Of a stretch of DNA of 64,000 bases, positions 1 through 64,000 are shown in pieces. The notes beneath the pieces are model-generated. The model had not been told where the DNA came from, did no database searches, and saw nothing but the letters and a program-made list of their open reading frames with translations. The stretch spans positions 53-64,052 of the forward strand of contig JAQTTY010000009.1 in NCBI GenBank assembly GCA_028710525.1. Reading direction: 5' to 3'. Positions within the stretch are counted from its first letter, which is position 1. Each line of letters begins with the position of its first letter. The position numbers were made by a program, and so were the translations under genes. Origin of the DNA: Gallionella sp. (GTDB lineage Bacteria > Pseudomonadota > Gammaproteobacteria > Burkholderiales > Gallionellaceae).

Positions 1-198
1 AGTGGGCAGTTCACAGATCAGACGGATTTTTATAACCAACTAAATTTGTTCGACTTTTAACCGGACACTACTGATTATTAATATTGATTGTGCTGCAAGC
101 AAAACATAGACTTGCCGCGGTCCTTTAAATTGATTTCATGGAAACTCGAATCGTTAAAGAACCAGAGTGCATATCAGTAGTTAATAGGAGAAAGAGTA

Positions 199-693
199 AT
201 GAAAAAGGCAATATCCCCAGAATATTTGGAACTAGCCAAGAAGTTAAAAAAAGAAGAAGCCGAAAAGTTGTTGTCCAGAATGACGGGAAAACTTCCCCGT
301 CGATTAGCACATGATGAGCTAAGCAGAGAAGAGGCCCTTGCAATTCAGCTTGAGTTGGAAGAAGAGCGCCTAAATGATTGGCGATCTATGATGCAGAAGC
401 TTAAAGACGAGGAAGCTAAAAAACTCGCTAAAGAAAAAGCTAAAGCTTTAGAGCAGGTAGCAAAAGCTAAAGCCAAGGCTGCGGAAAGGGATGCAAAAGT
501 TAAAGCTGAGGCAGCTAAAAAAGAGGCAAAAGTCAAAGCGGAAGCGGCTAAAAAAGAAGCCAAGGTTAAGGCCAAGGCTGAATCGAAAGCAGCCAAAGAA
601 AATGCCAAATCAGCAAAGCTAAATGAGAAAGCTACAAAAACGGTCGTAGAAAAAGCTAAGTCATCGTCCCCCAAAGGTGCGGGTACAAAATAA
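199..693 (+). CDS. Lys/Ala/Glu-rich hypothetical protein with AKVKAEAAKKE repeats (histone-H1-like low-complexity tail)
   Basis: Intact 164-aa ORF. The C-terminal half is a KA-rich low-complexity region encoded by 33-bp tandem units. No enzymatic motif. Confidence 0.5.
   Translation: MKKAISPEYLELAKKLKKEEAEKLLSRMTGKLPRRLAHDELSREEALAIQLELEEERLNDWRSMMQKLKDEEAKKLAKEKAKALEQVAKAKAKAAERDAKVKAEAAKKEAKVKAEAAKKEAKVKAKAESKAAKENAKSAKLNEKATKTVVEKAKSSSPKGAGTK
493..582 (+). repeat. 33-bp in-frame tandem repeat, about 2.7 copies (gcaaaagttaaagctgaggcagctaaaaaagag)
   Basis: Units at 493-525 and 526-558 plus a partial unit from 559, read directly. Encodes AKVKAEAAKKE. Confidence 0.7.
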
Positions 694-795
694 ACATAGT
701 TTCCTGCTCAGCAATGAGTAAGGCTTTCTCAGTTGAAAGCTTTACTCGTTATTACAAAATATGGACTTAGTAATTCGGAAATGTATCCCTGTAGT

Positions 796-915
796 CTAAG
801 CAATTGGCGCTAAGGTGATGCGGTTCTTCCCGCCATGCTTGGATAGATACATGGCATGGTCCGCAGCGGCAAGTAACTGATTTTCGTTTTCTCCACGAGC
901 CGGAAGTTCGCTCGC
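796..915 (-). pseudogene. C-terminal remnant of a GGDEF-domain (diguanylate cyclase) gene
   Basis: The minus-strand translation ASELPARGENENQLLAAADHAMYLSKHGGKNRITLAPIA* matches the typical GGDEF C-terminus (..AD.AMY.AK..GRNR..). An upstream stop leaves only 39 codons. Confidence 0.45.
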
Positions 916-950
916 TTAGAGCATTTCAACTCTGAATTCCGCATACCCAA

Positions 951-980
951 AATTAAAACGCCCCAGTTACCTGGGGCGTT
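951..980 (-). terminator. Rho-independent terminator downstream of the 1004-1726 gene
   Basis: Hairpin AACGCCCCAG-TTAC-CTGGGGCGTT (957-980), followed on the minus strand by TTTTAATTTT. Confidence 0.7.
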
Positions 981-1003
981 CTTTCTTTCATGCTGCGATA
1001 ATG

Positions 1004-1726
1004 CTAGTCCAAGAAATCTGAGTACTCTCTGGATGCATAACCAGATAAGTTTTCCCAGGGGGCTTCTCTATCGCTGAGCTGTTTAAGAGTAACACTCACA
1101 CGCTTATAAACTGCTCCGTTGAGTGTGCCGGTCTCGACCTCCAGAGGGATCATGTTTTTGTGATCCCAAAGCACTTTTTGGAATACACCATGCTTTTTTT
1201 GCTCATACCAAGTTGCACCTAAAACATTCGACTTCCTTTGTGAAGCAGTAAGACTCAATACAACCTTCGGGTCTATAAGATAAAATGCATTCTGCCATGA
1301 GCCATCAAAGCTCACATCCTGATACTCTGTTGCAGCGATATTGATCAGTTGTTTATTCTCCTCATCTACATATTCAACCTTCAACTTGCCGTCTTGAAGC
1401 TCGATATGGCGTGGCAGAATCGTAGGGTTGAAATGCTTATGCTCTTGCTCATTTTCATGGGCAACATGCTCATGAGCGCTAGGTGGCAATACTCTAGACG
1501 ACCATACATGTCCCGCGCGACGCACCATCGTCTCTTCATAACGAGACTCCCTTAGCATGCCCTCCGAGGTCAGCACTTTGTCGTAATACTGGATATTTAA
1601 TTTCAGTGCAGGACCTTGTTTCTCTAGCGCTGGCTTGATGGCTGCAAAGGCAGCATCGGTCCAAATTATCAGCGCAAAAAATCCCAGAATCGCACTTGTA
1701 GCTTTCATACCATTTATGAATTTCAT
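1004..1726 (-). CDS. Secreted/periplasmic hypothetical protein
   Basis: 240-aa ORF with an N-terminal signal peptide (..ILGFFALIIWTDAAFA/AIK). A terminator lies downstream. No recognisable catalytic motif. Confidence 0.6.
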   Translation of the reverse strand: MKFINGMKATSAILGFFALIIWTDAAFAAIKPALEKQGPALKLNIQYYDKVLTSEGMLRESRYEETMVRRAGHVWSSRVLPPSAHEHVAHENEQEHKHFNPTILPRHIELQDGKLKVEYVDEENKQLINIAATEYQDVSFDGSWQNAFYLIDPKVVLSLTASQRKSNVLGATWYEQKKHGVFQKVLWDHKNMIPLEVETGTLNGAVYKRVSVTLKQLSDREAPWENLSGYASREYSDFLD

Positions 1727-1807
1727 TGCTTAGCCTTAATTGAAAAGCCGGCATCAGCGTGTCGGCTGATACCGGTAGTTTTATCTAAAAATAATTATCA
1801 ACAGTGT

Positions 1808-3277
1808 TTAAAGACCAAACGCAGTGCGCACTATCGAGAATACTTGGGTGTTATCCATCGTTCCCTTGAAACTTGCGGCACCCGCACCTGTTGCAAACAG
1901 CATCACATCACCACCACCATGCGTTTCACTACCAGCAGCGGTACGAACACCTGACTCTTGCATGTAGTTATCTCCCAACACCGTTGCGCTCAGCAAAGAC
2001 GTACGTGCCACGTTCACACGATTAGGTCCATTACCGAATACCAGCGTGGTGTAGTTGATACCGTTCACGTCGAGTGAATCTGCATTGGTTGCATACGAGC
2101 GATTGATATCCAAGATCGGATTGCCTATCTTTCCGTAGCCATTGAAGGTCATGGTGTGATCATGATCCGCCGTGACAACAATCAAAGTATTGGCAAGCGT
2201 AGGGTCGGTCTTCTTGACTTCGGCTATTGCGGCAGCGATTGCATCATCAAAAGCGATGGTGTCTACCAGTGCGCGCTTAGCGTTGGTGCCATGTAAAGCA
2301 TGGTCTATGCGGCCACCTTCAACCATGAGGAAATAGCCGTTGGGATTCTGCGACAACATTTGCACAGACTTGACCGTCATTTCTGACAACGTGGGTTGCG
2401 TAACGCCTGCACCAACGCCTGCCAATGTTTGCGCTGCACGATCCAACTCATACTCCAGATGACTCGTGTTGCTATACAGCCCTATAAACTTTTTAGTCGT
2501 GACAGGCGCGGCAAGCATAGCGGTCTTATCACGCGCGACTGTATATCCACCGTTTACAACTTGCTGCATCTCAACCAGTAAATCTCGGCCATCTGGACGA
2601 CCTTTAGGATTAGTCACCGCGACATAGGGGGTGAAATGATTCGCTCCCCCCCCCATAAGTACATCCACCCCAAGATCCGCACCATTGCTCAATGCAGTGT
2701 TGTAACCAACACCATTAGGTGCCAGTTGTGCAGCGATGTTGAATTGCGCGTTGCGATTGCAGATGTGAGCATAGGTGGTGGCTGGTGTTGCATGTGTCAA
2801 TTCGGTGGTAGTCACAGCGCCAACCGATTTGCCATTGAGTTTAGCCAATTCCAATATGGTCTGAACTGACGTGCCATTACCTGGTGCGCAATTGTTGACG
2901 GCATTGGCAACCATAGTGACAGGGTCAGCTGACGGCTTGTTTGCGCCGCTCGCAATGGTATTCGCCGACATCGAGATCACTTCATTGTTGGCTTTGACCC
3001 CAGTCATATAGGACGCCATCGAAGGAGCACTATCTGTAGTTTGCGCGTCATTCGAGTAGGTCTTAATACGAGCAGTGCGTTGCAATGCCTGTTCAAATTT
3101 CAAGGACCCAGCCTCACCATATTGATGGATGCGTGCTGCGGTGACCACTGTAGGTCCCATGCCGTCGCCCAAAAAGAAGATGACGTTCTTTGCTGGGCCT
3201 GCGGCATAAGCAGTACTTGAGAAGGCTACAACCAGCATCGCTGCGATATTGGTCGCTAATAGTGTGCGTTTTAACAT
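1808..3277 (-). CDS. phoA: Alkaline phosphatase (PhoA family), secreted
   Basis: Signal peptide. Motifs FFLGDGMG, TDSAPS (active-site Ser), EGGRIDHALH and VTADHDH. Confidence 0.85.
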   Translation of the reverse strand: MLKRTLLATNIAAMLVVAFSSTAYAAGPAKNVIFFLGDGMGPTVVTAARIHQYGEAGSLKFEQALQRTARIKTYSNDAQTTDSAPSMASYMTGVKANNEVISMSANTIASGANKPSADPVTMVANAVNNCAPGNGTSVQTILELAKLNGKSVGAVTTTELTHATPATTYAHICNRNAQFNIAAQLAPNGVGYNTALSNGADLGVDVLMGGGANHFTPYVAVTNPKGRPDGRDLLVEMQQVVNGGYTVARDKTAMLAAPVTTKKFIGLYSNTSHLEYELDRAAQTLAGVGAGVTQPTLSEMTVKSVQMLSQNPNGYFLMVEGGRIDHALHGTNAKRALVDTIAFDDAIAAAIAEVKKTDPTLANTLIVVTADHDHTMTFNGYGKIGNPILDINRSYATNADSLDVNGINYTTLVFGNGPNRVNVARTSLLSATVLGDNYMQESGVRTAAGSETHGGGDVMLFATGAGAASFKGTMDNTQVFSIVRTAFGL

Positions 3278-3302
3278 GTCTAACTCTCCTATTAAAAAGG
3301 GG

Positions 3303-4790
3303 TTACAAACCAGCGGCTGTTTTGATCAGCTGGAACACTTTCGTGTTGTCGATACTGCCGAAGAAGTTGGAGGAACCCATGCCGATAGCACCTAGGAATA
3401 CATCCGTACCACCATGTGTCTCCGCACCGACAGCTGTCTGGATGACGGCTTCTTGGTGATAAAGATCTGCGCTGGTAGTTGCCTCAGTTAAGGCCAAACC
3501 TGCGCGAGTGGCATTTCTGCTTTCTCCATTACCGAAACCGATGATCGAGTACGGTGCAAGGTCAGCGTCTAAATCAAACAAACCTGTAACGTAGTTTTTC
3601 ACTAGGCCAAGCACACCAGGATTAGCAGGGGTAGTTGCGCCTGTGCGTTGAGCATAGCCATTGAGCACCAATGTATGGTCATGATCCGCTGTCACCACAA
3701 TCAGGGTATTGGCCATAGTTGGATCGGTGAGCTTAACTTTGTCGATGGCGGCTTTGATCGCATTGTCAAAGGCTACGGTATCCTGCAGCGCTTTTTTGGC
3801 GTTGGTGCTATGCAATGCGTGATCGATACGCCCGCCCTCCACCATTAGGAAATATCCATTGGAATGCTGCGACAGAATATCCATGGATTTAGTCGTCATT
3901 TCAGCCAAGCTTGGTTGTGTTGCCCCGGCACCGACACCTGCTGTTGTCTGAGCGATACGATCCAAGTCGTATTCCAAATGACTCTTTGCAGAATACAAAC
4001 CTATGAACTTCTTAGCATTTGACGCTGCCAACATATCGGCTTTGGTCTTGGCGACCGTATAACCTTTTGCAGCAAATTCAGCAGTCATATCGCGTGCGTC
4101 AGCACGTCCTTTTGGATTGGTGACTGCGACGTAGGGGGTAAAGTGATTCAACCCGCCACCCATCAGCACATCTACGCCATCCAACAATGCGGAGTTGTAG
4201 CCCAGGCCACCGGGTACCAGTTGTGCTGCGATGTGGTACTGCGCATTACGGTTACAGATGTGCGAGTAAGTTGCAGCAGGTGTCGCATGGGTCAGCTCGG
4301 TTGTTGTGATTGCACCTACTCCCCATCCTTTGGACTTGGCAAGTTCAAGCAAAGTAGGAATAGATGCGCCGTTACCCGCTGCGCAATTGTTGATACCAAG
4401 GTTACCATTCGCGTCCAAGCTGGGCGGAGTGGCAACAGTACTCGGTGTCATCGAAATGACTTCATTGTTAGTCTTCACGCCCGTCATGTATGCCGCCATA
4501 GAAGGCGCACTGTCAGTTACCTGAGCATCATTTGAGTATGTCTTTACAAAAGCTGATTCAGGCAGAGTGTCGATGGTCAGACTCCCTGCTTCGCCCACTG
4601 AAAAAATTCTCGCGGCAGTCAAAGTTGTCATACCCATGCCATCACCCAAGAAAAAAATCACATTTTTCTTAATGGCAACTGGAGCGACTGCGTTTGGTGT
4701 TGTAGTACCACCGCAGCCCGCCAATAACACGCCACACGTTAGCAATCCTACTGCCGTTCTCATCCTTATCAAATCTGGTTTCATGATCAT
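3303..4790 (-). CDS. Alkaline phosphatase (PhoA family), lipoprotein paralog
   Basis: Lipobox LLAGC. Same motif set as the upstream paralog (FFLGDGMG, TDSAPS, EGGRIDHALH, VTADHDH). Sits in tandem with the 1808-3277 gene. Confidence 0.85.
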   Translation of the reverse strand: MIMKPDLIRMRTAVGLLTCGVLLAGCGGTTTPNAVAPVAIKKNVIFFLGDGMGMTTLTAARIFSVGEAGSLTIDTLPESAFVKTYSNDAQVTDSAPSMAAYMTGVKTNNEVISMTPSTVATPPSLDANGNLGINNCAAGNGASIPTLLELAKSKGWGVGAITTTELTHATPAATYSHICNRNAQYHIAAQLVPGGLGYNSALLDGVDVLMGGGLNHFTPYVAVTNPKGRADARDMTAEFAAKGYTVAKTKADMLAASNAKKFIGLYSAKSHLEYDLDRIAQTTAGVGAGATQPSLAEMTTKSMDILSQHSNGYFLMVEGGRIDHALHSTNAKKALQDTVAFDNAIKAAIDKVKLTDPTMANTLIVVTADHDHTLVLNGYAQRTGATTPANPGVLGLVKNYVTGLFDLDADLAPYSIIGFGNGESRNATRAGLALTEATTSADLYHQEAVIQTAVGAETHGGTDVFLGAIGMGSSNFFGSIDNTKVFQLIKTAAGL

Positions 4791-5189
4791 CTCGCCGCTG
4801 GTTGAAGGAGTGGCTAAGGTAGTAATCGAGCATTTCAGTAAGGTTAAATTTAAGTTAATTATTTACATCGGGACGATGCGACGTACTCAGGGAAATGAAA
4901 ATCAACTCTAAAGTGGGTGATGCACTCGAAGAGAGAATCGGATTGATTCTATGGCTGTTCTCCACTCAGGAGCTGTCATTCGAATTCTCAGATTAAGCTT
5001 CAAATTCAGCAAACCACCACCGACCGTTATGGCCGATCAGCCGCCCATCATAATTGAAGGTGAATCTCTTTCGACTTCCCCACAATTTCCGTGCATGGAT
5101 GTGTGGAGTCATTGTGGATATCCCGTTAATTGTCTTTGCGCTTAGCAAGATGTAATGGCTGTGCAAATATCGAGCACCATGCATTAGTT

Positions 5190-5295
5190 AAAAAAATGCC
5201 CCCGTGCAATCGCACCGAGGGCATAACATCTTAACGGGGTGTCAAGATACACGTTTCAGGGAGGAGACTCGTGTAGTCAGCTCGCGCCAACTTTT
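5190..5295 (-). ncRNA. Structured sRNA with a CUCCUCCC loop (copy A), anti-Shine-Dalgarno type
   Basis: On the minus strand: GNRA-loop hairpin (5276-5291). A hairpin ACACG/CGTGT encloses the loop AGUCUCCUCCCUGAAA. A further hairpin 5228-5248 has loop ACCCC. The terminator stem is 5198-5222 followed by U7. About 85 percent identical to copy B, with compensatory stem changes. Confidence 0.6.
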
Positions 5296-5424
5296 ACGTA
5301 GACTTAGCTCTGTTAAATTAGTTCCGAGCTAGTTGAGGATTTTTTTGAATGACACCTCATATATAATTGGTAGCTCAACACTCCATGAATATAGCTGCAG
5401 GAAAATCAGCAGCTAGAGCCAGAT

Positions 5425-5706
5425 ATGACCCGCTCCGAACTCATCCAACAAATCTCATCTCGTTTTCCTCAACTGACTGCTACCGATGTCGATATGGCCG
5501 TGCGGGTGATCATGGATTCGATGTCGAAAGCATTGGCTAGAGGAGGGCGCATCGAGGTGCGCGGATTCGGTAGCTTCGGTATCAATTACCGTCCACCACG
5601 GAAGGGGCGCAATCCTAAGTCGGGCGCATCGGTTATGGTGCCAGCTAAATATACGCCACACTTTAAGGCGGGCAAGGAGCTGCGCGATCGTGTTGATAAG
5701 GCCTAG
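5425..5706 (+). CDS. ihfB: Integration host factor subunit beta
   Basis: 93 aa. Strong similarity in the core to E. coli IhfB (RIE.RGFGSF....R.PR.GRNPK.G..V....KY.PHFK.GKELRDR). Confidence 0.9.
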
Positions 5707-5846
5707 TGGAGTCTATAAATCATTGGCGATTCAGTACCCTGTATTTGCATACAAGCTCATTGGCTAGCTTGGTTTTGTAATCGTTGAATGTTGGTATTTC
5801 AGTTTATTTGAGGAGCAACTCATTTCCAGAAAAGCAAAATTTAGGT

Positions 5847-7034
5847 CTATTTCCCCGCCGACCCATTTAGTTGGCTAACTAACTTCAGCAAATCTCCAGC
5901 TGCAGGAGTTGTTTGTACCTGTATGAGTGGCTTTCCTATATATTGATTTGGCCCGCTGGTGATTTCTTCATTCAGTAAGTTGGACAAGGTTTTGTGCGTA
6001 GGAACGGCCTCACCGTTTAGCCAGCGTCGCCAGTTACGCTGATTGCTACCTAAAATTAACTCTTCCAACTGAGCGCAGCTATTCACGTTGAGTTCTTTCT
6101 GCAAAGACAGTACCCATTGAGTAGTAAACCTAATCGCTACGTTCTGCCGCGCAATAGATTTTTCCGGACGACCAATTTTTCTTGATGCGCGCATCGAGGC
6201 TTCGTGTTGCTTGTTTTTCCTGACAACATGCCCTGCCTTTCTAATCAGTGCATTCTGCTTTTCAATGATTTTTTGCAAAGCAGAAATTTTCTGCATGGCA
6301 ATATCAATATCTTCCTGTGCGTCCGTAGCATGTATTTCGTATACAGACGTCCATCGACCATCCTCGGCATAGTACAAATCCAGCCAGTACTGAATATTCT
6401 TTTCTTTTTCTTCCTGTTCGGCTTGTTGCCGTGCTGTCCACTCACCAGACCTTGCATGTATCACTTGGGTATTTGGCCAGTTAGGATTACTGGACATTTC
6501 TACCGGCATTTTGGGTTCGTTGGCCTCTATTAATTTTTTCTGGTTTTGCCTCACGAGGTAGCGTCTGACCTCATTTTCCATCCACGGATGAATCGCACCA
6601 CTAGTTAGTAATACATACTCGGTCGCGGTCTCCGGACTCAGCTTAGGCAGCTCATTAGTAGGGGAGTATTGGCCGAAATGCTCTTGAATAGCTGCGATCC
6701 AAGCATCGCGAGTTGCTTGCAATTGGGCTGCTTTTATATTGTCGAAGTTTTCAGCGGGATTGAGCCCAAGCTTCTTTGTAAAAGGATGAAGATTATCGTC
6801 ATCAAACTTATACCTCTTTGCCGTAGCTGGAAGCAGTTTAGCTAGAGCCGAATTGCACCAATACACGCCATACACGGATCCTCGCTCAGTACTGTCCCAC
6901 ACGCTGGTAATCCACCTTGGATCATCTAATCCATCTTTGGGAGGAAATTTAATGCTAGTGGACCATCCGGGCCAGATGGATTGAGCGAACTGCACAAAAG
7001 TCATTTCGTGGGGCCTCGTCAAAGTCGTATTCAT
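5847..7034 (-). CDS. Hypothetical protein, possible C-terminal HTH
   Basis: 395-aa ORF with an ATG start, low GC. Coiled-coil middle region. The C-terminal segment (NWRRWLNGEAVPTHKTLSNLL) resembles an XRE-type HTH. Divergent from the AAA+ gene across an AT-rich spacer. Confidence 0.5.
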   Translation of the reverse strand: MNTTLTRPHEMTFVQFAQSIWPGWSTSIKFPPKDGLDDPRWITSVWDSTERGSVYGVYWCNSALAKLLPATAKRYKFDDDNLHPFTKKLGLNPAENFDNIKAAQLQATRDAWIAAIQEHFGQYSPTNELPKLSPETATEYVLLTSGAIHPWMENEVRRYLVRQNQKKLIEANEPKMPVEMSSNPNWPNTQVIHARSGEWTARQQAEQEEKEKNIQYWLDLYYAEDGRWTSVYEIHATDAQEDIDIAMQKISALQKIIEKQNALIRKAGHVVRKNKQHEASMRASRKIGRPEKSIARQNVAIRFTTQWVLSLQKELNVNSCAQLEELILGSNQRNWRRWLNGEAVPTHKTLSNLLNEEITSGPNQYIGKPLIQVQTTPAAGDLLKLVSQLNGSAGK

Positions 7035-7252
7035 CTTCTCTATTGCACTTTTATCTTGGTGTTAGCAGTGTATCTCGATTGAGTGATTTGCAAAACATGT
7101 AAACGGACAAATAAATATAAATATTTCCATGTCGCAAGATAATTAATATGTATTTATTAATATAAATAATTAGATAGAATTAATCATAAATTAATTAAAG
7201 CGGACTAATTAATATTATCATTGGCGGTAAATATGACGTTCGAGGTGAAAAA

Positions 7253-8638
7253 ATGACCATCAAGGAGCTACCAAATTGTCTTGCTAGCATTCGTATCAAC
7301 ACCAAAGAGGACCTGGTGGATGCTTCCAATCTAGCTACCCAGTTGCTCAAAAAAACTAAGAGCAAGATGGACCATGCTACATATGAGCTTTCCAAGGACA
7401 TGTTCGTGGGCGTTGCTTTACACCTTTGCTATACCCAAAAGAATGTCAGCTACCAGGACATGCTGAATTTTTTAACCGATCCACTTTGGTGCTCGACCAA
7501 ACAAATGTTGGTGAACCTATGGAACTGCGACAAATCATTTTTGCAACAAGACGCTGCACTTTGGCACAAGGGATTTACGGTAAAGACGCAGCACCTCAGT
7601 TACGACCGAATTTCAGGCTTAGTGAAAAGTTTTCATGCTCAATGGACGCAAGCGTTCGAGCTATCAAAGCCGATTACGAGAAAGAAAGCTAGGTTCCCAT
7701 CCAGAGTTCAGATATTCAAACAGGAGGAAGTCGCTAATGCCTTGAGTCGGATGTCGGAAGTCAGAGCTGACATCAGAGTTGGTGGAGACGTATTACTTGA
7801 GAATGCAAAACTCAACGATGGCTTTCGTACGGTACCCGATGCACAGCAAGCTTGGATGAAGCTGGAGACAGCCAAAAGTAGTTTTGAAAATCTCATTGAG
7901 CCTATCAGTCGGCTACAAATGGATTTGTTACTTGCCGGTGCAATGAAACCAGAAAGTTTTCACATTACTCCTATCTTACTGTTGGGCGACCCAGGCATAG
8001 GTAAGACACATCTGGCTACTCAGCTAGGTAATGCACTCCGCGTTCCTATGGAAAAGATCAGTGCAGGCGGAGCTCAGGGGGGATTTCAGTTAACGGGTTC
8101 ACATACAAGTTGGACTGGCGCACGGCCAGGATCAATTGCCTCGGTTCTTGCCAAAGGTGAATCTGCCGCACCCATCATAGTTATTGATGAATTGGACAAA
8201 ATCGTTGATGACCGCTACCCAGTGTTGCCGGTTCTCTTGGATTTATTTGAGCCCGATACAGCCAAAGATTTCAAAGATGAGTTTTTAGAGATGCGCTTCG
8301 ATGCCAGTCGCGTGATTTTCGTGCTGACTGCTAATAGTTTGGATGGTGTGCCGACCTCATTGTTATCAAGGCTTGAGGTGTTCGATGTGCCGCGACCAGA
8401 GCCAGAGCAACGATTGCGCATCATTCATGGTGAAGCAGCGAGGTTGCGCTTAGACACGAAACGAGACATTGAACTGGAAGAGGGGGGCAGCGAAACCTTG
8501 GCGGAACGTATCGACTTAGATTTAAGGAAAACTACTCGCTTAGTAAGAGAGGCGTTCTCCAAGGCGATTGGTGCGGGGGACAAGGTTGCTAAGTTGATTA
8601 TCCCCAACGTTGCCGTTCAGCGTCGTATGGGCTTTTAG
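7253..8638 (+). CDS. Lon-type AAA+ ATPase lacking a protease domain, with an unknown 230-aa N-terminal domain
   Basis: SD GAGGTG. Walker A GDPGIGKT and Walker B IVIDELDK. The region aligns by eye with the Lon AAA+ module (..LLDxxDPxxxxxFxDxxLExxxDxSxVxF..). No S16 protease Ser-Lys segment. Confidence 0.7.
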   Translation: MTIKELPNCLASIRINTKEDLVDASNLATQLLKKTKSKMDHATYELSKDMFVGVALHLCYTQKNVSYQDMLNFLTDPLWCSTKQMLVNLWNCDKSFLQQDAALWHKGFTVKTQHLSYDRISGLVKSFHAQWTQAFELSKPITRKKARFPSRVQIFKQEEVANALSRMSEVRADIRVGGDVLLENAKLNDGFRTVPDAQQAWMKLETAKSSFENLIEPISRLQMDLLLAGAMKPESFHITPILLLGDPGIGKTHLATQLGNALRVPMEKISAGGAQGGFQLTGSHTSWTGARPGSIASVLAKGESAAPIIVIDELDKIVDDRYPVLPVLLDLFEPDTAKDFKDEFLEMRFDASRVIFVLTANSLDGVPTSLLSRLEVFDVPRPEPEQRLRIIHGEAARLRLDTKRDIELEEGGSETLAERIDLDLRKTTRLVREAFSKAIGAGDKVAKLIIPNVAVQRRMGF

Positions 8639-8677
8639 CAGCCTTCCGAATCGATACATATTTTGCAGGGAGCATTC

Positions 8678-9913
8678 GTGGCAAATAAGGCAAAGGAATT
8701 ACCAGCATTGTCAGTTAGCAGATTGACGAAACCGGGCCTACATTTTGTGGGTGGGGTTGCAGGGCTTGCATTGCATGTTAACCAGCAGGGCGCACGCTCA
8801 TGGATATTGCGCGCCATGATAGGGGGAAAGCGTAGAGAGATGGGGCTGGGTGCATTTCCAGATGTAACGCTTGCGGGCGCAAGGGAGTTAGCTCGGATAG
8901 CGCGCGAAAAAATCAAAGAGGGAATAGACCCCATCGAGGATGGCAAAGCAAAGCGTAGCGCCTTGCTCGCGCTACGCGCCTCATCCATGACCTTCAGTGA
9001 AGCGGCCACGGCGTATATCTCGGTGATGGAGGCGGAATGGACCAACGATAAACACGCCAAGCAATGGCTAAGTACCCTGACAGCTTATGCCTTTCCCGTG
9101 ATAGGAAATATCTATGTGAGGGAGATCGACCATACACATATTGTGCGAGTGCTGGAGCCAATCTGGCTGACCAAAACAGAAACGGCAACACGTTTGCGCG
9201 GACGTATGGAGAACATACTCGACTGGACGCGTGTACGAGGCTATCGCACGGGCGAGAATCCCGCGCGCTGGCGTGGACACTTGGACATGCTATTGCCAAC
9301 ACCCGGCAAAGTTCAGAAAGTTGAACACCATCCTGCACTCCCGTTTGATGCACTAGGTGAATTTATGGTGTTGCTGCGTCAGCAAGAGGGCATGGGGGCG
9401 AGGGCGCTGGAATTTGCCATTCTTACAGCAGCACGTTCTGGAGAGGTTCGTGGGGCAAGGTGGTCCGAGATTGATCTGGATGATGCTACTTGGACAATTT
9501 CTGCCGAGCGTATGAAAGCTCGGAAAGAACATCGCGTGGCATTAAATGAAGAAGCGGTGGTTCTGCTCAAATCAATGCAGCACTCAAGTGAGTTTGTCTT
9601 TCCAAATAACAAGGGTACGCAGTTATCTGATATGACCCTGACAGCAGTGTTAAGACGCATGGGGCGTGGCAACATTACGGCGCATGGGTTCCGCTCCACG
9701 TTCCGCGATTGGTGCAGCGAGCGCACCAACTACCCGCGTGATGTCGCGGAAATGGCTTTGGCTCATACCATCAGTGATAAGGTCGAAGCTGCCTATAGGC
9801 GCGGTGATCTGTTTGAGAAACGCCGTCGTTTGATGCGTGACTGGGGAAAATTCAGCAGCAAAGTTCTGACGGTAGCTAGTGTGACTTCAATTACGGAAAA
9901 AGCAGCAGCATGA
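8678..9913 (+). CDS. int: Tyrosine recombinase, P4-type integrase (N-terminal arm-binding DUF4102-like domain)
   Basis: Catalytic R (ARSGEVRGARW), HxxR (HGFRSTFRDW), H (LAH) and Y (AYRRGD). A GTG start at 8678 with an AGGGAG SD is preferred over the TTG at 8663. Confidence 0.85.
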   Translation: MANKAKELPALSVSRLTKPGLHFVGGVAGLALHVNQQGARSWILRAMIGGKRREMGLGAFPDVTLAGARELARIAREKIKEGIDPIEDGKAKRSALLALRASSMTFSEAATAYISVMEAEWTNDKHAKQWLSTLTAYAFPVIGNIYVREIDHTHIVRVLEPIWLTKTETATRLRGRMENILDWTRVRGYRTGENPARWRGHLDMLLPTPGKVQKVEHHPALPFDALGEFMVLLRQQEGMGARALEFAILTAARSGEVRGARWSEIDLDDATWTISAERMKARKEHRVALNEEAVVLLKSMQHSSEFVFPNNKGTQLSDMTLTAVLRRMGRGNITAHGFRSTFRDWCSERTNYPRDVAEMALAHTISDKVEAAYRRGDLFEKRRRLMRDWGKFSSKVLTVASVTSITEKAAA

Positions 9914-9952
9914 CAATTCAAAAGTTAAACATCCAATTTAAAGAGAAGTGAA

Positions 9953-10834
9953 ATGAAAATTAGTGCATCAGAAACTCAGCGTGACTCAAGCCATTTGAAA
10001 ACCAGCCTGCAACATTGGTTCAGATTTGGCAATTTAGAACCAGAACGAGGAATAGCCCTATTGCTCGGCTTAGAGGCTGACGATACCCAGCTAGCCGCTT
10101 TAGCAGACTGGGGAAAAGATAAGAAAAGAGATTGGGAAATTCTCACTTCTGGAATATTGATGTTGAGTGGGAATGTGCTGAAGTTGCCCCCTAATCCAAC
10201 GTTGGCTCCAAGCAAACCGTTATACCGTGAGCCGTACATTGCAGAAGAAGTGGAGCGTGATTTTGAAGAGAGACAAGTTGGGTATGCCAGTACCGAGGCT
10301 GAATTTGATGCCTTTACAGCTTATATGGCGGCAGAAGAGGCGACTTTTTTAAAGCACCGAGATCAGGCTGAACAAGAGTGGCTTAGGCGTGCAGATGAAG
10401 ATATGGATGACCTAGAGTATGTATTTGGCGAAATTGTTATGGAATACAAGAAATGGTTGAGTTATTGGGAATCAGACTTATCCATACATCCGGCTGCAGT
10501 AGGGCTTTCATACTATATAACTTGGGCAAAATCTAAAGACTTTACTCCCGAGTGGCATCGCATTGCGATCAAGCCAGAGCCAACGAAACAAACGTATGAG
10601 ACTCCAAACATCCAAGAATTCGAGCGTGAAAGGCTACTAAAACAAGTGGCAGCGTTAGCTTTGGTTCTTGCTGAGAAGTCAAATCTTTACAAACGCGGCG
10701 AAAACCCAAACGCACTCCAAATTTCAACATCAGTAGAAGCTGTACTTGATGAAGTACCAGGTGCAAATTTAAAAGGGCTTGGAAAATCAAATATTAGAGC
10801 GAGCATTAAGGAAGGTCTTAAGCTAATTGCCTAG
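9953..10834 (+). CDS. Hypothetical island protein
   Basis: 293-aa ORF downstream of int on the same strand. No motif recognised. Confidence 0.5.
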   Translation: MKISASETQRDSSHLKTSLQHWFRFGNLEPERGIALLLGLEADDTQLAALADWGKDKKRDWEILTSGILMLSGNVLKLPPNPTLAPSKPLYREPYIAEEVERDFEERQVGYASTEAEFDAFTAYMAAEEATFLKHRDQAEQEWLRRADEDMDDLEYVFGEIVMEYKKWLSYWESDLSIHPAAVGLSYYITWAKSKDFTPEWHRIAIKPEPTKQTYETPNIQEFERERLLKQVAALALVLAEKSNLYKRGENPNALQISTSVEAVLDEVPGANLKGLGKSNIRASIKEGLKLIA

Positions 10835-10951
10835 CGACAAAAAGCAAAACTCATTGCCAGTGGCAACAATGTTTGCCAGGCTGGCAAACGATAGACACGC
10901 TGTGCGTCAAACTGCTCTCAGGTTAAATCAATCCACTGAGGGAATGAACAA

Positions 10952-11197
10952 ATGGCAAAGCAATCTGCATCGAAACCAATACCTGAAGCATTAATCAATT
11001 TTGATTCGCTCCCAGATTCAGCGAACGTCCGGCAGCCAGTCGTTCAGGGCTTGGTGGGCTGTTCGGCCGCAACTGTTTGGCGCATGGTCAAAAGGGGGAC
11101 ATTACCAAGGCCTCGCAAAATATCGACGCGCATTACAGCTTGGAATGTGGGTGAACTGAGAGAGGTCTTAGTGAAGGAAAATGGGAGTATGAAATGA
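10952..11197 (+). CDS. alpA: AlpA-family phage/island transcriptional regulator (MerR-like HTH, excisionase-like)
   Basis: 81 aa. The HTH segment VRQPVVQGLVGCSAATVWRMVKRGTLPRPRKISTRITAWNVGELREVL fits the AlpA pattern. Typical position next to a P4-type integrase. Confidence 0.7.
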   Translation: MAKQSASKPIPEALINFDSLPDSANVRQPVVQGLVGCSAATVWRMVKRGTLPRPRKISTRITAWNVGELREVLVKENGSMK

Positions 11198-11646
11198 GCA
11201 CTGAAGATACCAAAAGTAACCTGAAACAAGAAAAAGTGCGCACCCGTAAAGGGCCAATCAGAAGAATTTCAGGTGAGCAATTCTTGATTATGGGGGATGT
11301 TCTAGATATTTATGCCTTGGGTTTAAATCCAATCGAGCAAACCCAGCGCCAAGCATTCAGAAAGTTACTACCAAATGTTCACGTCATGAGAATTTTACAT
11401 AAAAATTCATTCAAAACGATAACTGCAGCCCTTGCTCAATGTGGTCTAAAGCTCAGTGTGTCTACTGTGCGTGTTTATTACTCCAAAATGCTGCCAAAGT
11501 ATCAGGCTGAGTGTGATTTGCGTTTAGTAGAAGCAGAGAAAAATTCTCTTAAATTCCAAATTCTGTATGAGAATCAAATAAGGGAAAGAATTTTCCAATC
11601 TGCCTTGGCAGTTAAAGAACAGCGGGACTCGGACGAAAGCTGGTAG
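11194..11646 (+). CDS. Hypothetical island protein
   Basis: 150-aa ORF whose start overlaps the alpA stop (ATGA). No motif recognised. Confidence 0.45.
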   Translation: MSTEDTKSNLKQEKVRTRKGPIRRISGEQFLIMGDVLDIYALGLNPIEQTQRQAFRKLLPNVHVMRILHKNSFKTITAALAQCGLKLSVSTVRVYYSKMLPKYQAECDLRLVEAEKNSLKFQILYENQIRERIFQSALAVKEQRDSDESW

Positions 11647-11767
11647 GGCAGGGGATATACAAAATTCCCCAGGCTGTGAGCTTTTCTAAGGTCTATGTAC
11701 TTTATAAGTTGGCATCAATTCCTCTAGCCCTTCATAATCCGCGCTTTACAAAATCTCTCCTGTAACC

Positions 11768-13423
11768 ATGATCGACGACATCAAGAAAACCCTTTGGGCG
11801 ACCGCCGACAAGTTGCGCGCCAACATGGATGCGGCTGAGTACAAGCATTTGGTGTTGGGTCTGATCTTCGTCAAATATATTTCCGATACCTTTGCCGCGC
11901 GCCGTGCCGAATTAGGTCGCCGCTTTGCTGATCCTAAAGACGACTACTACCTCGACGACGCCGCGCTGTTTGCCGACGAGTTGGAAGACCGCGACTACTA
12001 CAAAGAAGTGAACGTATTTTGGGTGCCAGAAAGTGCGCGTTGGGAAGCGTTGCGCGCTGCGGCCAAGCAGCCGGACATCGGCAAGCGCATCGACGATGCG
12101 CTGACAGTTATCGAAGCAGAAAATCCTAAGCTCAAGACCATCCTCGACAAGCGCTATGCCCGCGCGCAGTTGCCGGATGGCAAGTTGGGCGAGCTGGTGG
12201 ACATGGTTTCCACCATCGGTTTTGGCGTTGATCCCGGCAAAGCGCGGGATGTGCTGGGGCAGGTCTATGAATATTTCCTGGGTCAATTTGCTAGCGCCGA
12301 AGGAAAGCGCGGCGGGCAGTTCTACACGCCTGCCAGCATCGTCAAAACCTTGGTCGCTGTGCTCGCGCCGCATCACGGCAAGGTGTATGACCCCTGTTGC
12401 GGGTCGGGTGGGATGTTCGTGCAATCAGAAAGATTTATCGAAGCGCACGGCGGCAAGATAGGTGACGTGGCAATCTTCGGGCAGGAATCCAACCCCACTA
12501 CATGGCGCTTGGCGGCGATGAACCTCGCTATACGTGGTATCGACTTCAACCTCGGCCGTGAGCCGGGCGACACCTTCACTAAGAACCAGCACACCGATCT
12601 ACGTGCCGATTTTATTCTGGCCAACCCGCCGTTCAACATCAGCGACTGGTGGCACGGCAGCCTGACGGGTGATCCGCGCTGGGTATATGGCGACCCACCG
12701 CAGGGCAACGCCAACTATGCATGGCTGCAACACATGCTGTATCACCTCAAGCCCACAGGGCGCGCAGGCATCGTGCTGGCGAATGGCTCGATGAGCTCCA
12801 GTCAAAACAGCGAGGGCGAGATACGCAAAGCCATGGTCGAAGCCGACGTAGTGGAAGTGATGATCGCGTTGCCCGGCCAACTGTTCTTCAACACCCAGAT
12901 ACCCGCCTGCCTGTGGTTTCTTGCCAAACAAAAAACCACAAGACAAGGCGAAGTGCTGTTCATTGACGCACGCAAACTCGGCAGCATGATTAGTCGTGTG
13001 CAAACCGAATTCACCGATGAAGTGATAGAACGTATTGCCGCTACGGTTGCCGCATGGCGTGGCGATACCGTAGGGGCGCAATTTATTGCGCCCGAATCAG
13101 CAGGGCGCGATGAATCACGCCCCTACGCAAAAACCGCTCGCCCTGAGCCTAATAATTCCGTTCGCCCTGAGCCAGTCGAAGGGGGGCACTACGCAGACAT
13201 CCCCGGCTACTGCCGCAGTGTGAAGCTAGAAGAAATCGCCGAACACGGCCACGTCCTCACTCCCGGTCGTTACGTCGGTGCGGAAGAGGTGGAAGACGAT
13301 GACGAAGCTTTTGCCGACAAGATGCAGAAGCTCACCGAAAAACTGGGCGAGCAAATGGCGAAAGGAGCAGAGCTAGACGCTTTGATCCGGCACAAGCTGG
13401 GAGGGCTGGGGTATGAGTTCTGA
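11768..13423 (+). CDS. hsdM: Type I restriction-modification system methyltransferase subunit HsdM
   Basis: N-terminal HsdM_N-like segment. SAM motif [10 protein letters not shown] and catalytic NPPF ([13 protein letters not shown]). Overlaps the hsdS start. Carries a REP-like in-frame insertion at about 13070-13186. Confidence 0.9.
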
Positions 13424-14774
13424 GCAAACTCGCTCACTTCGAGATTTTGTTAGCCTTCAACGAGGAACAACCTACAAAGGAAATCTCGTTGGACTGCCCG
13501 GGCCTGTATTGCTGGGTTTAGCATCAATTAAACCTAACGGTGGTTTCCGTTATGGTGGTTTCAAAACTTATGGCGGTGAGTGTCCAGAGAAAATATCTCT
13601 TCGATCCGGTGATTTGTACGTATCGCTAAAAGATGTCACTCAATCAGGTGACTTACTCGGCTCCGTTGCTAAAATTCCTACTGATATTGAATCAGGTCGT
13701 CTCACTCAAGATACCGTCAAACTGGTTTTTGATGGCGCGCCAACTTCAAAGGACTACCTTTACTGGTTACTTCGAACCCCAGCATACCGTGATTACTGCC
13801 GAGGTTGTGCCACTGGAACCACAACTTTAGGACTAGCAAGGGATGACTTCCTCAACTACCCAGTTCCCAATCCTAGTGAAGCAGATATGGTGTTGGTTGA
13901 GCTGCTAGAAGGAATTGAGAAGCGTATTACCCTTCTGAGCGAAACCAACGCCACGCTGGAAGCCATTGCGCAGGCGATGTTCAAATCGTGGTTTGTCGAT
14001 TTCGATCCCGTCCACGCCAAACAACAAGGCCTCGCCCCCGAAGGCATGAGCGAAGCCATACCCGCAAGGGGTACGCCGGTGTGTGCCCCGGGCGTTCCGC
14101 CCGACCCTTCCGCTGCCGCCGCGCTATTCCCCGACAGCTTCGAGGAATCGGAACTGGGCTTGGTGCCGAGGGGGTGGCGCACAAGTGCTGTGTACGATCT
14201 GGCGCAGTACATCAATGGTGCTGCATATAAAGCATTTGAGCCGAACGCTGAGCAACGCGGTCTGCCGATTATTAAGATTGCAGAACTTAAAGCTGGCGTT
14301 ACTAAACAGACAGGTTATTCAGATGTCAGCATGCCTGAAAAATACAGGATAGCTACTGGAGATATTTTGTTCTCTTGGTCTGGAAATCCTGATACATCCA
14401 TTGATACTTTTGTCTGGCTTCATGGCGACGCTTGGCTCAACCAGCATATCTTCCGAGTTGTTCCAAGTACATCAAGTGACCGTTCATTTGTCTTGATGAC
14501 GCTCAAGTACCTGAACCCAATATTCGCAGAGATTGCACGAAATAAACAAACCACAGGGTTAGGCCATGTAACTGTTGCCGACTTGAAAAGGCTGCGTGTA
14601 GTTAAACCGAGTGATGCAGTGCTTCAGCAATGGAATGAGATTGTTGATCCATTGATTGAGAGAGCATTAAATGTTCAGCAGCAAGCCCAAACCCTCGCCA
14701 CCCTCCGCGACACACTGCTCCCCCGCTTGATTGCTGGCAAAATTAGTATTTCAGGACAGGAGGGGGTTGTATGA
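13413..14774 (+). CDS. hsdS: Type I restriction-modification specificity subunit HsdS
   Basis: Two low-GC target-recognition domains separated by high-GC conserved helices ([35 protein letters not shown]). Sits in an operon with hsdM. Confidence 0.85.
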
Positions 14775-15325
14775 AGTTACGGCTATTTTCATCGGTCATT
14801 ATTTTCCTGAGTGCTTATTCACCGCTTGCCATTATTTTCTGCATTCAGAATTATGATTTCGAGAAACAAGAAATGCTGCACCCGCACATTATTTGGCCGA
14901 TTCTTGGCTTGGCAGTGGTGAGCTGCATTATTTTGTGGGCAACAGTGAGTCTTCCAAAAGTTTCAAAAGCACCAGTTACCGTTAGAGCGGTATCAAACAA
15001 GTCGAGCGAGTTGGTCAGCTACACGATCCCGTACATGGTTTCCTTTTTTGTAATTGAACACTGGAATACCCAGCTTCTCATTAGCTTTGCCTTTTTCATG
15101 TTCATCATGTTTTGGTTGACGCTCAAAACGCACACTATCTTCAACAACCCTATTCTTGCCATGTTGGGATACAACATCTTTGATGTGCATTATGAAAAGA
15201 ATGGCAGGGAGTATCAAGATTACTGGCTGGCGAAGGGCGGGCGACTAAGGAAAAACGAGCAATGCCGGATTGTTGAAATTTCAGAGCAACTTTATCTAGT
15301 CACAGAACGTAACCCAGAGGTGTAA
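14771..15325 (+). CDS. Four-TM membrane protein, KwaA-like (Kiwa component A candidate)
   Basis: 184 aa with about 4 predicted TM helices and a cytosolic tail. ATGA overlap with the hsdS stop and a strong SD (GGAGGGGG). About 38-40 percent GC inside an hsd operon of about 58 percent GC. Confidence 0.5.
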   Translation: MKLRLFSSVIIFLSAYSPLAIIFCIQNYDFEKQEMLHPHIIWPILGLAVVSCIILWATVSLPKVSKAPVTVRAVSNKSSELVSYTIPYMVSFFVIEHWNTQLLISFAFFMFIMFWLTLKTHTIFNNPILAMLGYNIFDVHYEKNGREYQDYWLAKGGRLRKNEQCRIVEISEQLYLVTERNPEV

Positions 15326-15327
15326 GC

Positions 15328-16272
15328 ATGGAAGAAAAAAAGAAGCTGCTTGCTAAAATTAAATCACTTGACTGGTCTCGTGCCAGCGTTTCTCTCTACT
15401 TGATCAAACGCACGCTAGTTCATCGACAAGCCACCTACGATGTTCTGCAAGTCAATGCCGATGATAAGTTGCGAAAAAGGTTGAGAGGCATTGCTAGCAG
15501 CAAGATTCAGCAGTCAAACAATGCACTTGAATATGACTTCCATACCGCCGATTTAGATGACAACCTTCTTGGTATTGCCACATCTGAAACAGATTTCCAA
15601 GACATTATAGATGTCATTGCCGCAGAAGATGAACCGGGCTTTGCGGATTCAATTGAACAGTTAATTGACTCGTGGCTCTATATCGCTCGCTTAGATATTG
15701 CTGGGAAACCGCCGATGTATGCGGCACGACGCGTATCCGAGGGCTGGACAACGAAGAAGGTCTCGCAGCTTATCAGCATGATTTTCCAAGACAACATGCT
15801 GGTTGATATTGAGCAGAAAGAGATATTCCGAATAGACGGGAAGGTGGATTTTTTCTCCTACGATGGCACGACGTTCATAGCGGACAAGAAGAATTTCGAG
15901 ACCGCCCTGAACTTCAGGGAAGGAATGGAACGTAACCGCGATGAAATTGTAGATGAGTTCCATTCCCTCAATCTGTTTGAGAATGCCGCTGAGATTTCGG
16001 CCTTGGTCGGTGACAACATTCGTCGTTTGCGACGATTGTCTCAAGTCAAGAAAGCTGCTTATTACAAGGATGCCAACTTTTTGGCGAATCTAAAAAGAGT
16101 GAATGCTGAAGAAGGCTGGGGGATAAAGTATTCCGCACATGGGAAGCTGTTAGTCACAGAGGAAGACATTGAAATAGTTTTGCGTGTACTGAATAACGAC
16201 CGCTTAACATCGAAGATAAACTCCGAAAATTTTGATGTCGATGTGAAGCATAAGCTAGGTAGTCCAACTTGA
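15328..16272 (+). CDS. Soluble 314-aa protein, KwaB-like (DUF4868-like; Kiwa component B candidate)
   Basis: Starts 3 nt after the membrane-protein stop, with SD GAGGTG. Size and pairing with a 4-TM partner match Kiwa. The family was assigned from memory and not searched. Confidence 0.45.
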   Translation: MEEKKKLLAKIKSLDWSRASVSLYLIKRTLVHRQATYDVLQVNADDKLRKRLRGIASSKIQQSNNALEYDFHTADLDDNLLGIATSETDFQDIIDVIAAEDEPGFADSIEQLIDSWLYIARLDIAGKPPMYAARRVSEGWTTKKVSQLISMIFQDNMLVDIEQKEIFRIDGKVDFFSYDGTTFIADKKNFETALNFREGMERNRDEIVDEFHSLNLFENAAEISALVGDNIRRLRRLSQVKKAAYYKDANFLANLKRVNAEEGWGIKYSAHGKLLVTEEDIEIVLRVLNNDRLTSKINSENFDVDVKHKLGSPT

Positions 16273-16374
16273 TATGATTCTGCGACACGTTGCTCCCCAC
16301 TGATTTCTGACCAACTGCAACTGCCGGAAGCCTGTGCCGCGCTGGAAGAAGCTTAAAATGTCGCGACTTCAATT

Positions 16375-16427
16375 AGTCAGCAACCTGCTGACTAATTTTA
16401 TATTTGGGCAGCACGCTGCTGCCCAAA
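16375..16427 (+). terminator. Two consecutive stem-loops ending the hsdM-to-15328 operon
   Basis: AGTCAGCA-ACC-TGCTGACT (16375-16393) and TTTGGGCAGCA-CGC-TGCTGCCCAAA (16403-16427). No clean U-tract, so termination efficiency is uncertain. Confidence 0.45.
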
Positions 16428-16451
16428 TGAGTAGATGGATGCAAATCATTC

Positions 16452-16503
16452 GTAGGTCGGGTTACGCTACTCTCTCGTACACTTAAGGGTGAACCCGACC
16501 TAC
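16452..16503. repeat. REP-like palindromic element
   Basis: 12-bp perfect inverted repeat GTAGGTCGGGTT / AACCCGACCTAC with a 28-nt spacer. Confidence 0.6.
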
Positions 16504-16549
16504 CAAAGACGACGAAAAGCGCATGAATGTGCTTGTATCATTTCTGCCA

Positions 16550-16642
16550 TTTTCTATACACGGCGCGGATGGAATGTATAAAAAATCGCGTTTTCTATAC
16601 ATGCTCAGGATAGAATGTATAGAAAATCGACTTTCCTATACA
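16550..16642 (+). promoter_or_regulatory. 41-bp direct repeats (2.3 copies) containing TCTATACA-N-TGTATAGA inverted repeats, upstream of fic-hsdR
   Basis: Units at 16550-16590 and 16591-16631 plus a partial unit 16632-16642. The last copy ends about 25 bp before the fic start codon. Confidence 0.5.
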
Positions 16643-16666
16643 AACCCTGAATGAGGATGCGCTGAA

Positions 16667-17740
16667 ATGACCTCCATCTTGCCCTTGGAACAACTGAAAG
16701 CCGGTCGCTTCGATACGCCTGCTATCCTTAAGAAGTTGGCGAGTAGTAGCCGTAAGCTGGCGGAGCTTAAGGGCATCGCGGCATCCATTCCCAATCAGGG
16801 CATTCTGATCAACACGCTGGGCATGCAGGAAGCCAAGGATAGTTCAGAAATCGAGAACATCGTCACCACGCAGGATGAAATTTTCAAGCAGGAAGTGTTA
16901 CCCGATGCTTTTGCCAATCCGGCTGCCAAAGAGGTACAACGTTATCGGCAGGCTTTGCGGCTGGGCTATGAGCAGGTGCGGGAGAGTGGGCTGATTACGG
17001 CAAATCACATCATCGCGATTCAATCAGAGTTAGAACAAAGTCATGCGGGGTTTCGCAAGTTGCCTGGCACCGCATTGAAAAACAACCGTGGTGAGACGGT
17101 TTATGCCCCGCCACAAGACCCAAGCGAGATCATTGCGCTGATGCGGGATCTGGAGCGATTTATCAATGATGATGCGTTGTATCAGGTCGATCCGCTGATC
17201 AAGATGGCTTTGTTACATCATCAGTTCGAAAGTATTCATCCGTTCTACGACGGCAATGGTCGCACTGGGCGCATTTTGAATGTGCTGTATCTGGTTAAGG
17301 AAGGCTTACTGGAGGTACCAGTGCTGTATTTGAGCAGCCATATCGTGCGCACCAAGGCAGATTACTACCGCTTGTTGCAGAAGGTGCGCGATGATGATGC
17401 GTGGGAAGAATGGGTGTTGTATATGCTGGAGGCAGTGGAACAAACCGCCGGGCAAACCCTGACTACGGTGCAAGACATTAAGGCTGCTTTATTCGACTAC
17501 AAGCACCGCATCCGTGCGGGGTTTAAGTTTTATAGTCAGGATTTGATCAATAACTTGTTTGCGCACCCTTATACCAAAATTGAATTTGTACAACGCGACT
17601 TGGGCGTGTCGCGCCTGACAGCTACCAAATATATTGATGCATTGGCTGAAGCGGGATTTGTGCAGAAACATAAAATCAAGGGCAGCAATTACTACATCAA
17701 TGTCGCGCTGAATCAGATTCTGCTGGGAAATCAGCAATGA
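16667..17740 (+). CDS. fic: Fic family protein (AMPylase/Fido domain with Fic-N and a C-terminal wHTH)
   Basis: Canonical motif [13 protein letters not shown]-terminal PN.GILIN.L...EA..SSEIENI pattern. Stop overlaps the hsdR start (ATGA). Confidence 0.85.
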
Positions 17741-20700
17741 CCGAAGACCAACTCGAACAGGAAGCACTAGGCTGGCTTGCGGCAGTGGGCTACTCGCATT
17801 TGTACGGCCCCGATATTGCAGTTGATGGCGATAGTCCTGAGCGTAGCGATTATCGGCAGGTGGTGCTGGTGGAGCGTTTGCGTTCTGCCGTTGCGCGACT
17901 AAATCCGGCGATCCCTGCGGCGGCGCGTGAGGATGCGATTGGGCAAGTGCTTGATCTAGGTACACCAGTGCTGCTCTCCGCTAATCGGCGTTTCCACCAA
18001 CTGCTGGTGACGGGCGTGCCGGTGCAATATCAGAAAGACGGCGAGACACGCGGCGACTTTGTGCGGCTGATCGATTGGGCTGATTCATCATTCCCTCCCC
18101 CTGGCAGGGGGAGGGCTAGCGAGGGGGTGGGAACGCTATCGTCCAAAGCATCTACCCCCATCCCAACCTTCCCCCTGCAAGGAGGAAGGAGTGAGTTTGA
18201 TGTCAACGGTTCATCTGGCCTAAACGAGTTCCTCGCCATCAACCAGTTCTCCATCAAGGGCGCACACCACACGCGCCGACCGGACATCATCCTGTTCGTG
18301 AATGGCTTGCCGCTGGTGTTGCTGGAACTTAAAAATCCCGCTGATGAAAACGCAGACATCTGGAAAGCCTACGACCAGATTCAAACTTATAAAGAGCAAA
18401 TTTCCGACGTGTTTCTGTACAACCAGATTCTGGTGATATCGGACGGCAGCGAGGCGCGTTTGGGTTCGTTGTCGAGCGATGCCGAGCGCTTTATGCAGTG
18501 GCGTACGATTGATGGTGCGACGCTTGATCCGTTGGGACAATTCAATGAGCTTGAAACGCTGATACATGGCGTGCTCGCGCAAGCTTATCTGCTCGACTAC
18601 CTGCGCTACTTTGTGTTGTTTGAAGATGACGGCACGCTGGTGAAGAAGATTGCGGGCTATCACCAATTCCATGCGGTACGTGCGGCGATCAATCAGGTGG
18701 TGGTGGCTTCGCGCCCCGGTGGCACGCACAAGGGTGGAGTGGTGTGGCACACGCAAGGGAGCGGCAAGAGCATCACCATGACTTGCTTTGCCGCGCGCGT
18801 GATGCAGGACGTGGCGATGCAGAATCCGACTATTGTGGTCATCACCGACCGCAACGATTTGGACGGGCAGTTGTTCGGCGTGTTTTCGCTGGCGCAGGAT
18901 TTGTTGCGCGAACAACCCGTGCAAGCCAATACCCGCCAAGACTTGCGCGCCAAGTTGGGCAACCGTCCTTCCGGTGGCATCGTCTTTGCGACGATACAGA
19001 AGTTCATGCTGGGCGAGGATGAGGACACTTTTCCTATCTTGTCTGAACGCAGCAATATCGTGGTGATCGCCGATGAAGCGCACCGCACGCAATATGGCTT
19101 CGAGGCCAAGCTCAAGTCCATCAAGACACCCCGTGTGGCGGCAAACGATGCACAAATCTTGCAGGTTGCCGAAGCGCCCGCCGAGTATTTGTCACGCTTC
19201 CAAGTGGGCTATGCGCAGCATCTGCGCGATGCTTTGCCCAATGCCACCTTCGTTGCCTTTACCGGCACGCCAGTCTCCAGCGAGGACCGCGACACCCGTG
19301 CGGTGTTTGGCGACTACATCCATATATATGACATGCAGCAGGCCAAGGAAGATGGCGCGACCGTGGCGATCTACTTTGAGTCGCGTCTGGCTAAGTTGTC
19401 GCTTAAGAGCGAAGAGCTACCTTTGCTGGACGATGAAGTGGACGAGCTGGCCGAGGATGAAGAGGAAAGCCAGCAAGCCAAACTTAAGAGCCGCTGGGCT
19501 GCGCTAGAACGAGTGGTCGGTGCGGAGCCGCGTGTTGCCAGTGTGGCTAAAGACTTGGTGGCGCATTTTGAGGAACGCAGCAAGGCGCAGACCGGCAAGG
19601 CGATGGTGGTGGCGATGAGCCGCGAGATTTGCGTGCATCTGTATAACGAGATCATCAAGCTGCGCCCCGATTGGCATGATGCCGATCCTGAAAAGGGCGC
19701 GATCAAGATTGTGATGACCGGCTCGGCCAGCGATAAGGCGTTGCTGCGTCCGCATATCTACAGTGGCCAAGTGAAGAAGCGTTTAGAGAAACGCTTCAAA
19801 GACCCTGCTGATCCGCTGCGGATGGTGATTGTGCGCGATATGTGGCTGACGGGTTTTGATGCGCCTTGCGTGCATACCTTATATGTAGATAAACCGATGA
19901 AGGGCCACAACCTAATGCAGGCCATCGCGCGGGTGAACCGCGTTTTCAAAGATAAACAAGGCGGCTTGGTGGTGGACTACATCGGTATCGCCAATGAATT
20001 GCGCAGTGCCTTGAAGGAATACACCAACAGCAAGGGGCGCGGCCGACCAACGGTGGACGCCCACGAAGCTTATGCCGTGCTCGAAGAAAAGCTCGATGTG
20101 TTGCGCGGCATGCTGTGCGACTTCGACTACAGCGACTTTTTAACGCATGGCCACAGGATGTTGGCCGGTGCGGCCAACCATGTGCTGGGTTTGAAAGACG
20201 GCAAGAAACGTTTTGGCGATACCGCGCTGGCGATGAGCAAAGCCTTTACCTTGTGCTGCACCTTGGATGAAGCCAAGGCGGTGCGTGAAGAGGTGGCCTT
20301 CTTCCAGGCAGTTAAAGTCATCCTGACCAAACGCGACATCAGCCAGCAGAAACGTACCGACGAAGCGCGTGAACTGGCGATCCGGCAGATCATAGGCTCG
20401 GCGGTGGTGTCCGAAGAAGTCGTGGATATCTTCAATGCGGTGGGCTTGGATAAGCCCAACATCGGCATTCTGGATGATGCTTTCCTCGCTGAGGTGCGCA
20501 ATCTGCCAGAACGCAATCTGGCGGTGGAGTTGCTGGAGCGTCTATTAGAAGGCGAAATCAAAACCCGCTTCGCAGGCAACATCGTGCAAGACAAGAAATT
20601 CTCTGAGTTGCTGTCCGATGTCATCAAGCGCTACCAGAACCGTGCTATCGAGACGGCGCAAGTCATCGAAGAATTAATCGAGATGGCTAAGAAATTCAGG

Positions 20701-21015
20701 GCGGCGGCGGAGCGGGGCGATGAACTAGGCCTGACTGAAGATGAGATTCGCTTCTACGATGCGCTGGCGGACAATGAATCGGCAGTACGCGAACTGAGCG
20801 ATGAGATCCTGAAGAAGATTGCCCATGAGCTGACTGAAAACCTACGCCAGAACCTAAGTGTGGACTGGTCGCAACGCGAAAGTGTGCGGGCCAAGCTGAG
20901 ATTGATGGTGAAACGCATTCTGCGTAAATATAAGTATCCGCCTGACATGCAAGATGCGGCGGTTGAGCTGGTCTTGCAACAGGCACAGGCACTAGGGGAG
21001 GCGTGGGGACGGTAG
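17737..21015 (+). CDS. hsdR: Type I restriction endonuclease subunit HsdR
   Basis: 1092 aa. Nuclease-domain segment [20 protein letters not shown], Walker A TQGSGKS and the DEAH box ([10 protein letters not shown]). REP-like in-frame insertion at about 18086-18225. Confidence 0.9.
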
Positions 21016-21232
21016 GTAACCTATATCGATTCTGCTTAAAACTGTCCTATTTCCCTAAATAGATGCAAATTGGATTTGTCCTGAATCCAAGTTAGATACA
21101 TCTGTTTTCGATGTTACTTTCACCGCAATTTCTTTGTGGTTTGATTGGCAATCAATCAGAAATCCATAGTTGGTCCACAACAAATTAATCGCTACTTAAG
21201 TGTTAGTTGACTAGAAATCTGTCTAAACTCCT

Positions 21233-21541
21233 TCAATAATCAACTGCTGATTCGTCCCAATCCTCTCGCTGGTCCAAATCAATTTCAATGTGATTGGGCT
21301 GCGAATCAATCCTAGCTCCCTTGTGATTCCAAGGTAAGTCGACTGCAGATCCCATGTGATTCCAAGGTAAGTCGACTGCAGATCCCATGTTGATCCAAGG
21401 TAGATCGACTGCAGATCCCATGTAATTCCAAGGTAGATCGACTGAATTTCCTTTGATATTCGATTTCAGCTCATTCCCAAAACGAACATTAATTCGACTG
21501 TATTCCATCGGCTTTTTGCAGCAATTGTGTAGCACTCTCAA
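21233..21541 (-). CDS. Questionable ORF encoding 11-residue repeats (GSAVDLPWNHM)
   Basis: 102-aa ORF whose core is the 33-bp tandem repeat. No SD or motif support. Confidence 0.25.
   Translation of the reverse strand: MRVLHNCCKKPMEYSRINVRFGNELKSNIKGNSVDLPWNYMGSAVDLPWINMGSAVDLPWNHMGSAVDLPWNHKGARIDSQPNHIEIDLDQREDWDESAVDY
21323..21447. repeat. 33-bp tandem repeat, about 3.7 copies (gtgattccaaggtaagtcgactgcagatcccat)
   Basis: Copies at 21323-21355 and 21356-21388 are identical, 21389-21421 is a variant, and a partial copy starts at 21422. Confidence 0.85.
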
Positions 21542-21553
21542 TACGAAATGCTA

Positions 21554-21797
21554 GGACAGGATGCCGGATATGGCCCTCACGGTGGAATCCGGATTTTGAC
21601 CCGCTAGATTGCTTCGCTCTCGGCGCAAATCACTCAGGGCTTCGCCCCGAGACCCGTAAGTGATGAAATCGATGGAATTCATTAACTAATAGATTAGGTG
21701 TCGGGGCGGTAGCCCTGACCCGATTGAGAAGAGCGCGTAGCGTTCAAGCAAACGGAAATCTGGATAGTGCATCTGCACTACATCCGGCATCCTGTCC
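21554..21797. repeat. 244-bp imperfect palindrome (MITE-like element or long RNA hairpin)
   Basis: The terminal 16-bp perfect inverted repeat is GGACAGGATGCCGGAT / ATCCGGCATCCTGTCC. Inner matching blocks are ATCCGGATTT/AAATCTGGAT and TCAGGGCTTCGCCCCGAGACC/GGTGTCGGGGCGGTAGCCCTGA. Confidence 0.6.
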
Positions 21798-22005
21798 GCT
21801 ACTATTGTTCGCACTTGCAATGGATTTACAATTGATTCAGGAAGCTCCCAAATTGGATTCAGGACTTAGTTGGGATGCACTCAGGACATGTCTGAAGAGA
21901 GCGCATACCAATTTGATGGAAGTGAATTTCATTTACTTGATACACATAGGTGTTTAAGTCTTTCCCTACTCACCAAGTACTAGAACAAGTTGCTAAAATA
22001 AGAGC

Positions 22006-22662
22006 ATGTGCAGCCACTACGAAACAGTGAATGACCTCCAGTCCCTAAAGTCACACTTCACAGTGGCGGAGGTGCCTGAAATCGGCAGGCTCGACCTTTG
22101 GCCTGGATACTTGGGACCCTTTATAAAGAACCAAGAGAGTTCATCAGAAGGAGCTCGCCACGCTCTACTCGGCTCGTTTGGCCTAGTACCCCATTGGGCG
22201 TCTGACACCAAGATTGCTCGCAATACCTACAACGCGCGCTCAGAGACTGTTGCCGATAAACCTAGCTATAGAGATGCATGGCGTTTAGGGAGAAGGTGCA
22301 TCATCCCAGCAGGTGCGGTATATGAGCCTGACTGGCGATCGGGAAAAGCTGTCGCTGCTCGTATTTCGCGTGTGGATGGCAAACCGATGGGAATAGCTGG
22401 CTTATGGTCGGTGTGGAAAGATGCAAAGGGCGATATCCTGCACAGCTACACAATGCTGACCATCAATGCGGACGATCATCCACTAATGAATCAATTCCAT
22501 AAGCCGGCAGATGAAAAGCGCATGGTTGTGATTCTCCCTGAGAATGAGTATGGTAATTGGTTGTGCTCTGATACAAACGGGGGGCGTGCATTCTTGCAAG
22601 CGTACCCAGCTGAGCTCCTAACGAGTGAATCCAAGTTAGCGAATGGAAATAAGGTGGCATGA
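22006..22662 (+). CDS. SOS-response-associated peptidase (SRAP/YedK family, abasic-site DNA-protein crosslinking)
   Basis: Starts with MC (catalytic Cys2). 218 aa. Family-typical NARSET and P-M-AGLW segments. Confidence 0.75.
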   Translation: MCSHYETVNDLQSLKSHFTVAEVPEIGRLDLWPGYLGPFIKNQESSSEGARHALLGSFGLVPHWASDTKIARNTYNARSETVADKPSYRDAWRLGRRCIIPAGAVYEPDWRSGKAVAARISRVDGKPMGIAGLWSVWKDAKGDILHSYTMLTINADDHPLMNQFHKPADEKRMVVILPENEYGNWLCSDTNGGRAFLQAYPAELLTSESKLANGNKVA

Positions 22663-22763
22663 CGACGAACCGATTGCCTCAATGAGCAGTATCAGCAAAG
22701 TCATCTACCAAAAATATTTTTATGTAACGATTGAACTGATTTGTTTTGAACCACTCTCAACCT

Positions 22764-22868
22764 GCAGTTAGCGAAAGCTTGCTGCACGAATCTCCTCCCT
22801 GAAACGTGTGTCTCGACACCCTGTTGAGATGTTCCGCCCCTGGTGCGATTGCACAGGGGCATTTTTTT
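22764..22868 (+). ncRNA. Structured sRNA with a CUCCUCCC loop (copy B)
   Basis: GAAA-tetraloop hairpin 22764-22785. Stem CACG/CGTG encloses the loop AAUCUCCUCCCUGAAA (22791-22800 core). Hairpin TCTCGAC-ACCCT-GTTGAGA at 22811-22829. Terminator stem 22836-22860 followed by T7 (22862-22868). Confidence 0.6.
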
Positions 22869-23051
22869 GCCTGCACAAAGTAGGCTCAAGATTTGCACTG
22901 CACCAGCATCTAGTTTAGTTCAAATGCATTCATATGGATTTCCACACATTGGCGCACGGGATATGTGGGTAAGTCCATATACTCGCCTATAAATTCTGCT
23001 AGAACGGTTTACAACAATCCTTGAATCTATCGCATACCAAGTTGGCGTCAT

Positions 23052-23120
23052 ATGCATAATTATGCATTTATATTGATTGACAGTGTATATGTATGCATAT
23101 AGCATTTGTTTTATGCATAT
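23052..23120 (+). promoter_or_regulatory. Putative sigma70 promoter with ATGCAT-type operator repeats upstream of the AAA+/S8 pair
   Basis: Perfect 16-bp palindrome ATGCATAATTATGCAT (23052-23067). TTGACA (23077-23082), N17, then TAGCAT (23100-23105). Further TATGCATAT copies at 23092-23100 and 23112-23120. Confidence 0.45.
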
Positions 23121-23141
23121 TTCTATCAAATAATATTATAA

Positions 23142-24329
23142 ATGGATCACTTCTCTATCATCTTGGGGCTTTGTCGTTCCGCTTTGCAAACATCCAATCC
23201 GGCTGTGGTAGGTCATGTCCAGCGCCTTGTACGGGCACTTGAAAAGGATAATGTTCCTCAACAGGTTAGTGCGTTAAAAAAGCTAATGGCGTCAGAGGAA
23301 GCGTTGGCCGAGATTACCCCAAGTCGCGTTGTTTTATCTCGTAGGTCATTGTCTGGAGAAATACTTACGCCAAGCGTTACGTCACCAGTCGACAAAGAAA
23401 CTGGGGCGCCATTAGCTGAAATTGTGCATGCCCGAAAAGGGGATGCTCTACAGCCACTATTCATTCCCGCACTTGCAACTGGAATAAATACTCTACTTGA
23501 AGAGTGGTCTCACGTTGACGAGTTACGAGCAGCCGGTGTGCGTCCAGCATTAGCCACTATGCTCTTTGGTGCACCTGGTACAGGCAAAACAATGCTTGCA
23601 CACTATATTGCCGCACAACTGGAGCTGCCGCTAATAGTGGCCCGATTAGATGGGCTTATATCATCGTTTCTTGGTACAACGGCTCGTAACATTTCCAATC
23701 TATTTTCGTTTGCAAACCGATACAAGTGTGTACTCTTACTTGATGAGTTTGATGCGGTTGCAAAGTTGCGTGACGACCCACACGAATTGGGTGAAATAAA
23801 ACGTGTAGTAAATACTCTTCTGCAATGTATTGATAGTCGCTCAGAGCTCGGATTTACCATAGCAATCACGAATCATGAATCTCTCCTTGATCCTGCAGTC
23901 TGGCGACGTTTTGATGTTCGAATTGAGGTACCGAAGCCGAACGCACTAACCCGCGTTGAGATTTTGCGTCGTCAGTTTGATGCGTCCATGTTGGATGAGA
24001 CATACCTTAGATTTTTGGCGTGGATTACTGATGGCTATAGCGGTTCGGATGTGGAAAAACTGGCGGATTTTTTGAAGAGGCAAAAGGCTATTCAAAAAGC
24101 AAACTTTGATTTCTTCACTGGGGTGAGAAGCTATGTACAGATGAGCGCCTATGAAGGAGGATCGCATAATCGATCGTTGGTAGCAGCAGACCAAGAAATT
24201 CTTGCGCGTACCTTAGTTAGTGATGAATCTATACCATTTAGCCAGGAACAATTGGCAACACTGTTTGGGTGTACTCAGCCGACTATTAGTCGTTGGCTAA
24301 AGAATAAAACAATTAGTGGAGTTAAATGA
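23142..24329 (+). CDS. AAA+ ATPase with a C-terminal HTH (IetA-like)
   Basis: Walker A GAPGTGKT, Walker B VLLLDEFD, arginine-finger region. C-terminal LATLFGCTQPTISRWLKNK HTH. Stop overlaps the next start (ATGA). Confidence 0.7.
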   Translation: MDHFSIILGLCRSALQTSNPAVVGHVQRLVRALEKDNVPQQVSALKKLMASEEALAEITPSRVVLSRRSLSGEILTPSVTSPVDKETGAPLAEIVHARKGDALQPLFIPALATGINTLLEEWSHVDELRAAGVRPALATMLFGAPGTGKTMLAHYIAAQLELPLIVARLDGLISSFLGTTARNISNLFSFANRYKCVLLLDEFDAVAKLRDDPHELGEIKRVVNTLLQCIDSRSELGFTIAITNHESLLDPAVWRRFDVRIEVPKPNALTRVEILRRQFDASMLDETYLRFLAWITDGYSGSDVEKLADFLKRQKAIQKANFDFFTGVRSYVQMSAYEGGSHNRSLVAADQEILARTLVSDESIPFSQEQLATLFGCTQPTISRWLKNKTISGVK

Positions 24330-26746
24330 TGGCAAATAACCCAATACAAATCGTGTTGAATGCTCAGAATTATGTTCAGCGTTCTGATATAAATCCAGGC
24401 GGAGCCAATAAAGATTTTTATGCTGGGAGAAATGAGGATTTTGTTAGGCATCGTGAATCTATAACGACTCAACTTAATGAACTTCAGCAGGTATTTGGGG
24501 GGGCACAACTGGATGAGGTTTTCTATGCTCGAGTAGACTTGCAATCGGAAGCTTGGGCCAAAAGCCACAGGCCCATTCAAAAGGTATTCTCAACGCGAAA
24601 TCAGTTGTATATAGGTGCTGCTGAGCTTGGATCAATGGTTGTCGAACTAACTCCAGCAGATATTCCTAGAATTGTTTCAGTAGTAGCTTCTGCTGAAACT
24701 GTGGTTGCTCAGGTTGAAAAGAACGGTAAGCTTATCGCAAAACCTTCGCGTATTCGCAGTGAAGTTGGTGCCATCAAATCAGTTCGTAGATATGCTGCCG
24801 CTGATCGACGTAACTTTTCTGCAGAGCAGGCTGCTCTCTGGTTGGCCGATCCTAGGACCGGTGGTGCTTATTACGTGGAGACCTTCCTTTCTTGGAAGAC
24901 GGTTGAAGGCAGGGGCTCAGAGGGTTTTAAAGCACGCGGAGCACGTGTACTTTCTAAATTCGAAACCGGACTGAATGGACTGAATCTGCCGATTGAGGTA
25001 TCACGCGCATCAGATCAGTGGATAAATGCTTCCATTTACATTATCAAAGTAAACGCGAAAATTTTAGATAATCCAACTGATGCAGTTAGCATTCATGCAG
25101 CTTTACTTGAATTTCTTGATAATCAGGCTGCAGTTAAGACGATTCTTCTGCCGCCTATTTTACAGGCGGCACAGATTGGAGACGGGGGAGAAGGTTCGCC
25201 AATAATTCCGCCACCTACTAATGACCGTACTTATCCGATAGTTGGAATAATCGATACAGGTGTTAGTAAATATCCTGCACTTAATGCATGGAGCGCAGGA
25301 TCAATAGATTTTTTGGATGTCGAAACGCAAGATGTTTCGCACGGCACATTTATCGCGGGATTAGTTGCGGCGGCGGATGTGCTAAATGCGAATCCGATAT
25401 TTTCAGAAACAAAATGCCGTTATTTTGATTTAGGCTTGCACCCAACGGCTGAAGGGGTATATGGCGATTATTACCCTAATGGCTTTCTAGACTTCCTTGA
25501 GCAATTGGATGCCGAGCTACCCGCTGCAAAGGATATGGGCGTAAGGGTATTTAATATGAGTCTTTCCGTCACAACGCCTGTTGCGGATGATGGATATAGC
25601 TTATTCGCCAACCTACTTGATGAAATATCTGACAAGCATGATGTTTTGTTTATCCTGCCATCAGGAAATCTAGACAGTGGCCTTGCTCGTGATGAGTGGC
25701 CACTAAATCCGAATGATGCAATGGCTATGCTTGCAGCATACCCATTTGCAGGACAAGATCGTATTTTTCAACCGGCCGACAGCATCCGCTCTATCGTAGT
25801 TGGGGCGTTGGATCCGCAAACTACTGCGGGTGGATTTTTGCCATCAAGGTACACCCGTCGTGGTCCTGGGCCATCGCTTGGTGCCAAGCCTGATGTAGCG
25901 CATGTCGGCGGGAAACTCGATACCAACAGTGGGTTATATTCAGTTTTGCCAACTGGCGAGGCGATTCAAAGCTGTGGAACAAGCTATTCTTCCCCCCTTG
26001 TTGCCAAAACTGTCGCGGCACTAGACCACGCCATTGAGGGTGACATTTCGCGCGAAGCTCTCACCGCACTGGTAATTCATCATGCTGATACGCCATCTAG
26101 TCTCGATAAGCCAGTTTTACGTCCAATTTCTCACCACTTCGTAGGTGCAGGGATTCCTCGTCATGCAGCTGAAACACTACTCGTTGAGGATTATGAGATA
26201 ACACTAGTATTCAATGGAACTTTGGTGAACGGGCATGAACTCCGTTTCAACTTTGCATGGCCAACTAGCCTTGTAGGTACAAATGGTGGATGCTCAGGTG
26301 ATGTCAAACTGACTTTGGTATATCGCCCTCCAACCGATCGCAAGTTTGGTGGTGAATTTGTGCGAATTAATCTCGATGCATACCTTCGTCAGGAAGAGGT
26401 TAATTCAGACACCGGTGAGATTAGTTTTAAGGGGCGTCTAAAAGGTGATGGAACAAAGCAGCTTGAAAAGGAATTAGTAAAGCACGGGGCGAAGTGGTGG
26501 CCAGTAAAAAGATTAAAAGGGAAATTTAAATCAATCGGTAAATCATCTCAGTGGAGGCTTGTAATCGATCCGCTTGCGCGAAGCGAGTTTGTAATGCCAG
26601 AGAGCGGAATACCGTTTTCAGCAATCCTGACAATTTCCGACCCAGAGGAAGCTGCTCCAATTTTCAATCAAATGCGATTGCAGCTCCAAAATGCGGGGGC
26701 TAATGTCTCAGATATTCGGTCCGCTCTCCGTACCCGCATACGTTAA
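24326..26746 (+). CDS. S8 subtilisin-like serine peptidase with large unknown N- and C-terminal regions (IetS-like)
   Basis: Catalytic triad motifs GIIDTGV (Asp), HGTFIAGLVAA (His) and GTSYSSPLVA (Ser). 806 aa with no signal peptide, so predicted cytoplasmic. Confidence 0.75.
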   Translation: MMANNPIQIVLNAQNYVQRSDINPGGANKDFYAGRNEDFVRHRESITTQLNELQQVFGGAQLDEVFYARVDLQSEAWAKSHRPIQKVFSTRNQLYIGAAELGSMVVELTPADIPRIVSVVASAETVVAQVEKNGKLIAKPSRIRSEVGAIKSVRRYAAADRRNFSAEQAALWLADPRTGGAYYVETFLSWKTVEGRGSEGFKARGARVLSKFETGLNGLNLPIEVSRASDQWINASIYIIKVNAKILDNPTDAVSIHAALLEFLDNQAAVKTILLPPILQAAQIGDGGEGSPIIPPPTNDRTYPIVGIIDTGVSKYPALNAWSAGSIDFLDVETQDVSHGTFIAGLVAAADVLNANPIFSETKCRYFDLGLHPTAEGVYGDYYPNGFLDFLEQLDAELPAAKDMGVRVFNMSLSVTTPVADDGYSLFANLLDEISDKHDVLFILPSGNLDSGLARDEWPLNPNDAMAMLAAYPFAGQDRIFQPADSIRSIVVGALDPQTTAGGFLPSRYTRRGPGPSLGAKPDVAHVGGKLDTNSGLYSVLPTGEAIQSCGTSYSSPLVAKTVAALDHAIEGDISREALTALVIHHADTPSSLDKPVLRPISHHFVGAGIPRHAAETLLVEDYEITLVFNGTLVNGHELRFNFAWPTSLVGTNGGCSGDVKLTLVYRPPTDRKFGGEFVRINLDAYLRQEEVNSDTGEISFKGRLKGDGTKQLEKELVKHGAKWWPVKRLKGKFKSIGKSSQWRLVIDPLARSEFVMPESGIPFSAILTISDPEEAAPIFNQMRLQLQNAGANVSDIRSALRTRIR

Positions 26747-27036
26747 TCCAAGGAAAATATTTTTTAAGCACGACTAATCCTCAGAATTACCTAGGGGGAA
26801 AGTATTTCCCCCTAAATCAGTATGAGCCGAATCATGCATGGGCTTCTTACTGGCTCAATCAGAGGAGCCAAGGAAGAATTAACGTTAGGGCATGTCCACT
26901 TTCTCTAGGGACGAAAAAGATGTTTGCTTGGCAATATGCGAAGTCTGGAATTTTGACAAATCACAGCTAAATGGCTGTACAGGTAGGCTAGCCCAAGTGC
27001 TCCGCAGGATGGTGGGTAGCATGGTGGGATGAAATG

Positions 27037-27062
27037 AAAAACGCCACGTAAGTGGCGTTTTT
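27037..27062 (-). terminator. Rho-independent terminator directly after tRNA-Ser (bidirectional shape)
   Basis: AAAAACGCCAC-GTAA-GTGGCGTTTTT. Confidence 0.75.
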
Positions 27063-27072
27063 ACTTGCTGTC

Positions 27073-27163
27073 TGGCGGAGAAGGGGGGATTCGAACCCCC
27101 GTTGGGATATTATCCCAAACACGCTTTCCAGGCGTGCGACTTAAACCACTCATCCACCTCTCC
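27073..27163 (-). tRNA. tRNA-Ser (anticodon GGA)
   Basis: The reverse complement reads GGAGAGGTGGATGAGTGGTTTAAGTCGCACGCCTGGAAAGCGTGTTTGGGATAATATCCCAACGGGGGTTCGAATCCCCCCTTCTCCGCCA. It has a 7-bp acceptor stem, anticodon loop CUGGAAA, a long variable arm, a GTTCGAATC T-loop and an encoded CCA. Confidence 0.9.
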
Positions 27164-27226
27164 GAAGGGCGCGCAGAATAAACTAGAACGTCTTTTCCCG
27201 CAATGGATTAAGCGCATATTTTGCGC

Positions 27227-27988
27227 TTAGAACTGGCTACGCCATTCCCGCAAGGCACTAAACACGGCTAATTCTCCTGTATCGACCATACCACGAGCTT
27301 TCAAAGTTTTGATGATCTCTGGCTGGTTACAGCGTAGGAAAGGGTTGGTGGCGCACTCTAGACCGATGTTGGAGGGTAAGGTGGGAAGATTGGCGGCACG
27401 TAGTTTTTGCGTATCTACGGCGCGTTGTTGCAGGGGGGTGTTGCTTGGCTCGCACACTAGCGCGAAGCGGATGTTGGCGGCAGTGTATTCGTGTGCACAG
27501 TACACCGGTGTGCTGGCGGGCAGGTGGCTCAGGCGCTGCAAAGAGTGATGCAGTTGCGCCAGCGTGCCTTCTTTGTTGCGGCCACAGCCTGCGCCGAACA
27601 GGATATCGCCGCAGAACAGCATGTCGGGGTGGTAGTAGCCGATGTGGTCATCGAGATGGCCGGGTAACTCCATGATGTCGAAGTGAAGTCCGAACTCGGA
27701 CAGTGTGCAACTTTGGCCTTCACGCAGGTCGTTTGTGATGTGCGGATTGTTGGGATGCCTGCGTCCATACACCGGCACGTTGTATACTTCGCGCAGTCTG
27801 GCGATGCCGCCGATATGGTCGTTGTGTCTATGGGTGCAGAGTATGGCGCTCAGACGCAGTCGGTGTTGTTCAAGGAAGGCTAATACCGGTGTCGCGTCAC
27901 CCGGATCGACCACGACCGCAAGTGTGCCGTTATGTATGGCCCAGATGTAGTTGTCGTTGAAGGCAGGGATGGCGGTTATGTTGTACAC
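27227..27988 (-). CDS. gloB: Hydroxyacylglutathione hydrolase (glyoxalase II)
   Basis: N-terminus ..IPAFNDNYIW and the metallo-beta-lactamase motif THRHNDHIGG. Confidence 0.9.
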   Translation of the reverse strand: MYNITAIPAFNDNYIWAIHNGTLAVVVDPGDATPVLAFLEQHRLRLSAILCTHRHNDHIGGIARLREVYNVPVYGRRHPNNPHITNDLREGQSCTLSEFGLHFDIMELPGHLDDHIGYYHPDMLFCGDILFGAGCGRNKEGTLAQLHHSLQRLSHLPASTPVYCAHEYTAANIRFALVCEPSNTPLQQRAVDTQKLRAANLPTLPSNIGLECATNPFLRCNQPEIIKTLKARGMVDTGELAVFSALREWRSQF

Positions 27989-28009
27989 GGTCTATATGAG
28001 AGTGATGCG

Positions 28010-28756
28010 ATGCCTGATTGTAGATTATCTGCGCGAACTTTGAACGAGTGGTTGTTAAGCCCGCAGGGCGATTATGTGCTGAGTCGTGAGCAAGCCTACT
28101 ACGATAAGAAGGTGGTGGACATCTTCGGATTCAATGCTTTGCAGCTGGGGATGAGCGAACATGCCTTCCTGCGCAACAGTCGTATGCCTTTGCGGATGTA
28201 TGGCGAAGAAGCGGTGACGGCGGATGTGCGCTTCTGTCACGACGAGTTGCCTTTCCCCTGTGAGAGCGTCGATCTGTTGCTGATGCCTCATGTATTGGAG
28301 TTTGCGGATAACCCGCACCAGATACTGCGTGAAGTAGAGCGTGTCTTGAGGCCGGAAGGAAATCTGCTGATCAGTGGTTTCAATCCTTATAGTTTGTGGG
28401 GGCTACGGCGCAAATTGAGTAGCAAACAAGGTTACCCTTGGTGTGGCGATTTTATCGCTTTGAGGCGTCTAAAAGATTGGCTGGCGTTATTGGGTTTAGT
28501 GGTGGTGGAGGAACGCTTTACCGCTTACACCCCCCCTTTCAATCGCGCTACGACACTGGCGCGTTGCCACTTTATGGAGGTGGCGGGTGACCATAGATGT
28601 GCAGGGAGTGGTGGCATATATTTTCTGCATGCTATCAAACGTGTGCCGGGTATGCGCTTGATACAACCCAAATGGAATAAAAAATTAGTGGGCAATCTGT
28701 TGCCAGTTGCCCCCAAGATGAACAATAACAAGTCACATAACGAGACCAGCGAGTAA
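28010..28756 (+). CDS. Class I SAM-dependent methyltransferase (YafS-like)
   Basis: Conserved gloB / methyltransferase / rnhA / dnaQ neighbourhood. The start was moved to the ATG at 28010 to avoid overlapping gloB. Confidence 0.65.
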
Positions 28757-29211
28757 TGAGTAAAACTGTAGTCGATATATATACCGATGGCGCATGCAAA
28801 GGTAATCCGGGCGTGGGCGGTTGGGGCGCTTTGCTGCGTAGCAAGGGTGTGGAACGCGAGCTGTTCGGCGGCGAACGCGAGACTACCAATAACCGTATGG
28901 AACTGATGGGGGCGATCTCCGCACTGGAGGCGCTAAAACGTCATTGTCAGGTACGTCTGCACACCGATTCAAAATACGTCATGCAAGGCATCACGGAATG
29001 GATAGGTAACTGGAAGAAGCGCGGCTGGAAGACTGCCGACAAGAAACCGGTGAAGAACGAAGACCTGTGGCGCAGGTTGGACGCCATCGTGGCCGAACAC
29101 GAGATCGAATGGATATGGGTAAAAGGGCATGCTGGGCATGAAGGCAACGAGCGCGCCGATGTGTTGGCGAACCGTGGCGTGGAGATGATATTGGAGCAAG
29201 CAGATGCGTAA
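28756..29211 (+). CDS. rnhA: Ribonuclease HI
   Basis: [25 protein letters not shown] and the C-terminal [11 protein letters not shown] motifs. Confidence 0.9.
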
Positions 29212-29902
29212 GATCGTATTAGATACTGAGACCACGGGGCTGTATCCCGAACAAGGACACCGCATCATCGAGATCGCCGCTATTGAATTGGATGGGCGTC
29301 GTGTCACACAGAAACATTTCCATCACTATCTAGATCCTGAGCGCGAAGTAGACGAAGGCGCAGCGCGTGTGCATGGTTTCACTTGGGACATGCTGCGTGG
29401 TCGCGCCAAGTTCGCTGATGTCGCGGCCAGTTTTCTCGAGTTCGTGGATGGTGCCGAACTCATCATCCACAACGCGCCCTTCGATATGGGCTTCCTCAAT
29501 CACGAGTTGAATCTGATGGGGCTGCCGCCTTTGCAGAACGAGGTGCTGGATACCTTGAAGTTTGCGCGCGAGATGCATCCGGGCAAGAAGAACAGTCTGG
29601 ACGCGCTGTGTAGTCGCTACGAGATAGACAACACCCACCGTACTTTGCACGGTGCGCTGCTGGATACCGAGCTATTGGCGGAAGTTTATTTCGCCATGAC
29701 GCGTGGGCAGAAGAGCTTGCTGGGCGATGACGACGCACCTGTGCAGCGCACACCGGCAGTATTAGCTTTGGATGGTGCGCGTCCAGTCGTGCGCGTATTA
29801 CAAGCCAGTGCAGAGGAATTGGCTTTACATGAACAGCAACTGGCCGACATCGATAAAGCTAGCAAAGGCGGCTGTGTCTGGAAGGCTTTGGAGCAAGTAT
29901 GA
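29204..29902 (+). CDS. dnaQ: DNA polymerase III epsilon subunit (3'-5' proofreading exonuclease)
   Basis: Exo motifs [18 protein letters not shown] and [14 protein letters not shown]. Confidence 0.9.
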
Positions 29903-30903
29903 AAATCGCTGTATGCAGCACCCAAGCCCACGATAGACGTTTCCTGACTGAGGCCAATGTAGGCGCAGGACACGAACTGACCTTCTTCGATTCCCATCTG
30001 AACGAGGAGACTCGCCATATCGTGGCGGGTTTTCCGGCGGTATGTGTATTCGTCAATGACACCTTGAACGCAACAGTATTGGGCAGTCTGGCAGAGCAGG
30101 GCACGCGACTAATCGCCTTGCGCTGCGCTGGTTTCAACAATGTGGATGTGGCCGCGGCCAGTGAGCTGGGGTTGCGCGTGGTCAGGGTGCCGGCTTATTC
30201 GCCGCATTCGGTGGCCGAGCACAGTGTTGCGTTGATGATGGGATTGAATCGTCGCCTGCCGCGTGCCTATAACCGTGTGCGGGACGGTAACTTCTCGCTG
30301 GATGGGTTATTGGGCTTCGAATTACGCGGTAAGACCGTGGGCATTATAGGCACGGGCCGCATCGGTATCGCGCTGGCCGAAATATTACGCGGCTTCGGCT
30401 GTCGCCTTATCGCGTATGATCCGTTCCCCAATGCGGAGTGCAAGGCTTTGGGTGTGGACTATGTGAGCTTGGCCGAACTATATGCGGCCAGCGATATCAT
30501 TAGTCTGCATGCGCCACTGAGCCAAGCTACGCTACATCTCATCGATGCCGCAGCCTTGGCGCAGATGAAGGATGGCGTGATGCTGATCAATACCAGCCGT
30601 GGTGCGGTGATCGACACGGCGGCAGTAATTGATGGCATGAAGTCAGGTAAGGTGGGCTACCTAGGGTTGGACGTCTACGAGCAAGAGGGCGATCTGTTCT
30701 TTCAAGATCTCTCCAATCAAGTCATACAAGACGATATGTTCGAGCGGCTGCTGACCTTCCCCAATGTGCTTATCACCGGCCACCAAGGATTTTTCACGCA
30801 TGAAGCGCTGTCGAGTATCGCGCAGACCACCCTACAAAATATCAGCCTGTTCGAGCAGAGCGGGCAATGTCAAAACGAAGTTACTACGGAATTATTAAGA
30901 TGA
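29899..30903 (+). CDS. ldhA: D-lactate dehydrogenase / D-isomer-specific 2-hydroxyacid dehydrogenase
   Basis: NAD-binding motif GIIGTGRIGIALA. 334 aa with overall LdhA-like layout. Confidence 0.75.
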   Translation: MKIAVCSTQAHDRRFLTEANVGAGHELTFFDSHLNEETRHIVAGFPAVCVFVNDTLNATVLGSLAEQGTRLIALRCAGFNNVDVAAASELGLRVVRVPAYSPHSVAEHSVALMMGLNRRLPRAYNRVRDGNFSLDGLLGFELRGKTVGIIGTGRIGIALAEILRGFGCRLIAYDPFPNAECKALGVDYVSLAELYAASDIISLHAPLSQATLHLIDAAALAQMKDGVMLINTSRGAVIDTAAVIDGMKSGKVGYLGLDVYEQEGDLFFQDLSNQVIQDDMFERLLTFPNVLITGHQGFFTHEALSSIAQTTLQNISLFEQSGQCQNEVTTELLR

Positions 30904-32114
30904 AAGCAGATGTAATTATTATCGGTTCGGGTGCAGCAGGCCTGATGTGCGCCATGCAAGCAGGTCTACGCGGACGCTCTGTGGTGTTGCTCGACCACTC
31001 CAAAAAATTGGCGGAGAAGATCCGCATCTCTGGCGGCGGGCGCTGTAACTTCACCAATATCAACACCAAACCGGAAAACTTTATTTCCGAGAATCCAAGT
31101 TTTTGCCGTTCCGCTTTGGCGCGTTACACGCCGCAGGATTTCATCGCACTACTGTACAAGCACAACATCGCTTTCCACGAAAAGACTTTAGGGCAATTAT
31201 TCTGCGACGAAGAGTCCGAAGCCATCATCGCCATGTTGCGCAAAGAATGCGACGACGCAGGCGTGAAGCGCTTTATGAACTGCGAAGTCGAAAAGATCAA
31301 ACACACGCCTTATGAGGGTGACCCGGGCGCGGGGAAGAAGGCCAAGTTCTATGTCGAGACCTCACGCGGCGAATTCGAAGCGGTGTCTTTGGTGATTGCC
31401 ACGGGTGGTCTGTCTATCCCTAAGACTGGTGCGACGCCTTATGGTTACCATGTTGCTGAGCAGTTCGGCGTGCCTATCACCAAACTCAAGCCCGGTCTGG
31501 TGCCGCTGAGTTTTGCGCCGGATGATTGGAAGCCTTACTCAGAATTAACCGGTATCGCCTTCGACGCCATCGTCAGCACCGGCAAGCAGTCCTTCCGCGA
31601 AAACGTGCTGGTCACACATCGTGGCCTGAGCGGCCCAGCTATCTTGCAAGCTTCCTCTTACTGGCAACATGGCACGCCGCTGCATATCAACATGTTGCCG
31701 GATGTGGATATGGCTGAGCTACTCATAGAACAGAAGTCCAGCAAAAAGCAACTCGCCAACTTCCTTACCCAGTGGTTTGCTAAGAGCTTCGCCGATGTAT
31801 GGTGCGAGCAGTTCACTGCGCGTACCAAGATTGCCAACTTGCCGCTCAATCAATACAACGACAAGCAGCGCAAACAGATCGCCGAAGAATTGCATGATTG
31901 GCAGATCACCCCCTCCGGCACCCTGGGTTATGCCAAGGCCGAGGTCACTTGTGGCGGGATAGACACGCGCGCGTTGTCTTCCAAGACCATGGAGTGTAAC
32001 GAGGTGCCTGGGCTGTATTTCATCGGTGAAGTGGTCGACGTGACTGGCTGGCTGGGCGGTTACAACTTTCAATGGGCTTGGGCTTCAGGCTATGCGGCAG
32101 GGCAAGCGGTCTAA
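30900..32114 (+). CDS. NAD(P)/FAD-dependent oxidoreductase, HI0933/YhiN (BaiN-like) family
   Basis: N-terminal DVIIIGSGAAGLMCA dinucleotide fold and the GGGRCNFTN motif. ATG at 30900 overlaps the ldhA stop. Confidence 0.75.
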   Translation: MKADVIIIGSGAAGLMCAMQAGLRGRSVVLLDHSKKLAEKIRISGGGRCNFTNINTKPENFISENPSFCRSALARYTPQDFIALLYKHNIAFHEKTLGQLFCDEESEAIIAMLRKECDDAGVKRFMNCEVEKIKHTPYEGDPGAGKKAKFYVETSRGEFEAVSLVIATGGLSIPKTGATPYGYHVAEQFGVPITKLKPGLVPLSFAPDDWKPYSELTGIAFDAIVSTGKQSFRENVLVTHRGLSGPAILQASSYWQHGTPLHINMLPDVDMAELLIEQKSSKKQLANFLTQWFAKSFADVWCEQFTARTKIANLPLNQYNDKQRKQIAEELHDWQITPSGTLGYAKAEVTCGGIDTRALSSKTMECNEVPGLYFIGEVVDVTGWLGGYNFQWAWASGYAAGQAV

Positions 32115-32141
32115 ATAAACTGCTGGGTGTGATTATGAATG

Positions 32142-34367
32142 CTAGTGCAAGACCTCAGTTTTACGCAGCCACTTGTATAACTTCGCCTTAAGTGCTGGAA
32201 GCTCGGTGGGCTTGATCAGCAAGCCATCGATCTTGGCTGTTCTGCAACGTTCAGCCTCCTCAGTTAAGACATTAGCTGTCCAAGCGATGATGGGGGTAGG
32301 TGGTTTTCCTGTAGCTTGTTCGATTGCTCGTATTTCCATGCACAATTCATAGCCATTCATCACTGGCATATGACAATCCGTAATGACCATATCGAAGTGG
32401 CGTGCTTTAAATAGTGCAAGCGCCTGAGCACCATCATTAGCCGTTTCCACTTGTAGTCCCAGCATCAATATTTGCTTTTTCAACAGCATACGATTGATAG
32501 GATGGTCATCAACTATAAGGACGGTGACCACCTTACCCTCGGTATCGATGGGGGTGACATCGAGGTTATATTCTGAACTTACATCGACTTGATGATGCGG
32601 AATAGCAGATGTTTTCGGTGGTGACGCGACTGGCAGATCAATGGTTAAAGAGAAGGTCGATCCCAAGCCTATCTGACTTTCTATCTTCAGCGTGCCATTC
32701 ATCAGCTCAGCCAGCCTTAGACTGATTGCCAAACCGAGTCCTGTGCCGCCATACATGCGCGCTGTTTCAGAGGTCGCTTGCTCATATTGATGGAATAGTC
32801 GTCTCTGCTGCTCTTGATCGATACCACAACCGGTGTCTTTGATGCTGAAGCGTACGGTTTCGACACCATCGTGGGAAGAAAGTAGGTCGACCACGATAGA
32901 GATGCCACCACGCTCGGTGAATTTGATTGCGTTACTGGTGAGGTTGTTCAGTATCTGCGATATGCGCATCATATCGAACACATGCGAAGCACTTAAATTG
33001 GAATCTATGCGATGTTCGAAATGTAATTTCTTGCTGTGAGCCAAATGCTGATAGTCACTTGTGGTCACATTGATCAACTCGGCGATAGAGGCGGAGATAG
33101 GGGATATGGTCAATTTTCCCGCTTCTATCTTGGACCAATCGAGGATGTCATTTACGATACGCAACAAGTTATTACCTGATAGCTGAGCGATATGGAGTGT
33201 ATGAGTCTGTTCAGGATTCAGGTCGGACAATGCCAGCAATTCCATCATGCCCAACATACCACCCAACGGCGTGCGTATCTCATGGCTCATTGTGGCTAAG
33301 AAATTGTCTTTAGCATGGTTGGCCAACTGTAATTGGGCGGTGCGCTCTTCGACACGCTGGGCTAGTTTCGAGCGTTCTTCGTCGATTTGGATATTGGCAG
33401 ACTTCAGTTCGGCAGCGATGCTGCGCAGTTGTTTCAGAGTCTTCTTCTGTATGGTGCTGTCCGATAAGGCGATTATATGGTTGGTGACTATCCCATCTTC
33501 ATTTTTGATTACGGTGATGGTGAGCAGATCAAAAGCGATGTTTCCGTCCTTGCGGCGATAGGATATCTCCCCCTCCCAGCGCCCTGTATTTTGCACGCTA
33601 GTCCATAGTTCAGCGTAGAAATCGGGGTTTTGTAAGGTCGATGTAAGAATATCAGGGGGTTTGCCGTTCAATTCTGCACTGCTATAACCAGTGATGCGGG
33701 TATAGGCATTGTTAACCTGTAATACGAGGTTGTTTTCATCCGTGATGACGAAACCCTCGTTTGATTCAAAAGCGGTGGCAGCAATGCGCAAGGCGCGCTC
33801 TGCTTGCTTGAGTTGTGTCACATCTATCAGTGTGACGCGCAGCATCGGTAGCTCATTGAAAGAGTTCACACGCACGCCATTGAGTTGTACGTCCAATATC
33901 TTCACGACTTGGCCTGCTGTGGAGAAGACAGCCGATCTCTCCGACCCTGACTTGTCATTGCGTGCCGACTGGAAGAAATGATACCAACGATCTTGGTCAT
34001 GCTCCGCGAGCAATAAAGCCAAGTTGCAACCAATGAGCCTGTGTCTGTCCTTCGCTAACATCACCGCTGCAGGCATATTGACTTGGGTGATCTCGCCATT
34101 CTGGTCTAGGGTGAGGTATCCAACTGGCGCATACTCGTACAAATCCATGTAGCGGTCGCGTGACAACTCCAAAGCTGCTTGTGTTTGCAGCAACTCTTCG
34201 TTCTGCATCTCTAGTTCAATCTGGTGTACCTGCAGCTCATGCAATAGTTTATGCAAATCAGCTTCGGCAGCCTTTGTGATGCACAACGAATCGGACCGTA
34301 GCAGTTTGGCTTCTGCTGCAGCACGTAATTGACGGGAAGAATCCGGAGTGTCCATGATTAGGGTCAT
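32142..34367 (-). CDS. Hybrid sensor histidine kinase/response regulator with PAS domains
   Basis: H-box MSHEIRTPL, G-boxes DTGCGI and GGTGLGLAIS, and a C-terminal receiver (LIVDDHPINR .. DCHMPVMNG). Confidence 0.85.
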   Translation of the reverse strand: MTLIMDTPDSSRQLRAAAEAKLLRSDSLCITKAAEADLHKLLHELQVHQIELEMQNEELLQTQAALELSRDRYMDLYEYAPVGYLTLDQNGEITQVNMPAAVMLAKDRHRLIGCNLALLLAEHDQDRWYHFFQSARNDKSGSERSAVFSTAGQVVKILDVQLNGVRVNSFNELPMLRVTLIDVTQLKQAERALRIAATAFESNEGFVITDENNLVLQVNNAYTRITGYSSAELNGKPPDILTSTLQNPDFYAELWTSVQNTGRWEGEISYRRKDGNIAFDLLTITVIKNEDGIVTNHIIALSDSTIQKKTLKQLRSIAAELKSANIQIDEERSKLAQRVEERTAQLQLANHAKDNFLATMSHEIRTPLGGMLGMMELLALSDLNPEQTHTLHIAQLSGNNLLRIVNDILDWSKIEAGKLTISPISASIAELINVTTSDYQHLAHSKKLHFEHRIDSNLSASHVFDMMRISQILNNLTSNAIKFTERGGISIVVDLLSSHDGVETVRFSIKDTGCGIDQEQQRRLFHQYEQATSETARMYGGTGLGLAISLRLAELMNGTLKIESQIGLGSTFSLTIDLPVASPPKTSAIPHHQVDVSSEYNLDVTPIDTEGKVVTVLIVDDHPINRMLLKKQILMLGLQVETANDGAQALALFKARHFDMVITDCHMPVMNGYELCMEIRAIEQATGKPPTPIIAWTANVLTEEAERCRTAKIDGLLIKPTELPALKAKLYKWLRKTEVLH

Positions 34368-37033
34368 TCCTTCGCTAACGTTCTAAGTCTACTCTCTAAA
34401 TGTTTGGCAATGGTGATGTCATTAAAGGTAATTACGACCCCATGAATCATGTTTTCTAAGGTACGGTAGGGCATGATTTTGACTTGAAACCAGCGATCTT
34501 CGTGTGTGGAGACTTCTTTCTCCGAGTAGGCCAATGTGCGCAGTACCTCATTCAGGTCATTCAATAGCTCAGGATAGTTCAGCTCGCTTACGATGTCAGA
34601 CAAGGGTCTGCCGATATCGCCGGGGATGAGCTTGAATAGCCGTGTCGCATGTTTGGTGAAACGGCGCAAATGAAGATCGTTATCGAGGAAGATGGTGGCG
34701 ATATCCGTGCTATCTAGCAGGTTTTTCATATCGTTGCTGGCCGCGGACAACTCATCCACTTTGGATTGCAGCTCAGCATTCACTGTCTGCAACTCTTCGT
34801 TCAGGGACTGCATCTCTTCCTTGGAGGTGGTTAATTCCTCATTGCTGGATTGCAATTCCTCGTTGGTCGATTGCAATTCCTCGTTGGTCGATCTGAGCTC
34901 CTCTTGAGAGGTCTGCATCTCCTCTCGTACCGCTTTCAATTCCTGTTGGGCCCGTATCAATGAGGTCTTTTCAGGATTGTGTTTCATGTCGGGAGATTTT
35001 GTAGGGACATGGACGGTATCGACATCGACAAATACGATCAATGCCATACCGTTAAGCTCAAGGGGCTCTTGGATAGGGTGTACGGTCATCGTCACAGCCT
35101 GTTGGCTGCCATGTTCAGTAAGGAATAAGTTCCTGCAAATGACATCTTCATTGTCGCGCAGTGCCTTGGGTAAGGCGATGGCCAACTCATCTCTTAAGCC
35201 ATCTTTTGCCATCGCATGGATGTTCCAATTTACCTTGCCTGAGGGCGGTTCCAGATATCTGCCGGTTTTGCCGTTGATGTATACGAGGTCGCCCGAGGCA
35301 CTAACCAAAACCGCTGCGGGGGAGAATTGTCTTTGCACGAGCTGATCAGCAAGGTTTTGCAAATCGGGTGTCTGCGGCGTGGTCTCTTTGTGCATAGTAT
35401 TTGTCTTAGTAAGCGGGTAGCGGGTGGGGAATTCCACATTTAGTCGTTGCTGGGGTCGTTCATTACGCCTGTATATGCGCGCCTTGCTATCTATAGGCGA
35501 GAATAGCTCGGTGTAGTTTCCTATGGTCTCCGCACTGCCCAACATAAGGGTCGCACCAGGACGGAGGCTATAGTGGAATAAAGGTATCAGCCGCTTTTGC
35601 AAATCTGCATCAAGATAGATCAAAAGATTGCGACAGCACAGCAAGTCCAATTTGGTGAAGGGGGGATCCATGATTATATTTTGGGTCGCAAACACCACCA
35701 TCTCACGTATCGCCTTAGTGATCTGATAACCCTGCTCCTGCTTGTTAAAGTACCGTATCAGATGCGCATCGGAGACATCTGCCGTGATATTGGCAGGGTA
35801 CACACCTTGTCGCGCCTTTTCGATGGCGTCAGGATCCAAATCGGTCGCGAATATCTGCAAGGTATATTTTTCCGGCCGCAGTTTCATCTGCATCAGCACT
35901 TCGGAAAACACCATCGCTAGGGTATACGCTTCCTCGCCGGTTGAGCACCCAGCCACCCAAGCCCGTAGGTTGACACCTTCCGTATGAGCTGTGAGCAACT
36001 TAGGCAAGACTTGTGCTTGTAAATATACCCAAGTAGGCGGATCGCGGAAGAATTGCGTGACCCCTATCAATAGTTCTTTGAAGAGCAGATCGATCTCCTG
36101 ATCGTTCTTTTGCAGGAAATGCATATAATCAGAGATGCGAGCGATGTGATGGATTGCCAAGCGGCGTTCGATACGCCGAAACACAGTACTCTTTTTATAG
36201 TGTGAAAAATCCTGCTTGGTGCGTGCCCGTATCAAGATGCAAATCTTGTCGAAGCTACTTTGTTGTGACTCACTCAATCTATGCTGAGAGTCATCCTTCG
36301 TCCATAGATGACGGTCATGATTCAAACATTCTAAGATGCGTTGCGGCAGTAGTTCGGCTGGGGCGACGATGTCGACCATGCCAGTATCGATGGCATGACG
36401 CGGCATGCTGTCGAATTTGGAGGTCAGTGGGTCTTGCACGACGACCAGACCGCAGTTCTCCTTAATCGCAAGTATACCCAGTGTGCCATCCGAACCCATG
36501 CCGGAAAGGATGACCGCGACAGCTTGATGCCGCATGTCGAGCGCCAAGCTACGCAGGAAAAAATCGATAGGTAAACGCAAACCTCGCGGAGCGACAGGGG
36601 AGAGTAGATGTAACTTGTCTTGCAGGATGGAGATGTCCCGGTTCGGAGGTATGACGTATACGTGGTCAGGCTGGATTTTTTTGCTGTCGACTATTTGGGA
36701 GACGGGCATAGGAGTGACCCGTTGTAACAACTCCGACAATAAGGCTTTGTGATCGGGATCCAGATGCTGGATGACGATGTATGCCATGCCACTTTTGCTC
36801 GGTACATTATTCAAGAACGATTCTATCGCCTCCAATCCACCTGCAGAAGCTCCGATAGCGACTATAGGAAAGGATATATAGGTTTTAGGTTCGGGAATTA
36901 AAGTAGGATCGACTGTGTCGTGTGTAGACCCATCAAGTACATGCTCAGGCGGTGCTTTTTTGGTCAATATCTCTCCTTTATAGGGCAGGTTGCCATTAGG
37001 CATTAAGTCCGGATTATGGACTTTATGCGGCAT
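34364..37033 (-). CDS. CheB methylesterase / CheR methyltransferase fusion protein with a coiled coil and PAS domain
   Basis: CheB-like GASAGG.., CheR SAM motif AGCSTGEEAY, the family-typical EELQSTNEELQSSNEEL coiled coil and a C-terminal PAS. Stop overlaps the kinase start (4 nt). Confidence 0.8.
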   Translation of the reverse strand: MPHKVHNPDLMPNGNLPYKGEILTKKAPPEHVLDGSTHDTVDPTLIPEPKTYISFPIVAIGASAGGLEAIESFLNNVPSKSGMAYIVIQHLDPDHKALLSELLQRVTPMPVSQIVDSKKIQPDHVYVIPPNRDISILQDKLHLLSPVAPRGLRLPIDFFLRSLALDMRHQAVAVILSGMGSDGTLGILAIKENCGLVVVQDPLTSKFDSMPRHAIDTGMVDIVAPAELLPQRILECLNHDRHLWTKDDSQHRLSESQQSSFDKICILIRARTKQDFSHYKKSTVFRRIERRLAIHHIARISDYMHFLQKNDQEIDLLFKELLIGVTQFFRDPPTWVYLQAQVLPKLLTAHTEGVNLRAWVAGCSTGEEAYTLAMVFSEVLMQMKLRPEKYTLQIFATDLDPDAIEKARQGVYPANITADVSDAHLIRYFNKQEQGYQITKAIREMVVFATQNIIMDPPFTKLDLLCCRNLLIYLDADLQKRLIPLFHYSLRPGATLMLGSAETIGNYTELFSPIDSKARIYRRNERPQQRLNVEFPTRYPLTKTNTMHKETTPQTPDLQNLADQLVQRQFSPAAVLVSASGDLVYINGKTGRYLEPPSGKVNWNIHAMAKDGLRDELAIALPKALRDNEDVICRNLFLTEHGSQQAVTMTVHPIQEPLELNGMALIVFVDVDTVHVPTKSPDMKHNPEKTSLIRAQQELKAVREEMQTSQEELRSTNEELQSTNEELQSSNEELTTSKEEMQSLNEELQTVNAELQSKVDELSAASNDMKNLLDSTDIATIFLDNDLHLRRFTKHATRLFKLIPGDIGRPLSDIVSELNYPELLNDLNEVLRTLAYSEKEVSTHEDRWFQVKIMPYRTLENMIHGVVITFNDITIAKHLESRLRTLAKE

Positions 37034-37201
37034 TCTTAAAAGCCTGCTCTATTTGCAGAAGACATGCCCGCTTGATTGGAATGCAAACTAATCAGAATTT
37101 GCCATGAGCGACAGCGGTCATACAAGATGCAGACGGTATAATCACAAGCGTAGCAAAACTACTGCTCCGTCACCGACATACAGTCATCCTAGGGTACATA
37201 T

Positions 37202-37408
37202 ATGGCAGAAGAACGATTTGTAATCATAGAGACGAAACTCGCCTATCAGGAAGACATGATAGAGGAACTGAATAAGGTCATCTATCAGCAACAGCAGAAG
37301 CTCAATCAACTGGAATCCATCTGTACCTCGCTGGTCCAAAACCTCCAGTCACTAGCTGCGGCGGGCGGCGAGGGTAGGATGGTGAACGAGCGACCTCCGC
37401 ACTACTAA
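37202..37408 (+). CDS. slyX: SlyX family protein
   Basis: 68-aa coiled-coil protein with the IETKLAYQEDMIEELN pattern typical of SlyX. Confidence 0.75.
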   Translation: MAEERFVIIETKLAYQEDMIEELNKVIYQQQQKLNQLESICTSLVQNLQSLAAAGGEGRMVNERPPHY

Positions 37409-37515
37409 ACCTATTGATGTCTCGGCAAGGCTAATTCAGCCTTGCTGACCTCCGTCAATATCGCACTCGCGTTAAAATGTACGCCTGAACTTGCCCAGCT
37501 ACCTCTTTCCTGACT

Positions 37516-39009
37516 ATGGCTATCGAAACCGAACTCAAACTGCGACTTACGCCCGAGCATCTGGCTAAGCTTAAGCGGCATGCGCTATTCAAGGAGCATC
37601 AACTGGCGCGCGCTACGTCACAGCGTTTGTATAACGTGTATTTCGATACGCCCGAGCTCAATCTGCATCACTCACGTATGGCGTTGCGCTTACGCCGCAA
37701 AGGTCAGCAATGGCTGCAGACCTTGAAGGGCGGTGGGGCAATCAAGGCTGGTCTGCATCAGCGCAACGAATGGGAAGTGCCGGTACAAGGTGAAGCGCTA
37801 GATTTTTCAGCGGCAGTGACGGCAGAGTGGGATGAGTTATTGCCTGTCGCTTGGCGCGAAAAGTTGCAGCCCTTGTTTGTCACCGACTTTATGCGCAGCA
37901 CTAGGGTGGTGGAATGGCAGGGCGCGCAGATCGAGGTGTGCATGGATCAGGGCCAGATCACTGGGAGCGGTCTCCTCCATGAGATATGCGAGTTGGAGTT
38001 GGAACTGAAAGCGGGTGAACCGCAACACTTGTTCAGTCTGGCTCTGGCGATACTGGAGATCGTGCCTGTAGAGATTGAGATGGTGAACAAGGCCGAGTAT
38101 GGTTTCCGTCTGCTCAGCGGTGCGACCGAGCAGCCTGCTAAGGGAGTACTGCCCAAGCTCCAACCTGAGCAGGGGTTGGTCGTAGCACTACAGACGGCCT
38201 TAGGCGCTTGTCTGTTGCAATGGCAGCGTAACTGGCGCGGTGCATTGGTCGGCGTAGATGGCGAATTCCTGCATCAAGTACGTGTAGCCCTGCGCCGAAT
38301 GCGCGTGTTGTTACACCTCATGCAACAGTTGCGCGACGATGAGACCTTGGGGTGTTTCACGGCCGAACTGGCCGATCTTTCCGTGCTATTGGGTCGGGTG
38401 CGTGATTGGGACGTTTTCATTTCGGAAACTTTGCAACCGGTTTACCCCAAGCCACTCCAGCGCGATGGTGCGGCGCTGTTGTGGGCAGGCTGCACGACTG
38501 CTCGCAACGCCAGTCATGCCGAACTGCAGGCTGTGGCAGGTGATGTACAAAGCTTGATGCTGCGTTTCGCACAATGGATGTACTCGGATTATTGGCAGCG
38601 TCTGGAGATGGAGGAACGTTATGTACGCGATTTGGCCGCGCATAGACTGAATAAACAGACCCACCATATGGCGCTGCAATTGGCACGCAGCGATAGCCGC
38701 GATGCCTTTCAGTTGCACGAGTTGCGCATCATGGCCAAGAAGCTCAGATACATCGCTGAGTTTTTTTCAGCCTGGTTCGATGACAAGCATACGGCCGGCT
38801 TCTTGCATACGTTGAGCGAGGTGCAGCAAGAGCTGGGATCGATCAACGATGCGAGCATCGCGTATCGATTATTAGATGAGTTGGCTTTGGATGTGGTCGC
38901 CGCGCACCGTGTACGAGATGCGGTGACGGTAAATATGCATGAGCATTTCGCAGCGTTGGCACTGGTTCTCAAGCGTTACGACAAGCAGAAGATATTTTGG
39001 CGAGTCTGA
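37516..39009 (+). CDS. CYTH and CHAD domain-containing protein (inorganic triphosphatase YgiF-like)
   Basis: N-terminal E.ELKL CYTH signature (IETELKLRL). The C-terminal helical CHAD region contains FLHQVRVALRRMRV. Confidence 0.75.
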   Translation: MAIETELKLRLTPEHLAKLKRHALFKEHQLARATSQRLYNVYFDTPELNLHHSRMALRLRRKGQQWLQTLKGGGAIKAGLHQRNEWEVPVQGEALDFSAAVTAEWDELLPVAWREKLQPLFVTDFMRSTRVVEWQGAQIEVCMDQGQITGSGLLHEICELELELKAGEPQHLFSLALAILEIVPVEIEMVNKAEYGFRLLSGATEQPAKGVLPKLQPEQGLVVALQTALGACLLQWQRNWRGALVGVDGEFLHQVRVALRRMRVLLHLMQQLRDDETLGCFTAELADLSVLLGRVRDWDVFISETLQPVYPKPLQRDGAALLWAGCTTARNASHAELQAVAGDVQSLMLRFAQWMYSDYWQRLEMEERYVRDLAAHRLNKQTHHMALQLARSDSRDAFQLHELRIMAKKLRYIAEFFSAWFDDKHTAGFLHTLSEVQQELGSINDASIAYRLLDELALDVVAAHRVRDAVTVNMHEHFAALALVLKRYDKQKIFWRV

Positions 39010-39839
39010 ACGAAATAGATAAATGGCAGCGTGATGCGTTGTTACGTTCACCGCTGTTCACGCCTCTACATCCTGTAGTTACAAAACTGGGCGAGAATTT
39101 TCCTGCATTGCCCGAACTTAACCAATTACTAAGTTCAGCTCAAAGCATGATCACCGTAAAGAGCGGACATGCTCTGCGCTTTGTGCCGCAGGAAACAGGC
39201 AAGCTGGCTTTTGAGTCGCAGTACGAACCTAGGTGCTATCTTTCTGGCGAGGTGCAATCCCGCGCTGACAACTGGCATGACTTGCTCAACGCGCTGGTCT
39301 GGCTGACTTTTCCTAAGGCCAAGGCTGCCATCAACACTCGTCACTATCAGGCTTTACTGCTAGGTCACAAGGCAACCGTCGGTAGCCAGCGTGGCGCGGT
39401 GCGCGATACCAATACCCTGATGGATGAGTCGGGCGTCATCGTCGCCTGTGCCGATCCGAAACTGGCGCAAGCCTTGCGTGACTTTCAGTGGCGCGAGTTG
39501 TTCTGGAGCCGCCGCGCGGAAGTAAAGGAATATATGGGTTTTTATCTGTTCGGTCACGGCTTATACGAGAAGGCATTGCAACCTTATATAGGGCTGACAG
39601 GGCAGGGCATCATCCTCGACGTAGATGCCGAATTCTTTGCTTGGCCGCAAGCTCAGCAACTGGCGCATATGGATGAGCGGTTGGCAGCGTATTGGTCAGA
39701 TCAGCGCAACTGTCTTAACACCCGTGAGTTATCTCCTGTGCCCTTATTGGGCGTGCCGGGCTGGTGTGCAGAGAACGAGGTCGCCAGTTTCTACGACGAC
39801 ACGCGTTACTTCCGTCCTGGCCGTCGGTCTGCCGCATGA
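38997..39839 (+). CDS. Conserved hypothetical protein (possibly DUF3025 family)
   Basis: 280-aa ORF with an uncertain TTG start. The family name is recalled from memory only. Confidence 0.45.
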   Translation: MASLNEIDKWQRDALLRSPLFTPLHPVVTKLGENFPALPELNQLLSSAQSMITVKSGHALRFVPQETGKLAFESQYEPRCYLSGEVQSRADNWHDLLNALVWLTFPKAKAAINTRHYQALLLGHKATVGSQRGAVRDTNTLMDESGVIVACADPKLAQALRDFQWRELFWSRRAEVKEYMGFYLFGHGLYEKALQPYIGLTGQGIILDVDAEFFAWPQAQQLAHMDERLAAYWSDQRNCLNTRELSPVPLLGVPGWCAENEVASFYDDTRYFRPGRRSAA

Positions 39840-40375
39840 ACGACTTGCCCTATCTGCGTGGCTATTCCGAGACCTTGCGTGCGCAAGCGCGGCAGTTGTT
39901 GGACGAGGGGAAGTTGGCGGATTGGTTGCAAGGGCGTTATCCAAATCAACATAGTGTACGCAACGACAAGGCACTCTATGACTATGTGATGGAACTAAAA
40001 AACACCGCTATGCGTGCCGCACCTGCGATACATAAAGTTTGCTATGACAGCCGTTTGCAGGTCTTGCATCGTGCGCTAGGCGTGCATCAGGCCAGCTCAC
40101 GAGTGCAAGGTGCGAAGTTACGCGCGCACAAGGAGATACGCGTCGCCGCCTTGTTCAAAGACACGCCACCCGAGTTTCTTAAGATGATCGTGGTACACGA
40201 GTTGGCACATTTGAAAGAGATGCAGCACAACAAGGCTTTCTATCAGCTTTGTCTGCATATGGAACCGGACTACCACCGCTATGAGTTGGATCTGCGCTTG
40301 TATCTGACTATGCGTGCCACACAGGGTGATGAGGCTGCGGCTGAAGTTGACAGTACCAGTGGCTTAGTGGGCTAG
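39836..40375 (+). CDS. YgjP-like (DUF45/M48 family) metal-dependent hydrolase
   Basis: HEXXH-type motif VVHELAHLKEMQHNKAFY. ATG at 39836 overlaps the previous stop (ATGA). Confidence 0.65.
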   Translation: MNDLPYLRGYSETLRAQARQLLDEGKLADWLQGRYPNQHSVRNDKALYDYVMELKNTAMRAAPAIHKVCYDSRLQVLHRALGVHQASSRVQGAKLRAHKEIRVAALFKDTPPEFLKMIVVHELAHLKEMQHNKAFYQLCLHMEPDYHRYELDLRLYLTMRATQGDEAAAEVDSTSGLVG

Positions 40376-41725
40376 CAGTAGCCGAGCGCAACGCACACCG
40401 CTGATGACCGCGCCTTCCAACGTGGCGGGATAGTCGCCCGCCGTATAGTCTCCGGCCAGCAATACTCTAGCTTCGGCTGTCTGTTGCGTGGGTCGTAGTA
40501 GGTTTGGAGAACAGCAGAAAGTGGCGCGTTTCTCGGCGATGACTTTGTACCACAGCGGTGTGTCGCTTATGCCGAACTCTCGTTGCAATTCCGCGATGAC
40601 CTTCTGTGCCAACGCCTCCTGAGACAGATCTTGGTGCAAACCTTCGGCGCTGATAACAGCGGCGAGTAAGCCGTGTTGTGCGGCGATCTGTCCTTTATCG
40701 AATAGCCACTGGCTAACACACTGATGCAAGCCCAACATGGGGCAAGGCAGACGTACTTGTTCAGGATATTGCAGATACACGGTATAGATGGGTTGTTGCT
40801 CTAGTGCCTCTATATGAGCCACGGTATTGCGCAAGGCTGCGATAGGGTCTAGCAGTCTTGCGGCTACAGTAGGCGATGTGGCACAGATGATATGACTGTA
40901 ATGCTGTGTGCCAGCAGCGCTGCTCAGTGTCACGCCGTCTGCTTGTGTCGTGATTGTCTCGATTCCTTCTGCCAGCAGCACCTTGCCACCATGCTTTACC
41001 ACGTAGTCTGCCGCGCGTTGCGGAAACAACGCAGTGAAATCGAGGTGCGGCAATAGCATGTCGCTATCGGCACGACGGCGATCCAGTGAATCTCGCAGCA
41101 CGTTCAGCAGTACTTGCGCAGAAGCCTTGTGGATCGGTGTATTAAGGGCCGCGATGCACAGCGGTTCCCAGAGTTTGAGACTCAGATTCGCATCTTGATC
41201 ATGTAAGGCAAGCAAGGCGCTGACCGTCATGTCCTGCTGCAAACGGAAGTCGTTGAGGCGCATCGTCAGCATGAATCGCGCTGCTTTGAGACGCTCGCTC
41301 CAGTCTAAGCCTTGTGCCCTCATCAGTGCGACGAGCAAATGCAGCGGGGCGGGCAAGCGGGGCGCTTTGAGCGAGAATTGTTTGTGCAGATCGAGTTGCA
41401 AAGGCAGGCGCAAAAAGTCCTGTGCGATATCGCCGCCCACTAGTTCTATCAGACGCAAGGTCTCGCGGTAGCAGCCCAGCAACAGATGTTGTCCGTTGTC
41501 CAACTGGGTGTCGTTGTACTCGACACCGCGCGCACGGCCACCGAGTTGTTTGGCACTTTCATAGACCGTGACCGGGATGCCACGTGCAGCCAACTCGGCC
41601 GCAGCTGCCATACCGGCGTAACCGCCACCGATGACGGCAATGTTCAAACCGTGATTTTCACGATTGCCTCCTCTACCACTGGGAGAGGGTTGCGGTGAGG
41701 GGGAGTTGTTTAGTTTTGTAACCAA
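40364..41725 (-). CDS. hpnE: Hydroxysqualene dehydroxylase HpnE (squalene-associated FAD-dependent desaturase)
   Basis: FAD fold NIAVIGGGYAGMAAAAELA. Lies downstream of hpnC and hpnD. The first 26 codons translate a REP-like repeat (SPSPQPSPSGRGG), so the true start is probably the TTG near 41647. Confidence 0.8.
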   Translation of the reverse strand: MVTKLNNSPSPQPSPSGRGGNRENHGLNIAVIGGGYAGMAAAAELAARGIPVTVYESAKQLGGRARGVEYNDTQLDNGQHLLLGCYRETLRLIELVGGDIAQDFLRLPLQLDLHKQFSLKAPRLPAPLHLLVALMRAQGLDWSERLKAARFMLTMRLNDFRLQQDMTVSALLALHDQDANLSLKLWEPLCIAALNTPIHKASAQVLLNVLRDSLDRRRADSDMLLPHLDFTALFPQRAADYVVKHGGKVLLAEGIETITTQADGVTLSSAAGTQHYSHIICATSPTVAARLLDPIAALRNTVAHIEALEQQPIYTVYLQYPEQVRLPCPMLGLHQCVSQWLFDKGQIAAQHGLLAAVISAEGLHQDLSQEALAQKVIAELQREFGISDTPLWYKVIAEKRATFCCSPNLLRPTQQTAEARVLLAGDYTAGDYPATLEGAVISGVRCARLLLAH

Positions 41726-42543
41726 GTCTTGAAGGCCAGCCAGAGTTTGCGTATCGGCGTGAGTGACACGCGCTCTTTGAGTACATGACAGCCGCTGGCG
41801 ACCACCTCAACGAGCGTGGCGCGATAGATGGCTGCCATGATGAGGCCAGTGCGCTGAGTCTTGCGGTCTTCGGCTGGCAATAAAGCCAGTGCCTGATCGT
41901 AAAAACGTTGCGCACGTTCTATCTGGAAGGCCATTAGTTTCTGGAAATTCTCAGACTCGCGTGCGTTGAGTATGTCGGCAGCGGTCACGCCGAACTGTTG
42001 CATCTCATCCATGGGTAGATAGATGCGATTGCGGCGCGCATCCTCACCCACGTCACGAATGATGTTGGTGAGTTGGAAGGCGATGCCTAGGTCATGTGCA
42101 TACTTCAACGTCTGGCGGTTGGTATAGCCAAAGATCTCCACGCTCAATAGACCCACCACCGAGGCAACTCGGTAGCAATACAGTTGCAGCGATTTGAAGT
42201 CCTGATAGCGTGGTTGGTCTAGATCCATCTCCATCCCATCTATGATTTCCTGCAGATGTTCCTGTGCCATATTGAACTGCTTCACTACTGGCACCAGCGC
42301 GATGGCTACCGGATGCTGTGGATGTCCGCCATAGATCTCGGCGACCTGGCTGCGCCACCAGTTCAAGGTGGTACGTGCAACTTCCTCGTCCGTGCATTCA
42401 TCCACCACATCGTCCACCTCACGGCAGAAGGCATACAGCGCCACGATGGCGCGGCGCTTCTCCAATGGCAGAAACATAAAGCTGTAGTAGAAACTAGAAC
42501 CGCTGGCAGCGGCTTTGTCTTGGCAGTATTGATCTGGATTCAT
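41710..42543 (-). CDS. hpnD: Presqualene diphosphate synthase HpnD
   Basis: Squalene/phytoene synthase fold with SFYYSFMFLP and Asp-rich CREVDDVVDE. Confidence 0.85.
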   Translation of the reverse strand: MNPDQYCQDKAAASGSSFYYSFMFLPLEKRRAIVALYAFCREVDDVVDECTDEEVARTTLNWWRSQVAEIYGGHPQHPVAIALVPVVKQFNMAQEHLQEIIDGMEMDLDQPRYQDFKSLQLYCYRVASVVGLLSVEIFGYTNRQTLKYAHDLGIAFQLTNIIRDVGEDARRNRIYLPMDEMQQFGVTAADILNARESENFQKLMAFQIERAQRFYDQALALLPAEDRKTQRTGLIMAAIYRATLVEVVASGCHVLKERVSLTPIRKLWLAFKTWLQN

Positions 42544-42555
42544 AGCGTATTTTTA

Positions 42556-42652
42556 TCCACGAAAGACACGAAAAGCACGAAATAAAATCAGTTTAGAAAG
42601 TGTGCTGATATTGATGCGTTTGTTTGTTCGTGCTTTTCGTGTCTTTCGTGGA
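42556..42652. repeat. 26-bp perfect inverted repeat with a 45-nt spacer in the hpnC-hpnD intergenic region
   Basis: TCCACGAAAGACACGAAAAGCACGAA (42556-42581) and its exact reverse complement (42627-42652). Confidence 0.85.
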
Positions 42653-42663
42653 CGAAGGTTTTG

Positions 42664-43479
42664 TTAGTAAGTGTGCGGTGCGGATCTGGCCAGCATAATA
42701 ACCCAGTCGCTAGCCCCCAATACTGGGCGCTTGCGGAACACGTCGTAATCGACGGCTTCAATTTTTTTGAGAATGCGCAGACCGCCCTGGATGATCATGC
42801 GCATCTCCAGGCCGATGCGGCCAGTGAGGATGCTGCCTAACGGCGCGCCTTGCAGCATCAGTGCGCGGGCACGATCTACTTGGAACTTCATCAACGCGCG
42901 CCAGGCATCATCACAGCGACCTTCGCTAATATGTGCTTCGCTGACACCGAACTGTGCCATTTCGTCCAGCGGCAGATAGAAACGCCCGATGAGGTTATCT
43001 TTGGCCACGTCCTGCCAAAAGTTGATGAGCTGCAAAGCGGTACAGATGGCATCGGAGTAAGCGATATTCACCGGAGTGACTTCTTCATACAGATGCAACA
43101 TCAGAGTGCCAACGGGATTGGCCGAGCGCCGGCAATAGTCCAACAGCGCTTCATAGTTCTCGTAACGCTTTTGCACCACATCTTGTGAGAAGGCATCGAG
43201 CAGATCGTGGAAAGGTTGCAAAGGCAGTTCGTATTGTTCGATCTGTGTCGTCAGATGTTGAAACAACGGGGTGAGCGGCGTCTGATGTGCGGCGATGCGG
43301 GCCAGCTCAGCACGAAAATCATTAAGTCCCTTAAGGCGTAGCTCGTCACTGGCATCCCCTTCATCGGCGATATCGTCAGCTTCGCGCGCGAAGTGATAGA
43401 TGGCGGCCACCGGCTTGCGCAAGCGACGTGGCATCAGGATGGACGCGACTGGGAAGTTCTCGTAATGCTCTACGGACAT
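42664..43479 (-). CDS. hpnC: Squalene synthase HpnC
   Basis: N-terminal HYENFPVAS, Asp-rich AREADDIADE and YCRRSANPVG. Confidence 0.85.
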   Translation of the reverse strand: MSVEHYENFPVASILMPRRLRKPVAAIYHFAREADDIADEGDASDELRLKGLNDFRAELARIAAHQTPLTPLFQHLTTQIEQYELPLQPFHDLLDAFSQDVVQKRYENYEALLDYCRRSANPVGTLMLHLYEEVTPVNIAYSDAICTALQLINFWQDVAKDNLIGRFYLPLDEMAQFGVSEAHISEGRCDDAWRALMKFQVDRARALMLQGAPLGSILTGRIGLEMRMIIQGGLRILKKIEAVDYDVFRKRPVLGASDWVIMLARSAPHTY

Positions 43480-43498
43480 TGCAGCTCAGGCCTAACGG

Positions 43499-44407
43499 TC
43501 ACAGACCGGACAGGTCGTTGCGGTGCAGCATGAAAACAAATTGATCACCGGCCGTGACATCCAGCCAAGTGAAGGGAAGTTTTGGATATACGGATTCCAA
43601 TATATCGCGGTTGTGGCCAATCTCGACGATGAGGATGCCATTGTCGGTAAGGTGTTTTGCCGCGTGTTTTAGTATGGTACGGGTTGCATCCAGTCCATCC
43701 TCGCCACTACCTAGTGCCAACTCGGGTTCATGCAGATACTCGGGCGGTAAATCAGCTACCGATGGTGCATCTACATAAGGTGGATTGCTGATGATGAGAT
43801 CGTATTTCTTGTTACCCAGCTTGGCGTAAAGGTCAGACTCTATGAGTTGCACCCGATCATTGAGTTCGTAGTCGTCCACGTTGTGTTGCGCCACATCCAA
43901 GGCATCTAGAGACAGATCGACGGCATCCACTCCTGCGTTCGGGAACATATGGGCCGCGAGGATGGCGAGACAGCCACTGCCGGTGCACATATCCAACACA
44001 CTATGTACAGCCTCAGGATCGGCGACCCAAGGACTCAGACTGTCGCGCAACAGTTCCGCGATAAAGGAACGCGGCACGATGACACGTTCATCCACATAGA
44101 AACTGAATTCGCCTAGGAAAGCTTCTTTGGTCAGATAAGCTGCTGGGATACGTTCTTCCACACGGCGTTGCAAAATGTGGATGAGTGCGCTACGTTCGCT
44201 TTCGGTGAGGCGCGCATCCAAGAATGGCTCTAGCCTGTCCAACGGCAGATGCAAGGTATGCAACACCAGATAGACAGCTTCGTCATAGGCTTCGCTGCTG
44301 CCATGACCAAAGAATAAGTTAGCCTGATGGAAGCGGCTAACCGCGAAACGCACATAGTCGCGTATCGTAAACAGGTCTTGTGTGGCTAGAGGAAAGTGTC
44401 GATTCAT
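43499..44407 (-). CDS. prmB: 50S ribosomal protein L3 N5-glutamine methyltransferase
   Basis: SAM motif DMCTGSGCLA and catalytic NPPY (ISNPPYVD). 302 aa. Confidence 0.8.
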   Translation of the reverse strand: MNRHFPLATQDLFTIRDYVRFAVSRFHQANLFFGHGSSEAYDEAVYLVLHTLHLPLDRLEPFLDARLTESERSALIHILQRRVEERIPAAYLTKEAFLGEFSFYVDERVIVPRSFIAELLRDSLSPWVADPEAVHSVLDMCTGSGCLAILAAHMFPNAGVDAVDLSLDALDVAQHNVDDYELNDRVQLIESDLYAKLGNKKYDLIISNPPYVDAPSVADLPPEYLHEPELALGSGEDGLDATRTILKHAAKHLTDNGILIVEIGHNRDILESVYPKLPFTWLDVTAGDQFVFMLHRNDLSGL

Positions 44408-44415
44408 GTGTGCCT

Positions 44416-44580
44416 TTAGTTCTTCTTTTTGGATTTCTTTTGCTTTACCTCGTCCGCCGGCGCTTCAGCACCTTCGGCGGGCTTGTCAAAACCGTCGCGG
44501 TATTTGTGCTTATGGATGTCGTAACGCAACAACAGGATGAATGCGACCAAGATAAAGGAAATCACTAGGATAAAAGTCAT
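44416..44580 (-). CDS. Small membrane protein (54 aa), below the ORF-track cutoff
   Basis: Minus-strand ORF MTFILVISFILVAFILLLRYDIHKHKYRDGFDKPAEGAEAPADEVKQKKSKKKN. One TM helix plus a charged tail. Fills the dapE-prmB gap. Confidence 0.4.
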   Translation of the reverse strand: MTFILVISFILVAFILLLRYDIHKHKYRDGFDKPAEGAEAPADEVKQKKSKKKN

Positions 44581-44583
44581 CGT

Positions 44584-46068
<1,485 letters not shown>

Positions 46069-46072
<4 letters not shown>

Positions 46073-47232
46073 TTAGGCCCGCCCATATTGAGTTTGATGT
46101 CGCTGAAGTCGGTGCCCGAACCGACATCATCCGCATGGCCGGGGTGATAGGCCGCTTGCTGACTGGTCTTTACGCCACTTGAGAACTCGATAAGGCTGGA
46201 CAGGTTGCTGGAAGAATCCGCGTGGCGCATGGCTTCGTCTTTTGTGATCTTGCCTGCCTTGATGAGTTTGTAGAGCGCCTGTTCGAAGGTCTGCGAGCCG
46301 GCCGAGACACTCTTCTCGATTGCATCGCGTATCTTATCGATCTCGTCATTCTTGATTAGATCGGCAATGAGCGAGGTCTTGAGCAGTATCTCTACGGCAG
46401 GAATCAACTTGCCATCCACACCACGCACCAGACGTTGCGAGACTACTGCGCGCAAGCACATGGAAAGATCGGACAGCACGCTCATACGCGACTCATAGGG
46501 GAAGAAGTTCACGATACGGTTAAGCGCGTGATAGCTGTTGTTGGCATGTAGGGTGGTCAGACACAGGTGGCCAGTCTGGGCGAAGATCAGCGCGTGTTTT
46601 AGTGTCTCACGGTCGCGTACCTCACCTATCATTAATACATCAGGCGCTTCACGCATACCGCTGGATAAAGCATGGTCGTAGGACAAGGTATCCGTGCCGA
46701 TCTCGCGCTGGTTAACGATGGATTTCTCGTGCGTGAAAATATATTCGACGGGGTCTTCTATGGTCAGAATATGGCCGCTGGTGGTGCTGTTGCGGTGCTC
46801 TATCATGGCTGCCAACGTAGTCGATTTACCCGAACCCGTCGCACCCACCACCAGTACCAGACCACGCTTCTCCATGATCAGTTCTTTGAGGATGGTCGGC
46901 AGGTTGAGGTTCTCCACGTCACTGATCTTGGCTTTGACGAAACGAATCACGATAGCCACATCGCCGCGCTGACGGAACACGTTGACACGGAAGTTGCCTA
47001 TGGTCGGATCACGAAAAGAGAAGTTCATCTCCATTTGCAACTCGAACTCGTCTATCTGACTTGGCGTCATCAACTCGTAGGCAATCTGCTTAGTCATATC
47101 ACCGTCGAGTATCTGGGCATTGACCGGCATGGCCTTGCCTTCGATTTTGATGTTGACCGGCGCACCGACCGAAAAGAACAGATCGGATGCTTGCTTGTCG
47201 GCAGCGAGTTGCAGCAATGGTGTGACGATCAT
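46069..47232 (-). CDS. pilU: Type IVa pilus retraction ATPase PilU (PilT family)
   Basis: Walker A GATGSGKST, the ILTIEDPVE box, a His box and a PilU-type C-terminal extension. Confidence 0.8.
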
Positions 47233-47303
47233 GATGCTCTCCCGTGTAGGGGTGCCTAGCGACGCACCCTAATATGTTAGGCGTGGATTACACGCCCTTG
47301 CCA

Positions 47304-48125
47304 TTAGATACCGCGCAACAGTTCATTGATACCGACTTTACTCAAAGTCTTAGCATCGACCTTCTTCACGATGACCGCGCAATACAGGCTGTACTTGCCG
47401 TCGGCTGAGGGCAAACTGCCGCTCACCACCACTGAACCTGCCGGTACGCGACCATACATGACCTCGCCGGTTTCACGGTCGTAGATCTTGGTGCTCTGGC
47501 CGATAAACACGCCCATAGAAATAACGACGTTGTCTTCTAAGATAACGCCTTCGACAATCTCAGAGCGCGCACCGACGAAGCAGTTGTCGCCGATGATAGT
47601 AGGGTTAGCTTGTACGGGTTCAAGCACGCCGCCGATTCCCACACCACCGCTCAGATGCACGTTCTTACCGATCTGTGCGCATGAACCTACGGTCGCCCAA
47701 GTGTCCACCATAGTGCCTTCATCCACATAGGCGCCGATGTTCACATAGGAAGGCATCAACACCACGTTCTTGGCGATGAAAGCGCCTTTACGTGCAGCAG
47801 CGGGAGGGACCACGCGGAAACCGCCTTCACGGAAGTCACGGCTGTTGTAGTCAGCGAACTTGGATGGCACTTTGTCGTAGTAGTTGGTGAAACCACCTTT
47901 GATGAAGTTGTTGTCTTCCAGACGGAAGGACAACAGCACGGCTTTCTTCAGCCATTGATGGGTGACCCACTCACCATTGATCTTTTCCGCCACGCGCAAG
48001 GAACCATTGTCCAGCTTGGTGATGACAGCATCGACCGCTTCTTTAAGTTGCGCGTCCGCATTGCGTGGTGTGATTTCGGCGCGGCGTTCAAAGGCGGTTT
48101 CGATGATTTTTTGCAATTGATCCAT
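47304..48125 (-). CDS. dapD: 2,3,4,5-tetrahydropyridine-2,6-dicarboxylate N-succinyltransferase
   Basis: 273 aa. Left-handed beta-helix hexapeptide repeats and a DapD-like N-terminus. Confidence 0.85.
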
Positions 48126-48145
48126 GATGGGGTCCTGTTAAGTTT

Positions 48146-49342
48146 TTATTGATTAAGATTGGTGACGAATCGGGCGATGCGTAGTGCAGCTTCCACGGTC
48201 TCTGCAGTATTGGCGACCAGCGCCAGTCGTACGAAATCCTTACCGGGGTTGATGCCTTGCGCTTCACGTGCCAGATAGCTGCCCGGCAAAACGGTGACAT
48301 TATAGTCACGATAGAGTTGTTGCGCGAAATCGGTATCTGCGATGGGGGTACGTATCCATAGATAGAAACCCGCGTCCGGCATCACTACGGGCAGCACCGG
48401 CTTAAGGATAGCAACGACTTGATCAAACTTTTCCGCATACAGACGGCGGTTCTCGATGACGTGAGACTCGTCGTTCCATGCCGCGATGGTTGCAGCTTGG
48501 ATGGCGGGATTCATGGCCGAGCCATGATAGGTACGATACAAGGCGAACTTGGCAATGACCTTGGCATCCCCCGCGACGAAACCAGAGCGCATACCGGGCA
48601 CATTCGAGCGTTTCGACAGGCTGGAGAACATCACCAGATTCTTATAATCGCTGCGACCCAGCTGCTGTGCGGCTTGCAGGGCCCCCAGCGGCCTGTCGTC
48701 GCCAAAATAGATCTCTGAATAGCACTCGTCCGAAGCGATGACGAAACCATAGCGGTCCGACATCTCGAACAAGTCGCGCCATTCCGCTAAGGACATCACG
48801 CTGCCGCTGGGATTACCCGGCGAGCAGACATAGATAAGTTGAGTGCGTTGCCAAACTGCTTCTGGCAATTGCGCAAAGTTCAGCGCGAAATGATCTTCTG
48901 GCAGCGTATTGAGGAAGTAGGGCGTAGCACCTGACAAGAAGGCCGCGCCTTCGTAGATCTGGTAGAAGGGATTGGGGCAGACCACGGCAGGGTCAGTCTT
49001 GCTGCGGTCTATCACCGCTTGGGCAAAGGCGAAAAGAGCTTCACGACTGCCGTTCACCGGCAACACCTGGGTCTGTGCATCCAAGGTGGGAATGCCGTAA
49101 CGACGGCTTATCCATAGCGCGATGTTGCTACGCAAGGCTTCCGAGCCTGCGGTTGTGGGATAATTCGCCAGCCCATCCAGACCCGCGACTAAAGCATCTT
49201 TGATGAATGTAGGTGTGGCGTGTTTGGGTTCGCCTATCGACAGACTGATGGGTCGGTAAGCGGGATTTGCAGTCACTACACGGAATAGCGCAGCCAGTTT
49301 TTGGAAGGGGTAGGGCTGGAGTTTTTCTAAATCGGGATTCAT
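48146..49342 (-). CDS. dapC: Succinyldiaminopimelate transaminase
   Basis: Class I/II aminotransferase with the PLP-lysine segment SSLSKRSNVPGMRSG. Adjacent to dapD. Start set at MNPDLEKLQPYPF. Confidence 0.8.
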   Translation of the reverse strand: MNPDLEKLQPYPFQKLAALFRVVTANPAYRPISLSIGEPKHATPTFIKDALVAGLDGLANYPTTAGSEALRSNIALWISRRYGIPTLDAQTQVLPVNGSREALFAFAQAVIDRSKTDPAVVCPNPFYQIYEGAAFLSGATPYFLNTLPEDHFALNFAQLPEAVWQRTQLIYVCSPGNPSGSVMSLAEWRDLFEMSDRYGFVIASDECYSEIYFGDDRPLGALQAAQQLGRSDYKNLVMFSSLSKRSNVPGMRSGFVAGDAKVIAKFALYRTYHGSAMNPAIQAATIAAWNDESHVIENRRLYAEKFDQVVAILKPVLPVVMPDAGFYLWIRTPIADTDFAQQLYRDYNVTVLPGSYLAREAQGINPGKDFVRLALVANTAETVEAALRIARFVTNLNQ

Positions 49343-49387
49343 TTCACAGTTGCAGTCGCGCAAAAATCAGCGCGCATTATAAGGGTC

Positions 49388-50281
49388 GTGCTAGTGCCAA
49401 CCAAACGAAATCTATACCCCGTAGCAGGTGTGCTGAGTGGCGCACTGGTATGGGGGATCATCTGGTACCCATACCGCATGTTGCAAGATGCAGGGGTGTC
49501 AGGTGCATTGGCGACCTTCATCACTTTCTTTATCGCCATGCTGTGCGGATCAACATGGTTGCCCAGACTTTGGCGTGAATTGCCCAATCTGGGTTGGTGG
49601 GCTGCTTTGTTGCTATTGAGTGCGGGTGGTGCAAATTTTGGTTATGTGTTGGCGATGCTGCATGGCGATGTGATGCGGGTGTTGCTGCTGTTCTATCTGG
49701 CACCATTGTGGACGGTATTGTTGTCCTATTGGCTGCTCGGTGAAAGGCTCAACCGGTATGGTTATCTGGTCATCGCCCTGTCGGTGTTGGGCGCGATGGT
49801 GATGTTATGGGACCCGCATAAAGGATGGCCTATACCGCAGGATATGTCTGAATGGTTGGGTATGGCAGCTGGGATCTGCTTCGCCCTTTCTAATGTAGTA
49901 TCGCGCCGCGCCGCGCATATGAGCATGGAAGCAAAATCCTACAGTGTGTGGTTGGGAACGGTCGCATTGACGTTACCCCTGCTATGGCTGCAAGGGGGAG
50001 AGCTGGAGAAGACATTATCCATCGCTTGGAGTGATTGGCTCATCTTGGCGATACTCGGAGTAGTGATGTGTGCCGTCAGTTATGCAGTACAGTACGGCGT
50101 CACACATATGCCTTCCAACCGTGCAATGTTGTTATTCCTCTCCGAACTGGTGGTCGCTGCTGTCACTTCCTATTTTCTGGCGGGTGAGGAAATGGCCTTG
50201 CGTGATTGGATGGGGGCCGCGCTGATCGTGTCAGCCAGCCTGTTCTCAGGTCGGATACATGCCGACGAACAACGAGTATGA
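49388..50281 (+). CDS. DMT superfamily (EamA-like) transporter
   Basis: About 10 TM helices in a two-fold repeat. GTG start is uncertain. Confidence 0.65.
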   Translation: MLVPTKRNLYPVAGVLSGALVWGIIWYPYRMLQDAGVSGALATFITFFIAMLCGSTWLPRLWRELPNLGWWAALLLLSAGGANFGYVLAMLHGDVMRVLLLFYLAPLWTVLLSYWLLGERLNRYGYLVIALSVLGAMVMLWDPHKGWPIPQDMSEWLGMAAGICFALSNVVSRRAAHMSMEAKSYSVWLGTVALTLPLLWLQGGELEKTLSIAWSDWLILAILGVVMCAVSYAVQYGVTHMPSNRAMLLFLSELVVAAVTSYFLAGEEMALRDWMGAALIVSASLFSGRIHADEQRV

Positions 50282-50293
50282 CTTTCAATATTT

Positions 50294-50704
50294 ATGGATG
50301 ATGCAATGAAAGATATAGACAACAACCCTCTCTCTTGGATAGTAGGTTTAACCCTGAATACCGTGCTGGTCTTTTACGTCAATATCATGGTTGAGGGCGG
50401 ACCAAACTCGCTCAAGGGCGGAGCAGATTGGCCGACCATACTGAATGAAGTCCCCCAATCTATATTGATTGTGCTGGTGGCGGTACTGCTGCCTTATCTG
50501 ATGTTGCATTACAAACGCAAAGCTAAGCGTACCTCTATCACTTTGGCCAGTCGTGTGATGATGGCGTCAACCGCAGTCGCGGCTGTACTGATTTTCGCTT
50601 CAAGTACCATGCTGGTTAAAGAATTGACACTGGATATAGGCTGGGTATTTCTGTGGGTTATTGCAGTTTACTTTGTGCTGATTCCGGAGAATATGCGTGA
50701 TTAA
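50294..50704 (+). CDS. Hypothetical membrane protein
   Basis: 136 aa with about 4 hydrophobic helices. Confidence 0.45.
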   Translation: MDDAMKDIDNNPLSWIVGLTLNTVLVFYVNIMVEGGPNSLKGGADWPTILNEVPQSILIVLVAVLLPYLMLHYKRKAKRTSITLASRVMMASTAVAAVLIFASSTMLVKELTLDIGWVFLWVIAVYFVLIPENMRD

Positions 50705-50862
50705 GGCAAAGCCATAACAACAGTAGTAGGCGCGCAAGCCATACCCATACTAGTATTCAGGCCATGACCACATCGTTCGATGTAATTGTATTTATTGAAG
50801 TCGATGGGGTAGACTTGTGACACATATGATTGCAACGAATATAAAAAGTATAGATAGTTGCC

Positions 50863-51801
50863 ATGTCCAGGCTCATGAAGAACCTACCTACGCAAACTGA
50901 GATCTCTCAGCTTTTCGACAACACCGATCCGGAAGTCGTCTGGTTGAAGGCGTGCGCTGTCATCTTCCGCATCAATCCCGATTACGACTTCACCACCGTC
51001 CACAAGGTGTATCTAGACGTCATACGATTGTTCTATGGTGAGTTTCCCGGTTACGGCCCGATCAAAACGCTGTACCACGACCTGTCCCACACACTGGAAG
51101 TCTTTATGTGCGGCGTGCGCTTGATGCACGGCGTACATGCATCTGGAGAACATCTTCGTGACGACGAACTGACACTGATGATGTTAGCCATCCTGATGCA
51201 CGATCTGGGTTATGCGCAACGCGTAGGAGAGGAAACGGGTACGGGAGCGCAGTTCACCCGCACTCATGTGCAGCGCAGCATTGAATTCATGAAAGAGCAT
51301 TTCACCCAGCGTATGCTGCCTGCGGATATCTTAGTAGATGTGACGGGAATGATATTGGGCACTGAACACTTCCGTCCTTTCGATCAGATTGATTTTTCCA
51401 GCGATCGCAACCGCATGTTGGCCAGTATTGTGGCAACCGCAGATATTACAGGTCAGATGGCAGACAGAAAGTATCTGGAAAAGCTGCTGTTCTTATATCA
51501 AGAGTTCAAAGAGGCGGGATTTGGCACCTATCAGAATACCTTTGATTTAATCTCCAAAACCCATAACTTCTATAACCTGACACGCAATAAATTGGATGGT
51601 GTGTTGGGCGGCATATACAATAAATTGTCTTATCACTTCATGGATACTTTGGGTGTGGAGAACAACTTTTATGTAGAGTCAATCACCAAAAATATGGCCT
51701 ATCTTGAGAAGGTCATAGCACAGGGGGAAGGCGAAATGTATGCCATGCTCAAGCGCAACAACATCGCCGAGAGCGCCAAAAAATTAGAATCACACGTCTA
51801 G
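50863..51801 (+). CDS. HD-domain-like metal-dependent phosphohydrolase (hypothetical)
   Basis: H..HD-type residues (LYHDLSHTLEV, ILMHDLGY). Confidence 0.45.
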   Translation: MSRLMKNLPTQTEISQLFDNTDPEVVWLKACAVIFRINPDYDFTTVHKVYLDVIRLFYGEFPGYGPIKTLYHDLSHTLEVFMCGVRLMHGVHASGEHLRDDELTLMMLAILMHDLGYAQRVGEETGTGAQFTRTHVQRSIEFMKEHFTQRMLPADILVDVTGMILGTEHFRPFDQIDFSSDRNRMLASIVATADITGQMADRKYLEKLLFLYQEFKEAGFGTYQNTFDLISKTHNFYNLTRNKLDGVLGGIYNKLSYHFMDTLGVENNFYVESITKNMAYLEKVIAQGEGEMYAMLKRNNIAESAKKLESHV

Positions 51802-51843
51802 ACCGAATTCATTCGTACCCCACACAATTTTTTCCGCCATCAC

Positions 51844-52224
51844 ATGATCTCAGCAATATTGCATGTCACTTTTTTGACTTCTGATTTGGCACGCTCTCGA
51901 GCATTTTATGAAGGCCTCCTCGGTTTGCAGGTGGACAGTAAACGTCCAAAGATGAGTTTTGACGGCGTTTGGTACGACGTTACCCCCAACCAGCAGATCC
52001 ATCTGATGCAGTTACCGAATCCCGAGGTTGGATTGACTCGTCCCGCTCACGGCGGACGCGATCGGCATGCAGCATTTGCTGTATCGGACTTAGAGGAATT
52101 GATAAAACGATTAGACGCAGCGAGGGTGAGTTACACCCTGAGCCAGTCTGGTCGAAAAGCATTGTTCTGCCGCGACCCAGATGACAATGCGCTTGAGTTT
52201 ATCAGTTGTCCTTCGGAGAAGTAA
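51844..52224 (+). CDS. VOC family (glyoxalase/bleomycin-resistance fold) protein
   Basis: 126 aa. N-terminal HVTFLTSDLARSRAFYEGLLGL and C-terminal FCRDPDDNALEF patterns. Confidence 0.7.
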   Translation: MISAILHVTFLTSDLARSRAFYEGLLGLQVDSKRPKMSFDGVWYDVTPNQQIHLMQLPNPEVGLTRPAHGGRDRHAAFAVSDLEELIKRLDAARVSYTLSQSGRKALFCRDPDDNALEFISCPSEK

Positions 52225-53375
52225 CAGAATTTAGTAAAATCACAGCATGGCACTCCACACTAAAACGCTCAAGCTACGCATCAAAGACAAGCACTCAAAA
52301 GTATTGTCGCAGTGGGCGTTCGAGGTTAATCAGGTGTGGAATTCAGCGAACGAACTTAGTGCTAATTATTCGTGGGTACCGATACCGGGTGTTGGGTACA
52401 TGAATTGTGGAACATCAGAGTTCGACTTGAACAAGGAACTGCGTTCTATCCGTGCAGAGCGCGGCTTGAGCATCGGTGCAGCCACAGTACAGTCTGTGAT
52501 TGCCCAACATGCCAAATCCAGACGGCAGTTCAAGAAGAACAAACTGCAATGGCGTAGCTCTAGCGGTTCAAAGCGCGCACTAGGCTGGGTTCCGTTCAAG
52601 CAGGCCGGTATTAAATTGGTCGGCGGACAGATTCGGTTTTGTGGACAGCATTTCGGTGTTTGGGATAGCTATGGACTGTCTAACTACGAACTCGGCACTG
52701 GTTCGTTCTCGCAGGATGCACGGGGACGCTGGTATTTCAACACTACCGTTCAGGTTGAAGCGAAGCCCAGTACCGGCACCAAGTCAGTCGGTATCGACCT
52801 AGGACTCAAGGCTACAGCAACTTGCTCTGACGGAGAGAAGTTGGAACGCAGATACATCACCAATGAGTTTGCTGCGCAGCTGGGCATTGCTCAGCGCGCA
52901 AACAAAGCGCATCGTGTTAAAGCGATCCACGCCAAGATTAAGAATTTTCGGCAGGATGCCATTCACAAATTCACGACCAGTATGGTCGAGAACTACGGAG
53001 CGGTCTTTGTCGGTGACGTGAGTAGTAAGAATCTGGTGAAAACCAGCATGGCCAAGTCGGTACTGGATACTGGCTGGGGTATGCTGAAAGAACAACTCTC
53101 CTATAAAGCGATAGCGCGTGGAGTTGTATTCGAGGAAGTCCCTGAAAATTACACAACCCAAACTTGTTCGTGTTGCGGTGAAATATCCGTTAACAGTCCG
53201 AAAGGTAGAGCGGGTCTTGGAATAAGAGAGTGGTCCTGTGCCTTGTGTGGCATGCTGCACGATAGAGATATCAATGCAGCAAAGAACATTCTTGCGCGCG
53301 GGCATGCGCGTCTAGCAGTAGGAATCCCCTGTCTTTAGGCAGGGGAGGATGTCAATTCGGTCTAGTCTGTATTTG
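52200..53375 (+). mobile_element. IS200/IS605-family derivative carrying only tnpB (no tnpA)
   Basis: tnpB ORF plus the characteristic right-end hairpin CCCCTGTCTTTAGGCAGGGG spanning the stop codon. Left boundary is approximate and abuts the VOC gene's 3' end. Confidence 0.55.
52247..53338 (+). CDS. tnpB: RNA-guided endonuclease TnpB (IS605 OrfB family)
   Basis: RuvC-I GIDLGLK, zinc finger CSCCG..CALCG, RuvC-III HDRDINAAKNI and the typical C-terminus LAVGIPCL*. Confidence 0.85.
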   Translation: MALHTKTLKLRIKDKHSKVLSQWAFEVNQVWNSANELSANYSWVPIPGVGYMNCGTSEFDLNKELRSIRAERGLSIGAATVQSVIAQHAKSRRQFKKNKLQWRSSSGSKRALGWVPFKQAGIKLVGGQIRFCGQHFGVWDSYGLSNYELGTGSFSQDARGRWYFNTTVQVEAKPSTGTKSVGIDLGLKATATCSDGEKLERRYITNEFAAQLGIAQRANKAHRVKAIHAKIKNFRQDAIHKFTTSMVENYGAVFVGDVSSKNLVKTSMAKSVLDTGWGMLKEQLSYKAIARGVVFEEVPENYTTQTCSCCGEISVNSPKGRAGLGIREWSCALCGMLHDRDINAAKNILARGHARLAVGIPCL

Positions 53376-53377
53376 AT

Positions 53378-54412
53378 TCAGGGGGCGGGGTTGGGATAAC
53401 GTCTATGCACGGCTTCTATCTGTTCCAACACTTTCGCTGGCAATACAACCGCCGCACTGTCTAGATTTTCTTGTAATTGAGTTAATGTAGTCGCGCCCAG
53501 AATCACGCTATTAGTGAACCAACGGGTACGGGCGAATGCCAGTGCCATTGTGACAGGGCTTAAGTCGGCCTCACGGGCGATACGCACGTACTCCAGCGTG
53601 GCGGCGGGTACATTGGTCTTGGCATAACGCTGGCCAAAATTCGGAAAAAGAGTGATGCGTCCGTGAGCATTAGAATCGGCTACGTATTTTCCGCTCAAGT
53701 GTCCAAATGCAAGCGGACTATAGGCAAGGAGACCAACATTGCGATGTCGGCATACCTCGGACAATCCGCTCTCGAAAGTTCGATTCATCAGGTGATAGGC
53801 ATTTTGTATGGTTGCTACATAGGGTAGGCCATGCTGCTCTGCTAGGCGGGTGAATTCACTCACGCCCCAAGGCGTTTCGTTACTCAGGCCGATGTGACGC
53901 ACTTTGCCCGCCTTAACTAATTCGGCCAGCACTTCTAGTTGTTGCTGTATAGGTTCAGTTGGATGCTCCTGAGCGATGTCGTAGCTGGTTCCACCGAACA
54001 TAGGCACATAACGATCTGGCCAATGGATCTGATACAAATCTAAGTAGTCTGTCTGCAAGCGGCGCAGACTGCTATCTATCGCTTCATGCAGATGGTCACG
54101 GTTGATACGAGGGCCGTTGCGTATCCATGTAAATCCGCGCGATGGGCCTGCTATCTTGCTGGCGACGATGAGCTTGTCGCGCTGCTGGCGTTTTAACCAA
54201 GTGCCGATATAGCGCTCGGTGCTGCCCTGCGTTTCGGCGCGTGGTGCCACGGGGTACATTTCTGCTGTGTCGATAAAATTCACACCGTGTGCAACAGCCA
54301 TGTCCAATTGAGCATGCGCATCGGCTTCGCTGTTCTGTTCACCAAAGGTCATCGTGCCTAGGCACAAGCTTGAAACCTCTAAATCAGTGCTACCTAGTTT
54401 CTTGTATTCCAT
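53378..54412 (-). CDS. tas: NADP(H)-dependent aldo-keto reductase Tas
   Basis: Near-colinear with E. coli Tas from memory (LGTMTFGEQNSEADAHAQLD, LQTDYLDLYQ.HWP). Start set at MEYKKLG. Confidence 0.85.
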   Translation of the reverse strand: MEYKKLGSTDLEVSSLCLGTMTFGEQNSEADAHAQLDMAVAHGVNFIDTAEMYPVAPRAETQGSTERYIGTWLKRQQRDKLIVASKIAGPSRGFTWIRNGPRINRDHLHEAIDSSLRRLQTDYLDLYQIHWPDRYVPMFGGTSYDIAQEHPTEPIQQQLEVLAELVKAGKVRHIGLSNETPWGVSEFTRLAEQHGLPYVATIQNAYHLMNRTFESGLSEVCRHRNVGLLAYSPLAFGHLSGKYVADSNAHGRITLFPNFGQRYAKTNVPAATLEYVRIAREADLSPVTMALAFARTRWFTNSVILGATTLTQLQENLDSAAVVLPAKVLEQIEAVHRRYPNPAP

Positions 54413-54488
54413 GATGTCCTCGTATGGGAAGTGATGCACTGCGACATTTTAAAGTAGATGAGGTTCGCCCCGTGTTAGGATTTTGCTA

Positions 54489-55268
54489 ATGACACCCCCA
54501 GTCCTTTTCATTTCGCATGGTGCGCCAACCTTACCGATAGAACCCGGTGAGACGGGTGCGGCTTGGCAAGTCTTGGGGCAGCAACTGGAACGGCCTAAGT
54601 CCATATTGGTGATCTCAGCACATTGGACGACGAATGTGCCTACCGTCAGTACGGTAGAGCGACCACAGACCATACATGATTTCAGCGGATTTCCCGAAGC
54701 ACTCTATCGTTTGCACTATCCCGCACTCGGCGCGCCGCAGTTGGCAATGGAGGTAATGAAGTCGTTGCAGGATGCCGGCATAGCCTCGCAGCATGACAGT
54801 ACACGCGGATTGGATCATGGTGCTTGGGTGCCGCTGATGTTCCTATTCCCAGAAGCGGATGTACCTGTCACTCAACTTTCGTTGCAAGCTGAGGCTGATC
54901 CGACTTGGCACTTCAATCTGGGCAAGGCGATGCGTAATTTGCGGGAGCAGGACGTTTTAATCGTTGCCAGCGGTTCGATAACGCACAATCTGCGTGCACT
55001 ATTCGCTCATCCTCAGGGCCAAGCAGTACCAGAGTGGGTCAGTACTTTTTGTGATTGGATGTCGGCTCGCATCGCGGCGGGCGATATTGCTGCATTGTTG
55101 AACTACCGCGAACTCGCTCCTTATGCGGCACAGAACCATCCTACTGACGAGCATTTGCTGCCCTTGTTTGTTGCACTCGGTGCAGCTACCGATATCAGAC
55201 AGTCTACTCATCTGAATCAAGTTTTGACCTACGGTATCTTGGCTATGGATGCGTGGCGCTTCGACTAG
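54489..55268 (+). CDS. ygiD: 4,5-DOPA dioxygenase extradiol-like class III ring-cleavage dioxygenase (YgiD)
   Basis: N-terminal LFISHGAP and HW...P, DHGAWVPL motifs. Confidence 0.75.
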   Translation: MTPPVLFISHGAPTLPIEPGETGAAWQVLGQQLERPKSILVISAHWTTNVPTVSTVERPQTIHDFSGFPEALYRLHYPALGAPQLAMEVMKSLQDAGIASQHDSTRGLDHGAWVPLMFLFPEADVPVTQLSLQAEADPTWHFNLGKAMRNLREQDVLIVASGSITHNLRALFAHPQGQAVPEWVSTFCDWMSARIAAGDIAALLNYRELAPYAAQNHPTDEHLLPLFVALGAATDIRQSTHLNQVLTYGILAMDAWRFD

Positions 55269-55418
55269 TTCATGCACCAACTTGACCAACCATGCGCACC
55301 ATGAAGATGCCCTAGATTTTTGGTGGTTTGGACGCGTTTGCCAGCGACATAAGGGAGGTTTGCGAGTAGAATGCTTGCGGAAATTCATCTTTAAGTTCGC
55401 AAAAGGCATAAACCATAC

Positions 55419-57899
55419 ATGAGCACCCCTAAGAAACCTGCTTACATCCCCTTTGTTCGTTCTACCCAGCTCACTTTCGAGCAGTTGCTGACCAATCACA
55501 TGACTTACACAGAAGGCAAGGTGCCCAAGACGGCGACCGAGCGTGACTGGTATCAGGCTTCTGCGCACTCGGTTCGCGATCATCTGGTCGAAAAGATGTC
55601 GCAGACTATCAATGACAATCGCGAGAAGGATCCTAAGCGCGTTTATTACCTGTCATTGGAATTCCTGATTGGCCGTGCCTTGTCTAATGCCGCGCTGAAT
55701 TTGGGCGTTCAACCCAAGTTGCAAGAAGGCTTGCAAGCGTTAGGTCATGATATGGAAAGCATCGAAGAGATGGAAATCGATGCGGCGCTGGGTAACGGCG
55801 GTCTGGGTCGTTTGGCCGCTTGCTTCTTGGATTCTATGGCCTCATTGAACGTGCCCGGCATGGGCTATGGTATTCGTTACGAATACGGCATGTTCAATCA
55901 GCGCATCGAGAACAACCAACAGATCGAATATCCCGATAACTGGTTGCGTTACGGTAATCCTTGGGAGTTTCAGCGTCCTGAGCGTATCTATCCAGTGAAG
56001 TTCAAGGGCCATGTAGTAAATTTCTCTACTGGTAAAGGCCAGACAGAATGCCACTGGGTGGATTGTGAGACCGTGATGGCGATGGCATACGATTTGCCTA
56101 TTCCAGGTTACGGCAATGGCGCAGTGAACAGCTTGCGACTCTGGGCGGCCAAGGCTCCGCGTGAATTCGATCTGGACTCGTTCAACGCTGGTGATTACAT
56201 CGGTGCCGTGGAAGAAAAGGAAGTTATAGAGAGTCTCTCAAAGGTGTTGTACCCCAACGATAGCTCGGTGATGGGTAAAGAGTTGCGCCTTAAGCAAGAA
56301 TACTTCTTTGTATCGGCTTCGATACAAGACATCTTGCATCGCTTCCTGCTAGATCACGACGATCTGGCCCAGTTACCTGAGAAGGTCGCTATACAGCTGA
56401 ACGATACTCATCCCGCGATCGCTGTAGCAGAATTGATGTATCAGTTGCTTGACGTGCACCATCTGCAGTGGGACCAAGCTTGGAGTATCGTCACTCGCGT
56501 GTTCTCCTACACCAACCACACTCTGATGCCTGAAGCACTGGAAACCTGGGGCGTGTCCAAATTCGAACGTGTATTGCCACGTCATCTGCAGATCATCTAT
56601 GAGATCAATCAACGTTTCTTGGAACAGGTGAACCACCAGTTCCCCGGTGATACCGATCTTTTGCGTCGCGTTTCCATCGTCGACGAGAGCAATGGTCGCC
56701 GTGTACGCATGGCATATTTGGCCATCATCGGCAGCCATACCGTCAACGGTGTCGCGGCTATCCATAGTGAGCTGTTGAAGACCACTTTGTTCTCCGATTT
56801 CCACCGCATCTATCCGAACAAGTTCATCAACGTCACTAATGGCATCACACCGCGTCGCTGGTTGAACCAAGCTAATCCACAATTGGCCGAGTTGATTGGT
56901 AGCCGTATAGGCAAAGATTTTGTGAGTGACCTGACCAAGTTGCAGGACCTTACAAAGTTCGCAGACGACGCTAAGTTCCGCAAACAGTTCCGTGAAGTGA
57001 AGCATGCTAACAAGGTACATCTTGCACAGATCATCAAACAACAGGTTGGTGTGACGATAGATCCCAACTCGATGTTCGACGTGCAGATCAAGCGTATCCA
57101 CGAATACAAGCGTCAGATGCTCAACGTCTTGCATGTCATCACCATGTATAACCGCATTCGCTCTGGTCAGACCGAGGGCTTTACACCTCGTACCGTGATC
57201 TTCGCGGGTAAGGCGGCACCAGGCTACAAGACGGCGAAGCTCATCATCCGTCTGATCAACGACGTAGCCAGTATCGTAAATAACGACCCAGCCGTAGGTA
57301 ATCTGCTCAAGGTCGTGTTCTACCCGAACTACAACGTATCTTCAGCCGAAAACTTGTTCCCAGCCAGTGATCTGTCCGAGCAAATCTCTACTGCAGGTAC
57401 AGAAGCATCCGGTACCGGCAATATGAAGATGGCTTTGAATGGCGCGCTGACCATAGGTACGCTGGACGGTGCGAATATTGAGATTGGTGAAGAAGTAGGT
57501 TCAGACAATATCTTCATCTTTGGACTGACTACTCCTGAGGTGGCCGAGTCTCGTGCACGAGGTTACAACCCTATGGTTCATTACCACGGGAATGCTGAGT
57601 TACGCCAAGTGCTGGACATGATAGGTAATGGCTTCTTCTCGGTAGAGGAGCCGGATCGTTACCGCGTGATCTACGACAATCTGACCACCAATGGCGATCA
57701 CTACATGTTGCAAGCGGATTACGCGAGTTATGTGGCTATGCAGGAAACGGTCAGCAAGGTCTACAAAGACCAAGAAGAATGGACACGCCGTGCCATCCTG
57801 AACGTGGCGCGCATGGGTAAATTCTCCAGCGACCGTACCATCCGCGAATATGCTGATGATGTCTGGAAGGTAAGACATAACCGTTCCAAGTCTAAATAA
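55419..57899 (+). CDS. glgP: Glycogen/maltodextrin phosphorylase
   Basis: 826 aa. PLP-site signature EASGTGNMK. Confidence 0.9.
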   Translation: MSTPKKPAYIPFVRSTQLTFEQLLTNHMTYTEGKVPKTATERDWYQASAHSVRDHLVEKMSQTINDNREKDPKRVYYLSLEFLIGRALSNAALNLGVQPKLQEGLQALGHDMESIEEMEIDAALGNGGLGRLAACFLDSMASLNVPGMGYGIRYEYGMFNQRIENNQQIEYPDNWLRYGNPWEFQRPERIYPVKFKGHVVNFSTGKGQTECHWVDCETVMAMAYDLPIPGYGNGAVNSLRLWAAKAPREFDLDSFNAGDYIGAVEEKEVIESLSKVLYPNDSSVMGKELRLKQEYFFVSASIQDILHRFLLDHDDLAQLPEKVAIQLNDTHPAIAVAELMYQLLDVHHLQWDQAWSIVTRVFSYTNHTLMPEALETWGVSKFERVLPRHLQIIYEINQRFLEQVNHQFPGDTDLLRRVSIVDESNGRRVRMAYLAIIGSHTVNGVAAIHSELLKTTLFSDFHRIYPNKFINVTNGITPRRWLNQANPQLAELIGSRIGKDFVSDLTKLQDLTKFADDAKFRKQFREVKHANKVHLAQIIKQQVGVTIDPNSMFDVQIKRIHEYKRQMLNVLHVITMYNRIRSGQTEGFTPRTVIFAGKAAPGYKTAKLIIRLINDVASIVNNDPAVGNLLKVVFYPNYNVSSAENLFPASDLSEQISTAGTEASGTGNMKMALNGALTIGTLDGANIEIGEEVGSDNIFIFGLTTPEVAESRARGYNPMVHYHGNAELRQVLDMIGNGFFSVEEPDRYRVIYDNLTTNGDHYMLQADYASYVAMQETVSKVYKDQEEWTRRAILNVARMGKFSSDRTIREYADDVWKVRHNRSKSK

Positions 57900-57916
57900 A
57901 CGCGAGCGGGCTAGCG

Positions 57917-58903
57917 ATGCAACTTGTACTAGCAGGAGATATCGGCGGCACCAAGACCAGACTCGCGCTGGTCGAGGTGAGCGGTACTCAGGTCGTCATC
58001 CATCGTGAGCATAGCTACCCTAGTCAGGGGCATGCAAAGTTTGACGATCTGCTAGCAGATTTTCTGAAAGACACCGATACCCATATCCATGCTGCTTTGG
58101 GTATCGCTGGCCCGATACAGGGCAGGGTGGTGAGCACCACTAATCTGCCTTGGTATATCGATGCGGATGCTTTGCAACAGCGCTTCGGTTTTCTCAGCTG
58201 TAATCTGCTCAATGATCTTGAAGCCACAGCATGTGGTCTGCCTGCCTTACAAGACAACGACTTGTTGACTTTGCAGAGCGGTGCTGAATATGCCACCGGC
58301 AATCAGGCGGTGATTGCGGCAGGTACTGGGCTAGGTGAAGCAGGGTTACATTGGGATGGTGCGCAACATAGTCCATTTGCTACCGAAGGTGGACATGCCA
58401 GTTTCACGGCAAGTAACCAACTGGAATTTGATCTGCTCTGCCATTTGCAGAAACAGTTTCAGCATGTCAGTTGGGAACGCGTTGTTTCTGGCATGGGTAT
58501 CGTCAGTATCTACGATTTTTTGTGTGACTACCGCAAGACCCAAGCACAGGGTGACTTGCCGCAAAAGATGCGTAACGGTGATGCGGCTGCGGTGATTGCT
58601 ACTGCAGCTCTGCAAAATAGTGATGCACTTTGTTGTGAGACCATGCAGTGTTTCGTGCGACTATACGGAGCCGAGGCAGGTAATTTAGCGCTTAAGATGA
58701 TGAGCCGTGGAGGGCTCTTTATTGGTGGCGGCATCGCACCCAAGATATTGCCCTTGATGCAGGATGGTGAGTTTCTCAAAGCCTTCCTCAATAAGGGACG
58801 TATGCGTCATCTGCTGGAAGCCATGCCGGTGAAAGTAATACTGAATGACCGAGCTGCTTTGTACGGCCCAGCCTTATACGCTGCAATGACAGCAGGTAAC
58901 TGA
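57917..58903 (+). CDS. glk: Glucokinase
   Basis: N-terminal ATP motif AGDIGGTKTRLAL. 328 aa. Lies between glgP and glgA. Confidence 0.8.
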   Translation: MQLVLAGDIGGTKTRLALVEVSGTQVVIHREHSYPSQGHAKFDDLLADFLKDTDTHIHAALGIAGPIQGRVVSTTNLPWYIDADALQQRFGFLSCNLLNDLEATACGLPALQDNDLLTLQSGAEYATGNQAVIAAGTGLGEAGLHWDGAQHSPFATEGGHASFTASNQLEFDLLCHLQKQFQHVSWERVVSGMGIVSIYDFLCDYRKTQAQGDLPQKMRNGDAAAVIATAALQNSDALCCETMQCFVRLYGAEAGNLALKMMSRGGLFIGGGIAPKILPLMQDGEFLKAFLNKGRMRHLLEAMPVKVILNDRAALYGPALYAAMTAGN

Positions 58904-58964
58904 TAAAAATAACTTTTGTGTACTTTGCTCGATGTTTCTATCCTGCAAAGTTGGGGAGAAAGTA

Positions 58965-60419
58965 ATGGCTGCAATGAAGATATTGTTTGTGACCTCTGAG
59001 GCCGCACCTTTAATCAAGACTGGAGGCCTAGCGGACGTCAGCGGCGCTTTGCCCGCAGCGTTATGCAAGCTAGGTGTTGATGTGCGAGTCTTGCTGCCGG
59101 GTTATCCAGTAGTGATGAGTAAGTGTAGTAACTTCGAGGTCGTTGCGACCTTTACTTATCTGACTGGTTTTCCAACCTCGCGTCTTTTATCAGGCAAGAT
59201 GGACAACGGTGTGCCACTGTTGGTGCTAGATTGTCCCGGACTCTATCAACGCGATGGCGGCCCATATCAGGATACCCAAGGTCGCGACTGGTCTGATAAT
59301 GCCAAGCGTTTCGCGCTACTTTCTAAGGTTGCCGCCATCTTAGGTGGCCGTGCCACTCCATTGGCGTGGCATCCAAACTTAGTGCATTGCAACGATTGGC
59401 AGAGCGGTCTTACACCGGCTTATCTGCATTACAAATCTGGTGCAGCAGCCAGTGTTATCACCATACACAATTTGGCATTTCAGGGTAATTTCCCGCGCAG
59501 CAACGTACACACATTGGGGCTGCCCGCCTCCAGTTACAGCATACAAGGCTTGGAGTTCCACGGCATGATGTCCTTCCTCAAGGCGGGTATGTTTTATGCC
59601 GACCATATCACCACGGTCAGCCCGAACTATGCCAGAGAAATACAGCAAGATGAATTAGGCTTTGGCATGCAAGGCTTATTGAACGATAGGACCGCGCAAC
59701 TCACCGGCATCCTTAACGGTATAGATGAAGACGAATGGGATCCTGCCAGCGACCCGCATCTGAGCAAGAACTACGACAGCAAGAATTTCAAAGGCAAAGC
59801 GCTGAACAAACAAGCGCTGCAAAAGCGCATGGGCTTGGAAGAAGATGCCTCCATTCCATTGTTGGGTGTGGTCAGTCGTTTTACCCATCAGAAAGGCCTA
59901 GATTTGTTGTTAGAGATCGCGCCACGTCTGATGGAAATACCGGTGCAATTGGTGATGCTGGGTAGCGGTGATGTCGCTATGCAAAATGCTGCTCAGAATC
60001 TGGCACAACGATATCCTGGAAAAATAGCGGTGATGGTTGGTTTCAACGAAGCACTGTCGCACCAGATCGAAGCGGGAGCGGACATGTTCATGATGCCTTC
60101 TCGCTTTGAGCCATGTGGCCTGAACCAAATGTACAGCCAACGTTACGGCACCCCCCCTCTGGTACACGATACCGGTGGTTTGGCCGACTCGGTAGTGGAT
60201 TGCAACTCCACCACCTTGGCAGACGGCAGTGCCAGTGGTTTTGTCTTCCACGGCATGACGGCGGACAACTTGCATCACACCATCCTGCGCGCCGTCGCGG
60301 TCTATAAGAACAACAAGGAGTGGCTGACCCTATGCAAGAACTGCATGGCCAAAGACTTCAGCTGGGAGACCAGCGCCAAAGCCTATCTGGATGTCTATAA
60401 CAAGGTGCTGGGCCGCTAG
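58965..60419 (+). CDS. glgA: Glycogen synthase (ADP-glucose type)
   Basis: KILFVTSEAAPLIKTGGLADV signature. Start chosen after SD GGGGAG. Confidence 0.9.
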   Translation: MAAMKILFVTSEAAPLIKTGGLADVSGALPAALCKLGVDVRVLLPGYPVVMSKCSNFEVVATFTYLTGFPTSRLLSGKMDNGVPLLVLDCPGLYQRDGGPYQDTQGRDWSDNAKRFALLSKVAAILGGRATPLAWHPNLVHCNDWQSGLTPAYLHYKSGAAASVITIHNLAFQGNFPRSNVHTLGLPASSYSIQGLEFHGMMSFLKAGMFYADHITTVSPNYAREIQQDELGFGMQGLLNDRTAQLTGILNGIDEDEWDPASDPHLSKNYDSKNFKGKALNKQALQKRMGLEEDASIPLLGVVSRFTHQKGLDLLLEIAPRLMEIPVQLVMLGSGDVAMQNAAQNLAQRYPGKIAVMVGFNEALSHQIEAGADMFMMPSRFEPCGLNQMYSQRYGTPPLVHDTGGLADSVVDCNSTTLADGSASGFVFHGMTADNLHHTILRAVAVYKNNKEWLTLCKNCMAKDFSWETSAKAYLDVYNKVLGR

Positions 60420-60432
60420 TACTTAGCCTAGC

Positions 60433-62973
60433 TCAGATAATCTGTGTTTCGGTGACCGTGATGTCGAAACGGTCCGGCAGTGCGCTGGGATGCAACCGTC
60501 GTGCACAATACTTCATCAGCTCTTCTGCGCTAGCGACTAGGTTGTTATGCAAGGTGACTTGCGCAATCAACTGAACGTTCTCATTTTCATCGCTCTGTTT
60601 TACTACCCGCGCCAGCGCGATTGCCGGATGTTCGTATAAGGCCTCTTCCACCTGTCGGGGAAACACCCGAAGTCCGGACCTAATCAACATATTTTCCTTA
60701 CGTTCGATGATGGTGAAGAATCCGTTTTCATCCATGCTGGCGATGTCGCCGGTCGCCATCCAACCATCTTGCAATACACGCGCACTGGCTACACTGCTTC
60801 TTGCATTATGTCCGCCGTATCCGGCAAATACTTGTGGGCCGCGTACCCAAAGCTCCCCAACCGCATCAATCTCTACGGGGGTGCCACTATCAAGATCGAG
60901 AATCTTAGCTTCGGTGTCGGGTAGTGGTAAACCGACCACGCCGCTTTGACGGCGACCAGCCAAAGGCATGGCTAAAACTGCCGGCGAAGCTTCCGCCACG
61001 CCATAGGCTTCCACTAAGCGACCACGTGTAATTTTCTCGAACATCTCACGTATTTCCAGTGGCAGCGGTGCGCCGCCCACGGCACAGACCCTAATCGATG
61101 CTAAGCCGAAACGTCGCACGCCGGGTGTGTGGGCGAGTTGCTGGATGATGGGTGGAATGGTGGGAAAGTAGGTGGGTTTAGATTTCTTGATGGTATTAAG
61201 TAGGTGTGAGATATCTGACGCGGGCAGCAAAATCAATGTTGCGCCCAAGTACACGCCTAGATGCAATAAGCCAGTCAGTCCATAAGCTAGCGAAAACGGT
61301 TGTTGCGCCAAAAATCGTTCTGCGCCAGGGCGAGATTCGGGCAACCAATGTCGCAACTGCAGCGCATTTGAAGCGAGGTTGCGATGTGTCAATGGTATAG
61401 GTAGTGATGGGCCGCTGCGTCCATAGGAATAGACGATGGCCGCGATGTCTTCGATCGATAGCGTGATTTCGGGAGGATAGTTACGCCCACGCGCCAATAC
61501 TTGTTTGAACGAAACATAAAGTCTGTGTTGTTGGTGTCTTTGAGTGCCTTGTACAAACCAAGGTAGGCGATGTCCATCTTGGGCGTTGTGCAGCAAGGCG
61601 AACTTAATACGTTCACGCCACCCCATGTGATCCATAGGCGAGACCAGCACTACACGTTGCAGACCTTCCAAACGCTTATCCGTCTGTACATAGGGACTCA
61701 ACTCGGCATGTCGCTTGCTGGCGGTAATCAGCATCATCGTTCCAGTATCTGCGATACGGTCGAACAATACTTCTTTGTCCGCATGGGCGTCGCAGAGCAC
61801 TGCGACCCCTCCGGCTTTGAGGATGCCGTAGTAGGCGATGATCCAATCAGGTGAGTTTGGTAAGACCAGCATGACGCTCCCGCCAGCATGGAGTCCCAAC
61901 GCACGAAGCCCATGGGCGCAACGGTTGGCCAAGCGGTCTATGCTGCGCCAATCCAGCTTGCCGCCGCAATATTCCACCGCCGTGACCTTGGCATAGCGCC
62001 GTGCGGTCGCTTCCAACAGACGTGGTAATGCCACCGTGGGCGGTTTTATCCTATAGGGGGTACGCGTATCGTAGAACTTCAGCCAAGGGCGCTCTGCTTC
62101 TAGTGCCTTGAGTGCGTTGCGTCGCTGGGATTTTTTCTGGGTGCGATATTCAACTAAAGACAGTGGGTCAGTTTGCGATTGCAGAAAACGCTCTATGGCA
62201 CGGTTCACTGCATCGGGTCGTTCCACCATGACCTGATGTGCTGAGACTTGTATCACTACTTCTTCAACATCTGGAATCAGCTTGGCGACTTCCTTATATG
62301 AAGTCTGAGAGAACAATATGTCACGCTGGCCGAGTATCACCATGGTGGGAGTTTGGATGTTGCGCAGGTATTCGGTGCCATCCCAGACCGATAGTCCGTT
62401 CTTGTTCTGCAGATACACCACATGGGCGGGAGGATAGACACGTGCTGCGTGGAAGCCCACATAAGGCAGGAGTTTGCGCAACCAAGTCAGGATGCGCGGA
62501 GGCACGCGCAGCACCATACGTCCCGCTAAGCGTAGTTTGAAGCGTACCGCTGAGGAGATGATGACCAGTGCGCTGACTCGATCGGCGTGACTTTGCATGT
62601 AGTAGCTGCACAGTGCGCCACCGAAGGAATGGCAGATCAGTATGAATTGCTCAGGGACTTTCAAGACATCGAGAGCGGCTTCGATATCGCCAACCAACTC
62701 GGGCACGTCGTAACGCGCACCTTGGGCCTCAGTCGGCGCATCGGTGTAACCGTGACCGCGCAGATCAAGGGCGATGACGCGGTAGTCAGCTTGGAAGTGC
62801 TCTAGTTGATTGTCCCAGTAGGCGGCACGTCCGCCGAAACCGTGGATGAAGACGATGGTCTGGGCTGCGTCACGTGCACCGGAGTCGACGACGCTCATCT
62901 CCAAGGGTTTGCCCTCGGCGAGTCTGCCGTTGAGTTTGATCGTGTAGCGATGCAGATCGACGTCGAATCTCAT
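60433..62973 (-). CDS. Alpha/beta-hydrolase fused to an AMP-dependent synthetase/ligase (adenylate-forming enzyme)
   Basis: N-terminal HGFGG and nucleophile elbow CHSFGG. C-terminal EAYGVAEAS and WMATGDIASMDENGFFTIIERKENMLIRSG adenylation motifs. Confidence 0.7.
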   Translation of the reverse strand: MRFDVDLHRYTIKLNGRLAEGKPLEMSVVDSGARDAAQTIVFIHGFGGRAAYWDNQLEHFQADYRVIALDLRGHGYTDAPTEAQGARYDVPELVGDIEAALDVLKVPEQFILICHSFGGALCSYYMQSHADRVSALVIISSAVRFKLRLAGRMVLRVPPRILTWLRKLLPYVGFHAARVYPPAHVVYLQNKNGLSVWDGTEYLRNIQTPTMVILGQRDILFSQTSYKEVAKLIPDVEEVVIQVSAHQVMVERPDAVNRAIERFLQSQTDPLSLVEYRTQKKSQRRNALKALEAERPWLKFYDTRTPYRIKPPTVALPRLLEATARRYAKVTAVEYCGGKLDWRSIDRLANRCAHGLRALGLHAGGSVMLVLPNSPDWIIAYYGILKAGGVAVLCDAHADKEVLFDRIADTGTMMLITASKRHAELSPYVQTDKRLEGLQRVVLVSPMDHMGWRERIKFALLHNAQDGHRLPWFVQGTQRHQQHRLYVSFKQVLARGRNYPPEITLSIEDIAAIVYSYGRSGPSLPIPLTHRNLASNALQLRHWLPESRPGAERFLAQQPFSLAYGLTGLLHLGVYLGATLILLPASDISHLLNTIKKSKPTYFPTIPPIIQQLAHTPGVRRFGLASIRVCAVGGAPLPLEIREMFEKITRGRLVEAYGVAEASPAVLAMPLAGRRQSGVVGLPLPDTEAKILDLDSGTPVEIDAVGELWVRGPQVFAGYGGHNARSSVASARVLQDGWMATGDIASMDENGFFTIIERKENMLIRSGLRVFPRQVEEALYEHPAIALARVVKQSDENENVQLIAQVTLHNNLVASAEELMKYCARRLHPSALPDRFDITVTETQII

Positions 62974-63046
62974 GGCCGCACCTTATCAGTTCTGGTTGAG
63001 GACAGTCCTGTGTAACTTGTGCATCGCCACCTAGGTGGCGGAAGTG

Positions 63047-64000
63047 CTATCTGCTGTGCTGATGGTAATGCGCAATCAATCCACTGGTTGAGGTATCGTG
63101 CGGTGTAATAGCTGCTGTCTTGGGCAGTTCCTTCAATATCTTGCTAGCCAACTGCTTGCCCAGCTCTACGCCCCATTGATCGAAAGGATTGATGTTCCAA
63201 ATCACACTTTGCACGAAAACTTTATGCTCGTACAAGGCGATCAACATACCCAAGGTGTGCGCATCCAATAGCTCTACCAGCAGGGTATTGGTGGGTTTGT
63301 TACCAGGGAATACCTTGTGTGGCAGTAGTTCTTCCAACGTCTCGCCCGACATTCCCTGTGCGACCAGTTCAGCGCGTGCCTGATCTTCTGTCTTGCCGAC
63401 CATTAAGGCTTCGGTCTGCGCGAAACAGTTGGCAATCAGGATGTCGTGATGTTGTCCGAGTGGATTCTGGCTGCGCATAGGCGCAATGAAATCGCAGGGG
63501 ATAAGACGGGTGCCCTGATGGATGAGCTGGTAGAAAGCGTGCTGGCCATTAGAGCCAGGTTCGCCCCAGACCTCCATGCCAGTGTCGTAGTCAACCACCT
63601 TGCCTTGGCGGTCTACACCCTTACCGTTGCTCTCCATATCCAGTTGTTGCAGATAGGCAGTGAAGCGGTGCATGTATTGATCGTAGGGGAATACCGCATT
63701 CGATTCGGCATGGAAGAAGTTACCATACCAGACGCCCAACATCGCCATGATGACGGGGATGTTTTGATCCAAAGGCGCGTGGCAGAAATGCTCGTCCATA
63801 GTATGAGCGCCGCTCAATAACTCTTCGAACTTGTCCATACCGAGGAACAAGGCGATGGGCAAACCGATCGCCGACCACAACGAATAACGACCACCTACCC
63901 AATCCCAGAATTCAAACACATTGTCTGGGTTGATGCCGAACTTAGCGGTTGCCTGCAGATTGGTCGAGACCGCCGCGAAGTGTTTGGCGACCGCATTTTC
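63047..64000 (-). CDS. pgi: Glucose-6-phosphate isomerase (5' end beyond the window)
   Basis: PGI signature [19 protein letters not shown]. The reading frame stays open to the window edge. Confidence 0.9.

Follow-up and report, generated by a model that had tools for sequence, protein, structure and literature searches.

A real, structured small RNA gene, conserved and present in two copies, occupies positions 5190-5292 (minus strand) and 22766-22868 (plus strand) of the 64,000-nucleotide stretch of Gallionella sp. DNA analyzed here, referred to throughout as the window. We hold with moderate confidence that the copies are two paralogous genes for a trans-acting small RNA (sRNA) of ~103 nt, which would belong to the anti-hemB/ncS04 type and would act as a repressor by Shine-Dalgarno pairing.

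Two copies, their fold and their homologs

A repeat search of the window returned the two segments as an inverted pair of 103 nt, with 84% identity between copy A (5190..5292, minus strand) and copy B (22766..22868, plus strand). The 19-mer TCTCCTCCCTGAAACGTGT is found at 5249-5267 (minus strand) and 22791-22809 (plus strand) only, with 0.01 occurrences expected by chance in the window. The first-pass annotation, made from the letters of the window, had put the copies at 5190-5295 (minus strand) and 22764-22868 (plus strand), and they are where it placed them; judged by promoter geometry (see below), the 5′ ends likely lie 3 and 2 nt inside those limits, at ~5292 and ~22766. Homology between A and B is wider than the span given in that annotation, running from ~-60 upstream of the RNA to ~115 nt beyond the terminator.

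Each copy folds with a z of −4.4, and none of 200 shuffles folded equally well. From 5′ to 3′, each copy begins with a hairpin capped by a GNRA loop; the second hairpin has a loop of 16 nt, and a third precedes the terminator and its U7, which is the four-element architecture previously proposed for both. In copy A, read on the minus strand, hairpin 0 (5275-5292) is AGUUGGC-GCGA-GCUGACU with the loop GCGA, hairpin 1 (5249-5274) has the stem ACACG/CGUGU around the loop AGUCUCCUCCCUGAAA, and hairpin 2 (5228-5248) has the arms AUCUUGAC and GUUAAGAU and the loop ACCCC. A GUUAU linker leads from there into the bulged GC-rich hairpin of the terminator (5198-5222) and the U7 tract (5190-5196). Copy B (22764-22868, plus strand) has the same plan, with hairpin 0 (loop GAAA) at 22766-22783, hairpin 1 at 22784-22809, hairpin 2 at 22810-22830, the terminator at 22836-22860 and the U7 tract at 22862-22868, all on the plus strand. 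In both copies CUCCUCCC sits in the 16-nt loop of the second hairpin, where an anti-Shine-Dalgarno-like motif had been pointed out.

Differences between the copies were read against this fold. The pair in the third hairpin that had been taken as compensated (arms TCTCGAC/GTTGAGA in B) is U-A in A, against C-G in B, and the ortholog L010 has the U.G intermediate. In the terminator, the paired changes that had been described are also borne out: a C-G pair is replaced by U-A and the neighboring U.G by C-G. The GNRA loop that hairpin 0 was said to keep on different stems is confirmed, in three versions: GCGA in A, GAAA in B and, in other loci, GCAA. In the stem of this hairpin the changes between A and B are one-sided only and one pair is broken in B; the hairpin is thus kept, yet it is not strictly compensated.

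Homologs were collected by three routes. An 18-mer scan of species-representative genomes gave 11 matches, two of which are homologous: L004, from a Gallionellaceae MAG, and L010, from the MAG of an uncultured betaproteobacterium. The other nine are about the number expected by chance, and the three of them matched by the covariance model described below scored just 8-12 bits. Contigs carrying close homologs of ihfB, the gene next to copy A, added L013, L014 (identical with L015), L016, L029, L030 and the truncated L031; these close ihfB homologs carry the name Gallionella sp. A metagenome scan with the 18-mer added one locus, L028. Note that the 18-mer pattern proved too strict, because the flanks of the loop vary (L030, L031). 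In all, eight further full copies were obtained, on related metagenome and MAG contigs, and they preserve the fold. Homologs of ihfB at 70-88% identity (L017-L027) are all without the sRNA, so synteny offers no route to more distant homologs.

Seven sequences were used to build a covariance model (R1), a kind of check that had been suggested, and it recovers 10 full copies, A and B included. All score between 113 and 137 bits (135 for copy A and 121.6 for copy B), and a search of the whole window with filters off gave no match beyond A and B. Identity of the RNA to copy A is 92-98% in the orthologs. For the same orthologs compared with the copy A locus, the ihfB coding sequence is 84-93% identical and the sRNA-ihfB spacer 79-85%, so that the RNA is conserved more than the neighboring coding sequence and the intergenic spacer. 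One further, decayed copy was observed at 2328-2420 (minus strand) of L013. It is B-like, scores 38 bits with R1 and is without the 5′ arm of hairpin 1; it lies just after the ihfB stop codon, so that ihfB is flanked there by direct repeats of the sRNA.

Among the nine distinct sequences, standard pairs make up 98.5% of pair cells, a value that falls to 29-48% when the 3′ partners are slid. Both-sided changes were found at three pairs: 53-65 (U-A, U.G and C-G), 80-94 (C-G to U-A in three sequences) and 23-48. The covariation score and the count of doubly changed cells were reached by none of 500 shuffles. Because the homologs are related and of low diversity (one genus-level clade), the covariation rests on few events, and as evidence for an RNA gene it should be regarded as supportive, not conclusive. 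In L016 exactly the bulged G of the terminator is missing. Only the given strand accommodates the U7 tract and the four G.U stem pairs, and the strand of the sRNA is settled. Orthologs, compensatory changes, strand-specific G.U pairs, a promoter and a terminator together bear out the earlier view of a structured RNA and not a random repeat.

Probable kinship with the anti-hemB/ncS04 RNAs

Scanned against Rfam at gathering thresholds, the window yields tRNA-Ser alone. The sole significant non-tRNA Rfam match in the window is anti-hemB (RF02837), which covers the model from end to end (1-81/81) and scores 36.1 bits in copy A and 36.7 bits in copy B. E values are ~1e-6 locally; with the full window searched against all 4227 families they are 6e-5 and 9e-5. 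The orthologs score 35.7-43.8 bits, with top values of 41.9 and 43.8 and an E of 7e-8 for L016; note that all of these scores, from copies and orthologs alike, are under the gathering score of 49.5. There is no hemB in the window, where the neighbors are ihfB, a PhoA-like gene, SRAP and IteA. By gathering score or by hemB linkage, the RNA is not a certified member of anti-hemB.

The anti-hemB motif, known from Betaproteobacteria and chiefly from Burkholderia, was described as probably representing a non-coding RNA that carries a terminator (Weinberg et al. 2007, PMC1950547). According to a 2026 preprint, the family extends over Burkholderiaceae, Comamonadaceae and Chromobacteriaceae and is mostly upstream of hemB but sometimes decoupled from it. 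In B. cenocepacia J2315, anti-hemB corresponds to ncS04, a 105-nt RNA confirmed by Northern blot and RACE and encoded between hemB and engB (PMC5688073). It was reported to be bound by Hfq (PMC5688073, citing Ramos et al. 2013), and its expression was unchanged in every condition tested (PMC5688073, Table 2).

In our fold of ncS04, the 5′ hairpin abuts one whose loop, UCCUCCCU, has a C-G closing pair. The third hairpin has a loop of 5 nt and is followed by a short linker containing GUU, the terminator and U7. The tree-edit distance between this fold and that of the present RNA is 26, against 85 ± 16 for shuffles (minimum 42), while aligned identity is just ~60%. The RNAs thus have in common their occurrence in Betaproteobacteria, a length of ~103-105 nt, four hairpins in the same order with hairpin 0 abutting hairpin 1, the 8-nt loop UCCUCCCU with its C-G closing pair, GUU in the linker ahead of the terminator, and U7 at the 3′ end. 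There are also differences. Every stem differs in sequence from its counterpart in anti-hemB/ncS04; hairpin 1 has a 2×2 internal loop here, which makes its nominal loop 16 nt; and hairpin 0 has a GNRA tetraloop here and a 3-nt loop in ncS04. In position, ncS04 is upstream of hemB (BCAL0264), whereas the present genes are beside ihfB or within a defense island, and their copy number is two or more. The RNA here is accompanied by a putative promoter of the sigmaE type and by a conserved downstream element, neither of them reported for ncS04. From the sequence and the modeled structures we conclude that the RNA is most probably a diverged Gallionellaceae lineage of the betaproteobacterial anti-hemB/ncS04 kind.

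The first-pass annotation had looked elsewhere for relatives, namely to the cuckoo RNAs and the Betaproteobacteria toxic sRNA, and on this point the Rfam comparison went against it and gave RF02837 instead. With the toxic sRNA family (RF02278), copy A scored 20.3 bits (E 0.12) and copy B gave no match. Membership of RF02278 needs at least 50 bits, two hairpins and two CU motifs, and the present RNA has one CU motif and four hairpins. What it does have in common with the toxic, double-hairpin sRNAs (ncS03, ncS05, ncS27 and ncS62) is a CU-rich anti-Shine-Dalgarno motif with GUCUCCUCC in it, several gene copies per genome, a terminator with a U tail and a presumed action by occlusion of the ribosome-binding site; those RNAs differ in their length of 57-92 nt, their two hairpins and their pair of CU motifs, of which the first is right at the 5′ end. 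No alpha-r14/CcsR cuckoo family was matched in Rfam around either copy at E up to 10, and the motif is single here. CcsR cuckoo RNAs of Alphaproteobacteria consist of repeated hairpins that each carry CCUCCUCCC, and their genes are often downstream of a small protein gene. The likeness to alpha-r14/CcsR is in a C-rich motif of the CCUCCUCCC type in hairpin loops and in multi-copy genes.

Putative promoters, the C-rich loop and a proposed mode of action

Each copy is preceded by a putative promoter of the ECF sigmaE/AlgU type. For copy A it lies at 5298..5325 (minus strand) and consists of GGAACTA (5319-5325), a 16-nt spacer and TCTAC (5298-5302). The candidate for copy B, at 22732..22759 (plus strand), has the same geometry, with TGAACTG (22732-22738), a 16-nt spacer and TCTCA (22755-22759). 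The -10 box ends 6 nt ahead of the first base of hairpin 0. The pattern GAACT-N17-TCT occurs twice in the 128 kb of strand that the two strands of the window represent, and these occurrences are the -35/-10 of A and B. Both boxes are kept in all orthologs while the spacer varies, and the upstream sequence around the boxes of B is otherwise dissimilar to that of A. A simple sigma70 scan found no promoter at these sites. The AlgU consensus is GAACTT-N16-17-TCtgA (PMC3819740) and the -35 element of E. coli sigmaE is GGAACTT (PMC1540707). Copies A and B both fit the GAACTT-N16-17-TCtgA type at the correct distance from the 5′ end, from which we infer that both depend on sigmaE/AlgU. Since each gene appears to have its own promoter of this type, transcription is probably switched on by envelope stress. 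Envelope-stress sRNAs that depend on sigmaE or AlgU, with promoters of the GAACTT-N16-17-TCtgA type, include MicA, RybB and MicL in enterobacteria and ErsA in Pseudomonas; they have Hfq-type terminators and repress translation of envelope-related mRNAs. We know of no sequence or structural likeness between these RNAs and the present one, nor of any whose seed mimics the anti-Shine-Dalgarno sequence, and the dependence suggested here is a consensus match only.

A conserved promoter for each copy also bears on whether the element might act in cis, as the leader or attenuator of a downstream gene or as the terminator module of a 3′-UTR, instead of in trans. We rate this very improbable. Copy B, after SRAP, and the decayed copy in L013, after an HTH gene, do directly follow a co-oriented gene, and a cis role of the motif on the strand opposite hemB has been left open (Weinberg et al. 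2007, PMC1950547). Copy A, on the other hand, is divergent from ihfB and downstream of no gene. The genes that follow vary from locus to locus (PhoA-like, IteA, DUF2442, HTH_3 or a contig end), and in L013 and L014 the gene past the downstream element is convergent with the sRNA. In addition, a strong terminator with U7 stands ahead of the downstream genes.

Under the preferred reading, as a trans-acting sRNA, the part that would make contact with targets is the C-rich loop of the second hairpin. The sequence UCUCCUCCCUG, at 5257..5267 (minus strand) in copy A and 22791-22801 (plus strand) in copy B, is identical in 10 of 10 full copies. Within it is the apical 8-nt loop UCCUCCCU with its C-G closing pair; this loop is common to ncS04, and fold computation gave an unpaired probability of ≥0.99 at all 8 of its bases. 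The flanks are free to change: in L030, GA(G/A) is replaced by UU and AAA by CG, with one base fewer, and UCUCCUCCCUG is left unchanged. The seed is therefore both invariant and accessible. Its complement is GGGAGGAG, an extended Shine-Dalgarno sequence.

The proposed sequence of events would be as follows. Envelope stress would activate the sigmaE/AlgU-type promoters and the sRNA would be synthesized from each gene. Its strong intrinsic terminator would end the RNA and leave a U7 tail which, as in ncS04, would suit Hfq binding; a dependence on Hfq may be presumed by analogy. Hairpin 1 would hold UCCUCCCU single-stranded for pairing with the ribosome-binding sites of selected mRNAs, and this pairing would keep the 30S subunit from loading and reduce translation. 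Stability and a scaffold for protein binding would come from the remaining three hairpins. Repression by Shine-Dalgarno occlusion through a CU-rich loop is plausible in view of the Burkholderia sRNAs with unpaired CU-rich stretches, whose predicted pairing is mostly across ribosome-binding sites (PMC5688073).

Potential targets were sought within the window by a duplex scan of its 53 start regions, which gave no enrichment for seed pairing; the mean duplex energy at starts was −8.2 kcal/mol, compared with −9.2 in gene interiors and −9.3 when the seed was shuffled. The best seed complement in the window is UUUCAGGACAGGAGGGGG (−17.9 kcal/mol, 14741-14782), at the start of ORF 14771-15325, which lies between hsdS and the KwaB-like gene inside the defense island; this match could be due to chance. 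The scan thus named no specific target, which would also be expected of an sRNA that works as a decoy or sponge, whether by mimicking the 3′ end of 16S rRNA, by titrating a protein or RNA, or by being toxic to growth, with no Shine-Dalgarno occlusion. The anti-Shine-Dalgarno-like seed would fit such a role, as would GUCUCCUCC, which it has in common with the 5′ end of ncS03 and ncS05. So would the finding that overexpression of ncS27 slows growth, with an RNA antisense to its CU region doing the opposite (PMC5688073). We nevertheless think a decoy improbable: the absence of GGA motifs from the loops speaks against a CsrA/RsmA sponge, RF02278 was not matched significantly, and toxic sRNAs have two CU motifs where this RNA has one. 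Repression of selected mRNAs through the seed is preferred.

Genomic surroundings and the downstream element

The gene divergent from copy A, at 5425..5706 (plus strand), is ihfB, for the beta subunit of integration host factor; it scores 142 bits with NCBIfam NF001222, whose cut-off is 115. A module of ~680 bp, made up of the downstream element (DE), the sRNA and ihfB, is the only part common to the window and the related loci (~5017-5705), and no similarity to those loci was found beyond ~5017 or past the ihfB stop codon. The flanks of the module are mosaic and differ per locus; the genes that flank it in L004 and L010 are absent from the window. Downstream of copy A, at 1808-4790 (minus strand), are two tandem PhoA-like (alkaline phosphatase) paralogs that score well under the NCBIfam cut-off.

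Copies A and B are inverted around a 17.5-kb integrase-bearing defense island. Between them are ihfB, a P4-type integrase (8663-9913), AlpA (10952-11197), type I restriction-modification genes (HsdM, HsdS and HsdR; 11768-14774 and 17737-21015), a KwaB-like gene (15328-16272), Fic (16667-17740), a 395-aa gene of no known identity, an AAA/Lon-like ATPase and SRAP (22006-22662), which is co-oriented with copy B and directly before it. Five tandem 33-nt units (AGATCCCATGTGATTCCAAGGTAAGTCGACTGC) were observed near the right end of the island, at 21281-21478. The unit has GGTAAGTC in common with the end of the DE of copy B (in A, GGGAAGTCGA), and the related loci are without it. An IteA/IteS-like pair (anti-phage ATPase and S8 peptidase; 23142-26746), both members under their NCBIfam cut-offs, lies between copy B and tRNA-Ser(GGA) at 27073-27163, after which core genes follow.

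The DE is a non-coding segment found directly 3′ of the terminator in both paralogs and all orthologs, in which its identity is 87-93%. For copy A it is located at 5073..5189 (minus strand), with a core at 5073-5124 formed by an inverted repeat, TCCACA / TGTGGG, and then AAGTC. For copy B it is at 22869..22975 (plus strand); there it has just one TCCACA arm, and 11 nt present in A are deleted. The core pattern is GGAT(A)TCCACA...CACGGRAWWTGTGGGNAAGTC, and A/B homology runs to ...TGTGGG(G/T)AAGTC. The DE was duplicated along with the RNA. Several identities were tried for it. A structured RNA was ruled out because covariation is lacking on either strand, and an Rfam scan of the DE gave no match. 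A small protein on the sRNA strand was ruled out because the ORF is stopped in L004. One on the opposite strand, 'MADQPPIIIEGES..PCMDVWSHCGYPVNCLCA', was rejected despite a frame that is open in all A-type loci: its variable columns are distributed 11/12/9 over the codon positions, its stop codon is unconserved, and copy B is without the ORF. No consensus match was found to a sigma70 or sigma54 promoter or to a terminator, the -24 GG and -12 GC being unconserved by eye. The conservation of the DE is left unaccounted for by the sRNA model.

A DE conserved with neither an RNA nor a coding signature would be easier to understand if the repeat were a DNA-level feature of a mobile element, the promoter-sRNA-DE unit being an island end or attachment site and the RNA traits secondary. 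The inverted copies bracket 17.5 kb that hold a P4-type integrase, AlpA and defense genes; the ~680-bp module stands between flanks that differ per locus; two contigs of ENA ERZ25039499 start just past the DE; in L013 the decayed additional copy lies across ihfB from the full one; and related ihfB-like genes adjoin integrases and a tRNA. We nonetheless consider such an origin of the repeat unlikely. The copies are inverted and just 84% identical, unlike att duplications, and a search for direct repeats of the 3′ ends of tRNA-Ser and ihfB or of the DE flanks gave none. Substitutions in stems are compensated and the loop of hairpin 0 is always GNRA, the RNA has its own promoter and terminator, and its nearest known relative is a chromosomal, expressed sRNA. 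Searches of viral contigs, phage records and plasmids gave no match to the sRNA or DE, and viral contigs held no close relative of ihfB. At the outset it had been considered that the segment might turn out to be the end of a known mobile element. It did not, but the copies do stand in mosaic, island-rich surroundings and bracket the integrase segment. That the promoter-sRNA-DE unit is a portable cassette which marks, and perhaps mediates, turnover of the defense island, with the DE (TCCACA...TGTGGG-AAGTC) as the site of recombination or attachment, is quite improbable in our estimate; were it true, the copy on the island side would let the element draw on the host's envelope-stress (sigmaE) control of translation.

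Other observations were made on these contigs. The ihfB-like genes of L017-L027 (70-88%) are found by an integrase and a tRNA, Fic, HicB/TacA, a topoisomerase gene and small ORFs, surroundings that are typical of mobile elements. Beyond the DE, L004 (~470-525) and L016 (1-20) have an insert that looks like a small REP/MITE-like element: a 51-nt palindrome, CTCGGCCTTATGT...ACATAAGGCCGAG, between the copies of a CTCGGCC duplication. L001 and L016 (contigs 7455 and 3060 of ENA ERZ25039499) begin 20-45 nt past the DE. At least five contigs of that sample contain the module, in differing surroundings, suggesting that the sample holds several strains that are related or that the assembly breaks at a repeat. 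Elsewhere in the window, inverted repeat arms of 26 nt (TCCACGAAAGACACGAAAAGCACGAA) match perfectly across a 45-nt spacer at 42556-42652, between hpnD and hpnC, and a gene for a TnpB of the IS200/IS605 type (RNA-guided endonuclease family) is found amid core genes at 52247-53338 (plus strand).

The preferred reading, of a trans-acting sRNA that may repress by Shine-Dalgarno pairing, represents an incremental gain: it offers a better family model and a regulatory hypothesis, with no new mechanism. The parts most deserving of further attention are the DE and the island-bracketing arrangement. If the kinship holds, C-rich-loop sRNAs of the anti-hemB/ncS04 type now extend to the iron-oxidizing Gallionellaceae, where standard Rfam annotation misses them. 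Over ~40% sequence divergence, selection would then have kept the UCCUCCCU loop and the four-hairpin plan, and linkage to hemB would be dispensable. The sigmaE/AlgU-type promoter, for its part, leads to a testable idea about timing, namely that the RNA would be made under envelope stress, and this idea may be transferred to Burkholderia.

What the first reader, a model, noticed from the sequence alone, without database searches (positions are those of the whole stretch)
14771..16272. Low-GC two-gene cassette (4-TM protein plus 314-aa protein) spliced into the type I R-M operon
The pair is probably Kiwa; otherwise it is a new embedded module. It is translationally coupled to hsdS (ATGA overlap) and to each other (3-nt gap, strong SDs). 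Its GC content is about 40 percent against about 58 percent for hsdM and hsdR. Size and architecture match KwaA/KwaB, that is a small 4-TM protein followed by a soluble DUF4868-type protein of about 310 aa. I cannot verify the family without a search. Either outcome is interesting: a Kiwa system co-transcribed with R-M methylase/specificity genes, or an undescribed membrane-sensor/effector pair in the well-known hsd-embedded defence hotspot.
Basis: partly seen in the sequence, partly recalled or inferred. Interest (0 to 1): 0.65.

Follow-up and report, generated by a model that had tools for sequence, protein, structure and literature searches.

The report
Kiwa defence pair inside restriction operon
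The two genes are a genuine copy of the known Kiwa anti-phage system (membrane sensor KwaA plus DNA-binding KwaB) nested between hsdS and hsdR of a type I restriction-modification operon, so this is a sound annotation and not a new system.

Summary
ORFs 14771-15325 (184 aa) and 15328-16272 (314 aa) exist. The first overlaps the hsdS stop (ATGA). The pair has 43.8% GC, against 56-57% for hsdM and hsdR.

ORF184 is KwaA (PADLOC E 6e-44) and ORF314 is KwaB (PADLOC E 1e-102; Pfam PF16162 E 1e-33). AlphaFold models of both match only solved KwaA and KwaB structures.

The locus reads hsdM-hsdS-kwaA-kwaB-terminator-SoFic-hsdR. It lies downstream of a P4-type integrase gene.

In 24 related loci from about ten phyla, 17 have the pair between hsdS and hsdR, 4 have it just after hsdR, 1 sits beside a decayed hsd remnant and 2 have no R-M neighbour. 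The slot also holds other defence cargo, such as DarTG, Abi_2, TIR and Schlafen-like genes.

The GC dip occurs in all 17 operons measured, so it is a family trait and does not show recent import.

Two points seem little described. The cassette is flanked by direct repeats of the conserved hsdS 3' segment, with a displaced hsdS tail at 16279-16356. Its history is also partly independent of hsdM and hsdR (lower dS; conflicting trees). Both suggest cassette exchange by recombination in hsdS.

Novelty is low: a known system in a known kind of embedding.

The parts
11709..11738 (+). Promoter-like site upstream of hsdM (TTGGCA-18-CATAAT). It is the likely start of the hsdM-hsdS-kwaA-kwaB transcript.
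   Evidence: 10 of 12 matches. This is a consensus match only; the number of such sites in the region does not exceed the shuffled expectation.
11768..13423 (+). hsdM, the type I methyltransferase. It carries a 108-nt in-frame repeat-element insertion at about 13061-13187.
   Evidence: Pfam N6_Mtase 1.4e-106 and HsdM_N 3.6e-22. The extra segment relative to L001 is seen.
13413..14774 (+). hsdS, the specificity subunit with two target-recognition domains. Its last codons ('...[12 protein letters not shown]') belong to the Kiwa-linked tail.
   Evidence: PADLOC Specificity_I 1.3e-73 and Pfam Methylase_S. Homology to L001 resumes at 14677, inside the conserved 3' segment.
14704..14736 (+). Left direct repeat: the conserved hsdS 3' segment encoding [12 protein letters not shown].
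   Evidence: Local alignment to 16279-16309. The equivalent repeats in L001 are 33/35 identical.
14771..15325 (+). kwaA, the 184-aa four-TM membrane protein of Kiwa. It is translationally coupled to hsdS through an ATGA overlap.
   Evidence: PADLOC KwaA PDLC00215 E 6e-44, covering 1-179 of 184. The family profile hits solved KwaA at 4e-10. The model matches 9mrx_A with TM 0.78/0.74.
15328..16272 (+). kwaB, the 314-aa soluble DUF4868 protein of Kiwa.
   Evidence: Pfam PF16162 E 1.3e-33 (117 bits; cut-off 26.3) and PADLOC KwaB PDLC00235 E 1.2e-102. The model (pLDDT 82) matches only solved KwaB entries 9mtn, 9mrx and 9nyu, E 6e-10 to 1e-8.
16279..16356 (+). Displaced remnant of an hsdS 3' end, and the right direct repeat. 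It reads '..DTLLP / LISDQLQLPEACAALEEA*' and is frameshifted here.
   Evidence: Three-frame translation. The same remnant is intact in L001 ('[23 protein letters not shown]'). The window copy has two 2-nt deletions relative to L001.
16371..16407 (+). Terminator-like hairpin (12-bp perfect stem, 3-nt loop) followed by TTATATTTGG. It is the likely end of the hsdMS-kwaAB transcript.
   Evidence: it is the strongest terminator-like site in 11000-21600.
16550..16642 (+). A 41-nt unit repeated about 2.3 times, each unit holding TTTTCTATACA and TGTATA(A/G)AAAA in inverted orientation. It looks like an operator or promoter region for SoFic-hsdR.
   Evidence: The function is inferred from position only.
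16667..17740 (+). SoFic-type Fic gene with the [12 protein letters not shown] motif. It is the second embedded defence gene, and its stop overlaps the hsdR start.
   Evidence: PADLOC SoFic PDLC03963 E 4.6e-116; Pfam Fic_N, Fic and SoFic-like_C.
17737..21015 (+). hsdR, the type I restriction subunit. It carries a 129-nt in-frame repeat-element insertion at about 18084-18214.
   Evidence: PADLOC REase_I 1148.7 bits; Pfam HSDR_N, SWI2_SNF2 and T1RH-like_C. The insertion relative to L001 is seen.

Best explanation
The pair is a complete Kiwa anti-phage and anti-plasmid system, kwaA plus kwaB. It belongs to a Kiwa clade that habitually lives inside type I R-M operons.

Shown here:
- Both proteins belong to the KwaA and KwaB families by profile and by fold.
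- The genes are intact and under strong purifying selection.
- They sit between hsdS and hsdR, directly coupled to the hsdS stop codon.
- A second embedded defence gene, SoFic, follows them.
- The cassette is bracketed by two copies of the conserved hsdS 3' segment.

Inferred from the published E. coli work (Zhang, Todeschini et al., 10.1101/2023.02.26.530102): KwaA tetramers in the inner membrane sense the membrane disturbance made by phage attachment, DNA ejection or conjugation. This activates bound KwaB dimers. KwaB binds the incoming DNA through its DUF4868 domain and stalls replication forks and late transcription.

Inferred from the anatomy here: kwaAB is made from the hsdM-hsdS message (promoter-like site at 11709, terminator-like hairpin at 16371). 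SoFic-hsdR would form a second unit. The locus would then give layered defence: restriction of unmethylated DNA, Kiwa against phages that escape restriction, and Fic as a further effector.

Also inferred: the cassette was captured, and is exchanged between operons, by homologous recombination in the roughly 35-bp conserved hsdS 3' segment. It carries its own hsdS tail ('..E(E)LV*' overlapping ATGA) and displaces the resident tail downstream.
For: Family membership:
- KwaA: PADLOC PDLC00215 E 6e-44, nearly full length. KwaB: PDLC00235 E 1.2e-102 and Pfam PF16162 E 1.3e-33.
- The KwaA family profile hits solved KwaA at 4e-10.
- The KwaB model hits only solved KwaB (E 6e-10). The KwaA model hits only solved KwaA (TM 0.78).

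Selection: dN/dS is 0.05-0.06 against L001.

Context:
- In the KwaB tree, a 17-row clade (SH-aLRT 95) has 13 loci between hsdS and hsdR, 2 after hsdR, 1 beside a decayed hsdM_N::hsdS-tail remnant and 1 without R-M. The distant clade has 1 of 9 with R-M.
- Seven further metagenome contexts give 4 embedded, 2 after hsdR and 1 with none.
- A 4-nt stop/start overlap with the upstream gene recurs in W, L001, L010, L033, L038 and L039, and in the L002 remnant.

Cassette exchange:
- Cassette limits against L002 are 14758-16277.
- The flanking repeats in L001 are 33/35 identical. The displaced hsdS tail is intact in L001 and decayed in the window. In L002 a remnant tail precedes kwaA, after an AAA_13 gene.
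- dS of kwaA and kwaB is 0.18 and 0.27, against 0.83 for hsdM and 1.13 for hsdR.
- L033 has Kiwa 87-90% identical to the window but HsdR only 47%. HsdR data reject the Kiwa grouping (AU p 6e-6), and Kiwa data reject the HsdR grouping (p 2e-47).
- Contigs of related operons in other metagenomes join the hsdS 3' segment to SoFic or to the hsdR start.

Transcript ends: the terminator-like and promoter-like sites come.
Against: - No expression or phenotype data exist for this organism, which is a landfill metagenome assembly.
- This clade is only 13-15% identical to the solved E. coli proteins in the structural alignment. phmmer finds no solved KwaB, and the KwaB profile reaches solved KwaB only at E 0.089. 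Transfer of the mechanism is therefore by family, not by close homology.
- The KwaB model aligns with TM of only 0.46-0.49, probably because the domains are oriented differently.
- Promoter-like sites in the region are no more numerous than in shuffled sequence.
- The recombination-capture model rests on remnants seen only in the betaproteobacterial group (W, L001, L002). Other stacked loci show no remnant with my motif search.
- The lower dS could partly reflect different codon constraints.
- The AU groupings were chosen after the trees had been seen.
- hsdM, hsdS and hsdR all carry in-frame repeat insertions, so the R-M partner may not be fully active.
Confidence: 0.9

Rival explanations
1. 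The R-M-resident Kiwa clade is not an independent passenger but a working part of the type I R-M machine. For example, KwaAB could hold or mark entering DNA at the membrane for the Hsd complex. Alternatively, KwaB and the Hsd complex could share DNA-mimic inhibitors, so that one system stays active when the other is blocked.
For: - The association is strong and spans many phyla: 21 of 24 loci lie within or directly after a type I operon, and one more lies beside a decayed one.
- Translational coupling to the gene upstream recurs.
- The KwaAB and HsdR trees are broadly parallel.
- KwaB is known to be bound by the DNA mimic Gam, with 'inhibitor partitioning' between Kiwa and RecBCD (abstract of 10.1101/2023.02.26.530102).
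Against: - The same slot carries many unrelated defence cargos (DarTG, Abi_2, TIR+8xMP, Schlafen-like, AAA_13, KAP NTPase, SoFic). Location is therefore explained by a general hotspot.
- Members of the clade occur without R-M (L015, L036) and after hsdR (L003, L005, L034, L035).
- The cassette moves between non-orthologous operons.
- Kiwa systems from E. coli protect when cloned alone.
Confidence: 0.1
2. The pair is a decaying or silent relic carried along in a degenerating R-M operon. All three hsd genes contain repeat-element insertions.
For: There are in-frame insertions of 108, 57 and 129 nt in hsdM, hsdS and hsdR relative to L001. These segments have very high depth in the source metagenome, which marks them as multi-copy repeats. 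The hsdS-tail remnant is frameshifted.
Against: kwaA and kwaB are full length, match their profiles end to end, and show dN/dS of 0.05-0.06. The hsd insertions keep the reading frames open, and dN/dS of hsdM and hsdR is also about 0.04-0.05.
Confidence: 0.04
3. The pair is an undescribed membrane-sensor/effector pair that resembles Kiwa only in size and layout.
For: Identity to the experimentally studied E. coli proteins is low, 13-15% in structural alignments. phmmer finds no solved KwaB.
Against: Dedicated KwaA and KwaB HMMs match at E 6e-44 and E 1e-102 over the full length. Pfam KwaB scores well above its cut-off. The only significant PDB fold matches are KwaA and KwaB.
Confidence: 0.01

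Closest known systems
Kiwa (KwaA/KwaB) of E. coli ECOR8, ECOR12 and ECOR49 and of O55:H7; structures 9mrg, 9mrr, 9mrx, 9mtn, 9nyu, 9o0i; Zhang, Todeschini et al., bioRxiv 10.1101/2023.02.26.530102 (PMC11785009)
   Same: It is a two-gene kwaA-then-kwaB operon. KwaA is a small four-TM protein with a cytoplasmic beta-rich C-terminal domain. KwaB is a protein of about 310 aa with a DUF4868 domain. Both folds match (TM 0.78 for KwaA; E 6e-10 for KwaB).
   Different: Identity is only 13-15% in the structural alignments, so this is a separate clade (PADLOC models PDLC00215 and PDLC00235). It is built into a type I R-M operon and translationally coupled to hsdS. That paper's neighbourhood analysis reports prophages, plasmids and islands, and a search of its text for 'type I' and 'hsd' found no mention of R-M embedding.
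Defence genes embedded between hsdS and hsdR of type I R-M operons: DarTG2 in the EPEC RRDM island (PMC12255303), TgvAB in V. cholerae VPI-2 (PMC11411939), PrrC, and the 'guilt-by-embedding' survey of Payne et al. (10.1101/2024.01.29.577857)
   Same: The slot is the same (after hsdS, before hsdR), the strand is the same, and co-regulation with the host system is likely. The cargo varies among related operons, and PMC12255303 suggests that the site is a recombination hotspot.
   Different: The cargo here is Kiwa plus SoFic. A search of the Payne et al. text found no mention of Kiwa. The hsdS 3' direct repeats and the displaced hsdS tail at the cassette border were not mentioned in the passages of these papers that my term searches returned.
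SoFic (PADLOC PDLC03963), a Fic-domain defence protein
   Same: The neighbouring gene at 16667-17740 matches over its full length (E 4.6e-116) and carries the Fic motif [12 protein letters not shown].
   Different: It is not part of Kiwa. It occupies a second position in the same slot, and its stop overlaps the hsdR start.

Membership tests
Kiwa | KwaA: a small multi-pass membrane protein that matches KwaA profiles | tested here: met
   PADLOC PDLC00215 E 6e-44, residues 1-179 against profile positions 1-193 of 196. The profile of 23 relatives hits solved KwaA at 4e-10. The precomputed Pfam PF28043 KwaA family is assigned to close relatives.
Kiwa | KwaA fold: four TM helices plus a cytoplasmic C-terminal domain, as in the cryo-EM structures | tested here: met
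   The AlphaFold model (pLDDT 78) against 9mrx_A gives E 1e-8 and TM 0.78/0.74 over 194 columns. No family other than KwaA is significant. Hydropathy gives three strong and one weaker TM segment.
Kiwa | KwaB: a DUF4868 / PF16162 domain protein of about 300 aa | tested here: met
   Pfam PF16162 E 1.3e-33, 117 bits against a cut-off of 26.3. PADLOC PDLC00235 E 1.2e-102, residues 3-310 against profile positions 4-310 of 312.
Kiwa | KwaB fold as in the solved KwaB structures | tested here: met
   The model (pLDDT 82, pTM 0.71) matches only 9mtn, 9mrx and 9nyu (E 6e-10 to 1e-8, probability 1.00, about 330 aligned columns). TM is only 0.46-0.49. Sequence-only searches are weak: phmmer finds nothing and the profile reaches E 0.089.
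Kiwa | kwaA and kwaB adjacent and co-oriented, with kwaA first | tested here: met
   The gap is 2 nt and both are on the same strand. The pairing is conserved in all 30 loci for which both genes could be read.
Kiwa | Protection against phage or conjugation; KwaA4-KwaB2 membrane supercomplex; DNA binding by KwaB | not testable with these tools
   This needs cloning, plaque and conjugation assays, and biochemistry.
Type I R-M operon with embedded defence cargo | hsdM, hsdS and hsdR all present on one strand, with the foreign genes between them in the same orientation | tested here: met
   Pfam and PADLOC hits for all three subunits.
Type I R-M operon with embedded defence cargo | The R-M system is active | not testable with these tools
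   The ORFs are intact, but each carries an in-frame repeat insertion relative to L001. No methylome or restriction data are available.
SoFic (neighbouring gene) | Fic domain with the catalytic HxFx(D/E)GNGRxxR motif, plus Fic_N and the SoFic-like C-terminal domain | tested here: met
   Pfam Fic_N 1.3e-26, Fic 4.7e-19 and SoFic-like_C 5.1e-16; PADLOC SoFic 4.6e-116. The motif [12 protein letters not shown] is seen in the translation.

The most novel reading that the evidence does not exclude
This Kiwa clade has become a dedicated resident of type I R-M operons and works with the Hsd complex. KwaAB might capture DNA at the entry site for restriction. Alternatively, KwaB and HsdMS might share DNA-mimic anti-restriction proteins, so that one inhibitor cannot silence both. 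Separately, the conserved hsdS 3' segment may act as a recombination 'docking site' that lets defence cassettes be stacked and swapped between operons, much like a homology-driven integron.
Probability: 0.12. Interest if true: 0.65.

Novelty: new member of a known kind. Interest (0 to 1): 0.28.

Why it matters
As an annotation this is routine. Kiwa is a described system that standard defence-finding profiles recognise, and defence genes nested in type I R-M operons are a described phenomenon.

Two side results have modest value.

First, one Kiwa clade is almost always tied to type I R-M operons, across about ten phyla. That makes it a natural test case for whether embedded systems cooperate with their host system or merely share its regulation.

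Second, the direct repeats of the hsdS 3' segment, the displaced hsdS tail and the discordant divergence of cassette and flanks give a concrete, testable mechanism for how the hsdS-hsdR hotspot acquires and stacks cargo.

Tried and rejected
- phmmer of KwaB against PDB sequences found nothing. The family profile reached solved KwaB only at E 0.089. Fold comparison was needed to link it to the solved structures.
- An Rfam scan of 14500-17000 at E up to 1 found no RNA family in the cassette or the kwaB-SoFic spacer.
- I looked for att-type repeats of the tRNA-Ser 3' end to delimit the island and found none with a 12-nt seed. The island borders were left unresolved.
- I looked for an excision joint between the two hsdS 3' repeats in the source metagenome. 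Only assembler contigs are available, and they show no such joint. Contigs cannot show rare variants, so this is uninformative.
- I rejected the low GC of the pair as evidence of recent import. The same offset is present in all 17 related operons and follows host GC.
- I rejected the chance-ORF and pseudogene readings.
- Forcing L033 HsdR to be sister to the betaproteobacterial HsdR clade is not rejected (AU p 0.083). Only the nested Kiwa-tree grouping is rejected. The groups were chosen after the trees had been seen.
Full report
**1. Observation**

All of the following ORFs lie on the + strand:

| Gene | Coordinates | Length |
|---|---|---|
| hsdM | 11768-13423 | 551 aa |
| hsdS | 13413-14774 | 453 aa |
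| ORF184 | 14771-15325 | 184 aa |
| ORF314 | 15328-16272 | 314 aa |
| Fic gene | 16667-17740 | 357 aa |
| hsdR | 17737-21015 | 1092 aa |

- The ATG of ORF184 overlaps the hsdS TGA.
- GGAGG-like and GAGGTG-like motifs precede both starts.
- GC is 43.8% for the pair, 56.9% for hsdM and 55.8% for hsdR.

**2. Identity**

Sequence profiles:
- PADLOC assigns ORF184 to KwaA (PDLC00215, E 6e-44, nearly full length).
- PADLOC assigns ORF314 to KwaB (PDLC00235, E 1.2e-102, full length).
- Pfam PF16162 (KwaB/DUF4868) scores 117 bits against a cut-off of 26.3.

Relation to the solved E. coli proteins:
- The pair is distant from them. phmmer gives only E 0.018 for KwaA and nothing for KwaB.
- A profile of 23 KwaA relatives reaches solved KwaA at E 4e-10.
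- A profile of 27 KwaB relatives reaches solved KwaB only at E 0.089.

Fold comparison settles the matter:
- The KwaB model (pLDDT 82) has six significant PDB matches. All are KwaB (9mtn, 9mrx, 9nyu; E 6e-10 to 1e-8) and all are aligned end to end.
- The KwaA model (pLDDT 78) matches only KwaA (9mrx_A, TM 0.78/0.74).

Both genes are under strong purifying selection. dN/dS is 0.05-0.06 against the closest relative.

The pair is therefore a bona fide Kiwa system from a clade remote from the characterised E. coli systems.

**3. Surroundings**

- The next gene matches SoFic (E 4.6e-116), carries an intact Fic motif, and overlaps the hsdR start.
- The kwaB-SoFic spacer holds several features:
  - a remnant of an hsdS 3' end at 16279-16356;
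  - the strongest terminator-like hairpin of the region at 16371-16397, followed by a T-run;
  - a second perfect hairpin;
  - a REP-like inverted repeat;
  - a 41-nt unit repeated about 2.3 times, with inverted TTTTCTATACA / TGTATAGAAAA boxes, just before SoFic.
- A promoter-like site (10 of 12 matches) lies before hsdM.
- No Rfam family matches this region.
- I infer two transcription units, hsdM-hsdS-kwaA-kwaB and SoFic-hsdR. This mirrors the classical P_mod/P_res layout of type I systems. It is inference only, because no RNA data exist.
- Upstream of the operon lie a P4-type integrase gene (8663-9913) and an AlpA-like gene. A tRNA-Ser gene lies at 27073-27163. The operon therefore appears to sit on an integrase-bearing island, whose borders I could not define.
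- The window comes from a landfill metagenome.

**4. Related loci**

KwaB has 189 homologues with E below 1e-5. I examined their genomic contexts in two sets.

Set 1: a scan of one genome per species gave 32 loci. I mapped the window's proteins onto them and built a KwaB tree.
- The window falls in a supported 17-row clade (SH-aLRT 95).
- Thirteen of those loci have kwaAB between hsdS and hsdR.
- Two have it directly after hsdR of an hsdM-hsdS-hsdR operon (L003, L005).
- One has it after a decayed ORF that fuses an HsdM N-terminal fragment to an hsdS tail (L009).
- One has no R-M neighbour (L015).
- In the more distant clade (at most 42% identity), only 1 of 9 loci has hsd neighbours.

Set 2: seven further metagenome contexts gave 4 embedded, 2 after hsdR and 1 unassociated.

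The hosts span Beta-, Gamma- and Zetaproteobacteria, Desulfobacterota, Bacteroidota, Binatota, Verrucomicrobiota, Bacillota, Nitrospirota and Cloacimonadota.

The same slot also carries other cargo:
- DUF3800;
- AAA_13;
- Schlafen-AlbA_2/HATPase_c_4;
- TIR plus 8xMP;
- DarT plus a macro-domain protein;
- AAA_21 plus DUF4276;
- KAP NTPase;
- Abi_2;
- RhuM.

The hsdS-hsdR gap is thus a general defence hotspot, as the literature already describes (PMC12255303; PMC11411939; 10.1101/2024.01.29.577857). Term searches of the Kiwa paper ('type I', 'hsd') and of the embedding preprint ('Kiwa') returned no mention of Kiwa inside R-M operons. Earlier notes of this scan report the same pattern in other genomes. 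Those notes are leads and not independent evidence, so I re-derived the pattern from my own loci.

**5. The GC argument**

In all 17 operons where both could be measured, kwaAB is lower in GC than hsdM and hsdR (mean 38.2% against 50.4%). Its GC follows host GC, ranging from 28% to 47%. The dip is a property of the gene family. It is not evidence that this copy arrived recently.

**6. How the cassette moves**

*Boundaries.*
- Against Sulfuricella sp. T08 (L002), similarity covers exactly 14758-16277. That runs from 13 nt before kwaA to 5 nt after kwaB.
- Against the closest relative (L001, a betaproteobacterial MAG), similarity covers 14677-16398 at 92.8% nucleotide identity. Over hsdM it is 86-89% and over hsdR 79-83%. 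The hsdS target-recognition domains are unrelated.

*Flanking repeats.*
- In L001, two 35-nt direct repeats that are 33/35 identical bracket the cassette. Both encode the conserved HsdS motif [11 protein letters not shown].
- The downstream copy in L001 continues as an intact alternative hsdS tail ('...RVPEAEAALE*').
- In the window, the same remnant has suffered two 2-nt deletions.

*The Kiwa-linked tail.*
- In L002 the order is reversed: hsdS, AAA_13, an hsdS-tail remnant, kwaAB, hsdR.
- In W, L001, L002 and L033, the tail joined to kwaA ends in '..E(E)LV*' and overlaps the kwaA ATG.
- The mobile unit therefore looks like [hsdS 3' tail + kwaAB].

*Independent history.*
- Between the window and L001, dS is 0.18 for kwaA and 0.27 for kwaB, but 0.83 for hsdM and 1.13 for hsdR.
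- L033 carries a Kiwa 87-90% identical to the window's, next to an HsdR only 47% identical. L021 has a 73-75% Kiwa next to a 61% HsdR.
- HsdR data reject the Kiwa grouping (AU p 6e-6). Kiwa data reject the HsdR grouping (p 2e-47). The groups were chosen post hoc, which weakens these tests.

*Other samples.* Contigs of related operons in groundwater metagenomes join the hsdS 3' segment (14719-14725) to 16757 or to 17737. This is consistent with operons that lack Kiwa or lack both cargos. The intervening letters are unknown, so this evidence is weak.

*Reading.* My estimate is about 60%: the cassette is mostly inherited with its operon (the trees are broadly parallel) but is occasionally exchanged by homologous recombination anchored in the conserved hsdS 3' segment. 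That process leaves the displaced resident tail as a scar, and it allows cassettes to stack.

**7. Mechanism**

Transferred from the published work by family membership:
- KwaA tetramers sense the membrane disturbance at sites of phage attachment or conjugation.
- This activates KwaB dimers.
- KwaB binds incoming DNA through DUF4868 and stalls replication forks and late transcription.
- Gam, a DNA mimic, inhibits KwaB.

Here Kiwa would be made together with the methyltransferase genes. It would back up restriction against phages that are modified or that carry anti-restriction functions. None of this was tested for this clade.

**8. Verdict**

This is a known system in a known kind of embedding, so novelty is low. 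The clade-wide tie to type I R-M operons and the hsdS-repeat scar are modest, testable additions.

Noticed in passing
window 13061-13187 (hsdM), 14059-14115 (hsdS), 18084-18214 (hsdR): All three hsd genes carry in-frame insertions (108, 57 and 129 nt) that are absent from the closest relative L001. The hsdM and hsdR inserts read as typical translated repeat elements ('RPEPVEG', '[10 protein letters not shown]'). Contig depth in the source metagenome jumps from about 67x to 850-2980x over the hsdM and hsdR inserts, which marks them as multi-copy REP/MITE-like elements. Whether the R-M enzyme tolerates them is unknown.
   Followed up: partly
window 16550-16642: A 41-nt unit is repeated about 2.3 times. 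Each unit holds TTTTCTATACA and its inverse TGTATA(A/G)AAAA. It sits directly upstream of SoFic, whose C-terminus is a winged-helix domain. It may be an autoregulatory operator for the SoFic-hsdR unit.
   Followed up: no
window 16667-17740 / 17737: A SoFic-type Fic gene with an intact [12 protein letters not shown] motif has a stop codon that overlaps the hsdR start. hsdR translation is therefore probably coupled to Fic translation.
   Followed up: partly
window 16446-16509: An 18-nt-arm inverted repeat (TCATTCGTAGGTCGGGTT ... AACCCGACCTACCAAAGA, 89% complementary) lies in the kwaB-SoFic spacer. It looks like another REP-type element.
   Followed up: no
window 21281-21478: Five tandem copies of a 33-nt unit (AGATCCCATGTGATTCCAAGGTAAGTCGACTGC) lie just downstream of hsdR, inside a 101-aa minus-strand ORF that has no Pfam match.
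   Followed up: no
window 23142-26746: An AAA ATPase gene (395 aa, with an HTH tail) overlaps an S8 subtilase gene (806 aa). This may be another ATPase-protease defence pair, lying between the R-M locus and the tRNA-Ser gene.
   Followed up: no
window 8663-9913, 10952-11197, 27073-27163: A P4-type integrase gene and an AlpA-like gene lie upstream of the R-M locus, and a tRNA-Ser(GGA) gene lies about 17 kb downstream of the integrase. No att-type direct repeat was found with a 12-nt seed, so the island limits are unresolved.
   Followed up: partly
L009 8827-9423: In a Verrucomicrobiota MAG, the ORF before kwaA fuses an HsdM N-terminal fragment to an hsdS C-terminal tail. This is a decayed R-M operon in which Kiwa has been kept.
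   Followed up: partly
L033 5355-7447, L037 4963-7193, L038 4808-5724: Several related operons carry a nucleotidyltransferase pair (NTase_sub_bind with Polbeta/NTP_transf_2, MNT-HEPN-like) between hsdM and hsdS. In two of them the Polbeta domain appears fused to HsdS.
   Followed up: no

Follow-up and report, generated by a model that had tools for sequence, protein, structure and literature searches.

The closest described relative of the RNA considered here is anti-hemB RNA, which Weinberg et al. first reported in 2007 under the name hemB/anti-hemB motif (PMC1950547). In Rfam the family is RF02837, and it is also known as 'Burkholderia RNA 7'. Its members are beta-proteobacterial RNAs of ~105 nt in which a stem with the loop UCUCCUCCCUG is followed by a second hairpin and a terminator with a U-tail. 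The anti-hemB RNA of Burkholderia cenocepacia J2315, ncS04, was mapped as a 105-nt transcript by Northern blot and 3' RACE; it binds Hfq, and its expression did not change significantly in any tested condition (PMC5688073). The family has been catalogued since 2007, and no demonstrated function for it was found in the literature searchable here.

MicA, RybB, MicL and VrrA of Enterobacteria and Vibrio are sigma-E-dependent Hfq sRNAs, short repressors of many mRNAs that use seeds at their 5' ends against specific OMP and lipoprotein mRNAs. The toxic small RNAs or double-hairpin sRNAs (RF02278), which include ncS03, ncS05, ncS27 and ncS62 of B. cenocepacia, measure ~60–90 nt and consist of two hairpins with a CU-rich unpaired anti-Shine-Dalgarno (anti-SD) region predicted to occlude the ribosome-binding site (RBS). 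RNAs of this type occur as multiple paralogues per genome, and overexpression of ncS27 slows growth (PMC5688073). The cuckoo RNAs (CcsR; RSs0680, alpha-r14) carry the loop motif CCUCCUCCC, also read as anti-SD, in every one of their 2–4 hairpins; 321 of them have been described from 78 genomes, in alpha-proteobacteria only, and their expression depends on the stress sigma factors RpoHI/HII (PMC4615179). NmsR/RcoF of Neisseria are beta-proteobacterial sibling sRNAs, arranged in tandem, with CU-rich unpaired stretches complementary to the RBS (PMC5688073).

The sequence analysed here (the window) is a 64-kb stretch of beta-proteobacterial DNA; relatives at least 90% identical to its proteins are labelled Gallionella sp. 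It contains two copies of a small RNA gene, of which copy B is the main subject. Copy B occupies ~103 nt on the plus strand (22766–22868), as placed by a family covariance model (R1, described below). The fold consists of four hairpins in series: a 5' hairpin, stem 1, a second hairpin and the terminator. The 5' hairpin (22766–22783, AGUUAGC-GAAA-GCUUGCU) appears in both the MFE fold and the R1 alignment, as do stem-loop 2 and the terminator. Stem 1 (22784–22809) pairs GCACG with CGUGU (5 bp) around a 16-nt loop, AAUCUCCUCCCUGAAA, that contains the anti-SD motif UCUCCUCCCUG (22791–22801) and the 8-mer CTCCTCCC (22792–22799). By itself this 8-mer is not significantly enriched, occurring three times in the window against 1.28 expected. 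Stem-loop 2 (22810–22830) is a 9-bp hairpin, GUCUCGAC ... GUUGAGAU. The intrinsic terminator (22836–22868) reads GCCCCUGGUGC-GAUU-GCACAGGGGC; its G+C-rich stem has 10 bp and a single bulged G, and A and U7 come after it. A simple terminator scan did not call it, presumably because of the bulge. Apart from the anti-SD loop, the loops are GAAA, ACCCU and GAUU. The MFE of 22764–22868 is -42.4 kcal/mol against a shuffle mean of -27.0 (z = -4.8), and none of 200 shuffles was equally stable. Copy B is thus a real structured sRNA gene with an anti-SD loop and a terminator of its own. The first-pass annotation had proposed as much, and the fold, the RF02837 match, R1 and covariation all agree with it. 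Its description of the sequence (motif, terminator, copy A and an opposite-strand reading frame) was confirmed in the letters, and its end point at 22868 stands, while the covariance model moves its start from 22764 to 22766.

The same annotation had treated the RNA as unnamed, which the matches to RF02837 and R1 contradict. Copy B aligns with all 81 positions of RF02837 (22783–22868) at 36.7 bits (E = 6e-5 for the 64-kb window), and copy A does so at 36.1 bits (E = 9e-5 on the same scale). Both copies fall short of the gathering score of 49.5 bits, and at gathering thresholds Rfam reports a tRNA alone in the window. With E-value reporting, no other sRNA family gives a comparable match for either copy. 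Relatives were gathered with the pattern TCTCCTCCCTGA(R)-N44..75-T7. In metagenomes, at least 79 relatives pass an architecture filter among the 120 matches listed; in viral contigs, about 6 of 31 pattern matches share the sRNA architecture and some reach the RF02837 threshold, for example one at 58.9 bits (contig L012). The 26 RNAs used to build R1 are all metagenomic, with none from the window, and the model includes the 5' hairpin that is absent from the Rfam model. Seed loci of R1 re-tested with RF02837 were all above its cut-off (20/20, 57.7–78.2 bits). Searched against the window, R1 gives exactly two matches, copy B at 52.8 bits (E = 1.2e-10) and copy A at 53.4 bits, both full-length (model positions 1–107 of 107) with E-values of ~1e-10. 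The core anti-hemB architecture, with the UCUCCUCCCUG loop stem, second hairpin, and terminator with U-run, is present in both model alignments and in the MFE fold. Copy B is very probably an anti-hemB-family sRNA gene.

The predicted structure is also supported by covariation across the family. In a model-guided alignment of 85 relatives, 95% of cells pair, compared with 72.5% in column shuffles and 38–45% with slid partners, figures that favour the structure to the extent that the alignment was fitted to R1. Compensatory double changes occur at all 30 pairs in these 85 relatives (548 cells, against 139 in shuffles). The 5' hairpin (helix 1) has compensatory changes at 7/7 pairs and 93% of its cells pair. 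In stem 1 (helix 2) 98% of cells pair, and one pair (51/72) is found as CG in 56 relatives, AU in 24, UA in three and GC in two. Stem-loop 2 (helix 3) and the terminator (helix 4) show compensation at 8/8 and 10/10 pairs. A plain MAFFT alignment with RNAalifold recovered stem 1 alone because the variable-length hairpins were misaligned, and the model-guided alignment was used instead. These relatives were picked by the exact loop motif, so the sample is silent on loop conservation, for which the Rfam consensus and the comparison of copies A and B are the basis.

Several features distinguish the window copies from typical anti-hemB RNAs. Their anti-SD loop is 2 nt longer (…CUGAAACG, as opposed to …CUGAGCG in the family), and CCCCUUU, a motif often seen in the terminator loop of family members, is missing from theirs. 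Two inverted paralogues are present, one of them in island DNA, there is no synteny with hemB and engB, and the score of copy B (36.7 bits) lies below the Rfam threshold. From the sequence comparisons, both copies are diverged, sub-threshold anti-hemB paralogues outside the canonical locus. Their likeness to the other RNAs introduced above is more limited. Copy B shares a CU-rich unpaired anti-SD region with the RF02278 RNAs, but it measures 103 nt and has one CU-rich loop among its four hairpins, and no RF02278 match was found at E <= 10 in 22500–23200. The cuckoo motif nearly equals copy B's UCUCCUCCC. However, copy B has the motif in one loop, a beta-proteobacterial host and no match to the model, which rules out membership; the likeness is convergence or very remote kinship. 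Copies A and B differ from NmsR/RcoF in architecture and in not being in tandem, a comparison made by Rfam only, which gave no matches. With MicA, RybB, MicL and VrrA the proposed logic would be shared if the promoter discussed below is correctly read, with a generic anti-SD loop in place of the 5' seed, and Rfam gave no matches indicating homology in sequence or structure. By membership, copies A and B belong only to anti-hemB.

Copy A (5190–5292, minus strand) is the sole relative of copy B within the window and is divergent from ihfB (5425–5706), the gene for IHF-beta. Together the copies form a 103-nt inverted repeat (5190–5292 / 22766–22868) that is 84% complementary. The two RNAs are therefore 84% identical over 103 nt, and the architecture that had been claimed for both is indeed the same. 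They differ at 16 of the 103 positions. Nine of these positions are paired in both folds, and none of the changes disrupts pairing; two are compensated double changes (hairpin 2, U-A to C-G; terminator, C-G to U-A). Within the loop a single flanking base differs. Homology between the copies continues for ~130 nt beyond the terminator and stops at ~22998. This tail (22869–22998, plus strand, in copy B) contains the shared motifs GCUC.A.AUUUGCAC and CCACACAU...GCACGG.A..UGUGGG.AAGUC. A small ORF in the tail was considered and rejected, as the frames differ between A-type copies and B in the alignment.

Upstream of copy B there is a putative promoter of the sigma-E/ECF type, identified from the letters and from a motif shared by the family. 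Its putative -35 element is GAACTG (22733–22738) and its putative -10 element is TCTCA (22755–22759), placed 16 nt past the -35 and 6 nt short of the RNA start at A22766, both on the plus strand. The upstream regions lie outside the search pattern, making this an independent observation. Of 73 unique family upstream regions, 25 carry the strict form GAACNN-N16-TCTN[AC], where shuffles give 0.14. The start of this form is fixed at 55–59 nt upstream of the loop motif (-57 +/- 2), and in copy B it lies at -58. The same 73 regions include 43 with a relaxed form, [GA]AAC-N17..19-[TC]C[TA]NA (1.7 in shuffles and one on the reverse strand). The family upstream consensus reads tGGAACTaTTT...tATCTtA, with 6 nt separating it from the 5' hairpin, and the geometry of copy B equals that of canonical members such as GGAACTA-N16-TCTGA-N6-GAAUG. 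We take this motif to be the RpoE/AlgU (ECF sigma-E) promoter type, GGAACTT-N16-TCTGA, with TCTNA as the general form of the -10. Copy B has GAACTG-N16-TCTCA in register. In copy A the putative promoter reads GAACTA (5324–5319) -N16- TCTAC (5302–5298, minus strand), with a -10 that departs from TCTNA. The region upstream of copy B showed no sigma-70 consensus. A Burkholderia-like subgroup of the family has the sigma-70-like GACAATGGTATATCAT in place of the sigma-E-type motif, which would fit the flat expression of ncS04. The promoter-like motif of copy B argues for independent transcription, and from its match to the consensus we infer that this transcription may depend on sigma-E.

The genomic context of the window copies differs from that of canonical family members. 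Among the members listed, the divergent upstream neighbour is hemB (porphobilinogen synthase) in at least 50, and the convergent downstream neighbour is engB/yihA in at least 40. Neither hemB nor engB was found in the 64-kb window; copy A adjoins ihfB, and copy B has SRAP and ietA as its neighbours. Instances of anti-hemB decoupled from hemB are also mentioned in a 2026 preprint (10.64898/2026.09.01.748597). Copy B is located inside a variable slot between ihfB and tRNA-Ser(GGA) (5699–27073 in the window, 21.4 kb), which contains an AAA ATPase, a P4-type integrase, type I R-M genes, SRAP, copy B and IetA/IetS. The type I R-M genes hold embedded Kiwa (KwaA/KwaB) and SoFic. In a Gallionellaceae MAG the order is gloB, tRNA-Ser(GGA), an unrelated 7.9-kb island bearing an integrase, ihfB and sRNA-A, and the contig carries one sRNA copy in 20 kb (copy A and no copy B). 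Comparison of the slot with this MAG identifies copy B as accessory DNA, with copy A on the slot's conserved distal border. A metagenome contig 99.7% identical to the window carries one more integrase, preceded by 65 nt from the 3' part of the tRNA, which indicates that the slot actively gains islands.

The ihfB and sRNA-A block (680 nt) is shared at 91% identity with two MAGs (L005/L178 and L007), one Gallionellaceae and one beta-proteobacterial, and both of its flanks are unlike. The copy-A orthologues are nearly identical, and copy B is 16% diverged from copy A. Copy B is missing from both related MAGs within their assembled extent, so it is dispensable and could be redundant. Further searches recovered few relatives: BLAST of the 105 nt against plasmid and phage collections gave no match, an exact 16-mer scan of viral contigs gave three chance matches only, and a strict 19-mer scan of 185,579 species genomes gave two real relatives, both copy-A orthologues, and three chance matches.

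The sRNA gene had been placed at a junction between two island modules, and the limits of homology on either side agree. IetA homologues are widespread and mobile. IetAS loci at 90.5% nucleotide identity are homologous to the window over 22999–26810, from the ietAS promoter to the terminator, while in more distant IetAS loci homology begins at 23049–23310. The cassette start at 22999 coincides with the end of A/B homology (~22998). SRAP homologues at 77–81% identity occur in four other island contexts, with homology spanning 21990–22577 only. Based on these limits, the sRNA unit (22733–~22998) is a stand-alone segment between unrelated modules. R1 had no match at E <= 1 in any of eight IetAS loci (65–90% nucleotide identity) or in any of seven SRAP loci. 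The RNA does not travel with either module in these comparisons, and a dedicated defence-gating role is not supported by them.

Possible targets were examined by predicting duplexes between the loop and the stretch from -30 to +12 in each of 51 window genes. The strongest RBS duplex is with kwaA (14771), at -19.2 kcal/mol; the runner-up reaches -13.2, and the genes average -6.3 (sd 3.4). The kwaA mRNA partner is UUUCAGGacaGGAGGGGGUU, and pairing through the loop flanks (UUUCAGG/CCUGAAA) adds to that with the SD. The site before 14771, one of those put forward in the earlier annotation for such a check, is thus the best in the window, but ~four equally good sites occur across 128 kb of sequence when all positions are considered. 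Duplex energies also follow generic 16S anti-SD pairing (r = 0.76). The predicted kwaA pairing makes this gene a candidate target, a lead and not evidence. The mean duplex energy for 15 island genes (-7.7 kcal/mol) exceeds in strength that for 36 core genes (-5.7), but this gap largely tracks SD strength, and island genes are unconvincing as preferred targets. hemB was also rejected as a conserved target, since against the hemB 5' regions of 49 canonical loci the loop gave -10.7 and the reversed loop -10.2 kcal/mol.

Taking these observations together, it seems likely that copy B is a functional, separately transcribed anti-hemB paralogue of ~103 nt that has been relocated to accessory DNA and acts in trans as an anti-SD repressor. 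In the mechanism that we propose, a sigma-E (RpoE/AlgU, ECF)-type promoter would drive its transcription under envelope or extracytoplasmic stress, and Hfq would bind the RNA through the terminator and U-tail. The exposed loop UCUCCUCCCUG, which includes the 16S anti-SD core CCUCC, could then pair with GGAGG-type SD regions of several mRNAs, blocking 30S binding and lowering translation. CU-rich unpaired regions of such sRNAs have been argued to occlude ribosome-binding sites (PMC5688073). The full chain from sigma-E promoter through an Hfq-type sRNA to SD occlusion in trans is about evenly poised between right and wrong. Copy B probably acts on the regulon of copy A, either as added dosage or by retuning it slightly, and a role dedicated to its neighbours is improbable. 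That the RNA has left hemB, been duplicated and persisted intact in defence-island DNA argues for action in trans.

It is unlikely that copy B is instead a functionless relic, duplicated or horizontally acquired and carried along by island turnover, although its absence from related MAGs that retain copy A, its divergence from copy A beside the near identity of the copy-A orthologues, and its position in fast-turnover DNA would all fit such an origin. The promoter geometry, the four helices, the 16-nt loop (with one change) and the terminator are all intact, and the retention of pairing at 9/9 stem differences, two of them by double compensation, is unexpected under neutral decay at 16% divergence. 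A regulator that gates neighbouring or island defence genes, for instance IetAS, Kiwa or type I R-M, had been suggested on the basis of location, and we regard it as quite unlikely. Copy B does lie in the ihfB–tRNA-Ser slot among IetAS, Kiwa, SoFic and type I R-M genes, and the top predicted duplex in the window is that of kwaA. However, the RNA is absent from all eight IetAS and all seven SRAP loci described above, so that the gating of adjacent defence genes was not borne out by comparison; the IetAS boundary at 22999 leaves copy B out, and anti-hemB is otherwise a core-genome RNA at hemB–engB. Moreover, the duplexes follow SD strength, with about four equal sites per 128 kb at random places, and the same loop is present in copy A, outside the island block.

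The element might also work mainly in cis, terminating the SRAP transcript or forming its 3' end, or as DNA, where together with the 130-nt tail it would be a recombination or attachment site at which island modules join. Copy B does follow SRAP by ~100 nt on the same strand and its homology ends exactly at the cassette boundary, ~130 nt past the terminator, and integrase genes are found 1–4 kb from the ihfB–sRNA-A block in 3/3 genomes. Such a role is nevertheless very unlikely: SRAP homologues elsewhere lack the RNA, copies A and B are inverted and not direct repeats, no tRNA-Ser att remnants were found at module borders in the window or in L178, nor tail repeats at other module borders, and the conserved promoter favours independent transcription. 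Least credible is that the real gene is the 65-aa ORF on the opposite strand (22701–22898, minus strand), which is open, has a GTG start and appears in the ORF list. It has no Pfam match, and in its frame copy A has two stops inside the RNA. Differences between the copies number eight at first, seven at second and one at third codon positions, and of the codon changes 11 are non-synonymous and one is synonymous. Lengths of family RNAs are spread over all residues modulo three, and stem covariation accounts for the conservation. An open antisense frame of some kind exists in 50 of 67 family members, which is uninformative as a coding test, the RNA being short and C-rich. The suggestion that this ORF is a shadow of the RNA gene therefore holds, and its annotation is spurious.

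This locus and its relatives indicate that the anti-hemB family is large among environmental beta-proteobacteria, and the Rfam threshold overlooks diverged paralogues of this kind. In a more speculative extension, to which we give little credence, copy B would be a horizontally mobile, island-captured form of a core sigma-E anti-SD sRNA that ties translation of the island's membrane-associated defence genes (kwaA being the best candidate) to envelope stress, or the sRNA with its 130-nt tail would serve as a docking site for cassettes such as IetAS. If such co-option by the island were true, it would, as far as we know, be an uncommon example of a host-type global riboregulator carried by a defence island. 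For the family as a whole, the occurrence of a sigma-E-type promoter in a major subgroup leads to the hypothesis that anti-hemB RNA may act there as an envelope-stress anti-Shine-Dalgarno repressor.

The tRNA-Ser(GGA) gene beside gloB (27073–27163 in the window) is an island hot spot. Past its 3' end the DNA differs among three related genomes, namely the window itself, a near-identical metagenome contig (L009, 11068–12281) and a Gallionellaceae MAG contig (L178, 10822–18851), and in one strain an additional integrase follows a duplicated 65-nt fragment of the tRNA-Ser 3' end. No such fragment is left at the ihfB end of the island in either the window or L178. That end carries a 680-bp block (5017–5699) consisting of ihfB and copy A, one of the window's two anti-hemB-family sRNA genes. 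Three genomes share the block at 91% conservation, namely that of the window, one related MAG (L005/L178) and a second (L007), while both of its flanks differ, and in each genome a tyrosine-integrase gene lies within 1–4 kb. The block itself may mark the border of an island or be a hot spot for recombination. In the window, copy A is followed downstream by two tandem alkaline-phosphatase paralogues (1808–4790), which share ~70% identity in stretches of 300 nt; at this place the related MAGs instead carry RND/OEP efflux genes.

The homology between copy A and its paralogue within the island, copy B, extends ~130 nt past the terminators (5050–5189 for A and 22869–22998 for B). Both tails contain the motifs GCTC.A.ATTTGCAC and CCACACAT..GCACGG.A..TGTGGG.AAGTC, the latter including a CCACA/TGTGG inverted repeat, and neither has a conserved ORF or an Rfam match. 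The terminator loop of both copies is GAUU and lacks CCCCUUU, a second C/U-rich motif that is present in this loop in many of the canonical anti-hemB RNAs (family alignment A3/A4). Elsewhere, one metagenome contig (L137, 4900–5217) contains two anti-hemB copies in tandem, 211 nt apart, and a near-threshold copy (49.3 bits) begins a few nucleotides past a tRNA gene on an IMG/VR contig (L033, 2969–3124). Several family members were found on contigs classed as viral, which are probably the host flanks of prophages.

The tail homology ends at the boundary of the next module, an AAA+/S8 gene pair (22999–26810) identified by PADLOC as the IetA/IetS defence system (E = 6e-155 for IetA and 5e-281 for IetS). 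This pair acts as a promoter-to-terminator cassette and occurs in other genomes, where its neighbours are Wadjet/BrxR, integrases or GmrSD. A sigma-70-like promoter precedes ietA (23077–23105; TTGACA and TAGCAT with a 17-nt spacer), and around it four of the 18 ATGCAT palindromes in the window are packed into 67 nt (23052–23118). Similar (A)TGCATA-like motifs are present upstream of related ietA genes. The cluster may be an operator for the C-terminal HTH of IetA.

Between hsdR and SRAP, a 102-aa minus-strand ORF (21233–21541) contains a 33-nt tandem repeat (21281–21478; ~4–6 copies, 91% matches). Across the aligned region L009 is 33 nt longer than the window, which fits one additional unit, and the repeat may be variable in number. 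A 41-nt direct repeat with internal inverted repeats (16550–16642; 2.3 copies, 83%) lies immediately upstream of the SoFic gene and may be a regulatory site.

The SoFic gene (16667–17740) and Kiwa (kwaA, 14771–15325; kwaB, 15328–16272) are embedded in the type I R-M operon (11768–21015), between hsdM/hsdS (11768–14774) and hsdR (17737–21015). Of the pairings predicted for the sRNA loop within the window, the best (-19.2 kcal/mol) is with the ribosome-binding region of kwaA (UUUCAGGACAGGAGGGGGUU, 14729–14770), in a duplex predicted to involve the loop flanks CCUGAAA plus the SD. Start and stop codons overlap at several places within 11768–21015, an arrangement which suggests that the R-M, Kiwa and SoFic genes form a single composite defence operon.
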